DNA from: Oscillatoria sp. FACHB-1406
Lineage (GTDB): Bacteria > Cyanobacteriota > Cyanobacteriia > Cyanobacteriales > Spirulinaceae
DNA length: 64,000 nt
Reading direction: 5' to 3'
Assembly: GCF_014698145.1 (NCBI RefSeq)
Contig: NZ_JACJSM010000001.1
Location: 88,633-152,632, forward strand
Position numbers and translations under genes: made by a program. This document shows positions 1 to 64,000 of this stretch, one piece after another. The notes beneath the pieces were generated by a model, which was not told the origin of the DNA, did no database searches, and worked only from the letters and a program-made list of their open reading frames with translations. The stretch's first letter is position 1; the number at the start of each line of letters is the position of its first letter.

Positions 1-213
1 TGGTTAGCCACCATTATTCTTGAAGCTCGAGACGCGATCGCGCCGCGACTGCGCGCCGGAATTGCTTTCCTAGGAAGCGGTGCAGTCTATCTCCTCACTC
101 AAGTTTTAGGCAAAGCAATTGGATTAGTCGGGCGCGGAATTCTCCAAGGTTTCGGCAGCACTCTACAGGATAACCGTTACGGCAAACGCACTCGCCCCGA
201 TAAACGCTCTTAA
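1..213 (+). CDS. 3' end of a CDS entering from the left (hydrophobic, probable membrane protein); stop TAA at 211-213
   Basis: Frame 1 is open from base 1 to TAA at 211 and translates to ...AIGLVGRGILQGFGSTLQDNRYGKRTRPDKRS. No start lies inside the window. Confidence 0.35.
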   Translation, partial: WLATIILEARDAIAPRLRAGIAFLGSGAVYLLTQVLGKAIGLVGRGILQGFGSTLQDNRYGKRTRPDKRS

Positions 214-277
214 TTCTGGATTCAATTCATACTCGCGCTAGCATTAAAGTGATGAGGCTCGCCCCACTCCATGCGTT

Positions 278-652
278 ATGACAAATCATACCGATCCTTT
301 CCAAGAAAAACCGCTTAAACGCTTGCAGATGTATTTTTGCTTGATCCCCGTGCTGGGGATCGTTCCAGCGTTGTGGATGCTTGTCCGTCAAGAAGGCGAT
401 CGCGAACAGCAAGCTGTCAGTCGTTTAGCCATTACCTTAGCCCTCGCTTGGCTGCTTGCTTATACTTCCTTTGCAGTTGGAGCGGCTCAAACTTCAGAAA
501 TCATCAAATTTCGCTTGCTCTTTCTCGACGGCTTGCTTGCGTCGGGCTATACTCTGACTTGTCTGGGTTTGATGCTGCGCTTATGGCGAAAAAAGTCGCT
601 GCGTTTGCCGGGAATGAGCCAATGGTCGGAAAAGTTCGGGCCGAGGTTTTAA
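278..652 (+). CDS. small hypothetical membrane protein (3 predicted TM helices)
   Basis: 124-aa ORF with three hydrophobic segments (MYFCLIPVLGIVPALWMLV, AITLALAWLLAYTSFAVGAA, LLFLDGLLASGYTLTCLGLMLRLW). The overlapping ORF at 337..735 is judged less likely. Confidence 0.4.
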   Translation: MTNHTDPFQEKPLKRLQMYFCLIPVLGIVPALWMLVRQEGDREQQAVSRLAITLALAWLLAYTSFAVGAAQTSEIIKFRLLFLDGLLASGYTLTCLGLMLRLWRKKSLRLPGMSQWSEKFGPRF

Positions 653-858
653 AGCGAGCCTGTCGAGAATTGATTGTTGGTTGGGGAATAATTGTTTTTG
701 AAGGGGGACTAAAGGTGTCAGCCCTTCACTCTTAACGAGGTGCTAATGCTAAACTGGGTTCGATTTCCCGATTTTTACCAAGAATCGCTGTAGACGTTGC
801 TAAGAGCGTCAAAAACCCCTTAGACTGCTCGTAAAATAATTGCCAAATTGAGAACACT

Positions 859-2316
859 TTGCGTGTGAGGAAACCTGTGTCAGTTCAAAAAACTCGAGAA
901 ATAAGCCGTTCGGAAAAAAAAGTGGTTCGGGCTGCTGGTCGAAAAAAACCGTCTAAGCGCGATCGCCGTCGGCATTTGTTGAAGTTGGGCATTGGTTTGA
1001 GTGCAGTGGGCGTTATTTCTGCTGCTGCGGGTGCATTGCTGGCGTTCTCTCTTTCGGCAACACCGCTACGGCAATCGAAATTGACACCGGAGGAAGCGGC
1101 GATTTTTGGGAATGACGCGATCGCGACTCAAAATCTCAAGCTTCCCTCACTGACGCGACCCGTTAATATTATTATTGTCGGAACAAAAGTCCTATCTTCG
1201 GATGTCGATCGCCCCTTGGAAGAATCGGGCTACGATAGTCTTGTAGACTCCTTTGAGGGTTTATCCGACACTTTGCTATTACTGCGGTTCGATCCGAAAA
1301 GCGAGCGCGTGACTTTGCTCTCGATTCCCCGCGATACCCGCGTTGAGATTGAAGGTCATGGCGTTGCGAAGATTAACGATGCTAATTTTATTGGCGGTCC
1401 GGCACTGACGGCAAAAACGGTAAGCAATCTGCTCGAAGGAATCCCGATCGATCGCTACGTGCGCTTGAACGTCCAAGGGGTGGAAAAGCTGATCGATGCG
1501 TTAGGGGGAGTCCGAGTTAATGTCCCCAAGGATATGAAGTATACGGATAATACTCAACATCTCTACATCGATCTGAAGAAAGGCGAACAAGTTCTCAATG
1601 GCGACCAAGCCTTACAGTTTTTACGCTTCCGCCACGATGAGTACGGGGATCTCGGACGGGTACAACGACAGCAAATGCTGCTGCGCGCTGCGATCGATCA
1701 ATTACTCAAGCCCAGTGTTGTCGTGCGCATTCCCAAAATTCTTAAAGTCATTCAGTCTCATCTCGACACGAACTTAAGCGTCGAAGAGTTGGTGGCACTG
1801 TCGGGATTTACCGCACAAACCGATCGCTCTCAAGTTGAAATGTTAGTCCTTCCCGGCGATTTTAATGGGGACGGACGGCACGGAATTAGTTACTGGCTTC
1901 CCGATTCTAGAGGCATCGAACGGATGCTCGCCCAAAGCTTCGACCAAGGGTACAGCGAAGTTGAAACGCGATCGCCGGAAAACTTAAATATTGCGATTCA
2001 GGATAGTACCGGCGAGCCGGGAGCGGCTCGGGCTTTTGCTGCCAAACTCAGCGAGGCGGGATACCCGAATGTTTATATCGATCGAGATTGGCACGAAGAA
2101 TTGAATGTTACCCGTATTGTCGCTCAAAAAGGCGATCGCGCCAGTGCTGAAGCCATGAAAAAAACTTTAGGATTGGGAGAAATTCGCGTTGAAAGTACGG
2201 GAGTTTTAACTTCAGATCTTACCATTCAACTGGGTAAAGATTGGCTCGAAACAGACAAGTCCCACAATGGGTTTGTCAATCAAAAATCCAATCGCGACTC
2301 TCAAGATCGCGGATAA
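859..2316 (+). CDS. LytR-CpsA-Psr (LCP) family cell-envelope protein with N-terminal membrane anchor
   Basis: N-terminal TM segment followed by an LCP core (LLLLRFDP...LLSIPRDTRV...NDANFIGGPALTAKTV...GDQALQFLRFRHDEYGDLGRVQRQQ) and a C-terminal LytR_C-like region. Alternative start codon GTG. Confidence 0.8.
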   Translation: MRVRKPVSVQKTREISRSEKKVVRAAGRKKPSKRDRRRHLLKLGIGLSAVGVISAAAGALLAFSLSATPLRQSKLTPEEAAIFGNDAIATQNLKLPSLTRPVNIIIVGTKVLSSDVDRPLEESGYDSLVDSFEGLSDTLLLLRFDPKSERVTLLSIPRDTRVEIEGHGVAKINDANFIGGPALTAKTVSNLLEGIPIDRYVRLNVQGVEKLIDALGGVRVNVPKDMKYTDNTQHLYIDLKKGEQVLNGDQALQFLRFRHDEYGDLGRVQRQQMLLRAAIDQLLKPSVVVRIPKILKVIQSHLDTNLSVEELVALSGFTAQTDRSQVEMLVLPGDFNGDGRHGISYWLPDSRGIERMLAQSFDQGYSEVETRSPENLNIAIQDSTGEPGAARAFAAKLSEAGYPNVYIDRDWHEELNVTRIVAQKGDRASAEAMKKTLGLGEIRVESTGVLTSDLTIQLGKDWLETDKSHNGFVNQKSNRDSQDRG

Positions 2317-2335
2317 TGAAAGATGATTGACTTCG

Positions 2336-3196
2336 TTACAATAACGAATCCATCAAATCCATAATCCGGAGACTTTCTGAGGACAATTCAGGCAATTGTT
2401 TCTCGCCGTGAATGAGTTCGTATTCCAATAGCCCTTTCAAGGAGATGATCTTGAGACTGTTTTCGGCTAAGGTGGCTGCGATCGCCTCAGCCGCTGGCAA
2501 GTATCCGATCGCGCCTAAATCCATCAAGGCCGAGCGCCGCAGTTGCAATTTATCATCTAACAACGCCTCTTCCAGCCGCTTACCATATTTGTCTTCCCTT
2601 GTCAACTGATATAAAGCGCGAGCGGCAGAATATTGGACTTTGGGAACGGGATGCTCGAGAAAGGGTTGAATCGATGCGCTCGCATCGCTGGCTTGCAGCA
2701 TCCCGATCGCTTCGAGAATCGCCGCATAAGGTTGTACTAAGTGCGGTTTACCCGCTTGCTCAACCGCCGCAGCTACGCCCCCCTCCAATAATCCCACTAA
2801 CGCCGGAATTGCCGTCGCATCGCCCAACATTCCTAGGGCTTCGGCAGCAGACTCCCTCACGTAATAATCTTCGCACTGCAAGCAGTCGATCAGGGCAGAC
2901 ACAACGCGGCGATCGCCCAATTTTCCTAACGCTGTCGCGGCGTTTCGCCGCAGGGGATAGCCGCCGTCGGGCGTGCGGTCGGCTTCGTCGGTTAGCGCTG
3001 CCCACAGTGCTTCGACAGCTTCGGGCGTGCGGACGCGATTTTTGCCCAGCCACCAAGCCGCATAGTAACGCTGTCCCAAGTCTTCTTGTTGTTGCAACCG
3101 CGCGATCGCGCTTTGAGCCGTCCAAGACGAATCATCGGCAGAACTAACTTCTACCGATGATTCCAAGCCGGTCTGAATTTCTGGCTTATCGTTCAC
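2336..3196 (-). CDS. cpcE: phycocyanobilin lyase subunit CpcE (HEAT-repeat protein)
   Basis: 286 aa with HEAT/PBS-lyase repeats. The sequence YYAAWWLGKNRV...TPDGGYPLRRNAATALGKLGD...CEDYYVRE...KPHLVQPY...KVQYSAARAL...LQLRRSALMDLGAIGYLPAAEAIA...NSLKIISLKGLLE...LDLMDSLL matches CpcE closely. It is the last gene of the cpc operon. Confidence 0.85.
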   Translation of the reverse strand: MNDKPEIQTGLESSVEVSSADDSSWTAQSAIARLQQQEDLGQRYYAAWWLGKNRVRTPEAVEALWAALTDEADRTPDGGYPLRRNAATALGKLGDRRVVSALIDCLQCEDYYVRESAAEALGMLGDATAIPALVGLLEGGVAAAVEQAGKPHLVQPYAAILEAIGMLQASDASASIQPFLEHPVPKVQYSAARALYQLTREDKYGKRLEEALLDDKLQLRRSALMDLGAIGYLPAAEAIAATLAENSLKIISLKGLLEYELIHGEKQLPELSSESLRIMDLMDSLL

Positions 3197-3249
3197 TGTT
3201 TCCTAACGATTGTTGGCTTTCTAACTCAGCATTCTCTTCTATAGAACGC

Positions 3250-3507
3250 TTACTGAGCCTTAATGCTAACAATTTTACCGCCCATACGATTGATACGTTG
3301 CATTTCTTCGTTCATGCGGCTGTAGGGAACGACGATCGAAATCGTGCTGCTGGAGCGAAACTGATAATTATTGCTGTCGTTGCTGGTATTTTGTTTTAAA
3401 CCTTCAACTTCATAAATGAAAACGCGACCTTTTGCAGGGCTATCGGAGCCTCCAACCAGAGCAGAGCGACCAAGCATTGTTAAAATTCTCCTACTTTGAA
3501 ATGTCAC
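3250..3507 (-). CDS. cpcD: phycobilisome rod-capping linker CpcD (small CpcD-domain protein)
   Basis: 85 aa with a CpcD domain (MLGRSAL...GRVFIYEVEGL...VPYSRMNEEMQRINRMGGKIVSIKAQ). It lies between cpcC1 and cpcE. Confidence 0.85.
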   Translation of the reverse strand: MTFQSRRILTMLGRSALVGGSDSPAKGRVFIYEVEGLKQNTSNDSNNYQFRSSSTISIVVPYSRMNEEMQRINRMGGKIVSIKAQ

Positions 3508-3631
3508 AAAAAAGAGTTAAATCGGGCGATCGAGGGTTAACGAAGCCGTTCCGAGCCGAGAAATTTCAATCTCGCTATCGTAACCGCACGCTAATGCCCC
3601 GATCGCCCGAAGATGTAGTTAATGAAGTTAA

Positions 3632-4510
3632 CTACGCCGGGGTGATACTGGCAACTTTACCGCCTTGGCGGTTAATGATTTGCAGCGTGTTGTTAAGCTC
3701 TTCGTAAGGTACGATCCAAGCTTTGCTGGCACGGCGCACGCGAGGATAACCTTGCTTGCTCATCCCAGCGACTTCAATACGATAGAGGCGACCGGGAGTA
3801 CCAAATGGCGTAACGCCACCGAGAGCGCGACTAGGCGTTCCGCCCGAAGCGCGCGAGCGGGAGGCGACGTAAGCCCAACCGTTACTGCTGTTGGAAGGAG
3901 CCACCACTGAGGAAACGCTATTGCGAGCCAATTCGCCCGCTAAACGTCCACCTTTGCTATTAAGTTGCGCGCGATCGCTATTCGCATAACCGCGATACAG
4001 ACCCAACATCCGCGTAAAGCCAACGGTTCTGTGACCCGTTTGGACTTCAAAGCTATGAATGTAAGGGACGATATTTTCGCCAAAGTATTGGTTGTACTCG
4101 TCCGAATCGATATAAGAATCGATATCGGCATCGTACCCTTCGTTTTCGTAACGATCTAAGTGTTCGATAATTTCAGCTTCACTATAGGGCGCGCGTCCCA
4201 ACAGATGCTTGAAATTAAGCTCGATAACCCGCGATTGGAAGTTGGGGTAGAAGAATTTATTCTTATACAGTTCCGACTTTGCAACGGCACGAACAAACTC
4301 TTTAACGCTGAGGGAGCCGTTCGCCAAGAGCGATTCTGCGCTCGTGAGGCGTTCCGACTTCATCAGGTAGTCGTTTCCGAGGACGTGGCGATAAACAGCA
4401 TTGATGACGGCTTTCGCATCATCTGGACTCCAGTTAGGGCGAAGCTCTAAAGGCTCCATCTCAGCGAAGGCAGAAGTCCCCAACCGAGAGGCTGCGGTCG
4501 TAATTGCCAT
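3632..4510 (-). CDS. cpcC: phycocyanin-associated rod linker CpcC (PBS-linker domain plus C-terminal CpcD domain)
   Basis: 292 aa. The N-terminal PBS linker domain ([47 protein letters not shown]) and the C-terminal YRIEVAG...[25 protein letters not shown] are diagnostic. It is the second of two tandem paralogs. Confidence 0.85.
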
Positions 4511-4548
4511 TCAGTTTTCTCCTTAAGTTATATTGGATTATTCACGCG

Positions 4549-5361
4549 CTAGGCGGGCGAAACCCCTAGCACTTTGCCACCCCGAGCGTTGATTTCTTGC
4601 AACTTGCTCGATAACTGCTCGTAAGGAACGAGGTACTCGAGGTTGCTGCGACGAATTTTTGCCATACGGCCGGGTTTTGGCGCTTGGATGGCCCGAACGC
4701 GGTAAAATTTACCTCGGCTGCCTCCCGAAACGCCGGCAAGCGCTTCTTGGGTAGAGCCAATGAAAACACGAGATGCCGTATTTTGAGCGACTTCGCGCGT
4801 CAGGCGGCCTGCTTGCACCGCGCGATCGCTCGTGGCATAACCGCGATACAGTTGGAACATTCGGCTGAAACCGACCGTTTTTTGACCGCGCTGCGTCTCA
4901 AAGCCGCGATAATACGGCACGATTGAGTCGCCAAAGTTTTCTTGATATTCGAGCGAATCGATGTAAGAATCGATGTCGGCTGCGTATCCCCGTTGATTAT
5001 AAAGATCGGTATGATAAGCGACTTCTGACTGGTCGTAAATAGCTCGTCCCAGCAGGTGCTTGTAGTTCAACTCGATAAAGCGGTTTTGGGGAAGAGTATG
5101 AAAAAACTTATTGCGATAAACTTCCGACTGAGCCACTGCTCGGACGAAATCTTTAACGCTAATGGAACCATTGCGTAATAAAGATTCAGCGCTGGTTAAG
5201 CGCTCGCCTGCCATTAGGTGGTCATTCCCCAAGACTTGGCGATAAACCGCGCGAATCACAACTTCTGCATCTTCGGGAGAATAGTTCGGACGTAGCTCTA
5301 CCCGTCCCGACTCCAGAAACGGTTCAAATCCCAACCGTTGGGCTGCTGCTAAACTTGTCAT
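4549..5361 (-). CDS. cpcC: phycocyanin-associated rod linker CpcC paralog (PBS-linker plus CpcD domain)
   Basis: 270 aa with the same architecture ([16 protein letters not shown]...[20 protein letters not shown]...YRVRAIQ...[25 protein letters not shown]). It lies immediately downstream of cpcA. Confidence 0.85.
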
Positions 5362-5474
5362 CTTTACCTCCGGATCTTACTTGCTTACAACGAGACCCGG
5401 AGAGGCAAACGATTGTTAACCCGATTGCTAACAACCCCCTGCTTTCCCGGGTCTGCGGATTTTAACTAGCTAGT

Positions 5475-5963
5475 CTAGCTCAGGGCATTGATAGCGTAAT
5501 CGATGTAGCAGTTAGCTTCAGAGGCAGCATCGCCAGAGAGACCGTGGTTGGATTTGATGTGCTTGAGGGCTTCAACGTACCAGCTAGGAGACAATTCAAA
5601 GGTGCTGTTGATTTCATCTAAGCCAGCAACCAAGTATTCATCCATCGGACCGGTGCCACCAGCGATCAAGCAATAGGTGACCATACGCAGGTAGTAGCCG
5701 ATGTCGCGAGCGCACTTGGCTTTACCTTCCGAAGAAGAAGCGTAGTTGGAACCATCCATTTGGGTGGTGTAAGGGAACTTCTTGTAAACAGCATTGGCTG
5801 CGCCTTCGGTTAAGCTTTGAGCTTTAGAAGCTAAGGCTTTAGCTGCTTCTAAACCAGATTTCGCTTGACGGAGACGACCAAAAGCGACTTGAAGTTCGGA
5901 GGTACTCAGGAAGCGACCTTGGGAATCAGCAGCAGCGACGGCTTCAGTCAAAGGGGTTTTCAT
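5475..5963 (-). CDS. cpcA: C-phycocyanin alpha subunit
   Basis: 162 aa, near-identical in pattern to known CpcA ([29 protein letters not shown]...[71 protein letters not shown]). Confidence 0.95.
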
Positions 5964-6031
5964 AGTTTCAATATCTCCCGATTATTTTGCAAAGTTTTGG
6001 TACAAAGAATCCTCTAAGGTGCAAGCTAGGT

Positions 6032-6550
6032 TTAGCCCACAGCAGAAGCAGCAGCATCAAAGTAGCCTGCGATTTCAGACATTAATTGGCTGCAATCGCC
6101 TTGGGTAATACCGTTGCGATCGTTAGCAATTGCGATCGCGGCATCTTTCATTTTTTGAACGCCAGCAGCAACGGAACCGCCGGGAACGCCCAGAGCAACA
6201 TAGGTTTCGCGTAAGCCATTCAGGCAGCGATCGTTGAGGACACTAGCATCACCAGTGAAGATTGCGTAGGTGATATAGCGCAAGATGATTTCCATGTCGC
6301 GCAAGCAAGCAGCCATACGACGGTGGGTGTAAGCATTTCCACCCGGAGCGATTAATTGAGGCTGTTCGGCAAACAGAGCGCGAGCGGCATTAGCGACGAT
6401 CGTCGAAGAGCTACCGGTGATACGGTTAACGGCATCAATACGTTTGAGGCCATCGCCGACCATCGAGTTCAGCGCGTCGATTTGCGAATCAGAAAGGAAA
6501 TCGCCACGAGCGTCAGCTTGGGAAACCACCCGAGTGAATGCGTCTAACAT
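6032..6550 (-). CDS. cpcB: C-phycocyanin beta subunit
   Basis: 172 aa ([16 protein letters not shown]...[53 protein letters not shown]...[46 protein letters not shown]). It is followed upstream by a ~700-bp leader/promoter region. Confidence 0.95.
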
Positions 6551-7268
6551 CGAATTTATCTCCTACTTGAGCTAAGTTTGAGTTTGGTTTGAAAAAAGGA
6601 GTTCCTCTTGGTCGGGCTTTGCCCTTGTCCCGAGGCAACTTGGCGGTTGGGGTGAAAGCGTATCTTTATCAGTCCGGGATACTCAAGGCTTTTCATTTTC
6701 TTGAGACCGTTTTCTCCTTAAGCCGGGAGAATATCTGACGGTTTCTTAACAAATCCCTAAAAACGAGTGGTTTTATGAGAGAGGTTACGAAAATGCGCGA
6801 GTTGAGATTCAGATTGACTTTGACTGCCTTCGTTTACCCTTCAGATAACTTTTATACAACGCTGTCGAGCTTTTTTTTGTTACATCTTGTTAAGTTTTTG
6901 AGGACGCTGGGTCTTAAACAAATTTAAACTTGACCCCTCGATCTCGCACTCGCTCAAGACTGAACAACTCTCCAAATTGGCAAGCTCGCTGCTCGACCCG
7001 ACATTGAGTAAAGTCGCTTGCGCTCTGCTGTTAATCCTCCTGGCCCGGAATTGTAACGGGCGAGCTTAACGGCTCGGCTCTCGCTGACTTGATACTCCTC
7101 ACAATTGAGGTTAAAGGATTGAGGCGCAAAAGGTATCGATCTTTACAGTTTTCAAAACAACTTAACAAAGCGCAACATAAAGATACGATAGGGCGATCTC
7201 AATGCACGAGAGGCGCGTTGATGATTCGAGCGAATGTGGGGGCAAACGAGTTCAGTCCCCTTCCTTCA

Positions 7269-8507
7269 TCAACCACGGGCGTGCTTTTGGAGAAAATAGC
7301 CCACTAAATAAAGAGAACCGCAGAGAATGACCGGTAAATCGCCTTCAATGGCGACATTTAAACCAGAAAAGAGATCGGGGAAGGTTTGGACGACGACATC
7401 GGGACAAGTCGCGCGGGCAATGACAGCCAGAGCTTCGGGGGGAGCGCTATCGGGGTTGGGAACCGGTACGAGGTACAAGCGATCGCCGGGACGCAGCAGA
7501 GCGGCGAAAATATCGGCTCGATCCTTTGTCGAAAGGATACCCATCACCCAAGTCACGGGAGAATCGAGCGTATTGACGTATTGCCGTAGAGCTATCGCTG
7601 CGGCGGGATTGTGCGCGCCGTCAAGCAAAATCGAGCGTCCCTGCCACCTCGTCCATTGCAATCGCCCCAGCCAGCGGGCGTTTGCCATCCCCGCTTGAAT
7701 CGCGGTTAGGGGAATTTTCCAACCCTGCTGCTGGAGAATTTGTAAACCCGCGATCGCGATCGCGGAATTCATTAACTGAAACTCTCCTAACAGCGATAAT
7801 GAATACTCAATTCCACCATATTCTGCGCGATGTTCGCCCATTTTTCGCGCTGGAGCGACCCAGACTGCCGGACAATTTACGGCGACAATTCTTTCTCGCA
7901 CAACCGCTTCAGCTTCGGGCGGCAATTGACCAACAACCACCGGACAATTATGCTTTAAAATTCCTGCCTTTTCGCGAGCAATATCGGCAACCGTCGGCCC
8001 CAAAACTTGCCAATGTTCGAGACTAATGGAAGTAATTGCTGTTAAGGCGGGTTTATCGCACACATTTGTTGCATCCAAACGTCCGCCCAAACCGACTTCG
8101 ATAACAGCAATATCCACAGATTGCTGCGCGAAATACAACCAAGCAGCAGCCGTAATGACTTCAAATTGTGTCGGACTTTCAGCTTTTACGGCAATCGCAG
8201 CTTTAACCTGCTTCAAAATCCGTTCTAATTCTGTCTTCGCGATCGCTTTGCCATTAACACAAATGCGTTCTGTCCAATCAACTAAATGAGGGGAAGTATA
8301 ACATCCGACGCGATAACCTGCGGCAGTCAGAACGGAGGAGAAATAGGCGCAGACAGACCCTTTGCCATTGCTTCCCGCAATGTGAATAATCGGAAATTCT
8401 TGTTGCGGATTTCCTAAGCCAGCAAGTAATTTCCGAATGCGATCGAGTCCGAGGTGAACGCCAAAGTGCTGTAACGAAGTTAAGATAGAGTCAATCGTGT
8501 CGGTCAT
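7269..8507 (-). CDS. folC: bifunctional folylpolyglutamate synthase / dihydrofolate synthase
   Basis: 412 aa with a Mur-ligase family P-loop (HIAGSNGKGSVCAY) and YTSPHLVDWTERI..NGK, typical of FolC. Confidence 0.85.
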   Translation of the reverse strand: MTDTIDSILTSLQHFGVHLGLDRIRKLLAGLGNPQQEFPIIHIAGSNGKGSVCAYFSSVLTAAGYRVGCYTSPHLVDWTERICVNGKAIAKTELERILKQVKAAIAVKAESPTQFEVITAAAWLYFAQQSVDIAVIEVGLGGRLDATNVCDKPALTAITSISLEHWQVLGPTVADIAREKAGILKHNCPVVVGQLPPEAEAVVRERIVAVNCPAVWVAPARKMGEHRAEYGGIEYSLSLLGEFQLMNSAIAIAGLQILQQQGWKIPLTAIQAGMANARWLGRLQWTRWQGRSILLDGAHNPAAAIALRQYVNTLDSPVTWVMGILSTKDRADIFAALLRPGDRLYLVPVPNPDSAPPEALAVIARATCPDVVVQTFPDLFSGLNVAIEGDLPVILCGSLYLVGYFLQKHARG

Positions 8508-8726
8508 TTCAGTTATCAGTAAGCAGCGATCGGTAAAGCGATTATTATTTTAAATCGAGGGAATAACACCAGTAATCTTGATAGGATTTTTCCCTAAAAG
8601 AAGGCTAAAACCCTTTTTTTTATTGAGGGCTGACAAGAAACACTCATTCAGCTAAAATTCAGAATTGCGCCCAATCCACTTAAAATTGTAAGAGTCCCCG
8701 ATTTTAGAAAGCCTAAAATTAAGACG

Positions 8727-10916
8727 ATGGAATTTTTCGAGAGCGAAAGGTTTAGCGAGATTGTTAGTCGGTGTAAGCATAGCGCGATCGGTAAGCATTT
8801 AGCCAGCGCTCTCTACGTTCATGTAAGCGCCCTTCCCGCGATCGATTTATGCTTGCAGGATTACGAAAAACTCGCTCGCAGCGCTACTGAAGGAGTGCCT
8901 AGCGCTACTCTAGTTAAATTTAACCTCGAGAAACCGACGCTCTCTTATCTTTTTTATCCTGACTTCGATCGCGATCCGCATCCCGCCCTACACGCCAGCA
9001 TTCAAGTCAATTTATTAACTTTAACGGCAACCAGGCGAGATTACAGCACTGTATCCAATTCTCCCATTTTGCATCGCAAAGAAACTTTTGTTTTACCCGA
9101 TTATCCTCACTACGCTCAATTTGCAGAACTGACACGCCAGGAAGAAGCATTAGGATTGCTTGCCAACGCTCGTTTTATTGGCACGCGCCGTCAATGGTTG
9201 CAACGGTTAGCCTTTCATGAAGTCGAAATTATCGACCATCAAGTTATTCAAAATTCAAAATCAACAGATCGAAATGAACAAGATATAGAAGTCATTCAAA
9301 ATTTAATTGTTGAAATTCAAAGCGATCTAGAAGATAGAAGGGAAATTCAAAATGAGGGAATTATAGAAGAAAAAGTCGAACCTTCTGTTACTCTTATTGT
9401 ACCGCCGGTTGAAATTGCGCGCCATCGAGCAGCAATTGCGCGCAAACAGTTATCGCGTCCGACGCGAGTTGTACTAGAAGCGGGATTGTTTGAAGAAGGA
9501 ACGACGTTTTTTGATTATGGATGTGGGTACGGTTGGGATTGCGATCGCATCGCCGAACAAGGCTATACTAGCTCCGGCTGGGATCCCTACTATCGCCCCA
9601 ACGTACCGAAAGTTGCGGCAGATATCGTTAATTTAAGCTACATTATCAACGTTATTGAAGACCCAAGCGAACGTAGAGAAGCGTTAATTAATGCTTGGGA
9701 ATTAACCCAAAAAGTGTTAGTAGTCGCCGCGCAAGTTCTCATCCAAGATTCGTTTAGCGGACAAATTGCCTATGGCGATGGAATTATCACGCGGCGCAAT
9801 ACTTTTCAGAAATATTACGAACAGGAAGAACTAAAATTTTATATCGATCGCGTCCTCGAAGTCGATGCAATTCCGGTGGAGTTAGGGATTTACTTTGTCT
9901 TTCGCGATGCGACGCAAGCGGAAGCTTTTCGCGCTTCCCGATTTCGTTCCCGCGCGACAACACCGCGCATTCGCAAACAAGTCCGTCGCTTTGAAGACTA
10001 CGAAGTCATGCTAGCCCCGCTGATGGCGTTTGTAACGGAACGAGGACGATTGCCGGTTAAAGGGGAATTAATACAAGAAGCGGAGATTTGGCGCGAATTT
10101 GGCAGCCATCGCCGCGCTTTTGATTTAGTGTTGCAAGCGACAGAGGAATCGGAATGGAGCGCGATCGCAGAAAAACGCCGCCAAGACCTTAAAGTTTATT
10201 TAGCGCTTTCTCATTTTGGCAAGCGTCCGAAAGCGAGCGAACTCTCGCCACCCGTAAAAGAAGATTTCAAAGCGTTATTTGGCAGTTACAAACAAGCCTG
10301 TTTGCTTGCAGATTTAATGTTATTTAGCCTTGGCGACTTGCAAAACATTACCGATATTTGTCGAACGAGTCCGGTGGGTAAAAAATTAACAAAAAGTTTT
10401 ACCGTTCATTTCAGCGCTTTAGAAACGCTTGACCCACTTTTGCGGTTGTATGAAGGCTGCGCCAGTCGCACTTTTGGGCGTTTAGAATCAGTGACATTAG
10501 TTAGATTCCATCTCGATCGCCCGCAAATTTCCTACTTATTTTATCCCGATTTCGATCGCGACCCTCATCCCGCCCTAACAACCAGTATGCACGTTGCGCT
10601 CCAAGACCTCCAAGTTTTTTACCAAGAGTACGACGAAGACAATCCGCCCCTCCTCCATGAAAAAGATTTATTCGTTCTGCCCGACTACCCCAACGCCGAA
10701 AAATTCGCAAAATTAACCCAACAAGAGAAAGATTGGGGTTTGCTGGATGACTATCGCGCCATTCGATCGCGTCGCGGCTGGTTGAAGTGTTTGGAAGACC
10801 ATTCTGCGATTCTAAAAAATCACCAATTAACGCGCTGTAAAGATGCCGACCCGTATAAATTAAAACTGTTGCGTGCAGCCGTTAGAACTCGTCAAAAAAA
10901 GCGAAGCCAAACCTAA
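8727..10916 (+). CDS. large class-I SAM-dependent methyltransferase-like protein with an internally duplicated ~100-aa flanking domain; possibly related to the 'DNA phosphorothioation-associated putative methyltransferase' family
   Basis: 729 aa. A central Rossmann MTase core carries motif I FFDYGCGYGWD, post-I SSGWDPYY and motif II ADIVNLSYIINVIED. Residues ~60-165 (LVKFNLEKPTLSYLFYPDFDRDPHPAL...HRKETFVLPDYPHYAQFAELTRQEEALGLL...RRQWLQRL) are repeated at ~565-670 (LVRFHLDRPQISYLFYPDFDRDPHPAL...HEKDLFVLPDYPNAEKFAKLTQQEKDWGLL...RRGWLKCL). The family assignment rests on recollection, not a search. Confidence 0.6.
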   Translation: MEFFESERFSEIVSRCKHSAIGKHLASALYVHVSALPAIDLCLQDYEKLARSATEGVPSATLVKFNLEKPTLSYLFYPDFDRDPHPALHASIQVNLLTLTATRRDYSTVSNSPILHRKETFVLPDYPHYAQFAELTRQEEALGLLANARFIGTRRQWLQRLAFHEVEIIDHQVIQNSKSTDRNEQDIEVIQNLIVEIQSDLEDRREIQNEGIIEEKVEPSVTLIVPPVEIARHRAAIARKQLSRPTRVVLEAGLFEEGTTFFDYGCGYGWDCDRIAEQGYTSSGWDPYYRPNVPKVAADIVNLSYIINVIEDPSERREALINAWELTQKVLVVAAQVLIQDSFSGQIAYGDGIITRRNTFQKYYEQEELKFYIDRVLEVDAIPVELGIYFVFRDATQAEAFRASRFRSRATTPRIRKQVRRFEDYEVMLAPLMAFVTERGRLPVKGELIQEAEIWREFGSHRRAFDLVLQATEESEWSAIAEKRRQDLKVYLALSHFGKRPKASELSPPVKEDFKALFGSYKQACLLADLMLFSLGDLQNITDICRTSPVGKKLTKSFTVHFSALETLDPLLRLYEGCASRTFGRLESVTLVRFHLDRPQISYLFYPDFDRDPHPALTTSMHVALQDLQVFYQEYDEDNPPLLHEKDLFVLPDYPNAEKFAKLTQQEKDWGLLDDYRAIRSRRGWLKCLEDHSAILKNHQLTRCKDADPYKLKLLRAAVRTRQKKRSQT

Positions 10917-10939
10917 AAATTGTTTGAAAGCTCATTAGC

Positions 10940-11118
10940 GTCAACTTAAGGTGAAACACTTAGCCCGCCAGGAACTCAAGTTCCTGCCCGATCGCTGAAA
11001 CCCGTTGAAACGGGTTAAATACATTTGAATTTCCCAGTCCTATAAAGAGGACTTGAGTTATTAGCCTTGGGTTTGAACCCAAGGCGGGCTAGGTGAGCAG
11101 GTTTAAGCTTAAGTTGAC
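10940..11118. repeat. ~180-bp element bounded by inverted repeats (GTCAACTTAAG...CTTAAGTTGAC and TTAGCCCGCC...GGCGGGCTAG), enclosing four perfect 18-20-bp hairpins
   Basis: Hairpins CAGGAACTCAAGTTCCTG (10969..10986), AACCCGTTGAAACGGGTT (10999..11016), AGTCCTATAAAGAGGACT (11036..11053) and CCTTGGGTTTGAACCCAAGG (11066..11085). The element sits in the spacer between the convergent MTase-like gene and amt. Confidence 0.6.
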
Positions 11119-11213
11119 ACCAATGAACATTGTTATGCCCTCTTCGGGAATCGTGAAAAATTAATGAGAATTGGTATAAGAACGGTATCAGTCCGCTCGT
11201 TATCCATTGTCAA

Positions 11214-12626
11214 TTACTCGACAGTTTCTCGCTTGCTGGCATAGGCAGAGGAACCGCCCAAGAAATCTTCCTCGCTATATCCTTCTTCTCCGTGAACGGG
11301 AACGTCAATCCCTTGCGTTTCAACTTCAGGATGGACGCGCAAGGGCATAATAGCTCCTAAAATTTTGAGTAGAACGAACGTGCCGACTGCTGCAAAAATG
11401 TAGGTCGCTGCAACCCCAACAAATTGCTCCCAAACCTGTACGGGATTGCCAAAGAATAAGCCATTATCGCCAAATTCATTGACGGCTTTAGTGGCAAACA
11501 AACCCGTCAACATCGCACCTACTGTTCCGCCAACGCCGTGAACGGGATAGGTATCGAGGGAGTCGTCGAACCGAAGTTTGGCGCGCCAACTGACGGCGTA
11601 GAAGCAGCAAACAGCCGTAATCGAACCAATCATAATCGCACCGATGGGAGTCACGAAACCAGCAGCGGGCGTTACGCCAACGAGTCCGGCAAGAAATCCG
11701 CTGGCGATGCCAATGGCGGTTGGTTTGCCGCGCAGCACCCATTCTAAAAGAACCCAGGTCAGTCCTCCAGCAGCAGTCGCGACGAGGGTAGCGACGAAGG
11801 CAACAGTTGCTAGCGCGCCCGCCCCTAATGCACTACCCGCATTAAAGCCGAACCAACCGAACCAAAGCAACCCGATTCCGAGAAGGACAAAGGGGACGTT
11901 ATGGGGCGGCGTTTGGCGATCTGGAAAGGTGCGACGCGGCCCTAAAACCCAAGCGGCGACAACGGCAGAAACCCCCGAACTGATATGAACGACGGTTCCT
12001 CCGGCGAAGTCTAACGCGCCGAAACTGCCAATCCAACCTTTACCCCAAACCCAGTGGGCGAGGGGGGAATAGATGAAGGTTGACCACAGCAAAACGAACC
12101 AAAAATAAGCTTTAAAGCTCATACGTTCGACGATTGCGCCGGAGATGAGTGCGGGGGTGATGATGGCGAACATAAGCTGGTACGCCATGAACACTTCGTG
12201 GGGGATGGTGGGCGCGTAGCCGACGGGATCGGGCGCATCGAAGGCTACACCGTTCAGGAAAAGCCAATTCAAGCTACCGATGAAGGGATTGGCGGTGAAG
12301 GCGGGATCTGCTCCAGGAGTGATGGAGGTGGGGGCAAAGGCGAGGCTGTAACCCCAGAAGACCCAAGTTACGCCGACGATAGCCATTAGAATGAGGCTCA
12401 TCATCATGGTATTGAGGACATTGCGCGATCGCACCAATCCGCCGTAGAAAAAGGCTAAGCCGGGAGTCATCAACAACACCAACGCTGAAGAGACGAGCAT
12501 AAAGGCCGTATCGCCCGTATCGATTTTTGGGGCAGCGGCGGCAGCCTCCTGGGCCCAAGCCGCTTCAGTAAACGGCCCGCCCATTAGTCCGAGGGCAAGC
12601 AGCAAAACGATTAAAATTTTTGCCAT
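11214..12626 (-). CDS. amt: ammonium transporter (Amt/MEP family) with cleavable signal peptide
   Basis: Amt-family TM protein (DFAGGTVVHISSGVSAVVAAWVLGPRR..., WFGWFGFNAGSA). The ORF track starts at 12677 (MTPAYFFNL...). The internal ATG at 12626 (MAKILIVLLLALGLMGG...AWAQEAAAA) gives the signal peptide typical of cyanobacterial Amt1 and is preferred. The longer form is not excluded. Confidence 0.85.
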   Translation of the reverse strand: MAKILIVLLLALGLMGGPFTEAAWAQEAAAAAPKIDTGDTAFMLVSSALVLLMTPGLAFFYGGLVRSRNVLNTMMMSLILMAIVGVTWVFWGYSLAFAPTSITPGADPAFTANPFIGSLNWLFLNGVAFDAPDPVGYAPTIPHEVFMAYQLMFAIITPALISGAIVERMSFKAYFWFVLLWSTFIYSPLAHWVWGKGWIGSFGALDFAGGTVVHISSGVSAVVAAWVLGPRRTFPDRQTPPHNVPFVLLGIGLLWFGWFGFNAGSALGAGALATVAFVATLVATAAGGLTWVLLEWVLRGKPTAIGIASGFLAGLVGVTPAAGFVTPIGAIMIGSITAVCCFYAVSWRAKLRFDDSLDTYPVHGVGGTVGAMLTGLFATKAVNEFGDNGLFFGNPVQVWEQFVGVAATYIFAAVGTFVLLKILGAIMPLRVHPEVETQGIDVPVHGEEGYSEEDFLGGSSAYASKRETVE

Positions 12627-12920
12627 ACAATTGTTCTTCTTTGTCGATCTGAGATTAAAAAAGTAGGCAGGTGTCAATAACCCTGCAACAGCCCGCAGTA
12701 ACCTTCCAGCACGAGCCCCCCCGCGCGACTCCTGCGGGTTTCATCGTTCGTAACGAGTTACGGTATATTGAGAAATTTTGGAGGATTTTGATAGGTGCAG
12801 CGCGTAAAATCAATACGCGAGAACACTAACGCTCTTCCTCGCGCTGAAAACTTTATTGATGTCAGCCGCTAGCTAGGCCAACTTCAAGAGTCATTCCATC
12901 AATTCCTGCAAGGCAATTCT

Positions 12921-12934
12921 GTATCTTAGGATAC
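12921..12934. promoter_or_regulatory. candidate NtcA binding site GTATCTTAGGATAC (GTA-N8-TAC) within the palindrome tGTATCTTAGGATACa, in the amt upstream region
   Basis: Perfect match to the NtcA consensus GTAN8TAC. amt1 is a canonical NtcA target in cyanobacteria. A TAN3T -10 box at the canonical 22-nt spacing is not obvious on either strand. Confidence 0.4.
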
Positions 12935-13098
12935 AGTTAGGCTTTTCTTAAGCTTGCAAGGGTGGAATTCTTCCGCGCTCGAATGTTGCGAAATATTTAA
13001 TATTGCAGCGAAATGATATAAGGGTAACGATGAGTGTGATAACTTCTATTGATGTTAAATAAAGTTTAGCGGTCTCGAAGATTAAGGAGGGGAATACC

Positions 13099-13317
13099 TT
13101 GAATTTACAGCCTTCTCAACCGATGGATTCGTTCTCGCGCGAAGATATTAGCGAGTATGTTGCAGAGCTTCAACTCCACATGACGCTGCACGCTCGCCAT
13201 TTGCTGCCTAACTTGAGTGAAGTCTGCGACAGCCGCCAACAAATGTTGCAGGAAACTCAAGCCTACGCGGAAAAGTTAGTTTCCCGCCAGTCAGTTTTAG
13301 GTTTTCGTTCTCTGTAA
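13099..13317 (+). CDS. small hypothetical protein (72 aa) with strong Shine-Dalgarno AAGGAGG 8 nt upstream of a TTG start
   Basis: ORF preceded by ttaAGGAGGggaatacc. No recognisable domain. Confidence 0.3.
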   Translation: MNLQPSQPMDSFSREDISEYVAELQLHMTLHARHLLPNLSEVCDSRQQMLQETQAYAEKLVSRQSVLGFRSL

Positions 13318-13349
13318 TATCGATCGCTCAAAGTTGTAGCGATCGCGTT

Positions 13350-14957
13350 CTACTCGTTTTCATCGGTAAGTCCGAGGGAACGAGTAGTTTCACTGTTTAA
13401 TTTTTCCTTGACAGTTTGCAAGATTTGTGCTTCCTCCGGAGTGATTTGGCTGTCGAGATCGGCGATTTTTTGGCATTGTGCTAAGAGCGGTACGGCAAAA
13501 TCGGGATTCACTTGCTCCAGCAACGCTTCGAGGTCGGCGGGCGCGTCTAAATGGGCGGTAATAGTTTCGAGGGAGGCGGGCGCAAAATTAGCAGCTTGCA
13601 AGGCAGCTAAAACTTCCTCGCGACTGAGATTGGGGTTGCCCGTGCGGACGAGATGAGCGAGGATGCGATCCATAAGAGTTTGTTGGGCGATCGCGTCTTC
13701 AACGTAATCATTACTTTCTTCCTTCGCTTGCTCCAAAGCCTCCGGTAGTGGCTTATTAGAATTCAGCTTCGCTTCGTAAAACCGACAAGCGCCGTAGCCC
13801 AGAGCATACACCATCGCAGCATTGCTCCCCGCCCCGATAACGGCTCCCGCGATCGGCACGTTTCGCAACAACGCTTCCAAACCCAGATTCAGAGCGCGAT
13901 TGCTACCTAAAGATAAACCGAAGATTGCCAAAACTTCCGCCTTTCGCTCCGGATCCTCTAAATCCAACCCGTACAAACCGGCGATTTGATAGACCATTTC
14001 TGCTTGCAGAAGCGTGGTTGAAGCCACGTCAATCGCTAACATCGGTACGACAGCACCGGGCAATAAGCTGGTTGCCAAACCCGAACCGCCAGCGAGCATC
14101 GCCTTTTGTAACATTACACGATGCGCGATCGCGCGCGGGCTTTCGTTCGGATACTGCTGCTTTAACTGCTCGACTTCGGCTTGCGCCTTCACCGCATCCA
14201 CTTCGTCAAGCAGCGCGATTAACCAATCGGCTTTAAACGCTTTCGCGAGTTGCTTCAAACCGGGAGTATTATCAATCGCTGCTAAAAGCTGTCCCGTTCC
14301 TCCCGCCAGCTTCCCCGCCGTGCCGCCGAGCGCGCTAGCCGCTCCTTTCATCGCACCGCCCGCTTTCGCCGCCGTCGTTCCCAGCGCCCCGCCAACGGTT
14401 TCTCCCGCACGTCCTGCCGCCGAACCGACAGCACCCGCCACGCCTGCAACGGTTTCTCCCGCGCGTCCAGCGGCATCTTTAGCCGTTTCGCCCGCGCGTC
14501 CTGCCGCCGAACCGACAGCCCCCGCTACGCCTGCAACGGTTTCTCCCGCACGTCCAGCGGCATCTTTAGCCGCTTCCCCCGCGCGTCCGGCCGCCGAACC
14601 GACAGCCCCCGCAATCGCGCCCAGCCACCCGGATTTCGAGGGTGTGTTTTGCTTGGGCTGTTTTCCCTCAGCGATCGCAAATTCCTCTTCCCAATCCGGA
14701 AACTCATCGCCGCTCTTTTTAGCGTAGACTTTCACCTGGCGAATTTGGGTCAGCGCTAAATCCTGGAGTGCTTGACGGAGCGGCGGGAGAAGCGAACGTT
14801 CTGGAGTGCTTTCCCCAGAAAGCATCACTTGCAACAGGGCTTTCTCAACCGAGACTTTAACGGTCAGTTGTTCGGAAGCTAAGGCTTGCTGGAGGAAAGA
14901 TGCGATCGCGTTAGGATCGCCTTCTCGAGCCGCTTCGATCGGGTTGATTGGATTCAT
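13350..14957 (-). CDS. hypothetical protein with three tandem 25-aa Ala/Gly-rich repeats, a hydrophobic DUF697-like region and a C-terminal TerB-like tail
   Basis: 535 aa. Repeats are (GAVGSAAGRAGE[A/T]AKDAAGRAGETVAGVA)x3. A central hydrophobic region (LLPGAVVPMLAIDVASTTLLQAEMVYQIAGLYGLDLEDPERKAEVLAIFGLSLG...) is present. The DUF697/TerB assignments are recollections. Confidence 0.6.
   Translation of the reverse strand: MNPINPIEAAREGDPNAIASFLQQALASEQLTVKVSVEKALLQVMLSGESTPERSLLPPLRQALQDLALTQIRQVKVYAKKSGDEFPDWEEEFAIAEGKQPKQNTPSKSGWLGAIAGAVGSAAGRAGEAAKDAAGRAGETVAGVAGAVGSAAGRAGETAKDAAGRAGETVAGVAGAVGSAAGRAGETVGGALGTTAAKAGGAMKGAASALGGTAGKLAGGTGQLLAAIDNTPGLKQLAKAFKADWLIALLDEVDAVKAQAEVEQLKQQYPNESPRAIAHRVMLQKAMLAGGSGLATSLLPGAVVPMLAIDVASTTLLQAEMVYQIAGLYGLDLEDPERKAEVLAIFGLSLGSNRALNLGLEALLRNVPIAGAVIGAGSNAAMVYALGYGACRFYEAKLNSNKPLPEALEQAKEESNDYVEDAIAQQTLMDRILAHLVRTGNPNLSREEVLAALQAANFAPASLETITAHLDAPADLEALLEQVNPDFAVPLLAQCQKIADLDSQITPEEAQILQTVKEKLNSETTRSLGLTDENE
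14382..14621. repeat. in-frame tandem repeat, 75-bp period, ~3.2 copies, inside CDS 13350..14957
   Basis: The DNA repeats ...gcacgtccagcggcatctttagccg(t/c)ttc(g/c)cccgcgcgtcc(t/g)gccgccgaaccgacagcccccgc(t/a)a(c/t)... This corresponds to the 25-aa protein repeat. Confidence 0.75.
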
Positions 14958-15000
14958 TGCTTTGACAAGCGATCGCTGAATAATTTCGATATTTTAAAAG

Positions 15001-15085
15001 AATGGACAATTGACAATGGGCATTAATTGGCAATTATCAATTATTACAATCGTTGTCCATTGTCAATTATCAATTATCCATTATG
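15001..15085. repeat. AT-rich palindromic intergenic element built from GGACAATTGACAAT / TTGTCCATTGTCAATTATCAATTAT units (genome-specific repeat family)
   Basis: Inverted arms aatGGACAATTGACAATggg ... cgTTGTCCATTGTCAATTATCaattatccatta. Related copies at 16780..16950, 34001..34190, 37425..37465, 58321..58463 and 63070..63108. Confidence 0.6.
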
Positions 15086-16666
15086 ACAAGAGGCTTTCAG
15101 CGTACTGGGAGCGGCAAAGTTACCTTCTAAGCGAATATTGCGATCGTTAGCGTGGAGATGGCGCAGAATTAAGTAGATCGATTCGACGCGATCGCTCGCC
15201 CCAATTTTATCGGCTAATTCTGCCACAGAAAGCGGAGCCGCAGTCTCCTGTAAAGTTTCAACGACTTGTCGCTGCAACTCCAACACTGAAGCGGCAGCCT
15301 TTTTACCCGCTTCCACTCCCGGTTGGTGGTAAGCATTAATATTAATCAAACTGGCATACAGGGTAACAGTCCGCTCGTACAGCGCGATTAACGCGCCCAC
15401 TGTCCGCGCGTTAACCTCGGGAATGGTAACGACAATGGAATCGCGATGATTTTCATACAACGCTTGGCGCGTTCCTTGCAGCAAACCAGAGAGATAATCT
15501 CCCGAAGTTACGCCCTCCTCAACTTCTACCGATGCGCCTTGACGATCTTTCAGCACTTCAATAAAGGTCAGGAAAAAGTTCGGCACGCCCTCGCGCAGTT
15601 GTTGCACGTAAGCGTGTTGGTCGGTGCTGCCTTTATTGCCATAAACGGCAATCCCTTGATAGACAGTATTGCCGTCGAGATCTTTTTCTTTTCCGAGCGA
15701 TTCCATCACCAATTGTTGTAGGTAGCGACTGAACAACAACAAGCTATCTTTGTAAGGCAAAACAACCATATCTTTTTCGCCTTTACCGTTACCCGCGTAA
15801 TACCAAGAAAGGGCGAGAAGGGCGGCGGGATTGGTTTTGAGATCGGGGCGGCGAGTAGTTGCGTCCATCGCTTTTGCCCCTTCGAGGAGTGCGCGAATAT
15901 CGATTCCTTGGAGGGCAGCATTAACTAACCCCACAGCCGATAATTCTGAGGTGCGCCCTCCTACCCAATCTTCCATCGGAAAGGTGGAAAGCCAACCTTC
16001 AGATTTTGCGAGTCGGTCGAGTTGAGAATCAGTGCCGGTAATCGCGATCGCGCGGGCGGGGAAATTGAGTTCGCGGGCTGAAAAAGCTGCTTTCGCCTCT
16101 AGCATTCCGTTGCGTGTTTCCGGCGTACCGCCCGACTTAGAAATAACGACGACGAGGGTGGTGCTGAGGCGATCGCCAATTTGCGCGATCGCTTTGTCGA
16201 AGCCTTCCGGGTCGGTATTATCGCTAAAATGTAGTGTCAGGGGCGCATCGATGGGGGCAAGCGCTTCCGAGACGAATTGCGGCCCCAAGGCCGAACCGCC
16301 AATGCCAATCGAAAGAATATCGGTAAACTTGCTGGCATCGGGAGGGTGAATCTCGCCGCTATGGATTTGACGGGCAAACGTTTCGATTTTTTCGAGGGTT
16401 GCAACGATATCTTGTTTTAATTCCGGCGTGGGTGCTAGATCCGGATCGCGCAGCCAATAGTGACCGACCATGCGGTTTTCATCCGGATTCGCGATCGCAC
16501 CGCCTTCGAGGGCTTCAATATCCCGAAAAGCTTTCGCTAAGCGCGATCGCATCTGTTCGACAAACCCACTCTCGAAGCGCATTCGGCTGATATCGAGGTA
16601 AAATCCTAAGTTTTCGTCGTAGTACAGCCACTCTTGATAGCGCTGCCATAATGCCGCATTATCCAT
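15074..16666 (-). CDS. pgi: glucose-6-phosphate isomerase
   Basis: 530 aa with the PGI family signature along its full length ([23 protein letters not shown], cyanobacterial-type Pgi). Confidence 0.9.
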
Positions 16667-17001
16667 AAAATGATTTCATTCCGCTCAACCATTGCCTAGT
16701 GTACGCGAGCGCCTCCCCGCTTCTGAATTTGTAGATCGATAAATTTACACTTTGGGCGACGGAAGTCAGAGATAATTGACAATAGCAACTGATAATTGAG
16801 AATTTTGAATTGCGAGCGTAAGGGACTGATAGGTTTCTTCCGATTGTGCGATCGCGCTTTTAAATTTCCCCAAAGGTAATCGAGGGAGAAACTTGGTAGA
16901 ACTGCTTACTCTCCATTAATAACTAATAACTGATAACTATTAACTGCAAAGCAATAGAGTACAGTAGGTACTATACCTTCAAGGACAGGTGTGCCTTAAT
17001 T

Positions 17002-17391
17002 ATGCAAGATCGAGAACTGCCAAAAAAACCCGACTCGCTCTTCTCGCTATCGCAAGAAGATCTCGAAGTGGAAGAAGCCTCCGCGCCGCAACCCGCGCCG
17101 CAACCCGCGCCCGAACTCCATCACGATACTCGACAATTTTCCGGGGAAGCCGTGGTTGATGAAGAAATTCGCCCCCAAGAAAGAGGGCGAGTTTACTTCC
17201 GCTCGAGTTGGTGGTTTGCTCGGTGTAATAGCGATATTACCCTTCCTCCCGGCGCTCGGGTTGAGGTGATGGGTTTAGAGACGGAAAACATGACTTTATT
17301 AGTCGTTCCTTACGGCGAAAAAAAGGAACCAGTTGAACCCATTATCCTAGAGCCAGACTCGATCTTATCACCGGAGCAAGAGCCGAATTAA
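17002..17391 (+). CDS. hypothetical protein (129 aa), acidic/Pro-rich N-terminus
   Basis: ORF only. No confident domain. Confidence 0.35.
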   Translation: MQDRELPKKPDSLFSLSQEDLEVEEASAPQPAPQPAPELHHDTRQFSGEAVVDEEIRPQERGRVYFRSSWWFARCNSDITLPPGARVEVMGLETENMTLLVVPYGEKKEPVEPIILEPDSILSPEQEPN

Positions 17392-17671
17392 TCGAGATTT
17401 ACTCCTTAAGAACTACAATTAACAATTGAAGAAAAGCTTAAATTGAATTCAAAGTTTTCTTCGATTGTCAACTGTACCCATATTCGCTAAAGCCTAGCAG
17501 GAGTAAGCTTTAGCGAAACTCATAGTATTTGGCTGTAGGTAAATCTGGGAATGCTGGCTCGGATGAAAGTTAAAATCTTACCCGAAAAGTAAAGACATTT
17601 CATGAATTACCCGGATAGGATAGATAGGTCATGAAATATTTTTACGGCTAGGCTATTAAAGACCTAACTTA

Positions 17672-19357
17672 GTGAGGAGACTAGACACAGAGATGAAAGG
17701 CAATTTGCAAATTTCGTCCGCGATCGTCATGCTATTTTTAACCAGTTGGGTAACAATTCCCGATCGCGTTCGAGCAATTCCGCCAGCAGAAAACGCGCCC
17801 GAAATTCCCAGCCAGAGTTTCCCCGAAGTCGGTTCCGCCCCCTTACCTGAAAGCGAACTTCAAGTCCAAATGCTTCCCGCTGCCCAATTTCGGGACGTAC
17901 AACCCACCGATTGGGCCTTTGAAGCCTTGCAGTCGCTCCAACAACGCTACGATTGCTTAGCCGGATATCCCGATCGCACCTATCGCGGCGATCGTCCCCT
18001 CACGCGCTACGAATTTGCCGCCGGACTCAACGCCTGCCTTACCAAACTCGAGGAATTCCTGCAAAAAGGTCAACTCGCCACTCAAGAAGACCTCGAAACC
18101 GTGCGTCGCCTCCAGCAAGATTTCGCCACCGAACTCGCTACCCTAAAAGGGCGCATGGATAACCTCGAAACTCGCACCCAAGCCCTTGAAGATAACGCCT
18201 TCTCTACCACAACCAAACTCAGCGGCTTAGTTGTGATGGGCGTACAAGGACGCACCGACAGCACCGCCGATATTGATCCCCGCGATGGCATCAAAGACAC
18301 CCCCGATCGCGCTGACAATATTAATACCATCTCCTTTGCCTCGCTCTACTTAACCACAAATTTCTCCCCGCGCAGCTATCTGGCTACCGGGCTTTTCGCT
18401 GGAATAGGAACCACTCGGTTCGATCCCGCTAACGCCCTTAAAAACGATGGTTATCTAGCCTACGATCTCCCCAGTAACAGCGATTTAACAATCAGCGATC
18501 TTCATTTTCACTGGCTGCTTGCCGACAATCTCGGCCTGATGGTCGGTACCGAAGGCGTAAATATTATCAATGCCTTCCGGGGACCAAACCGATATGCAAG
18601 CGCAGCTACAGGAAATCCGAGTTACTTTGCGCAGCGCAACCCCGTGCTGAATATTGGCGGTTACTTCGGCAAGGGTTTAGCCTTGGATTGGCAAATTGCC
18701 AAACAAGTTAGCCTGCAAGCGCTCTACCAGAGTAGTAATTTAGGTCGTTACGGTTTGCGCGAGCGAGGATTGTTTGATGGGAATACGACGGCGGCAGTAC
18801 AACTTTTGCTCACGCCCGCCGACCCCCTCGATCTTGCCTTATATTACGTCAATAATTATTCGTTTGACGGTTGCTTGTTTACTTTAGTTGGCGACGATTG
18901 TTTGAACGCTGGAAATCGTCCCATGCAAACTCACGCTATTGGGGCAACGTTGAATTGGCAAATTTCACCCCAAGTTACGATGGGGGCTTGGGGCGGTTAC
19001 ACGACTTCCTCCATCCCTGGCGAGTCGGGAAGCGTGCAGACGACCAATTATATGGTTTATCTCAATTTGCCCGACCTATTGAGCGAAGGAAATTTAGGCG
19101 GCATCTCGATCGGACAACCCCCGAAGATTGTTAGCAGTACGTTGCCTGCGGGAAATAATATACCCGCTATGTTGGGGCAGCCGAATTCATCGGGAGGACA
19201 ACCGGGAACGACGTTACAACTCGAGGCTTTTTATCGAATGCGGCTAAGCGATAATCTCAGCATCACTCCCGGCATTATTCACATTTTTAACCCGCGTCAT
19301 ACGCCGGACAGCGAGCCGGTTACAATTTTTCTGTTGCGCAGTAGTATCTTTTTTTAA
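17672..19357 (+). CDS. SLH-domain outer-membrane porin (cyanobacterial OprB/SomA-like)
   Basis: Signal peptide, then an SLH domain (FRDVQPTDWAFEALQSLQQRYDCLAGYPDRTYRGDRPLTRYEFAAGLNACL), a coiled-coil segment and a C-terminal beta-barrel ending in an aromatic residue (…SSIFF). It is a paralog of 34394..36199. Confidence 0.8.
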   Translation: MRRLDTEMKGNLQISSAIVMLFLTSWVTIPDRVRAIPPAENAPEIPSQSFPEVGSAPLPESELQVQMLPAAQFRDVQPTDWAFEALQSLQQRYDCLAGYPDRTYRGDRPLTRYEFAAGLNACLTKLEEFLQKGQLATQEDLETVRRLQQDFATELATLKGRMDNLETRTQALEDNAFSTTTKLSGLVVMGVQGRTDSTADIDPRDGIKDTPDRADNINTISFASLYLTTNFSPRSYLATGLFAGIGTTRFDPANALKNDGYLAYDLPSNSDLTISDLHFHWLLADNLGLMVGTEGVNIINAFRGPNRYASAATGNPSYFAQRNPVLNIGGYFGKGLALDWQIAKQVSLQALYQSSNLGRYGLRERGLFDGNTTAAVQLLLTPADPLDLALYYVNNYSFDGCLFTLVGDDCLNAGNRPMQTHAIGATLNWQISPQVTMGAWGGYTTSSIPGESGSVQTTNYMVYLNLPDLLSEGNLGGISIGQPPKIVSSTLPAGNNIPAMLGQPNSSGGQPGTTLQLEAFYRMRLSDNLSITPGIIHIFNPRHTPDSEPVTIFLLRSSIFF

Positions 19358-19499
19358 TAGGTGGGCATTGCTGTTGAGTAGGGGCGATTGACCTTTCTGA
19401 TTTTCCTCATCGATGTGTCTGTTGCCATAGATTGCCGACCCGGTTTCTCGCGCCGAGAAACAGTGTAAGATCCACGCATTCAAAAATTGTCACGGATTC

Positions 19500-20030
19500 A
19501 TGGATATCAAGGAGTTTTTCGAGCAGAGTTCGGGAAAATGGTTTGCCCAACGCACGCATTACAACCTCGCTAGTCAAGCCGCAGGCAGCAGTAAAGCCGA
19601 GATTGAGATTGAGTTTTTAGCCGTTGACGCGCCTGAAATCGTTCAACTCTGCGAGCAACAGCACGTTAGTTCGGCGCAAGCTTGCGGAGGCTTAAAAATA
19701 AGTTGGGATAACTCTGTCGATTGGGGAGGGACGAAGGAAAAAGGGTTTGCTATTCTTGTTGCAGTTCCCGACTCCGAGAATCCCCAAACGGGCAAGTTTC
19801 TGCGGGGCAGCAGCAATCCTAAAGAGCAAAGTCTTGCTGGGGATTATGCGATTGGAGAGGATGAAGCCTTAACCCTGACGCTAGAAAACGGTAGCTTGCA
19901 CGCCGAAGAACGCCTGTGGTTTGCCAGTCCCAACTTGCGCTTGCGAAGCAGTTTCGTGAAAAATAACGGTCGATTTAGCGATAGTACGTTTTATTCCGAA
20001 ATTCGCAGAATGGTAGCACCGGCAACTTGA
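19500..20030 (+). CDS. cpcS: phycobilin lyase of the CpcS/CpeS (S/U-type) family
   Basis: 176 aa with CpeS-family hallmarks (EFFEQSSGKWFAQRTHYNL, ILVAVPDSENPQTGKFLRG, ERLWFASPNLRLRSSFVKNNGRFSDSTFYSEIRR). These align with CpcS-I of Synechococcus as recalled. Confidence 0.8.
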   Translation: MDIKEFFEQSSGKWFAQRTHYNLASQAAGSSKAEIEIEFLAVDAPEIVQLCEQQHVSSAQACGGLKISWDNSVDWGGTKEKGFAILVAVPDSENPQTGKFLRGSSNPKEQSLAGDYAIGEDEALTLTLENGSLHAEERLWFASPNLRLRSSFVKNNGRFSDSTFYSEIRRMVAPAT

Positions 20031-20251
20031 TTTCGCGATCGCGCAGGAATTCGCCGAGCGGCGCGCGCCAGTCATATCAAGACTATACTGCGAGGCTAGA
20101 AGAATCGATCGACTCCTCGATCTTGACAAAATGGCATCAGTAAGAATTTCTGAGTTTAGGGGCGAATGGCAATTCGTTCCTATTTTTAATTGGGTTAACG
20201 CCGAAAACGAAAGCCTGTCCCTACGTTGAGAATTCTTCTACCTTAACCGCC

Positions 20252-21145
20252 TCAAACCCGATCGCGATCGGTTAAAATTTCGTAGCCTTCCTTCGTCACC
20301 AGCACCGTATGCTCGAATTGAGCAGAAAGCGCATTATCCACCGTCACTACCGTCCAGCGATCCTTCAGCGTCCGCGTAAACCGTTTCCCCGCATTCAAAA
20401 TCGGTTCAATCGCGATTGTCATTCCCGGTTTTAGCCGCACGTTAGGTAAATCGTTCGTGCGCGTATTAAACACCGCCGGTTCTTCGTGCAGCTTCCGCCC
20501 TACGCCATGTCCGGTGTAATCCTCCACCACACTAAATCCCTGTTCTTTAACGCTATCTTCAATCGCCCCGGCAATATCGAGCAAGCAATTTCCCGCTTGT
20601 ACCTGTTCGATTCCTGCATACAGTGCCGCTTCTGCTGCGCGAATCAAGCGTTCTGCCTCCGGAGACACTTTGCCCACCGCAATCGTAATGCAGGAATCGC
20701 CGTGAAAGCCGTCCTTATACGCCCCCGTATCGACTTTAAGAACGTCGCCCGCCCGAATCACCTTTTTTGGGCTGGGAATCCCGTGGACGACTTCATTGTT
20801 CACAGAGGCGCAAATGGAAGCGGGAAAGCCGTGATAGCCCTTAAAACTCGGCGTTGCGCCCATTTCCCGAATTCGCTGTTCGGCGTAAGTGTCTAAGTCC
20901 GCAGTCGTCATCCCCGGTTCGACTCGTTGTGCAATCTCCTTAAGAACGGTGGCAACAATCCGCGACGATTCGCGCATCAGTTCGATTTCGAGTTCGGACT
21001 TTAATTCTATCCCGCGACGCGATCGCTTCATGGGGGGCAATCCATTCGTAGAGCTTGACTTTTCTTTCTTTCTATGTATGTTGGACAGGAGATTATTAAG
21101 AATATTCACAACTGGGACTTCTGCCGGTGTAGTGTCGATCGCCAT
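20252..21145 (-). CDS. map: type I methionine aminopeptidase (start uncertain; possible internal start ~21031)
   Basis: MAP pita-bread fold motifs ([50 protein letters not shown]). The N-terminal ~40 aa of the ORF may not be translated. Confidence 0.85.
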
Positions 21146-21195
21146 TGTAATGTAATGTCAATCTTTTGCGCTTTGCCACAAGATGGATTTGCGCG

Positions 21196-21368
21196 CCGCA
21201 GGAGAACGCGACCCAATCGTGCTAAATTGAACGGATCTCGTTCGGTTCGGATGGGGAGCAGCCATTCGATATTAAAGGGGAAAGTTCGGTGCAAATCCGG
21301 CGCTGTCCCGCAACTGTGAGGCATTTTTCAAAATGCTAAGTCAGGAAGCCCGCCGAAACGATTCAATT
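21196..21368 (+). promoter_or_regulatory. cobalamin (AdoCbl/B12) riboswitch in the 5' leader of hupE/ureJ
   Basis: Conserved core AAGGGGAAAGTTCGGTGCAAATCCGGCGCTGTCCCGCAACTGTGAG followed by a B12 box AGTCAGGAAGCCCGCC. Both match the cobalamin riboswitch consensus (GGTGAAAATCC...CCCGCCACTGTGA...AGYCMGGAxxCCxGCC). Confidence 0.75.
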
Positions 21369-21401
21369 TGGCTTAATTTATCAAACATCTGCGAGGTACG
21401 G

Positions 21402-22046
21402 ATGATTTTAAAAATGAAAAGTGTTTCGGGGCGCGCCATTGCGCTAGGTTTAAGTATTGGGATCTTCAGTTTAGCGATCGCGACTCAACCCGCTTTTGCC
21501 CACCATGCAATGGGCGGAAGAATGCCCGCTAACTTTTTTGAAGGGTTTATCACAGGTTTAGCGCATCCCATTATCGGTTTCGATCATTTTGCTTTTATCA
21601 TCGCAGTTGGCTTATTCGCCGCGCTTAAACCCCAAAAAGGTTGGTGGATTCCGGTTGCTTTTGTGATTGCCACATTAGGCGGTACGGGGCTGCATCTTTT
21701 GAAGTTGAATATTCCTTTTTCAGAAGCCTTTGTAGCCGCTTCAATTATTTCAGTAGGGTTACTGTTTGCTGCCAATTGCACCCCAGCGCTTGCCGGTGCG
21801 ATCGCGTTTTCCGCGCTAGCAGGAATTTTCCACGGTTATGCTTACGGCGAATCGATTGTTGGGGCGGAACCAACGCCATTAATCGCGTATTTAATGGGGT
21901 TTGCAGCGATTCAACTCGCGATCGCGTCGGGTGTTTGTTGGGGGTGGCGCGCTTTGCAAACGAAAGGTAGCTTAACTGCCAGTTCGCTGCGTTTTGTAGG
22001 TTTGATTTTCTGCGCGATCGGGGCAACTTTTTTAGCGATCGGCTAA
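21402..22046 (+). CDS. hupE: HupE/UreJ family Ni/Co transporter
   Basis: Signal peptide plus HupE signature (AFAHHAMGG...GFITGLAHPIIGFDHFAFIIAVGLFAA). The ORF-track start at 21333 overlaps the riboswitch, so the ATG at 21402 (MILKMKSV...) is preferred. Confidence 0.8.
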   Translation: MILKMKSVSGRAIALGLSIGIFSLAIATQPAFAHHAMGGRMPANFFEGFITGLAHPIIGFDHFAFIIAVGLFAALKPQKGWWIPVAFVIATLGGTGLHLLKLNIPFSEAFVAASIISVGLLFAANCTPALAGAIAFSALAGIFHGYAYGESIVGAEPTPLIAYLMGFAAIQLAIASGVCWGWRALQTKGSLTASSLRFVGLIFCAIGATFLAIG

Positions 22047-22101
22047 TTTCGATTTAAATTGACGTTGCACTGACTAGACTTCTTATTTCGGTTAAAATAA
22101 T

Positions 22102-22136
22102 GGTGCGTTACGCTTCGCTAACGCACCCTACTTTTT
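22102..22136 (+). terminator. probable intrinsic terminator of hupE: hairpin GGTGCGTTACGCTTCGCTAACGCACC followed by CTACTTTTT; also a copy of a dispersed hairpin repeat
   Basis: 9-bp stem, 8-nt loop, T-run 5 nt downstream. The same 38-bp sequence occurs in reverse complement at 29761..29798. Confidence 0.5.
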
Positions 22137-22358
22137 AAGTGATGAGTCTTATTTTGCTCGATTACTTTAAAAAATTCCCAATTTAGTAGGGTGGGCATTG
22201 CCCACCAGCCAAGGCTTCCAGCTTTGAGGAATGCTCATTCTTCGACCCGTAGCGCTATATTTTGCTCGATACTTTAAAAAATTCAAATTTAGCGAGCGAT
22301 CGCAACTACAATTTTCACCCAAAAAGCTGGAACACAAATTTAAAATTTTGTTTCTCCA

Positions 22359-23315
22359 ATGAAGCGTTATCTTATCGATCGCCTCCTCATCTCAATTCCC
22401 ACCTTAATCGCGATTAGCATCGTTATCTTTTTAATCCTTGCCCTCGCTCCCGGCGATCCGATGGGAGAGTTTGCTTCCAACCCTTCAATTACCGCCGAAG
22501 TCCGAGAAAATATTCGGCGATCGCTCGGTTTAGACCAGCCGATTTATATTCGTTATTTTAAATGGGCGGGGTCGTTCTTGCGCGGCGACTTAGGCTACTC
22601 CTTCACCAGTCGTTCTCCCGTTATCCAACTTATTTTACAGCGCTTGCCCGCTACCTTATGGGTCGCTGGGACTGCCTATTTTTTTAGCCTCATTATTGCC
22701 CTTCCTTTAGGCATTTTATCCGCCCTAAAACGCCATTCCATTTTAGATCGCGTCGCCACTACCTTTGCCTTTCTCGGCTTTTCCCTGCCCACCTTTTTCA
22801 CCGGGCTACTGTTTATCGTTATCTTTAGCGTGCAACTGAAATGGTTTCCCTTCATTTATAACAGCACGCTCCAAGTTACCGATCTTAAAAGTTTGCTCGC
22901 CCAAATCCAACAATCTGTCATGCCGATCGCGGTGTTAGCCTTATACCAAGCTGCCGTTTTAATGCGCTACGTGCGTTCTTCCATCCTCGAAGAATTGGAT
23001 CGCGATTACGTTCGTACTGCGCGCGCTAAAGGGTTGGTAGAATGGATTGTTGTCAATCGCCACATTCTTCGTAACGCTCTGATTCCCGTCGTTACTCTCG
23101 TTGCGCTGGAAATTCCTAATATTTTCACCGGCGCGCTTGTCACCGAACAAGTCTTTCGCGTTCCCGGAATTGGTGCGTTATTAATTGAATCGATTTACCG
23201 CAGCGATACGCCGGTGGTGATGGCAATTACCTTTATTTACGCAATTTTAATCGTCATTTTTAATTTAGTTGCGGATTTGACTTATGGGATTCTCGACCCG
23301 CGCGTGAGAGAATAA
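22359..23315 (+). CDS. ABC transporter permease, DppB/OppB/NikB family
   Basis: 318 aa with the ABC-type dipeptide/oligopeptide/nickel permease topology and the EAA-like loop (ARAKGL...RNALIPVVT). Confidence 0.8.
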   Translation: MKRYLIDRLLISIPTLIAISIVIFLILALAPGDPMGEFASNPSITAEVRENIRRSLGLDQPIYIRYFKWAGSFLRGDLGYSFTSRSPVIQLILQRLPATLWVAGTAYFFSLIIALPLGILSALKRHSILDRVATTFAFLGFSLPTFFTGLLFIVIFSVQLKWFPFIYNSTLQVTDLKSLLAQIQQSVMPIAVLALYQAAVLMRYVRSSILEELDRDYVRTARAKGLVEWIVVNRHILRNALIPVVTLVALEIPNIFTGALVTEQVFRVPGIGALLIESIYRSDTPVVMAITFIYAILIVIFNLVADLTYGILDPRVRE

Positions 23316-23565
23316 TGCGCTGAAATCGGGTTAGATAATTCGAGTGGGTAGTAGTAGATATCCTTCGATAAATTGAGTTGCAATTAGCGTCGCGGTGTCG
23401 TATATTGATAATTAGAACGTACCGTTTAACTTAAGAACTGGGTTCCTGGAAAAATTGGTTGTTCTCGCCTCTGCTCTTTTGTGTAATACAAGATATTACA
23501 GGCTGCTCAAAAAAATTTCGCGCTTCGCGCGATTGAAAAGGGCAAGAGGGGAAAAGGGGAGAGGG

Positions 23566-25428
23566 CTAGGGAATCCTGGGGGAGAGAGCAGCGCGGAACC
23601 CGATAAGGTCGTTAGAATCATCGGGATGGCCCCTGAGGCGATTCGCAGAACGGCAGAGCCCCGAATGGTTGAGCCAAGAACCACCGCGAAGCAGGCGCGT
23701 ATCCCCTTCATCGCTAGTTAGCCATATAGTTTCATTGTTGGGTGCACCTTGATAATTTTCGTGCCAATGGTCTGCGCACCATTCCCATACGTTCCCGTGC
23801 ATTTCATACAGTCCATATCCGTTCGGCGGTAATGTTCCTACTTCCACAGTTTTTTCTCGGTATTCTCCTTTCGGGTCGTTTCCGAAGCGATATCCGTAGG
23901 GATATATCCCGTAGTTGTTCACTAATGCTGACGTTATTGTTTCCCCAAAATGAAACGGCGTTGTTGTTCCAGCGCGACAGGCGTATTCCCATTCGGCTTC
24001 ACTCGGTAGTCAATACTGTTTCCCTGTTTTTTTGGACAGTCTTTTACAAAATTCTTCGGCTTCCCACCAAGTTACTCGCTCTACCGGATGATTTGCTCCT
24101 TTAAAATTGGATGGGTCGGGGTTGAGGTCGTGGAGGATTTTGGGGAGGGCGGCGACGGCTTTCCATTGCGCTTGGGTAATGGCATATTTGCCCAGATAGA
24201 AGGGTTGGATTGTGACTTGATGTTGCGGACTTTCACTCTTCAATAAGGTGTGTTTGTATATTTTAGATAATCTCTCGATTTCCCTATCATCCGTCCCCAT
24301 TATAAAACTCCCGCCCGGAATCGCCACCATTTCTAACCCAACTCCCCCAGCGATTTCTTCAGTAAAATAATTGGCTTGACTGGAACTGCGGTTTTCAACA
24401 TTACCCCGATTATCGACGCTTATCACTTCAAAGCTGAAACTTCGTAGGTTGGGTGGCGACGTAACAATCCTTTTTGAAGGACTCGCTGGAGTTGTCAGTA
24501 CAACGGCTATTCCTTCCAAAGCTTGTAAGGCTTCTTTTGCCGATTGATAGCGATCGCGTGCAAAGGGTTGTAGCATCGTATCTAAGACTTCCCCAAAACG
24601 CTCATTCGCCGTTCTCGATTGCTTCTGCAACTGCTCCCGCCACTGCCAGTCCTGCGTCGATGCGTCGAAAAGGTCGTCTCTTATCGTACCGTCGAGTTGC
24701 TGTTCCGGAAAACACCCCGTCAGCAACCGCGCGCAGGTTGCCCCCAAACTATAAATATCGCTCGCTCGTACCGGCTGTCCCATTGCGTGTTCTATTGCAG
24801 CGTATCCTGGAGTAAAGATTTGCGTTCCTGGCTTTGTTAGCGTCGTTCCCGTTATCTGTTTGGCTCCCCCAAAGTCAATCAACACGAACTCTGATGCACC
24901 GGAAACAAGCGTTTTTCGCATGATGTTTTCCGGTTTAATATCTCGATGCAACACGCCATTTTCATGGATATATTGCAGCACCGGCAGCAAACTCTGCAAA
25001 AGTTGCCGCGTTTTGAATTCGCTAAAAAGACCTTGTTTAAAGCATTCTTTAAGGAGGTTGTCTCCGGCAATATATCGCTGCACTAAGTACAGCGAGTTAT
25101 CATGCTTGAAGTAGGCATACAGGCTCGGGATTTGCGGATGGTCTAATTCGTGAAGGCGCTGCGCTTCTTGCATGAAGAGTTCTGTAGCTTTGGCGAGGTT
25201 TTTTTGTTGTTGGGCAAGAAATTTTTTGATGACGCAGGGGCGATTGAGACATTTGGTGTCTTCAGCGAGGTAAGTTCTGCCGAAAGCGCCTTCTCCGAGG
25301 AGTCGAGTAACGCGATATTGATTGTGGAAGAGGTAGCTGGAGGTAAGGGGAAACCCGCAACTGCTGCAAAAGCTATGGTGGTTGGGATTGAAGGGGTTGG
25401 AACAGGCGGGGTTAAGGCAGTCCACCAT
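23566..25428 (-). pseudogene. kinase-FGE-sulfatase fusion gene interrupted by a single in-frame TGA (24010..24012); the downstream FGE half continues in the same frame to 23566
   Basis: The reading frame runs ...[50 protein letters not shown]...GGSWLNHSGLCRSANR.... Intact homologs have [12 protein letters not shown], so the stop replaces an Arg codon (CGA to TGA). Confidence 0.55.
24010..25428 (-). CDS. Ser/Thr protein kinase (N-terminal zinc ribbon plus Hanks kinase) fused to the N-terminal half of an FGE-sulfatase (SUMF1) domain; ends at an in-frame TGA
   Basis: CxxC...CxxC ribbon, kinase motifs (LGEGAFGRTY, VIKKF, HRDIKPENIM, DFG), then the FGE domain start (GLEMVAIPGGSFIMGTDD...HQVTIQPFYLGKYAITQAQW...HPVERVTWWEAEEFCKRLSKKTGKQY*). 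Confidence 0.8.
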   Translation of the reverse strand: MVDCLNPACSNPFNPNHHSFCSSCGFPLTSSYLFHNQYRVTRLLGEGAFGRTYLAEDTKCLNRPCVIKKFLAQQQKNLAKATELFMQEAQRLHELDHPQIPSLYAYFKHDNSLYLVQRYIAGDNLLKECFKQGLFSEFKTRQLLQSLLPVLQYIHENGVLHRDIKPENIMRKTLVSGASEFVLIDFGGAKQITGTTLTKPGTQIFTPGYAAIEHAMGQPVRASDIYSLGATCARLLTGCFPEQQLDGTIRDDLFDASTQDWQWREQLQKQSRTANERFGEVLDTMLQPFARDRYQSAKEALQALEGIAVVLTTPASPSKRIVTSPPNLRSFSFEVISVDNRGNVENRSSSQANYFTEEIAGGVGLEMVAIPGGSFIMGTDDREIERLSKIYKHTLLKSESPQHQVTIQPFYLGKYAITQAQWKAVAALPKILHDLNPDPSNFKGANHPVERVTWWEAEEFCKRLSKKTGKQY

Positions 25429-25519
25429 GAGGGGAGAGGGTGAGGATTTTGTTTTCTAGTTTAACCCCTGCACGGGGTTGCCTTGTTCTTCCCTCCCCCA
25501 GTTCTCGGCGCAAAATTAT

Positions 25520-25551
25520 CTGTAGAGACGTTGTATACAACGTCTCTACAG
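25520..25551. repeat. perfect 32-bp palindrome CTGTAGAGACGTTGTA|TACAACGTCTCTACAG, equal to two abutted terminal inverted repeats of the MITE-like element at 29828..30064
   Basis: Exact palindrome. Its half-site is identical to the left TIR of the 237-bp element at 29828. Confidence 0.7.
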
Positions 25552-25571
25552 GCGATTTGTTCTTTCTTAAG

Positions 25572-26486
25572 TCAATGATAAAGATTAGGCAAAATAAACC
25601 CTAAGCCCAATAAGAATCCACTCCAAAAATGGAGTTTCACGGCAATAAATTTGCAATTGCTGACTCGTTCCGGGCGATCGTGATTTTCGCTGACATGGCG
25701 GACGAGTTCGTAACCGATGGGGAGGGTAATAAAAACGATCGCTGTCCAGAGGGGAAAGTTGCCGATAATCAGTCCGATCGCGACCATCGCAAACAAACTC
25801 GCGACCGATACCGCTAACACTTTAGCACCCAGCGCCGTACCCAAGCGCACGATCGGCGATCGCTTCCCGGCAGCGAGATCGTCTTCGACTTGGTGAAAAT
25901 GGGAACAGAAGAGAATAATTGAGGTACTGACCCCGACAAATGCAGAAGCAAGCAGGAAGGCGGGAGAGAAGCTTTGCGCTTGGGAATAGTAGGCAGCGGC
26001 AATGGCGAGGGGGCCAAAGCTGAAAAAACAGATAATTTCGCCTAAACCCAAGTAACCGAGGCGAAAAGGCGGCCCTTGGTAGGTGTAACCGAGGGCGCAA
26101 CAGAGGAGAACGAGGGCGAGAACGGTGACATCGCGTTGCAGGAACGCGATCGCAATAATGCCCGAGATTCCCAATCCCAAACAAAGATTAGCAATCCAAA
26201 ATACTAAGGATTTATTGCCGGTTAAATTAACAACAGAATGGGCTTTATTTTTATCGATTCCTGTTTCCGAGTCGAAGACATCATTACTTAAATTAAGCCA
26301 TGCAATAATCGCAATCGCAGCCGTTAGAAATAGGAAAAAGGGTAAGTTTCGCCACTGTTGGGTTTGCCAGTTCGCGATCGCGCTTCCCACCCAAATTGGC
26401 ACGACAGCGACGCTATACATGGGCGGTTTAATCGCCGCCATCCATAATTTTTTATCAGAATTAGCAATAAGATTGGTTGTTGTCAT
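25572..26486 (-). CDS. menA: 1,4-dihydroxy-2-naphthoate phytyltransferase (UbiA prenyltransferase family)
   Basis: 304 aa, ~9 TM helices, UbiA-family Asp-rich region (NLSNDVFDSETGIDK) and the overall MenA pattern. It is paired with an adjacent isochorismate synthase. Confidence 0.8.
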   Translation of the reverse strand: MTTTNLIANSDKKLWMAAIKPPMYSVAVVPIWVGSAIANWQTQQWRNLPFFLFLTAAIAIIAWLNLSNDVFDSETGIDKNKAHSVVNLTGNKSLVFWIANLCLGLGISGIIAIAFLQRDVTVLALVLLCCALGYTYQGPPFRLGYLGLGEIICFFSFGPLAIAAAYYSQAQSFSPAFLLASAFVGVSTSIILFCSHFHQVEDDLAAGKRSPIVRLGTALGAKVLAVSVASLFAMVAIGLIIGNFPLWTAIVFITLPIGYELVRHVSENHDRPERVSNCKFIAVKLHFWSGFLLGLGFILPNLYH

Positions 26487-26883
26487 TAGCTCAGAACGAT
26501 TAAAACTGCAATTAATAAGACGAACGTCACTTCGCGGAATTCAAAATTTAAAATGTTCCCTCGAAAGGATTTTAGCAATTTTGAACGGTCGCTAAATTCG
26601 CGCTTTGGCGCACTCAACTAATTTTGAATTTGCCTTTTATTTAGCTTCCGGCGCGATCGCGCGAGTTTGCCGACGAATTCAGCGCGCGCAATTAGGGTTC
26701 CCATTGTTCGCTACTATAGGGAGAGCGCTTGCTCTCAATCCCTAATTTGAACTGTCTTGCCACTCCTGCAACAGTTCTGAAAGCTTACATCGGTTCGTCA
26801 GAAAGGAGCGCAATCCCTCTAGACATACCATAATGTCTGCCCGAGGCTGTAAATAAGATAAGTTTTTTTACGATACTGCTTCC

Positions 26884-28308
26884 ATGCCAGCGCTCCCTTG
26901 CCGTGCTAACCTCTTTCAGGGCGATCGAGAACTTTATCGGTTTCTCCTCAACTGTCAAGAGCAATCCCTTCGTAAAAGGGAGTCTGTAATTGTAAGTTGG
27001 TCGCAAGAAATCGAGTTAATCGACCCGCTCGCCGTCTTACAAGTTGCCATTCAACTGAGTTCAAAAGCTTGGCATTTTTATTGGGAAAATGCGCGTGAGG
27101 AAGAGGCAGTATTTGCATTTGAGACAGCGCATATTTTAGAAATTGAAACGGGCGAACGTTTTCTGCGCTCGAAGGAGTTTGTTCGCAATTGTTTGAAACA
27201 AATTGTGCGGACGGGAGAGGAGAGTTTGCCTTGGGCGGGGCCGCATTTCTTTGCTAATTTTACCTTTTTTGAAGGGCGAAGAGAGTCAGGTTCGCCTTTC
27301 CCTAGTGCAACGTTGGTATTACCGGAATTTCAGGTAGCGCGGCGGGGGAATCGGGCGACGGTCACGTATCATTTTGCGATCGACGATCGCGCGAATTTAG
27401 AGGCGATTTTCGAGCGTCGATCGCGTTATTTTGAGTGGATTGAAAGCGGACGAAAGCAGCACAGCGGACTTCTTTCGCGTTCGAGCGCGATCGCGATTGA
27501 GGTTCCCGATGACGGAGCGGAACGCTTTGCTAAAGCGGTAAAATCGGCATTGCACGAGATCGATCGCGATCGCTACAGTAAAATCGTTTTGGCACGAGCG
27601 CTAGAAGTCGTTTCTCCCGTTCCTTTTCAACTGGCGGAATCGATCGACAACCTGCGGCGAGATCGTCCCGATTGTTATATTTTTTCGGCCAGTAACGGGC
27701 GGGGGATTAATTTTATTGGGGCGAGTCCGGAACGGTTGATGTGCGTGCGCGATCGCCAATTTATTGCCGATGCGCTGGCGGGTTCTGCACCGCGCGGTGG
27801 AACGCCGGGGGAGGACAGCGCGATCGCGCAAAAGCTTTTGCACGGCGAGAAAGAACGGCGAGAACACGAAGCAGTGAGCGATTTTATCGATCGCCGCTTG
27901 CAAGAATTGGGATTGCAACCCGCGCGATCGCCCTTGCAACTTTTGCAACTGCCCAACATTCAACACCTGCGAACCACCTTTCAAGGGCAGGTTCCCGATC
28001 GCATTCATCCCCTCGATATCGTCGCTAAACTGCACCCCACCCCAGCAATGGCCGGGGTTCCCACCGCCGCCGCTTGCGAGCGAATTCGTCGTTACGAACC
28101 GTGCGATCGCTCCCTTTACGCCGCCCCCCTCGGTTGGATAGACGGAAACGGGAACGGAGAATTTATCGTTGGCATTCGTTCGGCGTTTATTCAAGGCGAT
28201 CGCGCGCGACTTTACGCCGGTGCGGGGATTGTCGCCGGTTCCGATCCGCACAAAGAATTAGCCGAAGTGCAACTCAAATTACAAACTATCTTAAAAGCAC
28301 TGGCTTAG
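26884..28308 (+). CDS. menF: isochorismate synthase (chorismate-binding enzyme family)
   Basis: 474 aa with a C-terminal chorismate-binding domain (LHPTPAMAGVP...SLYAAPLGWIDGNGNGEFIVGIRSAFIQGDRARLYAGAGIVAGSDP..EL.E...K). It is divergent from menA. Confidence 0.8.
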   Translation: MPALPCRANLFQGDRELYRFLLNCQEQSLRKRESVIVSWSQEIELIDPLAVLQVAIQLSSKAWHFYWENAREEEAVFAFETAHILEIETGERFLRSKEFVRNCLKQIVRTGEESLPWAGPHFFANFTFFEGRRESGSPFPSATLVLPEFQVARRGNRATVTYHFAIDDRANLEAIFERRSRYFEWIESGRKQHSGLLSRSSAIAIEVPDDGAERFAKAVKSALHEIDRDRYSKIVLARALEVVSPVPFQLAESIDNLRRDRPDCYIFSASNGRGINFIGASPERLMCVRDRQFIADALAGSAPRGGTPGEDSAIAQKLLHGEKERREHEAVSDFIDRRLQELGLQPARSPLQLLQLPNIQHLRTTFQGQVPDRIHPLDIVAKLHPTPAMAGVPTAAACERIRRYEPCDRSLYAAPLGWIDGNGNGEFIVGIRSAFIQGDRARLYAGAGIVAGSDPHKELAEVQLKLQTILKALA

Positions 28309-28583
28309 GCGCGATCTTGGCGACTTTCCAAGCGAAACAACCACACCATCAACGCCACCACCCCAAGCTGCAAAGCAAAATTGGGCAGCGCCGAAGCCAC
28401 TTCTCGTCCCGCTGCAAGTTGGGATAAAAAGATCGTCGCGCCGATAAACCCCGATGCGCCAAAACCAACGTAAACGAATTTTCGCAACCCCCGGTAAGGC
28501 GCTTTCGCTTCCGCTTTTAGGCGGGCGTAAAGTTCGGCATCCATTGGCTCTTTCCGGCGCGGGCGTTTGTTAGAATCAGTCAT
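28305..28583 (-). CDS. small hypothetical membrane protein (92 aa)
   Basis: ORF with one or two hydrophobic segments (FVYVGFGASGFIGATIFLSQLAAG, LQLGVVALMVWLF). Confidence 0.4.
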   Translation of the reverse strand: MTDSNKRPRRKEPMDAELYARLKAEAKAPYRGLRKFVYVGFGASGFIGATIFLSQLAAGREVASALPNFALQLGVVALMVWLFRLESRQDRA

Positions 28584-28718
28584 TTATTCTCTGTTGGGCT
28601 GCTTAAACTCTTCGATTATCGCGCAATCGGCTAAGGGGATGCTTCTAATGCGGGCGAGCCAGCGAAGTCCAGAAAAAATTATTTTTTTTACAGGCATTGT
28701 GTTAAAATAGTTAACCGT

Positions 28719-28790
28719 GCCGATGTAGCTCAGTGGTAGAGCACTCGATTCGTAATCGAGCGGTCGTGAGTTCAAATCTCATCATCGGCT
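28719..28790 (+). tRNA. tRNA-Thr (anticodon CGU)
   Basis: GCCGATGTAGCTCAGTGGTAGAGCACTCGATTCGTAATCGAGCGGTCGTGAGTTCAAATCTCATCATCGGCT folds as a cloverleaf with a 7-bp acceptor stem GCCGATG/CATCGGC, D-loop AGCTCAGTGGTAGAGC and T-arm GTGAGTTCAAATCTCAT. The anticodon loop is TTCGTAA. No CCA is encoded. Confidence 0.9.
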
Positions 28791-28896
28791 TGAACTTAAA
28801 TGAACCAATCCTCTTTCAAGTAATTTTATGCTACGATAGATTATGTCAGCATTGACATGACTCCTCAATAAAGTTAATTCTTATGTTTAACTTTAA

Positions 28897-29244
28897 ATGA
28901 AAAAATCTCAAAAGCCAGACAAACTACTTGTCTGGCTTGAGGGTGAAGTAAAAACGCCTCCCTTTTCAGCTGCTGCCCGCATTGAAGCAGGACAATTGTT
29001 AAGAAGATTGCAGCAAGGAGAAATCTTGACCATGCCTTCTTCTCGACCCATGCCAATGATCGGTACTCACTGTTATGAATTGCGGATAGGCGATAGCGAA
29101 GCTGGTAAGCAATGGCGAATAATTTATCGTATTGACTTTGATGCAATTGTTATCGCCGATGTTTTCCAAAAGACAACACAAAAAACACCAAAGCGAGCAA
29201 TTGATAACAGTAAACGACGACTCAAGTTATACGACGAAATTTAA
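28897..29244 (+). CDS. higB: type II toxin, HigB/Gp49-like (RelE/ParE superfamily)
   Basis: 115 aa. CYELRI...WRIIYRID...IVIADVFQKTTQKTPKRAIDNSKRRLKLY matches the Gp49/HigB family pattern (...FQKKS...TPK.EI....RRLK). Confidence 0.7.
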   Translation: MKKSQKPDKLLVWLEGEVKTPPFSAAARIEAGQLLRRLQQGEILTMPSSRPMPMIGTHCYELRIGDSEAGKQWRIIYRIDFDAIVIADVFQKTTQKTPKRAIDNSKRRLKLYDEI

Positions 29245-29272
29245 GAATCATTATCAATTTAGCTGAATAGAG

Positions 29273-29626
29273 TTGGATTTTTATAAGATTCGATCGAGGT
29301 TATTAACTATGGATATATTAAAGCGTCAACGCTTAGAAGCAGCGGGTTGGAAAGTCGGAAATACTGAAGATTTTCTCGAATTATCCCCCCAAGAAGTTGA
29401 TTTTATAGAATTAAAACTCTCTCTTAGCAAGCATTTACGAGAATTACGATTGAATCAAAATCTTTCTCAAGAAAGATTAGCGAAAAAAATAAAATCCAGC
29501 CAGTCAAGAGTTGCTAAAATGGAGTCAGGAGACCCTTCCGTGTCTTTTGACTTAATCGTGCGAACACTGCTGGCGATGGGAGCAACTTATCAGGATTTAG
29601 CAACGGCGATCGCATCTTGCGAGTAG
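29273..29626 (+). CDS. higA: HTH XRE-family antitoxin (HigA-like)
   Basis: It lies immediately downstream of higB. HTH region LRELRLNQNLSQERLAKKIKSSQSRVAKMESGD. The true start may be the ATG at 29309 (MDILKRQRL...). Confidence 0.65.
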   Translation: MDFYKIRSRLLTMDILKRQRLEAAGWKVGNTEDFLELSPQEVDFIELKLSLSKHLRELRLNQNLSQERLAKKIKSSQSRVAKMESGDPSVSFDLIVRTLLAMGATYQDLATAIASCE

Positions 29627-29827
29627 TTTCTATTTCTCATCGCCCTTATAGGCTATTTATAGCACTAGACAACTCGATAAAGGTTGCATTAGAAAAATGA
29701 GATGATGCTTTGGATAGGTTGCCCTGTCCAAATCTATTGCACTACTTTAGCTATGCCACAGTAGTAGGGTGCGTTAGCGAAGCGTAACGCACCATTCATT
29801 ATCTTAACCGCCCACCTTATTGCCGAA

Positions 29828-30064
29828 CTGTAGAGACGTTGTATATATAGCAATCCCAAATAGGTTGTGATAAGTACGAGCGCTGAAAGCCATACGCAGC
29901 AACGCTCTATCTTCCGAGAAATATTTTAAACAATTTGGGATTGCTATAGCAGTTTTCAATTGGATGAGGTACAGAGCGATCCCCCTAAATCCCCCTTATT
30001 AAGGGGGACTTTTAAAAAAAGCGTACCTCACGCACATGAAAAACGCTATACAACGTCTCCACAG
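29828..30064. mobile_element. 237-bp MITE-like non-autonomous element with 18-bp terminal inverted repeats CTGTAGAGACGTTGTATA / TATACAACGTCTCCACAG and internal hairpins
   Basis: TIRs differ at 1 of 18 positions. Internal inverted repeats are TATAGCAATCCCAAAT...ATTTGGGATTGCTATA, GAGGTAC...GTACCTC and a CCCCCTTAATAAGGGGG hairpin. There is no coding capacity. Related sequences at 25520..25551 and 62925..63071. Confidence 0.65.
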
Positions 30065-30102
30065 GTCTTAAGAACAAGTTTATAAATAGTCTCTTAACGC
30101 TA

Positions 30103-32067
30103 TTATTCTGCTGTAGAAACTTTCCCATCCCCCGTTACCGCCGTCGAGAAAGTGTGTCCGCCCGCTTCTACTTTTAACGTTCCTACCTTCCAGCCCAAGG
30201 AAACAATCGACGGCCCGGAAACGACGCGATAGAGATCGAAATGCTGCAACCAATCGTAAACTTCGCCGTTACGTTCAATAATAGGAAGTTGTTCGAGAGC
30301 GCGCCAAGTTAAATTAAGGGTATTGCTATCACTCCCTTTTAACCCCACCGTTCCTTCCTTTAAACGAGCAAGATTTAACTCTCCCTTACGCTTCACCGCT
30401 TCCTTAAAACGAGCGTAATCATTCCCCTCTACGAGATCGCCCGTTTCTAACGCAAAACCGGCTAGTTCTTGACCCTTTGGGGTGGCTTTTATCCATCGTT
30501 CTGCCCCGTAACCGCGCGTCGCTTTCTTTTCCGGTATGGGAACGTCTGTATAATCATTAAGTTGAATCGGACGAATCGCGATCGCAACTTTTTCTAATCG
30601 CACAAACCAAATTCCCTCTTCAATCTCCATCTTCGCTGTTTTCGGCAGTTGAAAAAAGAACGGTCGGTTGGCCGGACGCAACCAAATTAAGAGATTGCGG
30701 AACTGTCCGATTTGGTCGCCCGGATTTTTCCCCGGTTTCACGCCTTCCTCGCCCGTATTGGCAACAAAAAAGTCAACGCCGCGCTGAGAATTATTGGCCA
30801 TGATTTTAAATGGCCCGACATCGCCATCGGCAAACCCAGAAACAACGCTGCCCATTTGATACGTCCGCCCGAAAAACTGAGTTTCCCAATACGCCGGTTT
30901 ATCCTCCCCGTCCTGCTTCCAATTTTCATAAATTGGTTTCGTCGCCATCATCTCGACGGGTTGCTTGAATTGCTTTCGCGCCAAGGCAACGACAGCTAAG
31001 GGCGGTCGGTAGCGACTGGTAATCATGTAGAGGGTATCGAGTTCGGGTTCGGGGTTGGGCTGGGGAACATCGCCGAAGTAGAGGTCGAAGGTACGCGCCG
31101 CAGAAGAACCGTAAACGACGTTAGCACCGCCGTAATCGCGTTTTGTCGGCCCGCCCCAACCGCCGCGACGATATTTAAGGGCAGCAGCGGTTGACATCCA
31201 ATCTAAGGCGGCTTTGGCGATCGCTTTGACTTCGGAGTCTTTGGCGAAGTCGTAGAGGTTGAGGTAGGGGGCAAAGGTGTGACTGTGGTAGTTTTCTGAG
31301 TCCCATTCGCCCATCCCGATGTGGTATAGCGCCCAAACGTAACGCTGGATTTTTTGCTTGTAGAGTTGGCGGACGGCTTCGTTTCCGGTTTCTTCTGCCA
31401 TGAGGTAAACGGAGGTTTCACGCATGGCGCGCAGGTTATCGGTGTTGCGCCCGTCTACCCACAATCCGCGCCGCTGAATCGACCAGTCTTGTCCGCTGCC
31501 ATCACCGTTTCCGTAAAGGGGATGGGGACGTTCGAGGGGGTCGCGTTCCGTCCATTTTTTGGCACCGTCAAACATTCGTTGTTTGTAGGCGGGGTTGAGG
31601 AAGGAACCGAAGAGGAAGTATTTGCGAATTTGACCTTTGAGGGTGAAGGAGAAGTAGTAGTCAATGCCGTCGGTGTGGGCGTGTTCTGGGGTTTGGGAGT
31701 CTTCTTGTTGGAGAAAGGCGATCGCGCGTTCTTTATTTCCGGCGAGAAAGTCGAACATAGCGCGAGGATAAGATCGTTTCTCGTTTTCTTGGGTCGTGTT
31801 CCCATAGGTTTTGGGGTTGCTGTAAAGCTGGATAATGGCAAGCGCGCGCTGCTCGAATTCGGCTTCGAGTTCCGGAGTCCAAGGGTTTTGCAGTTTTTGT
31901 GGAATGTCGGCCGGTTGGAGATTGAGAAAAGGCCCGCGATCGGAGGGACGCGGGACGATAGCAGCCGAATTTGGGGAAGAAGGGGAGAAATTGGGAGCTA
32001 TGCAACCGCAAAGCGCGATCGCGAGTGCAATGGCTGTATTCTGAATTCTTAATGTCAGCTTCCTCAT
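30103..32067 (-). CDS. large secreted hypothetical protein, probable lipoprotein (654 aa); possible polysaccharide-acting enzyme-like fold
   Basis: N-terminal signal peptide ending ...IALAIALCGC (lipobox-like), Trp/Tyr-rich body and no confident domain. Confidence 0.55.
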   Translation of the reverse strand: MRKLTLRIQNTAIALAIALCGCIAPNFSPSSPNSAAIVPRPSDRGPFLNLQPADIPQKLQNPWTPELEAEFEQRALAIIQLYSNPKTYGNTTQENEKRSYPRAMFDFLAGNKERAIAFLQQEDSQTPEHAHTDGIDYYFSFTLKGQIRKYFLFGSFLNPAYKQRMFDGAKKWTERDPLERPHPLYGNGDGSGQDWSIQRRGLWVDGRNTDNLRAMRETSVYLMAEETGNEAVRQLYKQKIQRYVWALYHIGMGEWDSENYHSHTFAPYLNLYDFAKDSEVKAIAKAALDWMSTAAALKYRRGGWGGPTKRDYGGANVVYGSSAARTFDLYFGDVPQPNPEPELDTLYMITSRYRPPLAVVALARKQFKQPVEMMATKPIYENWKQDGEDKPAYWETQFFGRTYQMGSVVSGFADGDVGPFKIMANNSQRGVDFFVANTGEEGVKPGKNPGDQIGQFRNLLIWLRPANRPFFFQLPKTAKMEIEEGIWFVRLEKVAIAIRPIQLNDYTDVPIPEKKATRGYGAERWIKATPKGQELAGFALETGDLVEGNDYARFKEAVKRKGELNLARLKEGTVGLKGSDSNTLNLTWRALEQLPIIERNGEVYDWLQHFDLYRVVSGPSIVSLGWKVGTLKVEAGGHTFSTAVTGDGKVSTAE

Positions 32068-32597
32068 CTTTTAGCTCCCATTCACAAGTGCAAATACTGC
32101 AAAAAATAGCGAGCAATCCACTCAACTCGCGCGATTCGGGATGGCTTGGGCCTACAACGATCCCCGTTTTTAAACTGCGATTAATTATACCTATCTATCA
32201 TTTCTGCTGCGATTATCAGCTTGCGATCGCGAGCTTGGGGTTGCAGCAATGGATTAAAACTTAGATTTGGGGGGTCTTATCCCCCATCAAGATTAGTATT
32301 TGACTGTGCTTACCCCCTCAATTTTTGCAGGTTACAATTCCGAGCAATTGAATTAAATTTCAACCTCAACCCACCGTACTTGCAGAAATGAGATATAAGG
32401 GTTAGAGGTTTACAGAGAGCGCGTTTCAGCTTTAAAAAGCAGTTTTATATATCTTATCGATCCAAAAAAGTCAAGAGAAATTAGAAATTATTATTATGGG
32501 TTCGCGGGTCTCGAAAATGCTGAGGACGTTTGGCTAGTTCAGACTGTAAAATGTTCAATCGGACACGAAACATTTACCATTCTTTAATATTTAGCTT

Positions 32598-33998
32598 ATG
32601 GTCATGCCTGAATGGGGATGGTTGTCGCGAGGGACACTCCTAGGTGTCGTCGGAACGGTGGCGCTAGTTGCGTTATTTTCATCGGAAAGACCGAAGACAT
32701 CGCCGGTAGTCTCAAATTCCGAAGTTGCACCGAGTTCAACTGCATCGACAAACCGGACTAAGCGGATCGCCGTACCCATGCTTGCCACCTTAGCGAGTTA
32801 CGCGCAGCCCCAAACCCAAACCACTGGAAAGCAATTCGGCGTGCAAGCAGCGCAGGCAGCAACGCCAGAAGGAGAATATCAAGCGCCTGCCGCTCCGATT
32901 ATGCCGCCCGCAGAACTGTTCGCTACGCCGGTTTCTCTAGGGATGTTAGCCATTGGCGCGGCGGAGGGGAATTATCGAGTTTTCCGAGAGAAAGGAACTC
33001 TCTACGTCGAGCAAACCCCTCTTTACTTCGGGCATACCGATCCGGGGAATTTTGCGACGAACTATGGTCCTTGCAGCGACCAAGGCAGAAGTCGAGGGAA
33101 TATCGAGTTAGCAGCCCAGATGTGCGTCGATAGATCGCGCCGCCAACTTCCCGTTAATATCGCCGATTTAGTAGCAGTAGGAATTGATGCCAATCGCGAC
33201 CCGGAAGCGTTAATTAATGCGGCGGATCTTTACAACCAAGCGAGCGAAATTCATTCCCGACGTTTTCCCCAAGCACTGACAATCGCGCGGCGGGGCGGAC
33301 TGAAGGGATTAGAAGCGATCGCATGGGCGCGCACTGCTTCTTTTTATCTCAACGATTACGGCGAACTCGACATCGAGAAAGGGGCAAACCGTGCGGGCGG
33401 ACTGATCGGGATTTGCTCGCGGGAAAATCGGGCTGTAACCGAGTGGGAGTGCGTTTACCACGACCAAATGCGACGGGCGCGAGCAATTTCCGACGCGATC
33501 GCGCAATACTTCCAAATTCCTGACTCTGCCCTCCTTGTGGCAGCGAATAATCCCCCAGCAGGCGCTAAAGCTGCGCCCAACTCGCCCCCTATCGCTTACA
33601 AATTTCCCACTCAAGGGCGCGTTCGCAAAAGTTACAGCATTACTGGCAAACAAAAACATCCCGCGATCGATATTGCCGCCCCCGAAGGTACGCCAATCAT
33701 CGCCGCCGCCGACGGTAAAGTCATCGCAGCGGGAGTGGGCGACGAACCGGAAGTCGTTCGAGCAGCGGGACAAAATTGGGGCAAAGCCTTAGTCCTCGTA
33801 ATCTCCCACGATAACGGTGACAGAACGATTTACGCTCACAATCAACGCCACATTGTTAAAGTCGGTCAAAAAGTGACCAAAGGACAAACAATAGCACTCG
33901 TCGGTCAAAGTGGTAATGCTGAGTATCCTCACCTCCACTTTGAACTAAAACATAACGGACAATCGGTCAATCCCCTATCCTATATTCAATTCAATTAA
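32598..33998 (+). CDS. M23 family metallopeptidase (LytM-like) with a large N-terminal domain of unknown function
   Basis: C-terminal M23 motifs (HPAIDIAAPEGTPIIAAADGKVI...ISHDNGDRTIYAHNQ...GQSGNAEYPHLHFEL). N-terminal signal/TM segment. Confidence 0.8.
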   Translation: MVMPEWGWLSRGTLLGVVGTVALVALFSSERPKTSPVVSNSEVAPSSTASTNRTKRIAVPMLATLASYAQPQTQTTGKQFGVQAAQAATPEGEYQAPAAPIMPPAELFATPVSLGMLAIGAAEGNYRVFREKGTLYVEQTPLYFGHTDPGNFATNYGPCSDQGRSRGNIELAAQMCVDRSRRQLPVNIADLVAVGIDANRDPEALINAADLYNQASEIHSRRFPQALTIARRGGLKGLEAIAWARTASFYLNDYGELDIEKGANRAGGLIGICSRENRAVTEWECVYHDQMRRARAISDAIAQYFQIPDSALLVAANNPPAGAKAAPNSPPIAYKFPTQGRVRKSYSITGKQKHPAIDIAAPEGTPIIAAADGKVIAAGVGDEPEVVRAAGQNWGKALVLVISHDNGDRTIYAHNQRHIVKVGQKVTKGQTIALVGQSGNAEYPHLHFELKHNGQSVNPLSYIQFN

Positions 33999-34000
33999 GG

Positions 34001-34190
34001 CTAGCTGAATAATGGACAATTGACAATTGATAATGGACAACGTTCGTACAAATTCATTGCTCCCTTGAGGCGAAGTCTCTTTTTAGGGCATCGGTACTAA
34101 TTGGAGGTGTAAGGGTATGGGCAATAGAGCCATTAACGGCTCCGAACGTTATCAATTGTCCATTATCAATTGTCAATTATTCACCGCTCG
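34001..34190. repeat. GGACAAT/TTGACAAT-type palindromic intergenic element (two inverted arms ~30 bp separated by ~120 bp)
   Basis: Left arm aatGGACAATTGACAATTGATAATGGACAA (34001..34030) and right arm TTATCAATTGTCCATTATCAATTGTCAATTATT (34150..34182) are reverse complements. Confidence 0.6.
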
Positions 34191-34393
34191 CCTTTGCTCC
34201 AAATTCAGCACTCAGAATTTTTAATTTCAAATCATCATCGAAGCGTTGCATTTATTGCATCGCCTTTATTAATTTTGCATCAAAGAATACATCAACAATT
34301 TTAACCGCACTTTAACTTTCTCTTAACTGAAACTCAAACCTTTGAGTCTTCAGCCATTGCATCTCAGTTCTCTGAGATCGGAACGCTACCAGT

Positions 34394-36199
34394 GTGAGGA
34401 AAATTGTGAAATCCAATCAAATTAAACCCTTCGAGACATTTAGCACTTCAGCATTGCTCGTAAGCACTTTGCTGCTATCTGTATCGCTCAAAGCAGCAGC
34501 AAACCCCGCTACTCCAGAGGTTCCCTCTGAACTCTCTACGCCGGTTTTACCTCAACCTACAGAGGTTCCCTCTGAACTCTCCACGCCTGTTTTACCTCAA
34601 CCTACAGAAGATGGCAATCAGGCTGCCCTCAATGAGATTGAAAGCTATAGCAACACCGAGGCAGAAAGTTCCCTCGGTCAAGAGTTGCAAGGAGCTTCCA
34701 AATTTCGCGACGTTCGTCCCACTGACTGGGCCTTCCAAGCCTTAGATGACCTCATTAAGCGCTACGATTGTCTCGTTGGCTATCCCGACGGAACTTTTCG
34801 AGGCAATCGTCCCCTCAGCCGTTACGAATTTGCCGCCGGTTTGAATGCTTGTTTGAATCAAATCGAACGGTTAATCTCCTCTTCTGGTGGTGATTTCGCC
34901 ACTCGCGAAGACCTTGAAACGTTGCGTCGCCTGATGCAAGAGTTTGAAACCGAACTTGCTTCCCTCGGTACTCGCGTCGATAACTTAGAAGCACGTACTG
35001 CCTTCCTAGAAGATCATCAATTCTCGACGACAACGAAACTATCGGGCGAGGTGATTTTTGCTCTTTCCGATGCTTGGGGCGGTCAAACCGATAATACCCA
35101 TACTGTCTTTCAAAACCGAGTTCGTCTCAATTTCCTAACCAGTTTTACCGGCAAAGATCAACTGCAAGTCCGCCTGCAAGCTGACAACGCGCCGCCTCTG
35201 TTGCCCGGTAACATGGTCTTTAACGATAACCCTAACCCGACAACAACCCAAGAAGGGCGTTTCACTTACGACGGTCCCAATCCCGGCAATACGCCCAATA
35301 ATGTTTTTATTGACATCCTGCGCTATCGTTTCCCCATCGGGAATAAAATCAACGTGCAGATTATTGCCAACGGTGGTTTGCATCATTACTACGTCGATAC
35401 CGTAAACCCTTATTTTGAAGGATTGGCGGGCGGTTCTAATGCCATTTCGCGCTTTGCGGAACGCAACCCCATCTATCGTATCGGGCCGTTTGGAGCGGGT
35501 GCGGCGGTCGCCATTAAACCTTTAGATGCGGTGCGCGTCGATTTAGGATATATTGCCAACGAAGCTGAGGATCCTGGTTCCGGTTCGGGATTGTTTAATG
35601 GTAATTATTCCGCGATCGCGCAAGTCGTTGTCGGTAATACTCATAAAATCGGCTTCACCTACGTCCACGCTTACGACGGCACAACCGCTGCGACTTTCCC
35701 CACGCGCTTTGCTCTGGGCGGAACGGGAACCAGTTATGCTAACCTTGCCCCTGCTGCCCTCGCGCGTATTACCGGACTTCCTGCCGCTCGGATGAATACG
35801 CCTGTCGTGAGTAACTCCTACGGGATCGAAACCTCTTTACCCATTACGCCCAACATTGTTTTTAACGGCTGGGTGGGATTAACCAATGCGCGTTTGATCG
35901 GTTTGGGCGATGCTAATATTTGGAACTTCGCTGGCGGTTTAGCGTTCCCGGATTTAGGTCAAGCGGGCAATCTCGGCGGTCTCTTTTTCGGGGCAGAACC
36001 GACGCTACGCGGCTTGCGGACTTCGGGTAATCGCTCTTTTTCTCGAGATTTTGCTTACCATTTCGAGGCATTTTACCGCCACCAAATTGGGAAAAATATC
36101 TCCATTACTCCGGGGGTAATTTGGTTGCTCAATCCCAACCAAAATTCAGCTAATAATGACGCGGTGATTGGGACATTACGAACGACGTTTACGTTCTAA
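34394..36199 (+). CDS. SLH-domain outer-membrane porin (OprB/SomA-like), paralog of 17672..19357
   Basis: Signal peptide, duplicated PEVPSELSTPVLPQPTE segment, SLH domain (FRDVRPTDWAFQALDDLIKRYDCLVGYPDGTFRGNRPLSRYEFAAGLNACL), coiled coil and a beta-barrel ending ...TTFTF. Confidence 0.8.
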   Translation: MRKIVKSNQIKPFETFSTSALLVSTLLLSVSLKAAANPATPEVPSELSTPVLPQPTEVPSELSTPVLPQPTEDGNQAALNEIESYSNTEAESSLGQELQGASKFRDVRPTDWAFQALDDLIKRYDCLVGYPDGTFRGNRPLSRYEFAAGLNACLNQIERLISSSGGDFATREDLETLRRLMQEFETELASLGTRVDNLEARTAFLEDHQFSTTTKLSGEVIFALSDAWGGQTDNTHTVFQNRVRLNFLTSFTGKDQLQVRLQADNAPPLLPGNMVFNDNPNPTTTQEGRFTYDGPNPGNTPNNVFIDILRYRFPIGNKINVQIIANGGLHHYYVDTVNPYFEGLAGGSNAISRFAERNPIYRIGPFGAGAAVAIKPLDAVRVDLGYIANEAEDPGSGSGLFNGNYSAIAQVVVGNTHKIGFTYVHAYDGTTAATFPTRFALGGTGTSYANLAPAALARITGLPAARMNTPVVSNSYGIETSLPITPNIVFNGWVGLTNARLIGLGDANIWNFAGGLAFPDLGQAGNLGGLFFGAEPTLRGLRTSGNRSFSRDFAYHFEAFYRHQIGKNISITPGVIWLLNPNQNSANNDAVIGTLRTTFTF

Positions 36200-36303
36200 T
36201 CTCTAATCCAGTCTGTCACTAGCGGGGCGAGTTATTCTCTGCCCCGCTAGTTGTAAGATTGAAGGCGCGATCGCATCCGGTGAATCCCTAAATTCTTTCA
36301 ACC

Positions 36304-37413
36304 TTATAGCGCTTCTGCCGTCTCTGGCGATTCTGCCAACTGTTCTAAGCGTTCTTGCTGATCTTGGGAGATACAAGCCTGGATAATATGTTCGATATTT
36401 CCCTCCAATGACTCGTTTAAACCGAAGTTTTGCCCCAAACGGTGGTCGGTAACGCGATTATCCTTGTAATTATACGTGCGTATTTTCTCGGAGCGAGAAC
36501 CCGTCCCAACTTGCGATCGCCGCATTGAAGTGACGGCCTCTTGCTGCTCGCTCAACTTCATTTCATACAACTTAGCACGCAAAATCTGCATTGCCCGTTC
36601 CCGGTTCTGTAATTGCGATCGCTCCTCAGTACACTTAACCCGAATCCCCGTCGGTTTGTGGATTAAATCCACCGCCGTTTCCACCTTATTCACGTTTTGT
36701 CCGCCTGCACCGCCGGAACGCATCGTCGAAAGCTCGATATCCTTGGGATCGATATGAATCTCCACATCGTCTACCTCGGGCATGACTGCGACAGTCGCCG
36801 TCGAAGTATGAACGCGCCCGCCCGCCTCCGTCACCGGAACGCGCTGCACGCGATGAACCCCCGCTTCAAATTTTAACTGGCTGTAGACGCGATCGCCCTG
36901 AATTTCCAGCACCGCTTCCTTAAACCCTCCCATTTCCGCCAGCGACTCGCTTACCAGCGAAACCTTCCAGCGCTGTGACTCCGCATAGCGAGAATACATC
37001 CGCAACAAATCCCCCGCCCAAATACTCGCCTCATCGCCTCCCGTACCGGCGCGAATTTCCAGCATAATATTCTTATCGTCGTTCGGATCTCGCGGCAAAA
37101 GCAAAATTTTCAACCGCTGTTCCAAATCTTCTAATTTCGCTTCCAACTCATCCACTTCCAAAGCAGCCATCTCTTGCATCTCGAGATCGCCACCTGCTTC
37201 CTTCAGAATTTCCTTCGCCCCCACTAATTCCTCACCTGCGGTTTTCCATTCTTCATAAGTATTCACCGTTGCTTCCAGCGAAGCTCGTGCCTGTGCAACG
37301 CGCTGCAACTCATCGGGATTCGTCACAATATCGGGATCTGCAAGGCGGCGAGTCAACTCATTGTAAGTTTGCTCGACGGATTGAAGTTTATCTAATAAAT
37401 AGGATTCAGCCAT
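36304..37413 (-). CDS. prfA: peptide chain release factor 1
   Basis: 369 aa with a GGQ motif ([16 protein letters not shown]) and the RF1-type tripeptide region. Confidence 0.9.
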
Positions 37414-37559
37414 GACTACCTCGATCGGTTATCAGTTATCAGTTATCAATTGGCAGTTATTTAAAGTTCAACGGCGGAGTGCCAACTCTACAGTTAATTT
37501 CTTATACGCAATTAACCCAGCAGAAATTCTGCTGGGTTAACCAAGATTCACGACTATTG

Positions 37560-37802
37560 CTATTGTTCTTGAGAATCCGATTTTGCTTCGGTTTGAGCGA
37601 ACATCCCATACTTCCGCATGAAACGTTCGACGCGACCTTCCGTATCGACCATTTTTTGCGTTCCAGTATAAAACGGATGATTGCCGGACCAAACTTCAAC
37701 GTTAATAACGGGTTTCGTTGCGCCGACAGTCATAACAACTTCGCCATTGCAAATCACTTTCGCGTCGGGATACCACTCGGGGTGAATATCGGGTTTCGGC
37801 AT
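37560..37802 (-). CDS. rpmE: 50S ribosomal protein L31
   Basis: 80 aa (MPKPDIHPEWY...VWSGNHPFYTG). Confidence 0.85.
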   Translation of the reverse strand: MPKPDIHPEWYPDAKVICNGEVVMTVGATKPVINVEVWSGNHPFYTGTQKMVDTEGRVERFMRKYGMFAQTEAKSDSQEQ

Positions 37803-37912
37803 AATTCCTTTTCTGTTTTAGCGATATATTTTAGACCGGCCAAGCAATCTATGAGGCGGCGGGAGGTCTTGCTTTCTTAATTATAATACCAGCCAGACCC
37901 CAACCCTTCGTT

Positions 37913-38326
37913 CTAGCGCTTGGAGTATTGCGAGGCTTTGCGAGCTTTTTTGAGTCCGTATTTTTTACGTTCTTTAGCACGCGGATCTCGCGTTAGGTAG
38001 CCTTCCCCTTTCAAGGGCTTGCGATTATCGGGGTCAAGTTGGCATAAGGCTCTAGCTACGCCCAAACGAACGGCATCAGACTGTCCGGTTAAGCCGCCGC
38101 CGTGGGCTTTGACTAAGATATCGTACTCGTTTTCTAAACCCAACGTTTCTAAGGGAGCCTTCGCAGCAGCGAGGTAGCTGGGGTTGCGATTGAAGTAATC
38201 GTCGCCCTGACGCTCGTTGACAATTAGTTGACCGTTACCGGGAACGAGACGAACGCGCGCAACAGAGCTTTTGCGGCGACCGGTTCCCCAATAGATAACT
38301 TTGTTTTGCGATTCTGCGTCCTGCAT
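37913..38326 (-). CDS. rpsI: 30S ribosomal protein S9
   Basis: 137 aa with the conserved C-terminus [17 protein letters not shown]. Confidence 0.9.
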
Positions 38327-38787
38327 TAATTTTCTCCGGGAATAGTATTAATTTTGAGTTCTTGGGGTTGCTGGGCTTGGTGGGGATGATTGGGGCCGGC
38401 GTAGACTTTGAGTTTAGTAAAGAGTTTGCGCCCGAGAGAGTTTTTCGGCAGCATTCCTTTAACTGCTTTTTCGATAATGCGTTCGGGAATGCGGTCTTGT
38501 AGTTGGGCAAAGGTTTCGGTTTTCATCCCGCCGGGACGACCGGAATGGCGGCGATAGAGTTTTTGACTGCTTTTTTTGCCGGTGACGGCGACCTTTTCGG
38601 CATTGACGACGACAACAAAATCGCCGGTATCCATATGGGGAGTAAAGGTTGGTTTGTTCTTGCCTCTAAGGATGCTGGCAATTTCGGTAGCCAAGCGTCC
38701 GAGGCGTTGGTCTGCGGCATCGACGACGTACCATTTCGGGTCGAGCGTTTCGAGGGTGGGTAGGGGTGTTTTGTTCATAGTTAGCAT
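38326..38787 (-). CDS. rplM: 50S ribosomal protein L13
   Basis: 153 aa ([22 protein letters not shown]). Confidence 0.9.
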
Positions 38788-39633
38788 TTAAATAGAGGGG
38801 TTAAAGACGAACTGGGGTTGAGTATCGAACCACAGGTTTTTAGCAAAGGGGCATTCGGGATAGCCCACCCTCAGCAAGCATAAACCCTTGGCGGGAGCGG
38901 CGTATTTAACGCGATCGCGCCGCTGTTCGACCCAAATATCGGTAAAGTTAGCCAGCGATCGCTTGCCGGTGCCGACTTCGACGAGCATCCCCACTAGAAG
39001 CCTCACCATCCCGTACAAGAAGCCGTTCGCTTGGATCTCTAGCGTTACTATAGAGCCTCGGCGGTAGCATTCGACCGCTTGTACCTCGACCCAGGAGTGC
39101 TGGCGGCGGGAACCGGCGCGGTGAAAAGCAGCGAGGTGATGGCTGCCGAGCAACGGCTCGAGAGCGGCTTGCATGAGCGTTTCTTGCAGGGGGGCATGAT
39201 AATAATGCCAAGAAAAGGGGGCAACGAACAAGTTGGGCTGGGCTGCGGTGTATAGGGTATAGCGATAGCGCCGCCAGAGCGCGCTAAAGCGGGCGTGCCA
39301 GTCAGCAGGAACGGCGGCGGAACCTCGGATGCGGACATCTTCGGGTAGGAGACCGTTTAAAACAACTGCCCATTTCTCCGGAGGAATGGGGCTGGCAACG
39401 TTGAAGTGGGCAAATTGAGCGGCAGCGTGAACGCCCGTATCGGTACGACCGGCTCCGTGAACGGTAACGGGATGACCCACGACAGACGCGATCGCCGTTT
39501 CAATCTCTTCTTGGACGCTACGACGATCGGGCTGGCGCTGCCAACCATAAAAATGGGTTCCCAGGTACTGAATAACGAGGGCAATCCGCTGGGTTTCCGG
39601 ACTGGCAGTAGGCATGAGCGCGATCGCGGGCAA
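38788..39633 (-). CDS. truA: tRNA pseudouridine(38-40) synthase
   Basis: 281 aa (YLGTHFYGWQRQ...HGAGRTDTGVHA). It lies between rplQ and rplM as in other cyanobacteria. Confidence 0.85.
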   Translation of the reverse strand: MPAIALMPTASPETQRIALVIQYLGTHFYGWQRQPDRRSVQEEIETAIASVVGHPVTVHGAGRTDTGVHAAAQFAHFNVASPIPPEKWAVVLNGLLPEDVRIRGSAAVPADWHARFSALWRRYRYTLYTAAQPNLFVAPFSWHYYHAPLQETLMQAALEPLLGSHHLAAFHRAGSRRQHSWVEVQAVECYRRGSIVTLEIQANGFLYGMVRLLVGMLVEVGTGKRSLANFTDIWVEQRRDRVKYAAPAKGLCLLRVGYPECPFAKNLWFDTQPQFVFNPSI

Positions 39634-39635
39634 GA

Positions 39636-39986
39636 CTAAACTAGCGAGATAATCGCCATTTCTGCATTATCGCCCCGCCGCCGCACGGTTCGCACGATGC
39701 GAGTATAACCGCCGTTTCGACTGCCGTAGCGATCGGGTACATCAGCAAAGAGGGCGTGGACGAGATCTTTGTCGAGCAAGTAGCCCAAGGCTTGACGGCG
39801 AGCGGATAAAGAACCGTCTTTAGCGAGAGTGATCATTTTTTCAACCTCAGAGCGCACCGCTTTGGCGCGAGTTTTGGTTGTTTTAATCTCACCGTGCCGA
39901 ATGAGTTCTGTCGCCAGCGATCGCAGTAGGGCGCGGCGCTGGTCTGCCGGAAGTCCCAGTTGAGGGACGCGACACCGATGACGCAT
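39636..39986 (-). CDS. rplQ: 50S ribosomal protein L17
   Basis: 116 aa ([22 protein letters not shown]...GGYTRI). Confidence 0.9.
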
Positions 39987-40010
39987 TTAACTTTCTCCTC
40001 TTAATTCGTT

Positions 40011-40952
40011 CTAGGTTTTGGCTTTTTCTTGGGGCAAGGTAATGCCCAAGCGATGGTGGAGCGCTTCGATGACTTCTTCGGCAGACTTTTGACCGAAATT
40101 TTTGATCTCGAGCAAGTCTTCTTGCGAGTAGTCGAGTAGGTCGGCAACTGTATTGATTTGCGCCCGTTTCAAGCAGTTGTAAGCCCGAACTGACAATTGT
40201 AGTTCTTCAATCGGAATTTGCCGCGTCGGATCTTCGATATCGGGTTCGTCGATTTCGCCATTGCCGATATTCAGATCTTTGAGCGGGTTAAATAGATCGA
40301 CGACGATTTCCGCTGCTTGGGAGAGCGCTTCATCGGGCTTCAAGCTGCCGTTCGTCCAAATGTCGAGGATTAACCGATCTTTGGCTGCCGAGCCATCGAC
40401 CAGGGCATCTTCCACGCTGTAATTGACCTTACTGACGGGCATGAAGACCGCATCGATTTGCAGGAAATCTAATGGAGTCGTATCGTCGCGCCCGCGATCG
40501 ACCGCTCGATAGCCTTTGCCTTTTTCGACGCGAAATTCCATCTCCAGTTTGGCTCCCTCAGCGAGAGTGGCCACGTACTGGTTCGGATCGACGACGGCGA
40601 TTTCCGAAGGCAGGTCGAACTGACTTGCCGTAACGGTTCCCGCTCCTGTGGCGACGAGGCGACCGATTTGGGGCGTAGAGGAGAAGCTCTGAAAGACAAT
40701 TTCTTTCATGTTCAGGAGAATTTCGAGAACGTCCTCCCGAACGCCTTTGAGGGTAGCAAATTCGTGGCTCACTCCGGCAATGCGCACGGCGGTCACGGCT
40801 GCCCCCTCTAAGTTGGCGAGCATGACTCGTCTCAGGGCGTTGCCGACAGTAGTTCCCTGACCTCGCTCCAGGGGTTCGATAACAAACCTGCTATATTGAC
40901 TTTGGTTTTTGTGAGTTTTCGACTCTACACAATCAATTTGAAATTGCGCCAC
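40011..40952 (-). CDS. rpoA: DNA-directed RNA polymerase alpha subunit
   Basis: 313 aa with RpoA N-terminal and alpha-CTD domains. Confidence 0.95.
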   Translation of the reverse strand: MAQFQIDCVESKTHKNQSQYSRFVIEPLERGQGTTVGNALRRVMLANLEGAAVTAVRIAGVSHEFATLKGVREDVLEILLNMKEIVFQSFSSTPQIGRLVATGAGTVTASQFDLPSEIAVVDPNQYVATLAEGAKLEMEFRVEKGKGYRAVDRGRDDTTPLDFLQIDAVFMPVSKVNYSVEDALVDGSAAKDRLILDIWTNGSLKPDEALSQAAEIVVDLFNPLKDLNIGNGEIDEPDIEDPTRQIPIEELQLSVRAYNCLKRAQINTVADLLDYSQEDLLEIKNFGQKSAEEVIEALHHRLGITLPQEKAKT

Positions 40953-41051
40953 GGAGTGACCTCCCTTATTTGAAAGATAAAACTGAAAAGGTTAAAGGCA
41001 TTAAGTTAACGATCGAGGTGAGCGCCCGCTTTTTGCCCTGCGTTTAACCCC

Positions 41052-41444
41052 TTACACTCTTCGTCGTTTTGGAGGTCGGCAACCATTGTGCGGAATCGGC
41101 GTTACGTCTCGAATTAGGGTAATTTCTAAACCGGATGCTTGTAGGGCGCGGATTGCGGTTTCTCGCCCCGCTCCGGGCCCGCTCACCATCACTTCGAGTT
41201 GGCGCATTCCTTGCTCGATCGCGCGCTTGGCCGCGTTATCGGCAGCGGTTTGGGCGGCAAAGGGCGTTCCCTTTTTCGCGCCTTTAAAACCGCTAGAGCC
41301 GGAGGATGCCCATGAAATCGTGTCTCCCCGCGTATCGGAGATCGTAACGATGGTGTTATTGAAGGTGGAGCGAATATGTGCTACTCCATTGGGGACGTTC
41401 CGTTTGTGCTTTTTTGCACTGGTTTTTTTGGTGGGTCGCGCCAT
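41052..41444 (-). CDS. rpsK: 30S ribosomal protein S11
   Basis: 130 aa ([16 protein letters not shown]...). Confidence 0.9.
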
Positions 41445-41492
41445 TTTGTTTCTCTAGAGATCTATCTAACTCGGTTCCAACCGAATCCTTAT

Positions 41493-41876
41493 TTATTTCT
41501 TCGCTGCTGCTTTCTTCTTACCGGCGACGGTAACTCGTCTGCCGCGACGAGTCCGAGCGTTGGTGCGCGTCCGCTGACCCCGCACGGGCAAGCCTTGACG
41601 GTGGCGGCGGCCTCTATAAGTGCCGATATCGACTAAGCGCTTAATATTCATCGATTCTAAGCGTCTCAAGTCCCCTTCGACTTGGAAGTTATCTTCGATG
41701 AACGCGCGCAAGGTCGTTACTTGCTCGTCCGTTAAGTCTCGAACCCGGATGTCAGGGCTGACTCCGGTTTCGGCCAAGATTTTTTGCGATCGCGCCAACC
41801 CAATTCCGAAGATGTAGGTTAGCCCGATCTCAACCCGCTTATCTCGCGGCAGATCTATTCCAGCTATGCGTGCCAC
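41493..41876 (-). CDS. rpsM: 30S ribosomal protein S13 (GTG start; ORF-track start at 41975 is an upstream extension)
   Basis: The conserved N-terminus [26 protein letters not shown] begins at the GTG 41874..41876. S13 is ~126 aa. Confidence 0.9.
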
Positions 41877-42093
41877 ACTTACTTTCTCCCTAACTGTTGC
41901 TTCGATCGAGCGACGTTTCAACTTGTCAGTCGCCCGTTTTCTGTTTACAATTTGAGGAAACCTGCTTTCTCCCAATGCGGTTAGCGCTTTGGGTTAGCGC
42001 AGTATCGCCTTGAATCTTGGCGCGGTTCCTGCTTTCTCCCAATGCTATTAGCGCTTCGGGTTTGAACCGGTCGCCTCAAATTCGGCTTCTACT

Positions 42094-42207
42094 TTAACCT
42101 TGGCGCTGTTTGTGCTTCGGGTTCGAGCAGATCACCATAACGCGGCCGCGACGACGGATGACGCGGCATTTTTCGCAAATCTTTTTGACTGATGCTCTAA
42201 CTTTCAT
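42094..42207 (-). CDS. rpmJ: 50S ribosomal protein L36 (not in ORF track)
   Basis: The reverse strand encodes [37 protein letters not shown], with ATG at 42205..42207 and TAA at 42094..42096. Confidence 0.85.
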
Positions 42208-42279
42208 GCCGATTTTGGCAACACTGCAAGCTTATCATTATATCAATTTATTTGTATTTTTTCCAGCATTTATAGGAAT

Positions 42280-42504
42280 TTATTTCTTCCGCAATCGATA
42301 AGTAATCCGACCTTTCGTAAGGTCGTAGGGAGTTAGCTCCACCTTAACGCGATCGCCCGGAAGAATCTTGATATAATTCCGTCGAATTTTGCCAGAAATA
42401 TGAGCCAGAACGTTAAAGCCGTTATCGAGTTCGACTCGAAACATGGCGTTCGGAAGAGACTCCGTTACCGTCCCTTCCATTTCAATCAGATCTTGTTTGG
42501 GCAA
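42280..42504 (-). CDS. infA: translation initiation factor IF-1
   Basis: 74 aa ([18 protein letters not shown]...HISGK.R...I.ILPGD.V.VEL.PYDL.KGRI..R). Confidence 0.9.
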
Positions 42505-42651
42505 GGGTTTTTCTGCCTCTCTTCAATGATATTTATCGGTTTCACTCTCATCGATACAGCTTAACTTCCTCCCAATCGGGATAGAAGGCTAATCGATTTT
42601 GTCGCAACTTCGACTACAGTTTAGCAAAAATTAACAACTTTTTGCTCGCGA

Positions 42652-43233
42652 TTATGCGTGTTCGGGTTCCGGTTCCACTTCTAGAAGTTTGCGCAGAGCA
42701 ACAGTGACTTCATGAGGAGGCCGATTGCCATCCACAACCTGCAAACGAAGCTGGTAAAATTCATTCACAGGTTCCGTTTGCTCGCGATACACTTCCAAAC
42801 GGCGGCGAATCGTTTCTTCGTTGTCATCTTTACGCCCCCGCGCCAGCAGGCGTTCGACGAGAATATTATCCGGCACGTCCAAAGCCAGTACCAATTCTAA
42901 AGGCTGTTCGAGTTCGAGCAACAATTGGTCTAGAAACTCTGCTTGAGGAACGGTACGGGGAAAGCCATCCAAAATCCAGCCATCTCGAGCATCCTCCTCG
43001 CCCAAGCGCTCGCGAATCAAACCCAGAATTAATTCATCTGGAACTAACTCCCCCGCATCCACAAAACCTTTAGCTTTTACCCCCAAAGGCGTGCTGCGGG
43101 CGATCGCATCGCGTAAAATATCCCCCGTAGAGATATGTGGAACTTGCAACATTTCCGTCAAGCGTTGGGCTTGCGTTCCCTTTCCCGCGCCGGGAGGACC
43201 TGAAAAAACCAATCTTTTCTTAGTCATAACCAA
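42652..43233 (-). CDS. adk: adenylate kinase
   Basis: P-loop GPPGAGKGTQA and an LID-less short cyanobacterial-type Adk. The start may be the internal Met (MTKKRLVF). Confidence 0.9.
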   Translation of the reverse strand: MVMTKKRLVFSGPPGAGKGTQAQRLTEMLQVPHISTGDILRDAIARSTPLGVKAKGFVDAGELVPDELILGLIRERLGEEDARDGWILDGFPRTVPQAEFLDQLLLELEQPLELVLALDVPDNILVERLLARGRKDDNEETIRRRLEVYREQTEPVNEFYQLRLQVVDGNRPPHEVTVALRKLLEVEPEPEHA

Positions 43234-43324
43234 CTTTTATTAAAAACAATGCCCTCTTAAATCTCCCAATTCCCCAACTTCGAGTCGCGAAGGATATTGC
43301 CTTCGCAACTCAACGCTTCAATCC

Positions 43325-44647
43325 TTACTTCTTCACCATCCCCTCATAACGCTGGGAAATGACATAAGTCTGAATTTGCTTCGCCGTATCGATCGCAACC
43401 CCCACTAAAATCAAAAGAGAAGTTGCCCCAAAACCTCGCAGAGTTTGCACCCCCGTTGCGCTTTCCACTGCCGTTGGTACTGTCGCGACTAAGCCTAAGA
43501 AAATCGCCCCCAAGAACGTCAAGCGATTTAATACGCCCTCCAAATACTCGCTCGTCGCCTTCCCCGGACGAATCCCCGGAATGCTTGCCCCCATCTTCTT
43601 CAAATTTTGCGACATATCCACGGGATTGACGATCAGCGAAGCATAAAAATAGCTAAAAAACACGATTAACGTTAAGTAGACCAGAACGTAAGCCCAGTTT
43701 CCCGGCTGTAACGCTGTTACGATGCTCTGCAACACCTTACTCGCCCCCTCCGCCTTAGCCACAAAGGGCAATCCGGCTAAAGAAGCAGGCAACACTAAAA
43801 CGGCTGAGGCAAAAATAATCGGCATTACGCCTCCCTGATTGAGGCGCAACGGCAGGTAATTCTTCCGCTCCCGATACAACCGCTTGCCGACTTGACGGCG
43901 AGCCGAAATAATCGGAATGCGGCGCGTCCCTTCTTGCACGAAGACAATCCCGACAATCGTTGCTAAGAACACCAACAACAGCACCACGACTTGGACAACC
44001 GCTTCGCGCCCGCCCTTCGTCGCGAACTCAATCGTATTGCCCAGCGTCGTCGGCAAAACTGCTACGATGTTGACAAAAATCAACAAAGATGCACCGTTGC
44101 CAATGCCGCGCTCGGTAATCAACTCCGAAATCCACATCACGAACATCGAACCGGCTGTCAGCGCCAACACGGTTTCAATAACAAAGGCTGGACCGTAATT
44201 AATCGCGTAGGGACGCAACAGCCCGATGGTAATCCCGAAACTCTGAATTATCGCCCACCCCAGGGCAACATAGCGGGTAATTTGAGAAATTTTCCGCCGT
44301 CCGGCTTCCCCTTCATTTTTTTGTAAATTCTCCAACGAAGGCAAGGCTGCCGTCAGGAGTTGAATAATGATGGAAGCATTAATAAACGGCAAAATCCCTA
44401 AAGCAAAAATTCCGAGAGCCGTCAGACCACCCCCGGAAAAGATATCGAGAAAACCGAGAACTGAATTCCCGCGAATTCCCTCAGCAAAAGCTTCGAGATT
44501 GATACCCGGAACGGGAACTTTCACGCCGAAGCGAACGAGAATCAACAAGCCAATTGTAATTAAGACTCGCCCTCGCAAACCCGCCGCTTGGGCCATTTGC
44601 AAGAACGTCTCTTGCGCTGTGGGCGCTTTATCGCGACTAACAACCAT
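43325..44647 (-). CDS. secY: preprotein translocase subunit SecY
   Basis: 440 aa, 10 TM segments, SecY family. Confidence 0.9.
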   Translation of the reverse strand: MVVSRDKAPTAQETFLQMAQAAGLRGRVLITIGLLILVRFGVKVPVPGINLEAFAEGIRGNSVLGFLDIFSGGGLTALGIFALGILPFINASIIIQLLTAALPSLENLQKNEGEAGRRKISQITRYVALGWAIIQSFGITIGLLRPYAINYGPAFVIETVLALTAGSMFVMWISELITERGIGNGASLLIFVNIVAVLPTTLGNTIEFATKGGREAVVQVVVLLLVFLATIVGIVFVQEGTRRIPIISARRQVGKRLYRERKNYLPLRLNQGGVMPIIFASAVLVLPASLAGLPFVAKAEGASKVLQSIVTALQPGNWAYVLVYLTLIVFFSYFYASLIVNPVDMSQNLKKMGASIPGIRPGKATSEYLEGVLNRLTFLGAIFLGLVATVPTAVESATGVQTLRGFGATSLLILVGVAIDTAKQIQTYVISQRYEGMVKK

Positions 44648-44871
44648 AAAACATTTCCTTTAACAGACGAACGGTCTAGTAGCGTTGCGCGGAATTCAAA
44701 ATTAAAAGTTCAAAATGCTTGTCTTCGGCAAACGCAAACAGCAATTCTGAACGGTAACTTTATTTCCACTAGCGCTGACTAACAATAACCTCGATCTTAA
44801 GTTATTTTTTTAATCGTGGGTTCGGTCGGGCGAGACAGCACTAGCCAGTTCGCCCTATCTCGCCTCTAACT

Positions 44872-45318
44872 TTAGCTAACCACTTCACACTGACCGCCTG
44901 CGGCTTCAATTTTACTTTTAGCACCAACGGTAAAAGCGGCGGCTTTTACCTGAAGCGGAACGTTAAGTTCTCCATCCCCAAGAATTTTCAGCGGGCCGCG
45001 ATTGGTTTTAATCGAGCCATTTTCTAAAAGAAGTTCGAGGGTAACTTCTGTGTTGGGTTCCAGGGAAGCGAGGTCTTTGACGTTAATCGTCGTGAAATGT
45101 TTGGGATTGACGACGGTGAAATACTTCAGTTTGGGAACGCGGCGATAGAGGGGCATTTGTCCGCCTTCAAATCCCGGTTTAGTTCCCGTACCGGAGCGCG
45201 ATTTTTGACCCCGCATCCCAAAGCCGCAACTCGCACCCTGTCCGGCGGCGATACCGCGTCCGACTCGTCGGGGGCGCGTGCGAGACCCTTTTTTGGGGAC
45301 TGCATCGTTGATTCGCAT
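44872..45318 (-). CDS. rplO: 50S ribosomal protein L15
   Basis: 148 aa with a Gly/Arg-rich N-terminus. Confidence 0.9.
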
Positions 45319-45378
45319 GGTGGTTTGTCCTTGTTAATGTAAGAGCTACAGTGGGGATAAACCCCAAGTCTTAAAAAA

Positions 45379-45900
45379 TTAAGCGTAGAGATGTTCGAGA
45401 GAGATGCCGCGCTCGCGGGCTACGTCGGAGAAGGTTCGCAGGGTTTCTAAGGCATCAATCGCCGCCCGAGCGTTATTGAGGGGGTTATTCGAGCCGAGTT
45501 GTTTGGCTAAAATATTTTTCACGCCTGCGAGTTCGAGGACGGTTCGCACGGCTCCCCCTGCAATTACGCCCGTACCGGGAGCGGCGGGACGCATCATCAC
45601 TTTCGCGCCGCCCGCAGCACCGTTAATGGGATGGGTGATGGAGTTGGCTTTGGTGAGGGAGATTTCAATCAGTTGTTTTTTGCCATCGGCTACGCCTTTA
45701 CGGACGGCTCCGATTACGTCGCTCGCTTTGCCGACTCCTACGCCGACTTGACCTTTTTCGTTACCGACGACGACAATGGCGCGGAAACTGAGTTTTTTAC
45801 CGCCTTTGACGACTTTACTAACCCGACGGATTTGAATGACCCGTTCTTGGAAGTTGGATTCTTTTTCTTTGGTTCGGCTTTTTTTGTTTTGTTTTGCCAT
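45379..45900 (-). CDS. rpsE: 30S ribosomal protein S5
   Basis: 173 aa ([21 protein letters not shown]). Confidence 0.9.
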
Positions 45901-45955
45901 CGGAGTTGTCCCGTAGTTATCGATATCCTAGGTGAGGGCTATAGCAGAAAAACGT

Positions 45956-46318
45956 CTAAAAGTCAAGACCCGCTTCGCGAGCGGATTCGGCTAAAGCTTT
46001 GACGCGCCCGTGATAAAGGTTGCCGCCGCGATCGAAGACGACTTTCGTAATCCCTTGCGCTATGGCGCGTTCGGCGACCAATTTGCCAACCGCAGAGGAG
46101 GCTTCGCAGGTCGCCCCCGAAGCGAGATCGCCCTTGAGTTGAGGTTCGAGGGTTGAGGCTGCAACCAAGGTCGAGTGTTGGGTGTCGTCGATGACTTGAG
46201 CGTAGATATGTTGGTTGGAGCGGAAAACAGCTAAGCGAGGGCGTTCTGCTGTGCCACTGACGCTTTTCCGCAGGCGTTGGTGGCGGCGTTGGACTAATTC
46301 TTTGCGAGTGCGTTTCAT
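45956..46318 (-). CDS. rplR: 50S ribosomal protein L18
   Basis: 120 aa ([18 protein letters not shown]). Confidence 0.9.
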
Positions 46319-46320
46319 GG

Positions 46321-46878
46321 TTATTTTTTGCCTCCTTTACCGGTTTTACCCGCTTTGCGGCGAACCACTTCGCCTTGGTAGCGAATCCCTTTGCCTTTAT
46401 AAACTTCGGGAGGACGGACGGATCGAATTTTAGCGGCAATGTTGCCGACAACTTCTTTATCGATACCGCTGATGGTAATTTGCAAGCCTTTGCTGTCTTT
46501 AGGGACATCGAGTTGTATGCCTTCGGGCGGCTCGATTTCCACGGGATGGCTGTAGCCGACGTTAAGGACGAGGTTTTTACCTTGCATTTGGGCGCGATAG
46601 CCTACGCCTTGGATTTCCAGTTGCTTGGTGTAACCTTTAGATACGCCCTCGATCATGTTGGCGACGAGGGTGCGGGATAAACCGTGGCGCTGGCGGGCGA
46701 GGCGAGATTCGTCGCGGCGGAGAACTTTAACGAGGTTGCCGTCTTGTTCGACGCTAACCGGATTGGTGAGGGTGCGAGCGAGTTGACCTTTGGGGCCTTT
46801 AACTGTAACGTTTTGTCCGTCGATCTCGACGGTCACTTTATCGGGGAGGTCGATGGGGCGCTTGCCAATACGAGACAT
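46321..46878 (-). CDS. rplF: 50S ribosomal protein L6 (start reassigned to the Met of MSRIGKRPI)
   Basis: The conserved L6 N-terminus [17 protein letters not shown] begins at 46878. The ORF-track start at 46932 would overlap rpsH. Confidence 0.9.
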
Positions 46879-46916
46879 AGGTTGACTAACTCCTGAGATT
46901 TGCGATCGGAGGATGG

Positions 46917-47318
46917 TTACCAGACGTAACACAGGACTTCGCCGCCGATTCCTTGCTTGCGCGCTTCTCGGTCGGTCATAATCCCGCTGGAAGTGGAAAT
47001 GATGGCGATGCCAATACCGCCGAGGACGCGGGGTAGTTCTTTACTGTTTTTGTAGACGCGCAAACCCGGTTTACTGATGCGCTTGAGATGGCGAATCAAG
47101 GGCTGGCGGTTTTTACCCACGTATTTAAGGGAAATCATGAGTTGCTTTTTCACGCCTTCCCCGACTTCTTCGTAGTCGCCAATGAAGCCTTCATCTCTGA
47201 GGACTTTAGCAATACTGCGGGTCATTTTTGTCGATGGGATGGCGGTGGTAGCGTGCCGGACTGCACCCGCGTTACGGATGCGGACGAGCATATCGGAAAT
47301 GGTGTCGTTTGCTGCCAT
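46917..47318 (-). CDS. rpsH: 30S ribosomal protein S8
   Basis: 133 aa ([13 protein letters not shown]). Confidence 0.9.
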
Positions 47319-47349
47319 GTTTGTTTCTCGATCCTTGCTTCAATCGGGC

Positions 47350-47895
47350 TTAATTACTCCGGAATGGCATTCCCATTTCTTTGAGTAAGGCGCGACCTTC
47401 TTCGTCGGTGCTGGCGGTGGTGATAATTGAAATGTCCATGCCTCGAATTTTATCGATGCTGTCGTATTCAATTTCAGGGAAAATAATCTGTTCGCGGATG
47501 CCGAGGCTGTAGTTGCCTCTACCGTCGAAGCTTTTGGGGCTGATACCGCGAAAGTCGCGAATGCGGGGGAGGGCGATCCCAATCAGGCGATCGAGGAAAG
47601 CATACATCCGTTCGGAACGCAGCGTCACCATAAGACCGACAGGCATCCCCTGACGGAGTTTGAAGCCTGCGATCGCTTTTTTAGCGCGGGTGACGACGGG
47701 CTTTTGTCCGGTAATCGTCGCGAGTTCTGCAATCGAAGATTCTAAGGCTTTAGCGTTTTGGCTGGCTTCACCCAGTCCGCGATTGACTGTAATCTTCACC
47801 AATTTGGGGACTTGGTGAACGTTAGTGTAGGAAAATTGTTCCTTAAGTTTGGGAACGATCGTTTCTTCGTAAGTGGTTTTCAGTCGTTGAGTCAT
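47350..47895 (-). CDS. rplE: 50S ribosomal protein L5
   Basis: 181 aa. Confidence 0.9.
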
Positions 47896-47897
47896 GG

Positions 47898-48263
47898 CTA
47901 GTCGATGATTTCTCCGGTCTTTTTCAGCATCCGCACTTTACGACCGTCTTCAGTGAAGGTGTAAGCGATGCGGCTGGCGACTTTTTCTTTAGTGGAATAG
48001 AGCATGACATTGGAACTGTGAATGGGCGCTTCAAAAGTGTCGATGCGTCCGGATTCGCCTTCCTGTTGCGGCTTGACGTGCTTGGTTCTAATGTTCACGC
48101 CTTTGACAACGACTTTGCTCTGGGTAGGAATGCTTTTGAGAATTTCTCCGACTTTACCCTTGTCGCGACCGGCGATGATTTGCACGGTATCGCCTTTTTT
48201 AACGTGCATTTTGTAGCGTTGGGTTTGAGATTTTGCCGATTTACCCGGTTTTGTTGCGGCCAT
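47898..48263 (-). CDS. rplX: 50S ribosomal protein L24
   Basis: 121 aa with a KOW motif ([19 protein letters not shown]). Confidence 0.9.
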
Positions 48264-48268
48264 TTAAT

Positions 48269-48637
48269 TTAAATTACCTCTGGAGCAAGAGAGACGATTT
48301 TGGTAAAGTTTTTTTCGCGCAGTTCGCGAGCAATAGGCCCGAAGACGCGCGTCCCTTTAGGATTACCGTCTTGGTTAATAATGACGGCGGCGTTATCGTC
48401 AAAACGGATGCTCATACCGCTGTCGCGACGAACCGATTGCCGGGTGCGGACGACGACGGCGCGAACGACATCGGATTTTTTGACCCCCATATTGGGGATG
48501 GCATCCTTGACGACGGCGATAATTTCATCGCCGATGCCAGCATAGCGGCAGTTGCCGGTGCCGAGAACCCGCAGGCACATTAGTTTTTTGGCCCCGCTAT
48601 TGTCGGCGACGTTGAGGTAGGTTTGTTGTTGGATCAT
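48269..48637 (-). CDS. rplN: 50S ribosomal protein L14
   Basis: 122 aa ([18 protein letters not shown]). Confidence 0.9.
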
Positions 48638-48698
48638 GGTTCGTTCGGTGGACGGTGAATGGGGGCAGCGGGCGCAATTTAGGGTTAACGCTTCGCGG

Positions 48699-48947
48699 TT
48701 ATTCGTTCGCCGAACTAAGGATTTCAGCGACTTTCCAGCGCTTGGTGCGACTGAGAGGGCGCGTTTCTTGAATGCGGACGCGATCGCCTTCTTTGCACTG
48801 ATTTTCTTCGTCGTGGGCTTTATAGCGCTTGGTTTTAACGACGATTTTTCCGTATTTGGGGTGGGGAGAGCGATTTTCGATCGCGACGACGACGGTCTTA
48901 TCCATCTTGTCGCTCACGACGACTCCCACGCGTTCTTTAACTGCCAT
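48699..48947 (-). CDS. rpsQ: 30S ribosomal protein S17
   Basis: 82 aa. Confidence 0.9.
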
Positions 48948-48953
48948 TGGCGT

Positions 48954-49211
48954 TTACTCCTCCTCGGTGGCGGGGGCGGTTTGGGCGATGGACGGGGCTG
49001 CTTCTCGCTGGGCGGCGATTTCCCGTTCTCGTTCGACGGTTAAAAGTTGGGAGATGCGATGCTTCAAGTGCTTGAACTCGTGAGTTTTTTCGAGTTGGCG
49101 CGTGGCTTGTTGCAGGCGCAAGGTAAAGAGTTGGCGCTTGGCCGCGATAATTTCGTCGCTCAATTCGTCGTCGCTGAGTTTGCGCGCGTCTTCAATCTTC
49201 GGAAAAGCCAT
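48954..49211 (-). CDS. rpmC: 50S ribosomal protein L29 (with C-terminal Ala/Glu-rich extension)
   Basis: 85 aa. The L29 core ELSDEIIAAKRQLFTLRLQQATRQLE is followed by a ~20-aa tail. Confidence 0.85.
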   Translation of the reverse strand: MAFPKIEDARKLSDDELSDEIIAAKRQLFTLRLQQATRQLEKTHEFKHLKHRISQLLTVEREREIAAQREAAPSIAQTAPATEEE

Positions 49212-49214
49212 GAT

Positions 49215-49634
49215 TTAGGTATACTCCTGCTCTCGAGTCACGAATTTAGTCTTAATCGGCAGTTTTTGCATGGCAAGACGCATGGCTTCGCGAGCGATTT
49301 CTTCAGAAACACCGGCCATCTCAAACATAATCCGGCCGGGTTTGACGACGGCAACCCAGAATTCAGGAGAGCCTTTCCCGGAACCCATCCGGGTTTCAGC
49401 GGCTCGCATGGTTACGGGTTTGTCGGGGAAGATGCGAATCCAGATTTTTCCCCCCCGGCGAACGTATCGAGTCATCGCCCGACGGGCGGCTTCGATTTGA
49501 CGCGCGGTAATCCAGGCCGGTTCGGTTGCTTGCAAGCCGAAGTCGCCGAAATTGAGCGTGCTGCCTTGGGTGGAGAGGCCTTTCATGCGTCCGCGTTGCT
49601 GTTTGCGGAATTTAGTGCGTTTGGGGCTTAACAT
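49215..49634 (-). CDS. rplP: 50S ribosomal protein L16
   Basis: 139 aa ([19 protein letters not shown]). Confidence 0.9.
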
Positions 49635-49685
49635 GGTTGGGTGCGATCTGCGATCGGGGTCGGTGATTTAAGGAATTCGGGCAAA

Positions 49686-50435
49686 CTATTCCGAGCGGTC
49701 TTCAAACTGCTGGCGGCGGCGCTGGCGGCGCGGCGTTTGCACGGGGGCGGCGGCGGGCGCTTCTTCAGTACCGGGAATAATTTCGCCTTTGAACACCCAA
49801 ACTTTAATGCCGAGGATGCCGTAAATAGTCAGGGCGGTTCGATAAGCGTAGTCGATATCGGCTCTCAAGGTGTGCAGTGGCACGCTCCCTTCGAGGGTGG
49901 ATTCAGTCCGCGCGATTTCCGCACCGTTCAAGCGACCGCTCACTTGAACTTTAATCCCTTGCACTTCGGCTTTGAGGGCGCGTTGGATGGCTTGACGCAC
50001 GACGCGACGGAAAGAAACCCGCCGTTCGAGTTGCTGGGCGATGTATTCGGCAATCAAACCGGCATCAGCATCGACGCGGGAGACTTCCACGACGTTAACG
50101 CGAATTTGTCGGTTGCCGCCGAGGAATTCTTGCAGTCCGGCGCGCAGGGAGTCGATTCCACTGCCGCCGCGACCGACAACTACACCGGGACGAGCGGTAT
50201 GAATTTCGAGATCGATCTGGTCGGCTTTGCGTTCGATACGAACTTCAGAAATGCCCGCGTAGGTCTGGTTTTTACCCTGACCGGAGCTTTTATTGAGAGT
50301 TTGCTCGACGTATTGACGAATTTTACGGTCTTCTTTTAAAAGTTCTGGATAGCGTTTGGTGTCGGCATACCAGCGCGACCGATGTTCTTTAGTAATGCCG
50401 AGGCGAAAGCCTCTCGGGTGTATTTTTTGTCCCAC
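49686..50435 (-). CDS. rpsC: 30S ribosomal protein S3 (GTG start; ORF-track start at 50492 is an extension)
   Basis: The conserved N-terminus [15 protein letters not shown] begins at GTG 50433..50435, preceded by GAGGA. This removes the overlap with rplV. Confidence 0.9.
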
Positions 50436-50449
50436 AACTATTTTCCTCG

Positions 50450-50809
50450 TTATTCCTCGACGTTGGGAGCTACCGCGACGGTAATATGGCACGTCGGTTT
50501 GCGAATTTGGTAGGCGCGTCCTTGCGCTCTGGGGCGGAAGCGTCTCAAGCTTGGCCCTTGGTCGGCGTAGGCCGAACTCACGGTCAGGGTGGCGGGGTCG
50601 TAGCCGTTGTTATGTTCGGCATTGGCGACAGCCGACCGCAAGACTTTGAGGACGGGTTCGCAGGCGCGATAGGGCATAAATTCGAGAATAATGAGGGCTT
50701 CTCGATAGGAGCGACCGCGAATTTGGTCGAGAACCCGCCGTACTTTGTGGGGGGACATCCGAATATAGCGCGCGATCGCTTTAACTTCTTCTTGGGTACT
50801 AACAGCCAT
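50450..50809 (-). CDS. rplV: 50S ribosomal protein L22
   Basis: 119 aa. Confidence 0.9.
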
Positions 50810-50858
50810 ACTTTCTCCTTATCGGGTTGCGAACGAGTTCTTAACCCTCATTTCTTCT

Positions 50859-51140
50859 TTATCTGCGTCCGGCTTTTTTGTCGCTCTTGGCATGACCTCG
50901 GAACGTCCGCGTCGGTGCAAACTCTCCTAATTTATGACCGACCATTTGCTCGGAAATAAATACGGGGACGTGCTGGCGACCGTTGTGAACGGCGATGGTA
51001 TGCCCGACCATTTGCGGTAGGACGGTGGAGGCTCTCGACCAAGTTTTGATCACTCGTTTCTCATTCTTGGCGTTAAGCTGTTCGATTTTCGACAGCAGGC
51101 TGTCGGCAATAAATGGACCTTTTTTGAGAGAACGACCCAT
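50859..51140 (-). CDS. rpsS: 30S ribosomal protein S19 (start at Met of [10 protein letters not shown])
   Basis: The conserved S19 N-terminus [16 protein letters not shown] begins at 51140. The ORF-track start at 51182 adds 14 non-conserved residues. Confidence 0.9.
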
Positions 51141-51204
51141 AGTTTGGATATGTGAACGATAAGGGCGGGCAAGCGATCGCAACTCGAGGCTCGCACCGCG
51201 TTTT

Positions 51205-52041
51205 CTATTGACCGGTGTTGCGACGGCGCACGATTAAAGCACTACTCTGCTTTTTCCGCTTGCGTGTCTTCATTCCCAGTGCTGGTTTGCCCCAAGGGGT
51301 AACCGGGCCGCTGCGACCAATCGGCGCGCGACCTTCGCCACCGCCGTGGGGGTGGTCTACTGGGTTCATGGCGCTACCGCGAACGTGAGGTCTCTTGCCT
51401 AAGCGACGGGTACGCCCTGCTTTACCCAAACTTAAGTTGCGAATTTCGGCATTGCCGACGCGACCGATGGTGGCGTAGCATTCGCGACGTACCATACGGA
51501 CTTCTTTGGAGGGCAATCTCAGGGTTACATAGTCTCCTTCTTTAGCGACGACTTGGGCTGCACCGCCTGCGGCACGAACGATTTGACCGCCGCGTCCAGC
51601 GACGAGTTCGATATTATGCACGTCGGTTCCCAAGGGAATCTTCGCTAAAGGTAGGGCGTTACCCGTTTCAAAGGGTGAATCGGGGCCGGAAATAATGCTA
51701 TCGCCGACTTTTAAGCCTGCCGGTGCGAGAATGTAGCGCTTTTCTCCATCTTGGTAGTAGAGAAGCGCAATTCTGGCATTGCGGTTGGGATCGTACTCGA
51801 TCGCTGCCACTTTTGCCGGGACGTTAAGTTTATCTCTGCGAAAGTCAATCTCGCGGTAGAGACGTTTGTGTCCGCCCCCGCGATGGCGACTGGTAACGAC
51901 ACCGCGATTGTTACGCCCTCGTTTGCGATGTTTATATCGCGTTAGAGATTTTTCTGGCTCGGTTTTGGTCACTTCAGCAAAGTCAGAGACGCTGGCTTGC
52001 CGAGTTCCGGGGGTCATTGGCCGGTAAGTACGAATACCCAT
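51205..52041 (-). CDS. rplB: 50S ribosomal protein L2
   Basis: 278 aa. Confidence 0.9.
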
Positions 52042-52105
52042 TGCAATTGTATTTGAGCGATTTGGGGTTTAGACTCGAAAAGGCACTCGCCACGGAGCAA
52101 GTTTC

Positions 52106-52414
52106 CTAGACTTCTGGGAAGAGGATGGGTTGCAGCGAGTCTTCCGCCGCAAGTGTGACGATCGCGCGTTTGTAAAGCGGCTTATAACCAATAAACTTGC
52201 CGACGCGCTTCTTTTTCCGGGGCGGACGCAATGTATTCACTTTCGTCACCTTTACCGAAAACAAACCTTCGATCGCTGCCTTAATTTCTGGCTTAGTGGC
52301 TTGGAGCGCTACGTCAAAAACGTACTTATTTTGCTCCATGAGCATCGTTGCTTTCTCGGTGACAATCGGTTTCAACACGAGGTCGGCGAGATCGCGAGGA
52401 TTGGTCTTAATCAC
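52106..52414 (-). CDS. rplW: 50S ribosomal protein L23
   Basis: 102 aa. Confidence 0.9.
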
Positions 52415-53066
52415 TGTAAACCTCCTGGATTTTTTGCAGCGCCAGGTTCGTTGTTACAATTTTGTCGGCGTTTAAGAGATCGTAAACGTTGAGAGCGGTG
52501 GCTAAAATCATCTTCAAATTCTCGACATTCCGCCCGGACAAATAAATGTTTTCGGATTTCTCGGGTAAAATCAGCAACACCTTCTCGTCGGGACTGGCTC
52601 CCCAACGCGCGAGGGCTGAAAGCAAATCCTTAGTTTTCGGTCGCGATAACTGTTCGCCAAACTCTTCAACGACAATTAAATCTTCGACGCGGTTTTGGAG
52701 AGCAGTACGCAGTGCCAATCGCCGCTCTTTGCGATTCATTTTTTGACTGTAATCTCTGGGCTTAGGACCAAAAATTACGCCGCCGCCCCGCCAGAGCGGA
52801 GAGCGGTTGGAGCCAGCGCGCGCCCGTCCCGTTCCCTTTTGTCGCCAAGGTTTGCGACCGCCCCCTCGGACTTCCGAGCGGGTTTTGGTGGAAGCTGTTC
52901 CTTGGCGGGCGTTGGCGAGGTGACGCACCAGCGCGCGGTGGACGATGTGCGCGGCATTTTCTTCTTTGGCTGCGCTCAATTCAAAGGATGCTTCTCCCGC
53001 CTCTTCGCCCTGCCAGTTTTTTACTACACAAGTAACCATGATTTTAAACTTGCTACTTTCCAACAA
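52407..53066 (-). CDS. rplD: 50S ribosomal protein L4
   Basis: 219 aa. It overlaps rplW by 8 nt and rplC by 14 nt. Confidence 0.9.
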
Positions 53067-53691
53067 TGTTTGCGGGGGCGATGCTCAGCAATCCGCCCGG
53101 TTTGCCGGGAACGGCTCCTTTAATCAGGATGAGATTGCGTTCGGAATCGACGCGGACGACCGAGAGCTTGCGGATGGTGACTTGCGTGCCGCCGTATCTT
53201 CCCGCTAGCTTTTTGCCGGGGAAAATGCGACCGGGCGTGGTTCCAGGACCGGTCGAACCGGGTTCGCGGTGGTTCTTCGAGCCGTGAGACATGGGGCCGC
53301 GTCTGAAGTTATGCCGCTTTTGATAGCCGGCGAAGCCTCGCCCCATGCTAATACCGGTGACATCGACCAGTTGCCCGCTGCTCAGAATATCGGCGACGAT
53401 GGACTGACCTAGCTCGTATTGAGCGGCATTCTCGAGGCGATATTCTTTTAGGTGGCGCAGGGGGACTGCATTAGCTTTTTTGAGGTGGCCTAACTCGGGT
53501 TGAGAAAGGGCTTTCTCTTTGACTTGGCTGAAACCGAGTTGAACGGCTTCGTAGCCGTCGGTTTGTTGGGTTTTGATTTGCGTAACCGTACAAGGCCCTG
53601 CTTGGATGACGGTGACGGGAATGGCAATTCCGGTCTCCGGATCGAAGATTTGGGTCATGCCGAGTTTGGTTCCGAGGATTCCGAGAGTCAC
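53053..53691 (-). CDS. rplC: 50S ribosomal protein L3 (GTG start; ORF-track start at 53883 is an extension)
   Basis: The conserved N-terminus [17 protein letters not shown] begins at GTG 53689..53691, preceded by AGAGAGGGG. Confidence 0.9.
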
Positions 53692-54141
53692 GGATTTACC
53701 CCTCTCTTTCTTAAGTAGACAACAGGAAGTTTTGAGATGCGGCTTGACGGACAGCAAGCAACTGACCGCCCAGCGACCGACACGGGAAAGCTTCCCATTC
53801 CGGCAAGGGCGGGATGCCATTCTCGATCTCTGGATTGCTGCAAAACGGATAGCCCGGGGAGAGTGTAATATACCCTTCTCCATCGCTGCGGACTAATTCG
53901 ATTGCCTGCGATCGCTCCCGACTTAAGGATTGCAATCCTCAGTTTCCGAAGCAAGGCAAAACTCAACGCCAGAGCGTTACACGCTTTTTGAGTTCAGCTA
54001 GAATGACGCGAGGGTATTTCAGCCGAACCCCGTTGAGGTCACAATTTGCTATCCTATCGCACTTATGGCCTCTTGTCAAGCACCTTAAAAGTAATTTAAT
54101 CGATAAGTGCGATCGCTTCGGGCTGCCGCGAAAGCACTAAT

Positions 54142-55014
54142 TTAAAGATATTTCTGCAATAACAGTTCGAGCTTCTCTTTTGTTGCAGCAGGAGCGCGAT
54201 CGAGCGGCGTTAAAATAGCGTATTTTAGTGCGGAGTGGGCATCGGACGGGGGAAAGTTCTCGCTCAATCGGCGCACGGTTTCTCGGACGATCTTCTGGGC
54301 GTTAGCGGCGTTTTGCTGGAGGTTAGCAATCACCATCTCAACGGTTACGTGGTCGTGTTCGGGATGCCAGCAGTCGTAATCGGTAACGAGGGCCAAGGTT
54401 GTATAGGCAATTTCAGCTTCCCGGGCGAGTTTGGCTTCGGTCAAGTTGGTCATGCCGATTACACTAGCTCCCCAACTGCGATAAAGATTGGATTCTGCTT
54501 TCGTCGAAAAAGCAGGACCTTCCATGCAAATATAAGTTCCGCCGCGATGTAGGGTAACATCGGGGAGATTCAAACTCGCGATCGCGTCGGCAACAACACC
54601 AGCTAAATTGGGGCAGATTGGCTCGCCGAAGCCAACGTGAGCGACAATCCCCTCGCCAAAAAAGCTGGCGATGCGATGTTGAGTGCGATCGATAAATTGG
54701 TCGGGAATCACTAAATCGAGGGGCTTCACTTCTTCGGCGAGGGAACCCACTGCCGATGCTGACAGAATGTACTCAACGCCCAACTGCTTGAAGGCGTGGA
54801 TATTAGCGCGGAAAGGGATTTCTGAGGGGGTGAGGTGATGATTGCGTCCGTGGCGCGCTAAAAAGACAACCGGTTCGCCTTCTAACTTCCCAACAAGTAA
54901 CGCATCTGATGGCGAGCCGAAGGGCGTATTGAGGATAATTTTTTCGACCTCTTGCAACGCCTCCATTTTGTAAAGACCGCTGCCACCAATAATGCCAATT
55001 CTTGCTGTCACCAT
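54142..55014 (-). CDS. mtnP: S-methyl-5'-thioadenosine phosphorylase
   Basis: 290 aa of the PNP/MTAP family ([39 protein letters not shown]). Confidence 0.8.
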
Positions 55015-55023
55015 ATGTTTTGC

Positions 55024-55599
55024 CTAGGCTTTCTCTAAAGTATGAAGGTATTGCCACCAACGATTGAGCGGGTAGTAAATGACCGGGGCCCACAAGCTAC
55101 TAAGGAGCGCGCAAATCGGGGTCACTTTTTGATGGGCGAGCCATATCTGAGCCAAGTTCCAGGAACCGTATTGCTCGTAATTAAACAATAGAAATTGAAG
55201 GGCGGTAATCGCTTCGGCAAGGGGAACCATCCCCAAAACCAACAGCGAGATCGCAATAATATCTTCTTGGCGATCGCCGAGTCTAGTATAGCCTTGTTTG
55301 TAGAGACGCGCTGATAAAAAACCAACGCAGCCCAGACTCAGCGCATGAGTGGGATAAGCCGCTGTCATGCCATCGAGAATCAATCCTAGCGCTAAACCCG
55401 CCATCGCGCCCTGAAATGGCAATCGCTTGGCGCTCCAAACCACAACCCAAATCAACACCCAATCCGGTTTCACTCCCACTAACTCGGTTCCCGGCAAACG
55501 CATCGGCAGCAACAACAAACAGATTAACGCCGAGCCGATAATGACGGCCCAATTCAACAGTTTGCGAAGATTTGGGGGGAGTTGTGAGACCTCGATCAT
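55024..55599 (-). CDS. mreD: rod shape-determining protein MreD (polytopic membrane protein)
   Basis: 191 aa, 5 TM segments, immediately downstream of mreB-mreC. Confidence 0.65.
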   Translation of the reverse strand: MIEVSQLPPNLRKLLNWAVIIGSALICLLLLPMRLPGTELVGVKPDWVLIWVVVWSAKRLPFQGAMAGLALGLILDGMTAAYPTHALSLGCVGFLSARLYKQGYTRLGDRQEDIIAISLLVLGMVPLAEAITALQFLLFNYEQYGSWNLAQIWLAHQKVTPICALLSSLWAPVIYYPLNRWWQYLHTLEKA

Positions 55600-55752
55600 T
55601 ACGGAGATTTAGAGAAGTGAAATTGTGACATACTCCTGACGCTCGCGCTACCGATCGCCGAGAGCGACGGTTTCTCAGTGACCTCCCGGCAACCCATCGG
55701 GCGTATCCTGAGCTTTAAGAACGGGATGCCCAACCGCTCTATATTTTTAGAT

Positions 55753-56496
55753 TTATTGACCTTGATAGGGATGAACGACCACCCATTCTAAGTAATCCAT
55801 CGGAGCGCTTAGCTTGACAACAACTTCTGGAGCGGGACTTTTTTCCAGGTCTACGGTTTCGACAAAGCCGACGGGCGTTCCAGGGGGATATAAATGACTC
55901 ACTGAAGAAGTCAAGATTTTATCGCCCGGTTTGACGTTCGGCACTTTGTTGAAAAATTCCATAACAACCTTTTCCGAGCTTGCGCCGCGCAAAAAGCCCA
56001 TTTCTCGAGTGCGACCGACCATCGCCCCGACGCGACTGGTGGGGTCGCTAGCGAGTAGAACGCGACTGGTATTCGGGGTCACTTGTATAATGCGACCCAC
56101 TAAACCGCCCGGGCCGGTCACGATATAACCGACCTTAATTCCTTCTTCGCTACCCCGTCCCAAGGTCACTTGATTCCACCAGCGATCGACACTACGACCG
56201 ACAACGGGCGCGGTGAGCGAGGGGAGTTTTTGCTTTTCGGTATACTTAAGGATTTGTTTGAGTTGTTCGTTTTGTTGTTCGAGTTCGTCAACTTCTGCTT
56301 GCAATTCTTCAACGCGAGCATTGGTCAAACGTTCTTCGGGTAGGGGACGGGGTTGCAAGGGGCGAACCATCCAGTAATATAATTCTGAGACGACGGCTCC
56401 TTGGGTCTGGCGGATGAATAGGGCGGTTCCGATAACCAGAACGGTTAAAAAAACTTGGGAGCCATAACGATCCCACCAGCGGCGTACTGTAAACAT
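55753..56496 (-). CDS. mreC: rod shape-determining protein MreC
   Basis: 247 aa with an N-terminal TM helix, a coiled coil (ELQAEVDELEQQNEQLKQ) and an MreC beta-domain. Confidence 0.8.
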   Translation of the reverse strand: MFTVRRWWDRYGSQVFLTVLVIGTALFIRQTQGAVVSELYYWMVRPLQPRPLPEERLTNARVEELQAEVDELEQQNEQLKQILKYTEKQKLPSLTAPVVGRSVDRWWNQVTLGRGSEEGIKVGYIVTGPGGLVGRIIQVTPNTSRVLLASDPTSRVGAMVGRTREMGFLRGASSEKVVMEFFNKVPNVKPGDKILTSSVSHLYPPGTPVGFVETVDLEKSPAPEVVVKLSAPMDYLEWVVVHPYQGQ

Positions 56497-56563
56497 AACT
56501 TGCGGTTCTGTTGCTTGATTTGTGCGGTCTGTTGCGTCTCTGGCTGCCCTTGGATGGCCTTGT

Positions 56564-57604
56564 TTACATCGGACGAGAGCGTGCGCTGAAGACTCGTTCG
56601 AGTTGTTTGAAGTTCTCGAGAACGCGACCTGTTCCTAGAACGACGCAGCTAAGGGGATCGGCGGCAATGTGAGTGACGATTCCAGTTTCGTGACCGATGA
56701 GGGTATCGATTCCTTTGAGGAGCGCGCCGCCGCCTGCGAGCATGATACCGCGATCGATAATGTCGGCAGCGAGTTCGGGGGGCGTTCGTTCTAGGGTACG
56801 TTTGACCGCATCGACGATGACGGCGAGGGGTTCTGCCATACTCTCGCGGATTTCGGGACCTTTAATGGTGACGGTGCGCGGCAATCCGGAGAGTAAGTGC
56901 AACCCGCGCACTTCCATCATGACATCGTTGTCGCCGTCGATGGGGTAGGCCGAACCGACTTGAATTTTGATTTCTTCGGCGGTGCGTTCCCCGATGACGA
57001 GGTTATGAACTTTTTTCATGTACTGAACGATGGCTTCGCTCAGTTCGTCGCCGGCAACCCGCACCGATTCGCTTAAGACGCTACCTTGCAAGCTTAAGAC
57101 GGCAACTTCGGTGGTTCCGCCGCCGATGTCGATGATCATGTTACCTGTTGGTTCGGCAACGGGAAGCCCCGCACCAATGGCAGCAGCGACGGGTTCGTCA
57201 ATTAAGTAAACGTCTCTTGCACCGGCTTGGGATGCGGCTTCCATAACGGCGCGACGTTCGACTCCGGTGACTCCGCTGGGAATACCGATGACGATTCGCG
57301 GTGAGGAGTATTGTCCCCCGTGAACTTGGCGGATGAAGTGCTTGAGCATGAGTTCGGCGGTATCGAAGTCTGCAATTACGCCATCGCGTAGCGGGCGCAA
57401 GGCGACAACGTTACCTGGAGTCCGACCTAGCATTTTTTTGGCATCTTCGCCCACGGCTAGCGGGACTTTCATTTCGCGATCGATGGCAACAACGGAGGGT
57501 TCTTGAAGAACGATTCCTTTGCCGGATACATACACTAAGGTGTTGGCTGTTCCCAGATCGATTCCCATGTCTCTTGACCGGGAAAAGCGGTTAAAAAAAC
57601 TCAC
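56564..57604 (-). CDS. mreB: rod shape-determining protein MreB (actin homolog)
   Basis: 346 aa ([24 protein letters not shown]). Confidence 0.9.
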
Positions 57605-57961
57605 TCGTTTCTACGCCCCCAAAAGTTTACGCGCTACGTGACCGAATGGCGCTCCGATCGGAATCTGTTCATCCAATCCGAACATCAATCGAGGTGGATT
57701 TTATTACGTTTTAGCTTCTGCGTCTAGTGCGGTATCCAAATTTATGTTAGAGTACCGCTTTTTGCCTAAGCTTTCTTTATCGATGCTGCTCGCTTGATTT
57801 GGCTTCAAAGATGAATCCGGCGAGATTATGCTATTTTCGGGGTTCCGTCGCCGGTTTCCGGAATAAAAAATGCTTTAAATCGAAGTTGCTTCTTTTCTTG
57901 ACGGGTTTGCGCTACACTGGAAACAACGATTAAATACTGATGTACCAACTAGGTTTAGCTT

Positions 57962-58324
57962 ATGAGTCTCAATATGGTTCATTTGGTCGGTCGTGCCGGT
58001 ATGAATGCCGATATTAAGTATTTTGATTCGGGGAAATCGATTGGCGAGGTGACTTTGGCAGTTCGTCGCATGAGTCGGGACGACCAACCGGATTGGTTTA
58101 ATTTAAAATTTTTCGGTAAAACGGCAGAAATTGCGAATAATTATGTGAAGAAAGGGGCGTTAATTGGCGTTCAAGGGTCTTTAAAAATAGAAACCTGGAA
58201 CGATGCAACTACGGGTTCTTTACGTTCTAAGCCGGTTATTTATGTGAGTCGTTTAGATTTATTGGGGTCGAAGCAAGATACGGAAGCGGCGGCTGCGAGT
58301 TACTCGGAAAGCGGGTATAATTGA
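57962..58324 (+). CDS. ssb: single-stranded DNA-binding protein
   Basis: 120 aa with an OB fold (MVHLVGRAGMNADIKYF.SGK.IGEV.LAVRR...DWFNLKFFGKTAEIA..YVKKGALIGVQGSL). Confidence 0.85.
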   Translation: MSLNMVHLVGRAGMNADIKYFDSGKSIGEVTLAVRRMSRDDQPDWFNLKFFGKTAEIANNYVKKGALIGVQGSLKIETWNDATTGSLRSKPVIYVSRLDLLGSKQDTEAAAASYSESGYN

Positions 58325-58463
58325 CAATGGACAATGGACAATGGACAATGAATAATTATTACTAGAATTGATAATTGATTCAAGAGCTTCAAAAACCGAT
58401 TCTACCTTATCTTATTGAGAAGTTTATCAATTATCCATTGTCCATTATCAATTATCCATTAAT
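58321..58463. repeat. GGACAAT-type palindromic element between convergent ssb and SIMPL gene (arms TTGACAATGGACAATGGACAATGGACAATGAATAATTATT / TCAATTATCCATTGTCCATTATCAATTATCCATTAAT); probable bidirectional terminator
   Basis: Two ~40-bp arms are reverse complements separated by ~60 bp. The GGACAAT unit is tandemly repeated 3x in the left arm. The right arm overlaps the stop codon of the SIMPL gene. Confidence 0.6.
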
Positions 58464-59229
58464 ACGAGATTTCTAAGGTGACGGAAGCATTAACTGCTTG
58501 GTCGCCGCCGATAACGGGGCTACTAGCTGCTTCCCCTCGCACCATCGCATTTTGTAGGTAAATTGGCGGGTTAACGTTTTGTCCGTTAATGACAATTTTG
58601 ACGATATCTTTGCGGCTGAGATTGAGGGAACTTAAGACCGCATCGGCTTGGGATTGTGCATCTTGGGTGGCTTCGCGCAGGGCTTGCTTTTGGGCGGCTG
58701 AAATGGCGCTATCCTCAGCGATGAAGCTTACGCCGTCGATGCGCGTCGCCCCAGTTTGAATCGATTCGTCCATTAATGCTCCGGCTTTTTCCGTAGGAAC
58801 GCGGAAGCTTACCGTATTTGTACCGATATAGCCGATGAGATTTTGCTGCTCGTTCCGATAGTCGTAGTTGGGTTGCAAGCTAATGCCGGTGGTTTGCAGT
58901 TGGGCGACATTGCGCGATCGCAACAAGTTAACTACGGCAGAGGTACGACTGGCAACTTCTTGTTGAACTTCAGCGGCGGTTTTGCCCCGGATTTCAACGC
59001 CGAGTTGCACGCGCGCGATGGTTGTGGGGATAACTTCTTCACCTTGTCCGGTGACGGTTAAGGTTCGCAAGGCTCGTTCTTGGGCTTCGGCGCTCATCGG
59101 GAATGCTAGGGTTAAAAGGGCAGCGGCGATCGCAATCTGTCTGGGATAATGCGATATAACGGAGAGCGAAGTAAATCGTTGGGGCAAATATAATTTCATC
59201 GTTAATTGAAGATTAAAGAATCTCCTCAC
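58459..59229 (-). CDS. SIMPL-domain (DUF541) periplasmic protein
   Basis: 256 aa with a signal peptide and the SIMPL pattern (LTVTGQGEE...A.V.LGVE..GKTA.EVQQE...). The family assignment is recalled. Confidence 0.7.
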   Translation of the reverse strand: MRRFFNLQLTMKLYLPQRFTSLSVISHYPRQIAIAAALLTLAFPMSAEAQERALRTLTVTGQGEEVIPTTIARVQLGVEIRGKTAAEVQQEVASRTSAVVNLLRSRNVAQLQTTGISLQPNYDYRNEQQNLIGYIGTNTVSFRVPTEKAGALMDESIQTGATRIDGVSFIAEDSAISAAQKQALREATQDAQSQADAVLSSLNLSRKDIVKIVINGQNVNPPIYLQNAMVRGEAASSPVIGGDQAVNASVTLEISY

Positions 59230-59655
59230 AGGTTACTAACCTTCATCGTAGGTCTCGCGGCAAAGCATCGCACCCGGGTTACAATTTTTGTAACTGAGAG
59301 GCATATTAGGCTTGGAAGCCCCTCAGAGTAAGTTTTGGGAGTTTAGGTCGAGCGAGGGCTACTTTGAGCGAAAAATTGCGTCCTTAGCTCTGTTGTAGCG
59401 AAACTTTAACATTTTCAGAGGGAAAGCAGTTTTTTTACATAATTTCTAAAAATATAATTCAATTTGCGGAAATTTATGTATCCTAAAGAATAAGCGTTTC
59501 GGCCTATTCCGGACGACTTGTAGAGTGGATAACTTTTTGGGTCTAACTCGATCGACTCCTCCAATCGGTAATTTTCTGAGCAGGAAAGATTGACTTAGAA
59601 ATAAGTTTTGCGAACCCATCTAAATCAAGTGCCAAACAAAATTGCCACCTGAAGA

Positions 59656-60159
59656 ATGCTTCGTCTCCTCTTGCATTTCCCGCGACTAGATGGAGAGAGT
59701 ATGGACTTAACGACGGTGGAACATTCAGTTCGAGAAATTGGGATGACCGCCCCGACAATTTTGGCGGTTGACGATCATGAAGATTGCTTAATCTTATTGG
59801 TAAATATTTTGGAATTGATGGGCTGTACTTGTATCGCAGCCGGTACTGCCAAAGAAGCTTTATCTAAAATTGGAAGTTGTCCCCTCGATCTTATTTTATT
59901 GGATATCGTGTTGCCGGATATGAATGGGCTAGAACTTTTAGCTCGAGTGCGGAAGAAATACCCGGGCAATAAAGTACCTGCGATCGCAGTAACTGGACTG
60001 GTGTCCCGACAGGAGAGAGCGCGCATTCAAAAAGCAGGTTTCGACGATTATCTTTGTAAGCCTTACTCAATCGGCGATCTGGAATGTTTGCTTCACCGTC
60101 ACCTCGATGGAAAATTAACTGCCGGACCGAGTTTGAACGGTAAAGCTCAGTGGTTTTAA
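59656..60159 (+). CDS. stand-alone response regulator receiver (CheY-like)
   Basis: REC domain (ILAVDDHED...DLILLDIVLPDMNGLELL...AIAVTGL...AGFDDYLCKP). No output domain. Confidence 0.75.
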   Translation: MLRLLLHFPRLDGESMDLTTVEHSVREIGMTAPTILAVDDHEDCLILLVNILELMGCTCIAAGTAKEALSKIGSCPLDLILLDIVLPDMNGLELLARVRKKYPGNKVPAIAVTGLVSRQERARIQKAGFDDYLCKPYSIGDLECLLHRHLDGKLTAGPSLNGKAQWF

Positions 60160-60171
60160 GATCGCTCACTT

Positions 60172-61716
60172 CTAAGTGACCGTCTTCCGAGCCTCGACCC
60201 AAGTTACAATTGCTGCGGTTAAGCCTTCTAGAGTATATTCTCTAGCCTCAACATCAACGCGATCGCACAATTCGTAGCAAGTTTTTGAGGTTTGAGGACC
60301 GATGGAAGCAATGCAAATATTTTCGAGATATTGCTGCGGGGAGAGGGAGAGTTCGCGAGTCAGGAGATGGCAGAAGTTTTGGACGGTTTTGGAACTGGCA
60401 AAGGTGACAATATCGATCGCTTGGCGTTGGAAAGCAGCTAATACGGCGGGTGGAACGCGATCGGGACAGGCGGATTGATAGGCGGGGACTTCGACGACAG
60501 TTGCACCGCGTTCGCGCAGTTCTCGCACTAAAACATCGCGTCCCCCGGTTTCCACGCGGGGGAAGAGGATTTTTTGACCTTTGAGGGGTTCGGGAAAATG
60601 TTCGACAAGGGAATCGGCGACAAAATCGGGCGGAATAAAGTCCGGCTTGAGGTTTTGCTTTTCTAGGGCGGCGGCAGTTTTTTTGCCAACGACGGCAATT
60701 TTTAGGCTGGCGAGGGAGCGAACATCGGGTAGCGATCGCACTAACCGCTTGAAAAAGTAGTCTACCGCATTACTGGAGGTCAGAATCAACCACTGGAAGC
60801 TTGGGAGATAGGCGATCGCGCCATCTAGCGGAACCCAACTCGAGGGCGGTACAATTTCTAGGGCGGGCATTTCGATAACGCTAGCCCCCTGCGCTTGTAA
60901 CAATTGGGAAAAAGCGCTCGACTGTTCGGCAGCGCGGGTTACTAGAACGGTTTTCCCGGAAAGGGGCAGTGGGGAAACAGAAAAAGACTCGGACATTTGA
61001 AATAAGGGACGCAAGTTAACGACTTCTCCAGCGATAATGACGCAAGGAGAGAGGGAAACGCCAGAGGTGCGATCGAGAATATTATCTAGCGTTCCCTGCC
61101 AAATTTGTCGATCGGGATTGCCGCAATTGCGGATAATCGCAATTGGCAAGGAAGGATTGCGCCCGAACTGTTGCAAGAACTCGACAATCGCTGCTAAATT
61201 GCGCCCGCCCATCAGAAACACCAGCGTATCGAGGCGAGAAAGCGCTTCCCAATCCAAGCTATCCGGTTGATGGGCGCTAACGACGGCGAAGGTATTGCTG
61301 AGGTGTTTATCGGTGAGAGGGATGCCTGCTAATAAAGGGGCAGCAAGGGCGGAGGAAAGTCCGGGAACGATTTCAAAAGGACATCCCGCCATTTTTAGGG
61401 CTTCAACTTCTTCGCGGGCGCGCCCGAAGATTAAGGGATCGCCACTTTTGAGGCGAACGACTTGCTTTCCTTGCTGGCAGTAGGTTACGAGTAAACGATC
61501 GATTTCTGCTTGGGGCATACTGGGTTTGCCGCCGCGCTTACCGACATCGATATAGAGGCAATTCGGCGGTAAAAGTTGCAGCAGTTCGGGGTTAATGAGG
61601 GCATCGCAGATCGCAACATCGGCACAACGCAAAAGTTGTTCGCCCCGATGGGTTAGGTAATCCCAACTTCCCACGCCCACACCGACGAGATAGACTTTGC
61701 CGAGATTAAAGTTCAA
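60172..61716 (-). CDS. cobA: bifunctional uroporphyrinogen-III C-methyltransferase / uroporphyrinogen-III synthase (CobA-HemD fusion)
   Basis: N-terminal TP-methylase domain (VYLVGVGVGSWDYLT...VVRLKSGDPLIFGR..EE...GCPFEIVPGLSS) and C-terminal HEM4 domain. Confidence 0.8.
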   Translation of the reverse strand: MNFNLGKVYLVGVGVGSWDYLTHRGEQLLRCADVAICDALINPELLQLLPPNCLYIDVGKRGGKPSMPQAEIDRLLVTYCQQGKQVVRLKSGDPLIFGRAREEVEALKMAGCPFEIVPGLSSALAAPLLAGIPLTDKHLSNTFAVVSAHQPDSLDWEALSRLDTLVFLMGGRNLAAIVEFLQQFGRNPSLPIAIIRNCGNPDRQIWQGTLDNILDRTSGVSLSPCVIIAGEVVNLRPLFQMSESFSVSPLPLSGKTVLVTRAAEQSSAFSQLLQAQGASVIEMPALEIVPPSSWVPLDGAIAYLPSFQWLILTSSNAVDYFFKRLVRSLPDVRSLASLKIAVVGKKTAAALEKQNLKPDFIPPDFVADSLVEHFPEPLKGQKILFPRVETGGRDVLVRELRERGATVVEVPAYQSACPDRVPPAVLAAFQRQAIDIVTFASSKTVQNFCHLLTRELSLSPQQYLENICIASIGPQTSKTCYELCDRVDVEAREYTLEGLTAAIVTWVEARKTVT

Positions 61717-61849
61717 GGTATTTCCTAACTGCTAAAGTCATGTTTTACAAAACTAATTGAATGAAGTTTAAGACCAATACAGAGGTAGGTTATTAGCTCG
61801 TTATAGCCAATACCCTGGCTTAAACTGACTGGGCTTAGAAACTGTTTTT

Positions 61850-62836
61850 TTAACTTAAGGATTCTGCTAGCATCTTTTTGACGTAATTCGGCAAAGCAAA
61901 GGCAGCTTGGTGAATTTCGGCATTGTAGTATTGCAAGTTGTTCTCGCGCTCAAAAGCTGCAACGCTTTCAGAACTCACTTTACGAGGATCGATCGCACCG
62001 TTTGAAGCGAGTTGAAAACTCCAAATTCCAGAAGGATAAGTCGGGATTTGAAACAGTAAAACGTAAACTCGATCCGCTCCGAAAATCTTTTTTAAACAGG
62101 CATTTAGTTCTGCAAAAACTGTTTGATGAAAGGCAGGAGATTCAGCTTGCGTTACGAGTAAACCATTGGGCTTGAGCGCGCGCTGGCAATTGCGATAAAA
62201 TTCAGCAGAAAAAAGTCCTTCGGCTGGCCCGACTGGATCGGAACCATCGATAATAATTAAGTCGTAACTTTCGGCAGCAGCATCGGCAATAAATTTGAGT
62301 CCGTCGCCAACTTGAAGATCGAGTTTGGGATGGGAAAAACTTTGGGAGAGGGTGGGAAGATGGAGCTTGCAAGCTTCGATGACGTTTGCATCGATTTCTA
62401 CCATCACGACTCGCTCGATTTCGGGATGTTTAAGAATTTCTCGCACTGTCCCGCCATCACCGCCGCCGATGACGAGAACATCTTTAACAGCACCGTGGGC
62501 TAAAATTGCGGGATGCGCGATTGTTTCGTGGTAATGCGCTTCGTCCTTCTCAGTACACATGACCATGTTATCGATTGTCAGTGTTTTCCCGTAGCCATAG
62601 GTCTCAATAATCCGAACTCGCTGAAATTCTGAGGTTTTATCGTAGAGGATTTCACCCGTGTAGCGTAGGGCAAGAGCTTGGTTTTCATCGGCATCGGTAA
62701 ACCAATATTGGCGATCGCGCGGAGAGGTTTCTGCATTTGCCTGCATTTTACTGTCCGGCTGGATTTGAATCGAGTCCATATGCGCCCCTTTGCAAAAAAG
62801 TTGAGATAGGGTTATAAGATACCGCAATTGCGGCAT
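61850..62836 (-). CDS. speE: polyamine aminopropyltransferase (spermidine synthase)
   Basis: VLVIGGGDGGTVREILKH...VVMVEIDANVIE...DLIIIDGSDPVGPAEGLF. The N-terminal ~20-30 aa of the ORF are probably not translated. Confidence 0.8.
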   Translation of the reverse strand: MPQLRYLITLSQLFCKGAHMDSIQIQPDSKMQANAETSPRDRQYWFTDADENQALALRYTGEILYDKTSEFQRVRIIETYGYGKTLTIDNMVMCTEKDEAHYHETIAHPAILAHGAVKDVLVIGGGDGGTVREILKHPEIERVVMVEIDANVIEACKLHLPTLSQSFSHPKLDLQVGDGLKFIADAAAESYDLIIIDGSDPVGPAEGLFSAEFYRNCQRALKPNGLLVTQAESPAFHQTVFAELNACLKKIFGADRVYVLLFQIPTYPSGIWSFQLASNGAIDPRKVSSESVAAFERENNLQYYNAEIHQAAFALPNYVKKMLAESLS

Positions 62837-62924
62837 TCTTGGATCGGGGGGAGACAGAGTGAGGGGGTGATGGGGTGCGCGATGAATTCAACGATTAAGT
62901 CAAATTTCTTAATTCTTAATACTA

Positions 62925-63071
62925 ATTCCCAACTCCCAACTAATAGCTATAGCAGTTTTCACCTAGATGAGGTACACCCAGCGGGCGAATACCATTCGCC
63001 CCGTCTCGAAATCCGCGCCCCTACCGATTTGATTTTTGGAACTGTACCTCACGCCAACGAAAAACGCTATA
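62925..63071. repeat. degenerate, TIR-less relative of the MITE-like element at 29828..30064
   Basis: It shares GCTATAGCAGTTTTCA(a/c)(t/c)T(g/a)GATGAGGTACA and GTACCTCACGC(a/c)(c/a)A(t/c)GAAAAACGCTATA with the 29828 element, with a different central hairpin (GGGCGAATACCATTCGCCC). Confidence 0.5.
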
Positions 63072-63109
63072 TTCATTATTCATGATTCATCATTCATTAT
63101 TCATTAAAA

Positions 63110-63973
63110 TCAGGGCAGCCAACGAGGGCGCATTCCGGTAAGGGGAAGCTCAACTAAGTCGGGCTGAGATTTTTCGTCGGGGACGGCGGAAGGAGCAATA
63201 AGCAGCCAAAGTTTGCTGGAAACGATCGCGTCGCCAGAATTCGTTCTTAATAAGGCTCTATCGTTGAGGTTAGAATCGACAATGATGCGATCGAATAAAA
63301 CCCCAATTCCATCGGGGGCTAAACTCATCTGTATATCTCGATAGTCGGGCAGCTTAACAATGGGCGCGCCCTTTGCTTTTTCTAAATCGATCGCGGCAAA
63401 ATAGGGTTTTTCGAGATATTTTTCGCCTTCGGAAACTTCTGTTAGCAAGCAATACAAAATCGTACTCGAAGGGCTGAATTGACAGTTAACAATTGAGCCT
63501 TTCACGTCGGCAACTTTGCGCTGCGTGCCAAGAGCGTCTACTACATAAAGCGATTGGACGTAGCGCAATTTCGGATCGTTTTGATTGAAATTTACGAAAA
63601 CGGCAGCGGAACCGTCTCGATTGAAACTCAGAATTCTGCCAAATTGCGGTAAGAAATCTAGAGCTTTTTCTTGTTCGTTGAGGGGAAAAACAGCAATTCC
63701 TTCACCTTTAGCGGCGACAAGGGTTTGACTGTCCGGCGCGATCGCAAAATCGCCGCTCGGTGTATCGTTAAGGGGTTGAATTTCGTTATTCTCTCGTTTA
63801 ATCCAAAGTTTGGTATCAGCAGGATTTTTGCGATTGATACGCTGAATGACGATGTTTTTGCCATCGCGAGAGAGATCGAATTTGAGGTTTTGATAGTCTT
63901 GATTATTTACGACTCGTTCGATACTGTTAGCAGTTGGTTCTGCGGTGTCTAAGCCCGTAGGAACTTCGTACAA
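63110..63973 (-). CDS. hypothetical protein, possibly beta-propeller-like; reading frame stays open to the window edge, so the 5' end may be truncated
   Basis: 287-aa ORF. The frame upstream of Met 63973 has no stop through base 64000. Confidence 0.5.
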   Translation of the reverse strand: MYEVPTGLDTAEPTANSIERVVNNQDYQNLKFDLSRDGKNIVIQRINRKNPADTKLWIKRENNEIQPLNDTPSGDFAIAPDSQTLVAAKGEGIAVFPLNEQEKALDFLPQFGRILSFNRDGSAAVFVNFNQNDPKLRYVQSLYVVDALGTQRKVADVKGSIVNCQFSPSSTILYCLLTEVSEGEKYLEKPYFAAIDLEKAKGAPIVKLPDYRDIQMSLAPDGIGVLFDRIIVDSNLNDRALLRTNSGDAIVSSKLWLLIAPSAVPDEKSQPDLVELPLTGMRPRWLP

Positions 63974-64000
63974 TTGCTGTTCGAGGACATCAATGCTACC

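Follow-up and report, generated by a model that had tools for sequence, protein, structure and literature searches.

The classical STRR1-3 repeats of cyanobacteria are built from the units CCCCAGT, TTGGTCA and CAACAGT. Hairpins formed by 7-bp STRR repeats are described as 'not unusual in filamentous cyanobacteria', with examples in hupS-hupL spacers, including that of Lyngbya, and a possible part in transcript stability or termination has been proposed for them, although their function is unknown (PMC2670836). A related heptamer, TAACTGA, occurs overwhelmingly as direct repeats 5' of start codons, with only 1 inverted set among 170 in the Guaymas genome (MacGregor 2015, PMC4679880). The same paper summarises earlier work in which heptamers came out as the most frequent of the long simple-sequence repeats of prokaryotes and slippage was given as their cause (Mrazek 2007, via PMC4679880). 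Each REP sequence is a single imperfect palindrome, rich in G+C and 20-40 nt long, that has a GTAG/CGTC head and is mobilised by RAYT transposases; REPs are known for stabilising the 3' ends of upstream mRNAs. Among MITEs, the Correia elements end in promoter-like sequences and serve as terminators or as sites for RNase III, and MITEs have been reported to be abundant in Cyanobacteria (with the most diverse set in Okeania) and to be common to phages and their hosts. Cyanobacteria lack Rho, and canonical terminators account for only a minority of their 3' ends (PMC12642595).

Here we describe an intergenic element of Oscillatoria sp. FACHB-1406, a filamentous, non-heterocystous cyanobacterium, found in a 64-kb window (the whole stretch of DNA that was analysed, 64,000 nucleotides in length). 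This 58-kb element, named for its position, is an addition to the known cyanobacterial class of STRR and other heptamer repeats that form intergenic hairpins.

Opposed heptamer arrays fill the ssb/SIMPL spacer

The element at 58319-58460 has a 72-nt core set between two tandem arrays of the heptamer AATKGAY, which face each other and have five units each (Table 1). The 142-bp element occupies the entire spacer between ssb and the SIMPL gene, and both genes take their stop codons from the arrays: the TGA of ssb (58322-58324) falls within the first unit of the left arm, while the TAA of the SIMPL gene (minus strand, 58459-58461) overlaps the outermost unit of the right arm. TRF detected a period of 7 in both arms, with 4.6 copies at 58319-58350 and 5.4 copies at 58424-58461, and the same period at 15.0, 34.0, 37.4 and 63.1 kb. 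The inverted-repeat arms are 38 nt long, 82% complementary and 68 nt apart. With its terminal inverted repeats, small size and lack of coding capacity (there is no ORF of 40 amino acids or more), the element carries features of a MITE; its core contains no G+C-rich terminator hairpin, and neither the fetched loci nor the rest of the window have a match to it. An earlier, sequence-only reading of this DNA had noticed a tandem triplication of GGACAAT, which is indeed seen in the left arm, and had missed the 7-nt tandem unit; it is this unit that places the element with the cyanobacterial STRR and TAACTGA heptamer repeats.

Paired arrays also occur at 34 and 15 kb. The 34-kb element begins 12 nt past the stop codon of an M23 peptidase gene; its arms have an identical unit order, offset by one unit, and its stem continues inward via ACGTTCG/CGAACGT. 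In the 15-kb element the third sense unit is degenerate and further degenerate units lie between the arms, and the pgi stop codon, TAA (minus strand, 15074-15076), arises at a unit junction. No sequence is common to the cores of the three paired elements, so that what had been called highly similar copies are similar, in the window, in their arms only; with three unique cores, we rejected a conserved MITE core within the window.

Of the six inverted-arm sites listed in the sequence-only reading, each supposedly forming a long AT-rich hairpin, three (15.0, 34.0 and 58.3 kb) are paired and have such a predicted hairpin, whereas the other half (16.8, 37.4 and 63.1 kb) are not hairpins and consist of solo direct arrays of one-base unit variants. 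The region 16780-16950 has no inverted repeat of any kind; it holds two direct arrays on one strand, of which the 16774-16812 array sits in the divergent pgi/nfeD spacer and the 16917-16946 array lies about 55 nt upstream of an NfeD-like ORF (start 17002). The presumed hairpin at 37425-37465 turned out to be a single direct AACTGAT/AATTGAT array that runs forward and stops 11 nt short of the prfA ATG (37413), and that at 63070-63108 a single direct (AATGAAT)5 array on the minus strand, which begins 3 nt past the stop codon of ORF 63110-63973. A further solo array, of two units, was found at the ammonium transporter gene (amt; 11214-12677, minus strand).

Table 1. Heptamer arrays and paired elements in the 64-kb window of Oscillatoria sp. 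FACHB-1406
Feature	Position	Strand	Description
Left arm, 58-kb element	58319..58353	+	AATTGAC AATGGAC AATGGAC AATGGAC AATGAAT
Core, 58-kb element	58354..58425	.	72 nt, unique save two extra sense units at 58366-58379
Right arm, 58-kb element	58426..58460	-	AATGGAT AATTGAT AATGGAC AATGGAT AATTGAT (minus-strand reading)
Second paired element	34011..34178	.	Four sense (34011-34038) and four antisense units (34151-34178), 112-nt unique core
Third paired element	15001..15082	.	Three sense units (15001-15021) against four antisense (15055-15082)
Solo two-unit array	11202..11215	-	AATTGAC AATGGAT (minus-strand reading); overlaps ammonium transporter stop codon
Degenerate solo sense array	16774..16812	+	AATTGAC AATAGC AACTGAT AATTGAG AATTTTG; no inverted partner
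Solo direct array	16917..16946	+	TAACTRA-like units; strand as in the 16774 array
Solo direct array	37424..37460	-	AACTGAT/AATTGAT units (TAACTGA type); no inverted partner
Solo direct array	63070..63106	-	(AATGAAT)5 (minus-strand reading); AATGAAT is a one-base variant of AATGGAT

With up to one mismatch allowed, the double-unit pattern AATKGAYAATKGAY matched 23 times in the window against 0.25 expected, and 23 matches were reached in 0 of 100 shuffles; the sequence-only reading had named a frequency equal to expectation as the result that would count against it, and the frequency found is far above chance. Of the 36 tandem-repeat rows for the window, which contains at least eight arrays, 13 are period-7 arrays. 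HIP1 is also frequent here, with 88 matches against 3 expected. The intergenic siting reported earlier holds throughout: every motif match lies between genes or overlaps a stop codon only, and the arrays stay outside ORF bodies. All three paired elements start within -9 to +12 nt of a stop codon, and four neighbouring genes (ssb, SIMPL, pgi and amt) have their stop codon supplied by an array. Furthermore, polarity in the window is fixed, the strand that bears stop codons facing each incoming gene.

Comparison with described repeat classes

Like STRRs, the elements consist of tandem 7-nt units in at least three copies, are intergenic and dispersed, and reside in a filamentous cyanobacterial host, and in both cases opposed, hairpin-forming arrays lie between genes (at hupS-hupL and upstream of hoxW for STRRs, and in the three elements found here). 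They differ in that the unit is AATKGAY rather than one of the STRR1-3 units, that the host is a non-heterocystous Oscillatoria, and that both unit and architecture reach other phyla and phages. Given its unit, the element is STRR-like in kind and falls outside STRR1-3.

The TAACTGA repeats differ from the present unit by one base (AACTGAT versus AATTGAT), with both forms mixed in the 37424-37460 array, and share with it forward-strand stops in all frames and a spread across Cyanobacteria and Bacteroidetes. The flagged elements are, however, inverted pairs 3' of stop codons. When tested for the TAACTGA unit, the 58-kb element was found to have AATTGAC, AATGGAC, AATTGAT and AATGGAT instead; within the window AACTGAT units are confined to the 37424-37460 array and, in part, the 16917-16946 array. 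Only the 37.4-kb array holds the TAACTGA-type position, forward and a few nucleotides before a start codon, the 58-kb element lying between two stops.

REPs and REPINs resemble the elements in being extragenic and in forming a long hairpin from two inverted arms at gene ends, but the arms here are AT-rich tandem heptamers without the GTAG/CGTC head. With MITEs (Nezha and other cyanobacterial MITEs, and the Correia elements of Neisseria) they have in common a size of 80-220 bp, inverted termini, a stable predicted hairpin, an intergenic position, multiple copies in some genomes and presence in phages. In contrast to MITEs, they showed no target-site duplications and no cognate IS was found in the fetched loci, in place of a fixed TIR they have tandem repeats of variable number at their ends, and their cores are not conserved within the window. 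As a description of the architecture, the earlier label of a REP/MITE-like family is fair; as a class assignment, it fails on the REP head and on the target-site duplication of a MITE, as well as on a conserved core as far as the window goes. Integron attC sites (RYYYAAC ... GTTRRRY) were also considered for the gene-element-gene arrays of phages and rejected: the flanks are CTTATTT...AAATAAG and similar, without AAC/GTT boxes, and the genes flanking the elements in phage contigs encode terminase, portal and capsid proteins and are not cassettes.

Predicted folding and searches for regulatory signals

On either strand, the predicted fold of the 58-kb element is a long AU-rich hairpin. Fold energies of -42.5 and -52.8 kcal/mol (z -5.2 and -7.7) were obtained for this element, and the predicted folds of the 34-kb and 15-kb elements reach -67.4 kcal/mol (z -6.3) and -27.6 kcal/mol (z -4.3), respectively. 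A terminator scan of 57800-59400 returned 0 terminator-like sites, the 58-kb element having neither a G+C-rich stem nor a U-tract. Partial and weak features of intrinsic terminators were seen in the other two elements: a weak terminator-like hairpin followed by T5 in the 34-kb core (34067-34084) and, on the minus strand of the 15-kb element, a stem followed by CUUUUAAAA, a U-run. Concordance between the arms at the variable K and Y positions was 0.631, against 0.636 +/- 0.026 for random unit draws; being no higher than in such draws, it provides no covariation signal for a selected stem. Rfam returned nothing at gathering score on the elements in the window, on 18 genome loci or on 7 viral loci, and we rejected membership of an Rfam family, the sub-threshold hits (NsiR8, with 18.7 bits where 61 are required, and hairpins of plant miRNAs) being judged to be chance.

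A promoter scan identified TTGACA-N17-GACAAT (10 of 12 positions) at 58321-58349, together with two more inward-facing sites in the 58-kb element, and TTGACA-N16-AATTAT at 15010-15037; the 34-kb element has no site of the TTGACA/GAYAAT type. The site count, 4, compares with 2.3 +/- 1.3 in shuffles, and the 7-nt repeat period makes a 17-bp spacing of TTGACA and GAYAAT automatic.

Distribution and polarity outside the window

The sequence-only reading had wrongly taken the family to be specific to this genome. A three-unit AATKGAY pattern matched at least 120 stretches in a scan of GTDB species representatives, with Cyanobacteria, Bacteroidota, Clostridia and other groups among the matches listed. 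In unbiased genome loci the polarity of paired arrays is invariably (AATKGAY)n-core-(RTCMATT)n (42:0, with a further count of 22:0), and in viral contigs the ratio is 43:1. The rule spans Cyanobacteria, Bacteroidota, Clostridia and phages of 38-65% G+C. Other heptamer families yielded six pairs in which we could ask whether the stop-bearing strand forms the 5' arm, with a mixed outcome. Neither the polarity rule nor the spread of the unit across phyla and phages is stated in the STRR and heptamer papers (PMC2670836, PMC4679880), and the literature that could be searched does not contain the exact AATKGAY unit strings.

About 70% of the arrays elsewhere are solo and hence cannot form a paired-arm hairpin, and an array-borne stop codon is used by only about 40% of the genes that adjoin arrays. 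Sense arrays contain stops in all three frames within three units, and antisense arrays contain none. Phage contigs carry up to nine copies of the element in 10 kb, between structural genes, nine being the number in IMGVR_UViG_3300002931_000010; a search for annotated phage records returned arm fragments only, in unannotated faecal contigs. Related elements from Clostridia and clostridial phages have a core in which an A/T tract is surrounded by two hairpins that show compensatory changes, a sequence arrangement that looks like a bidirectional terminator. In Crocosphaera sp. XPORK-15E, three copies that are more than 95% identical, core included, lie within unrelated flanks and differ by one unit. 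Internal sequence common to several copies was seen in Crocosphaera and in phage contigs, whereas the three cores of the 64-kb window are unrelated.

The ssb-SIMPL region has a sole syntenic relative among the loci compared, L126; L001-L005, L127-L130 and L131 are not syntenic with it. The ssb-SIMPL spacer of L126 contains other heptamers (GGTTTGA/GGTGACA) in a partly inverted arrangement, and this locus carries several further period-7 arrays. No target-site duplications flank the copies in the window, in Crocosphaera or in phage contigs, and the 1.47 Mb of fetched loci held no autonomous element or cognate IS with matching termini. At the loci examined no transposase gene is enclosed by paired arms, and no transposase or RAYT family was matched in Pfam among about 30 window ORFs, a set that leaves out most of the ribosomal-protein cluster. 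The only protein families common to the 43 viral loci are those of phage structural genes.

Discussion

On balance, we think it probable that the element is a non-coding heptamer-array palindrome of the STRR class that acts as a 3'-end RNA hairpin, either as a terminator or as a stabiliser. We infer this RNA role from position and predicted folding, and a terminator or 3'-hairpin role is plausible because every paired element begins 0-12 nt past a stop codon. A transcript arriving from either neighbouring gene would fold the arms into an imperfect stem of 30-35 bp immediately 3' of the stop codon; in a host that lacks Rho, this stem would most likely define or protect the mRNA 3' end through termination, pausing or the blocking of 3'-exonucleases, and the sense-strand stops in all three frames would keep ribosomes out of it. 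Replication slippage would alter the number and order of units, and whole elements may spread as MITE-like copies in some genomes. The fold z-scores, the weak terminator features at 34 and 15 kb and the terminator-like cores of the clostridial and phage elements speak for the RNA role, and the L126 heptamers, the offset unit order at 34 kb and the one-unit differences in Crocosphaera for turnover in place. Against a hairpin function stand the strict polarity and the retention of the heptamer in phages of 65% G+C, which a hairpin does not explain, as well as the lack of a G+C-rich stem and U-tract in the 58-kb element, the absence of a covariation signal and the large share of solo arrays elsewhere; strict polarity is left unexplained by a simple slippage model as well.

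It is possible, if somewhat unlikely, that these are non-autonomous mobile elements of a MITE- or REPIN-like kind, in which the arms would be oriented heptad sites for a putative transposase or recombinase and the cores interchangeable cargo, often terminators, with any effects on neighbouring genes being secondary. Terminal inverted repeats predict exactly the fixed polarity seen in genome and viral loci, and mobility would be in line with the keeping of one heptamer across phyla and phages of widely differing G+C content, with the near-identical Crocosphaera copies and the dense phage copies, with unit-by-unit variation of the arms that lacks co-variation, as expected of protein sites, and with the published abundance of MITEs in Cyanobacteria and their sharing between phages and hosts. 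This reading is weakened by the lack of target-site duplications, by the absence of a transposase within the arms or among the scanned window ORFs and of a non-structural protein family common to the viral loci, and by unique window cores, variable unit numbers and the many solo arrays; in addition, the other heptamers at the ssb-SIMPL site of L126 favour local turnover over insertion. A further reading, which we put forward as speculative and unlikely, regards AATKGAY arrays as oriented recognition sites of a putative, horizontally travelling protein that moves or builds palindromic 'terminator cassettes'. Such a protein may be a transposase, a recombinase or an RNA- or DNA-binding factor, and the polarity (42:0 and 43:1), the AT-rich heptamer in phages of 65% G+C and the lack of arm co-variation may all be compatible with it.

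We consider it rather unlikely that the arrays lack a function and arose by polymerase slippage as a heptamer microsatellite, tolerated only where harmless, with the observed rules being selection filters. The standing of heptamers as the commonest long prokaryotic simple-sequence repeats, as relayed in PMC4679880 from Mrazek 2007, agrees with this account, as do the free variation in unit number and order and the presence in L126 of other heptamers at the same place along with further period-7 arrays; since sense arrays carry stops in all frames and antisense arrays none, the orientation relative to genes could itself be a tolerance filter. Slippage nevertheless leaves unexplained the opposed pairing around a core, a polarity of 100% when only a minority of adjoining genes use the array-borne stop, and both an AT-rich heptamer in phage DNA of 65% G+C and near-identical dispersed copies. 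A regulator or nucleoid protein might instead bind the arrays as DNA and read the heptads cooperatively, which we regard as very unlikely; the 7-bp periodicity, fixed orientation and unit-by-unit variation without co-variation would suit binding sites of this kind, and there are resemblances to known ones. The omega repressor of pSM19035, a ribbon-helix-helix protein, reads the heptad WATCACW, and the Fur half-site is TGATAAT. We take the TGATAAT in the arrays to be a match to the Fur 7-1-7 half-site and TATCAAT to lie one base from the omega heptad, resemblances that serve as leads only; those to DnaA boxes and to IHF, Fur and CsrA sites are presumably all partial matches. However, the arrays lie at gene 3' ends rather than at promoters, with up to nine copies between phage structural genes, and the loci have no candidate protein in common. 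The IHF/HU-like binding proposed by the sequence-only reading finds no support: of the IHF consensus the element has, as we see it, no more than the WATCAA half. Finally, the arms could be inward-firing promoters, with TTGACA and GAYAAT 17 bp apart, that yield short convergent RNAs from the core. We judge this extremely unlikely: the inward-facing sites at 58 and 15 kb speak for it, but the 34-kb element has none, counts barely exceed those in shuffles, and transcripts would run into the core hairpins. Moreover, the promoter consensus of Bacteroidota differs from the TTGACA type, and these bacteria carry the same elements. It is more likely that the promoter-like sites are a hazard pointed inward by selection than that they have a function.

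For 35 years STRR-type heptamers have served in the fingerprinting of cyanobacteria with no function assigned to them. The formation and protection of 3' ends in these Rho-less organisms is an open question (PMC12642595), and the elements sit where a 3'-end signal is expected. For annotation, it matters that four window genes take their stop codon from a repeat, as changes in unit number could thereby alter the C-termini of the encoded proteins. The orientation rule provides a sharp experimental handle, as inversion of the arms should matter if the rule reflects function, and its reach across phyla and phages suggests that a single coherent and widely shared type of element may lie concealed in generic MITE catalogues. 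If the heptamers are indeed recognition sites of a travelling protein, the Oscillatoria copies would belong to a type of small mobile element that crosses phyla, occurring in Cyanobacteria, Bacteroidota, Clostridia and their phages, and that enters DNA at the 3' ends of genes and leaves no target-site duplication.

A heptamer-repeat element fills the spacer between ssb and the SIMPL gene

The element at 58 kb is built from a 7-nt tandem repeat with the consensus AATKGAY, arranged as two opposed arrays whose arms, at 38 nt each, are 82% complementary and lie 68 nt apart. The ssb stop codon, TGA, sits within the first unit of the left arm, and the TAA stop of the SIMPL ORF overlaps the outermost unit of the right arm; since both gene ends fall in the arms, the element makes up the whole of the spacer. 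RNA folds of the element were predicted at -42.5 kcal/mol (z -5.2) for the plus strand and -52.8 (z -7.7) for the minus strand, and the DNA fold at -22.2 (z -4.2). The ssb protein ends in ...SESGYN* here and in ...SEGEF* in L126, the closest syntenic relative found (JGI metagenome 3300081958; SIMPL protein 79% identical). In the window its final codons and stop are supplied by the first heptamer unit, and the 3' end of ssb therefore seems to have been overwritten by the repeat.

Across the window, the double unit (at most one mismatch) was matched 23 times against 0.25 expected and no shuffle attained 23, confirming a motif above chance expectation; 7 is also the commonest period when all tandem repeats are counted. 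The sequence-only reading had listed GGACAAT, TTGACAAT and TTATCAATTAT as units. The repeat is present, but these strings are really one AATKGAY heptamer in other registers or on the other strand. Inverted arms forming hairpins had also been assigned to six sites, of which those at 15.0, 34.0 and 58.3 kb are palindromic, whereas those at 16.8, 37.4 and 63.1 kb are direct arrays; no inverted repeat was found in 16780-16950, where both arrays are direct and run along the same strand. The observation is thus real yet overstated, and its interpretation partly right. The cores of the three paired elements have no sequence in common with one another or with any fetched locus.

Window features, and heptamer elements at other loci (L006-L125, genome loci; L153-L195, IMG/VR viral loci)
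Feature	Position	Strand	Details
Left arm, 58-kb element	58319-58353	plus	AATTGAC AATGGAC AATGGAC AATGGAC AATGAAT
Right arm, 58-kb element	58426-58460	minus	AATGGAT AATTGAT AATGGAC AATGGAT AATTGAT
ssb	57962-58324		L126 homologue at 3740-4108
SIMPL-domain protein gene	58459-59229	minus	
Paired element	34011-34178		4 units/arm, 112-nt core; begins 12 nt past M23 peptidase stop; fold -67.4 kcal/mol (z -6.3)
Paired element	15001-15082		pgi stop codon made at unit junction; fold -27.6 kcal/mol (z -4.3)
Solo direct array	37424-37460		AACTGAT/AATTGAT units (TAACTGA-type), rpmE-prfA spacer; ends 11 nt 5' of prfA (RF1) ATG
Solo array	63070-63106	minus	(AATGAAT)5, 3 nt past a stop codon
Two-unit array			Overlaps ammonium transporter gene stop codon
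Inverted repeat	37512-37540		Perfect 14-nt arms TTAACCCAGCAGAA / TTCTGCTGGGTTAA, loop 1 nt, ~20 nt 3' of rpmE stop; looks like a separate terminator-type hairpin
Cobalamin riboswitch	21226-21371		58 bits; directly 5' of HupE/UreJ-family ORF 21333-22046
tRNA gene	28719-28790		
Coding tandem repeat	14398-14612		87-nt unit x2.5, 93% match, within EcsC-like ORF 13350-14957
Coding tandem repeat	34515-34608		45-nt unit x2.1, N-terminal part of OprB/SLH porin ORF 34394-36199
Crocosphaera sp. XPORK-15E copies	L067 5428-5579; L081 2541-2699; L101 6006-6157		Heptamer arms and two-hairpin core
Two-hairpin core with GATTTAAAAT	L166, L156, L071, L094, L119, L123		
L126 array	2777-2831		(ACTCCTG)x7.9, 5' of SIMPL gene
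L126 array	3690-3729		(ACCTCAA/ACCTGTC), ssb-SIMPL spacer

HIP1 (GCGATCGC) occurs 88 times in the window against 3 expected, an excess that is typical for cyanobacteria and unconnected with the heptamer family. The SIMPL-domain protein matches one from Oscillatoria sp. FACHB-1406 at 100% identity, and the window also carries mreBCD, a cluster of ribosomal-protein genes and a phycocyanin operon; with HIP1, these identify the DNA as chromosomal and from a filamentous non-heterocystous cyanobacterium. No transposase family was matched among ~30 window ORFs scanned against Pfam, and for the large ORFs 8727-10916 (729 aa) and 30103-32067 (654 aa) Pfam returned nothing at E <= 1e-5.

A new sequence within a known repeat class

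Tandem repeats with 7-nt units are known from filamentous cyanobacteria in general. According to one study, intergenic hairpins in Anabaena, Nostoc and Lyngbya are formed by STRR sequences, 'usually made up of 7 bp repeats', whose role it treats as unknown, naming transcript stability, translational coupling or termination as proposals (PMC2670836). The TAACTGA direct repeats described by MacGregor in Beggiatoaceae, Cyanobacteria and Bacteroidetes lie mostly just 5' of start codons, put stops into each of the three forward frames and occur intermixed with related heptamers, inverted sets accounting for 1 of 170 (PMC4679880). Read in the AATKGAY register, TAACTGA becomes AACTGAT, one base off AATTGAT, and the array before prfA fits MacGregor's description exactly (the 5'-leader placement reported for Beggiatoaceae and cyanobacteria), whereas the 58-kb element is an inverted pair 3' of genes. 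Given the known 7-bp STRR hairpins and this kinship with TAACTGA, the element is a new sequence within an established class, the heptamer repeats / small palindromic repeats of cyanobacteria; its function we infer.

At gathering score, Rfam gave no match to the elements of the window, of 18 genome loci or of 7 viral loci. Sub-threshold matches (plant miRNA hairpins; NsiR8 at 18.7 of 61 bits) were judged to be chance. Exact double-unit strings were absent from searchable papers in any relevant context, and matches in annotated phage records were limited to arm fragments in unannotated faecal contigs.

Spread across genomes and phages

The family had been taken to be genome-specific. A scan of the three-unit AATKGAY pattern over one genome per GTDB species instead returned at least 120 stretches from several phyla; among the matches listed, counted from record titles, are ~31 cyanobacterial, ~53 Bacteroidota and ~14 Clostridia loci with scattered others, the cyanobacterial loci listed including Okeania, Crocosphaera, Dapis, Trichodesmium, Lyngbya, Microcoleus, Rivularia and Symploca. 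Widespread as the pattern is, the ssb-SIMPL spacer of L126 has other heptamers (GGTTTGA/GGTGACA/GGTCTGA, partly inverted in arrangement), and no AATKGAY was found at this locus despite several other period-7 arrays. Heptamer families thus vary among related lineages.

The viral contigs, which carry genes for terminase, portal, capsid and scaffold, are fragments of real phages. Their G+C ranges from 38% to 65%, and as many as nine elements occur per 10 kb, the majority beginning no more than a few bases from a stop codon. One of them, L163 (IMGVR_UViG_3300002931_000010, 525-10019), has nine heptamer-arm palindromes over 10 kb, most of them starting 0-20 nt past a stop codon, among genes for terminase, portal, an HK97-gp10-like protein, ADP-ribosylglycohydrolase and TnpB/IS605 OrfB. 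This contig also contains a large internal inverted duplication.

Copying and local turnover

Are the elements mobile rather than home-grown? Crocosphaera sp. XPORK-15E has three ~165-nt copies that lie in unrelated flanks and match one another, core and all, at >95% identity; one of them has a heptamer unit more than the others. Elements from Clostridia (Oscillospiraceae) and their phages likewise have a common core, in which two short hairpins with compensatory changes stand either side of GATTTAAAAT; framed by heptamer arms, this core looks like a bidirectional intrinsic terminator. MITEs, moreover, are reported to be abundant in cyanobacteria and common to phages and hosts. Against classical transposition, target-site duplications were not found at the copies examined, those of Crocosphaera included, the fetched loci have no transposase between the arms, and no partner protein is common to the 43 viral loci. 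The window cores are also unique, and L126 has different heptamers at the same site. Our reading is that local slippage turnover of arrays and occasional copying of whole elements both operate.

Proposed action at mRNA 3' ends

The elements lie 0-12 nt past stop codons, and the repeat itself provides stops; either transcript is predicted to fold into a long, AU-rich and imperfect stem. Such a stem would most likely act by marking or protecting the mRNA 3' end; a plausible variant would have RNase III process the predicted 30-35 bp stem. Cyanobacteria are without Rho, and in a model strain no more than about one transcription unit in five is explained by a canonical hairpin-plus-U-tract terminator (PMC12642595). 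Of the three paired elements, the 34-kb one has a weak canonical terminator in its core and the 15-kb one a U-run after its stem; in the 58-kb one no canonical terminator was found.

Opposed arrays keep one polarity

The 120 genome loci L006-L125 were selected solely for one array. A strict search within 400 nt found a partner in 22 of these listed loci, in every case as (AATKGAY)n-core-(RTCMATT)n and never in reverse order, and a relaxed search of the same loci (>=17/21 positions) placed the partner downstream of 42 arrays and upstream of none. IMG/VR, an independent test, gave 43 stretches with the convergent pattern versus 1 with the divergent, the latter on a contig that also holds a convergent match (L186). 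Polarity is kept in Cyanobacteria, Bacteroidota, Clostridia, Acidobacteriota, phages of 38-65% G+C and the three window pairs. Because hairpin stability is the same in either polarity, structure alone does not account for the rule. At the K and Y positions the arms agree no better than random unit draws (0.631 vs 0.636 +/- 0.026); they therefore behave like two separate arrays of a single oriented motif rather than like co-varying stem halves or fresh copies.

Oriented protein-binding sites in the arms, by analogy with terminal inverted repeats, are one candidate source of this polarity. Another would be ORF hygiene: three units suffice to stop every sense frame, and stop codons are absent from the antisense strand. 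With genes called crudely, a sense gene ends at the 5' edge of 47/155 arrays, roughly 40% of these genes having their stop codon inside the array (counted from listed distances). Polarity may also reflect a promoter hazard, in which predicted promoter-like sites point inward: sense arrays generate TTGACA-N17-GAYAAT with 10/12 positions matched, and the observed polarity aims these sites at the core. It is this cross-phylum, phage-borne and strictly polar architecture that we consider the part worth pursuing.
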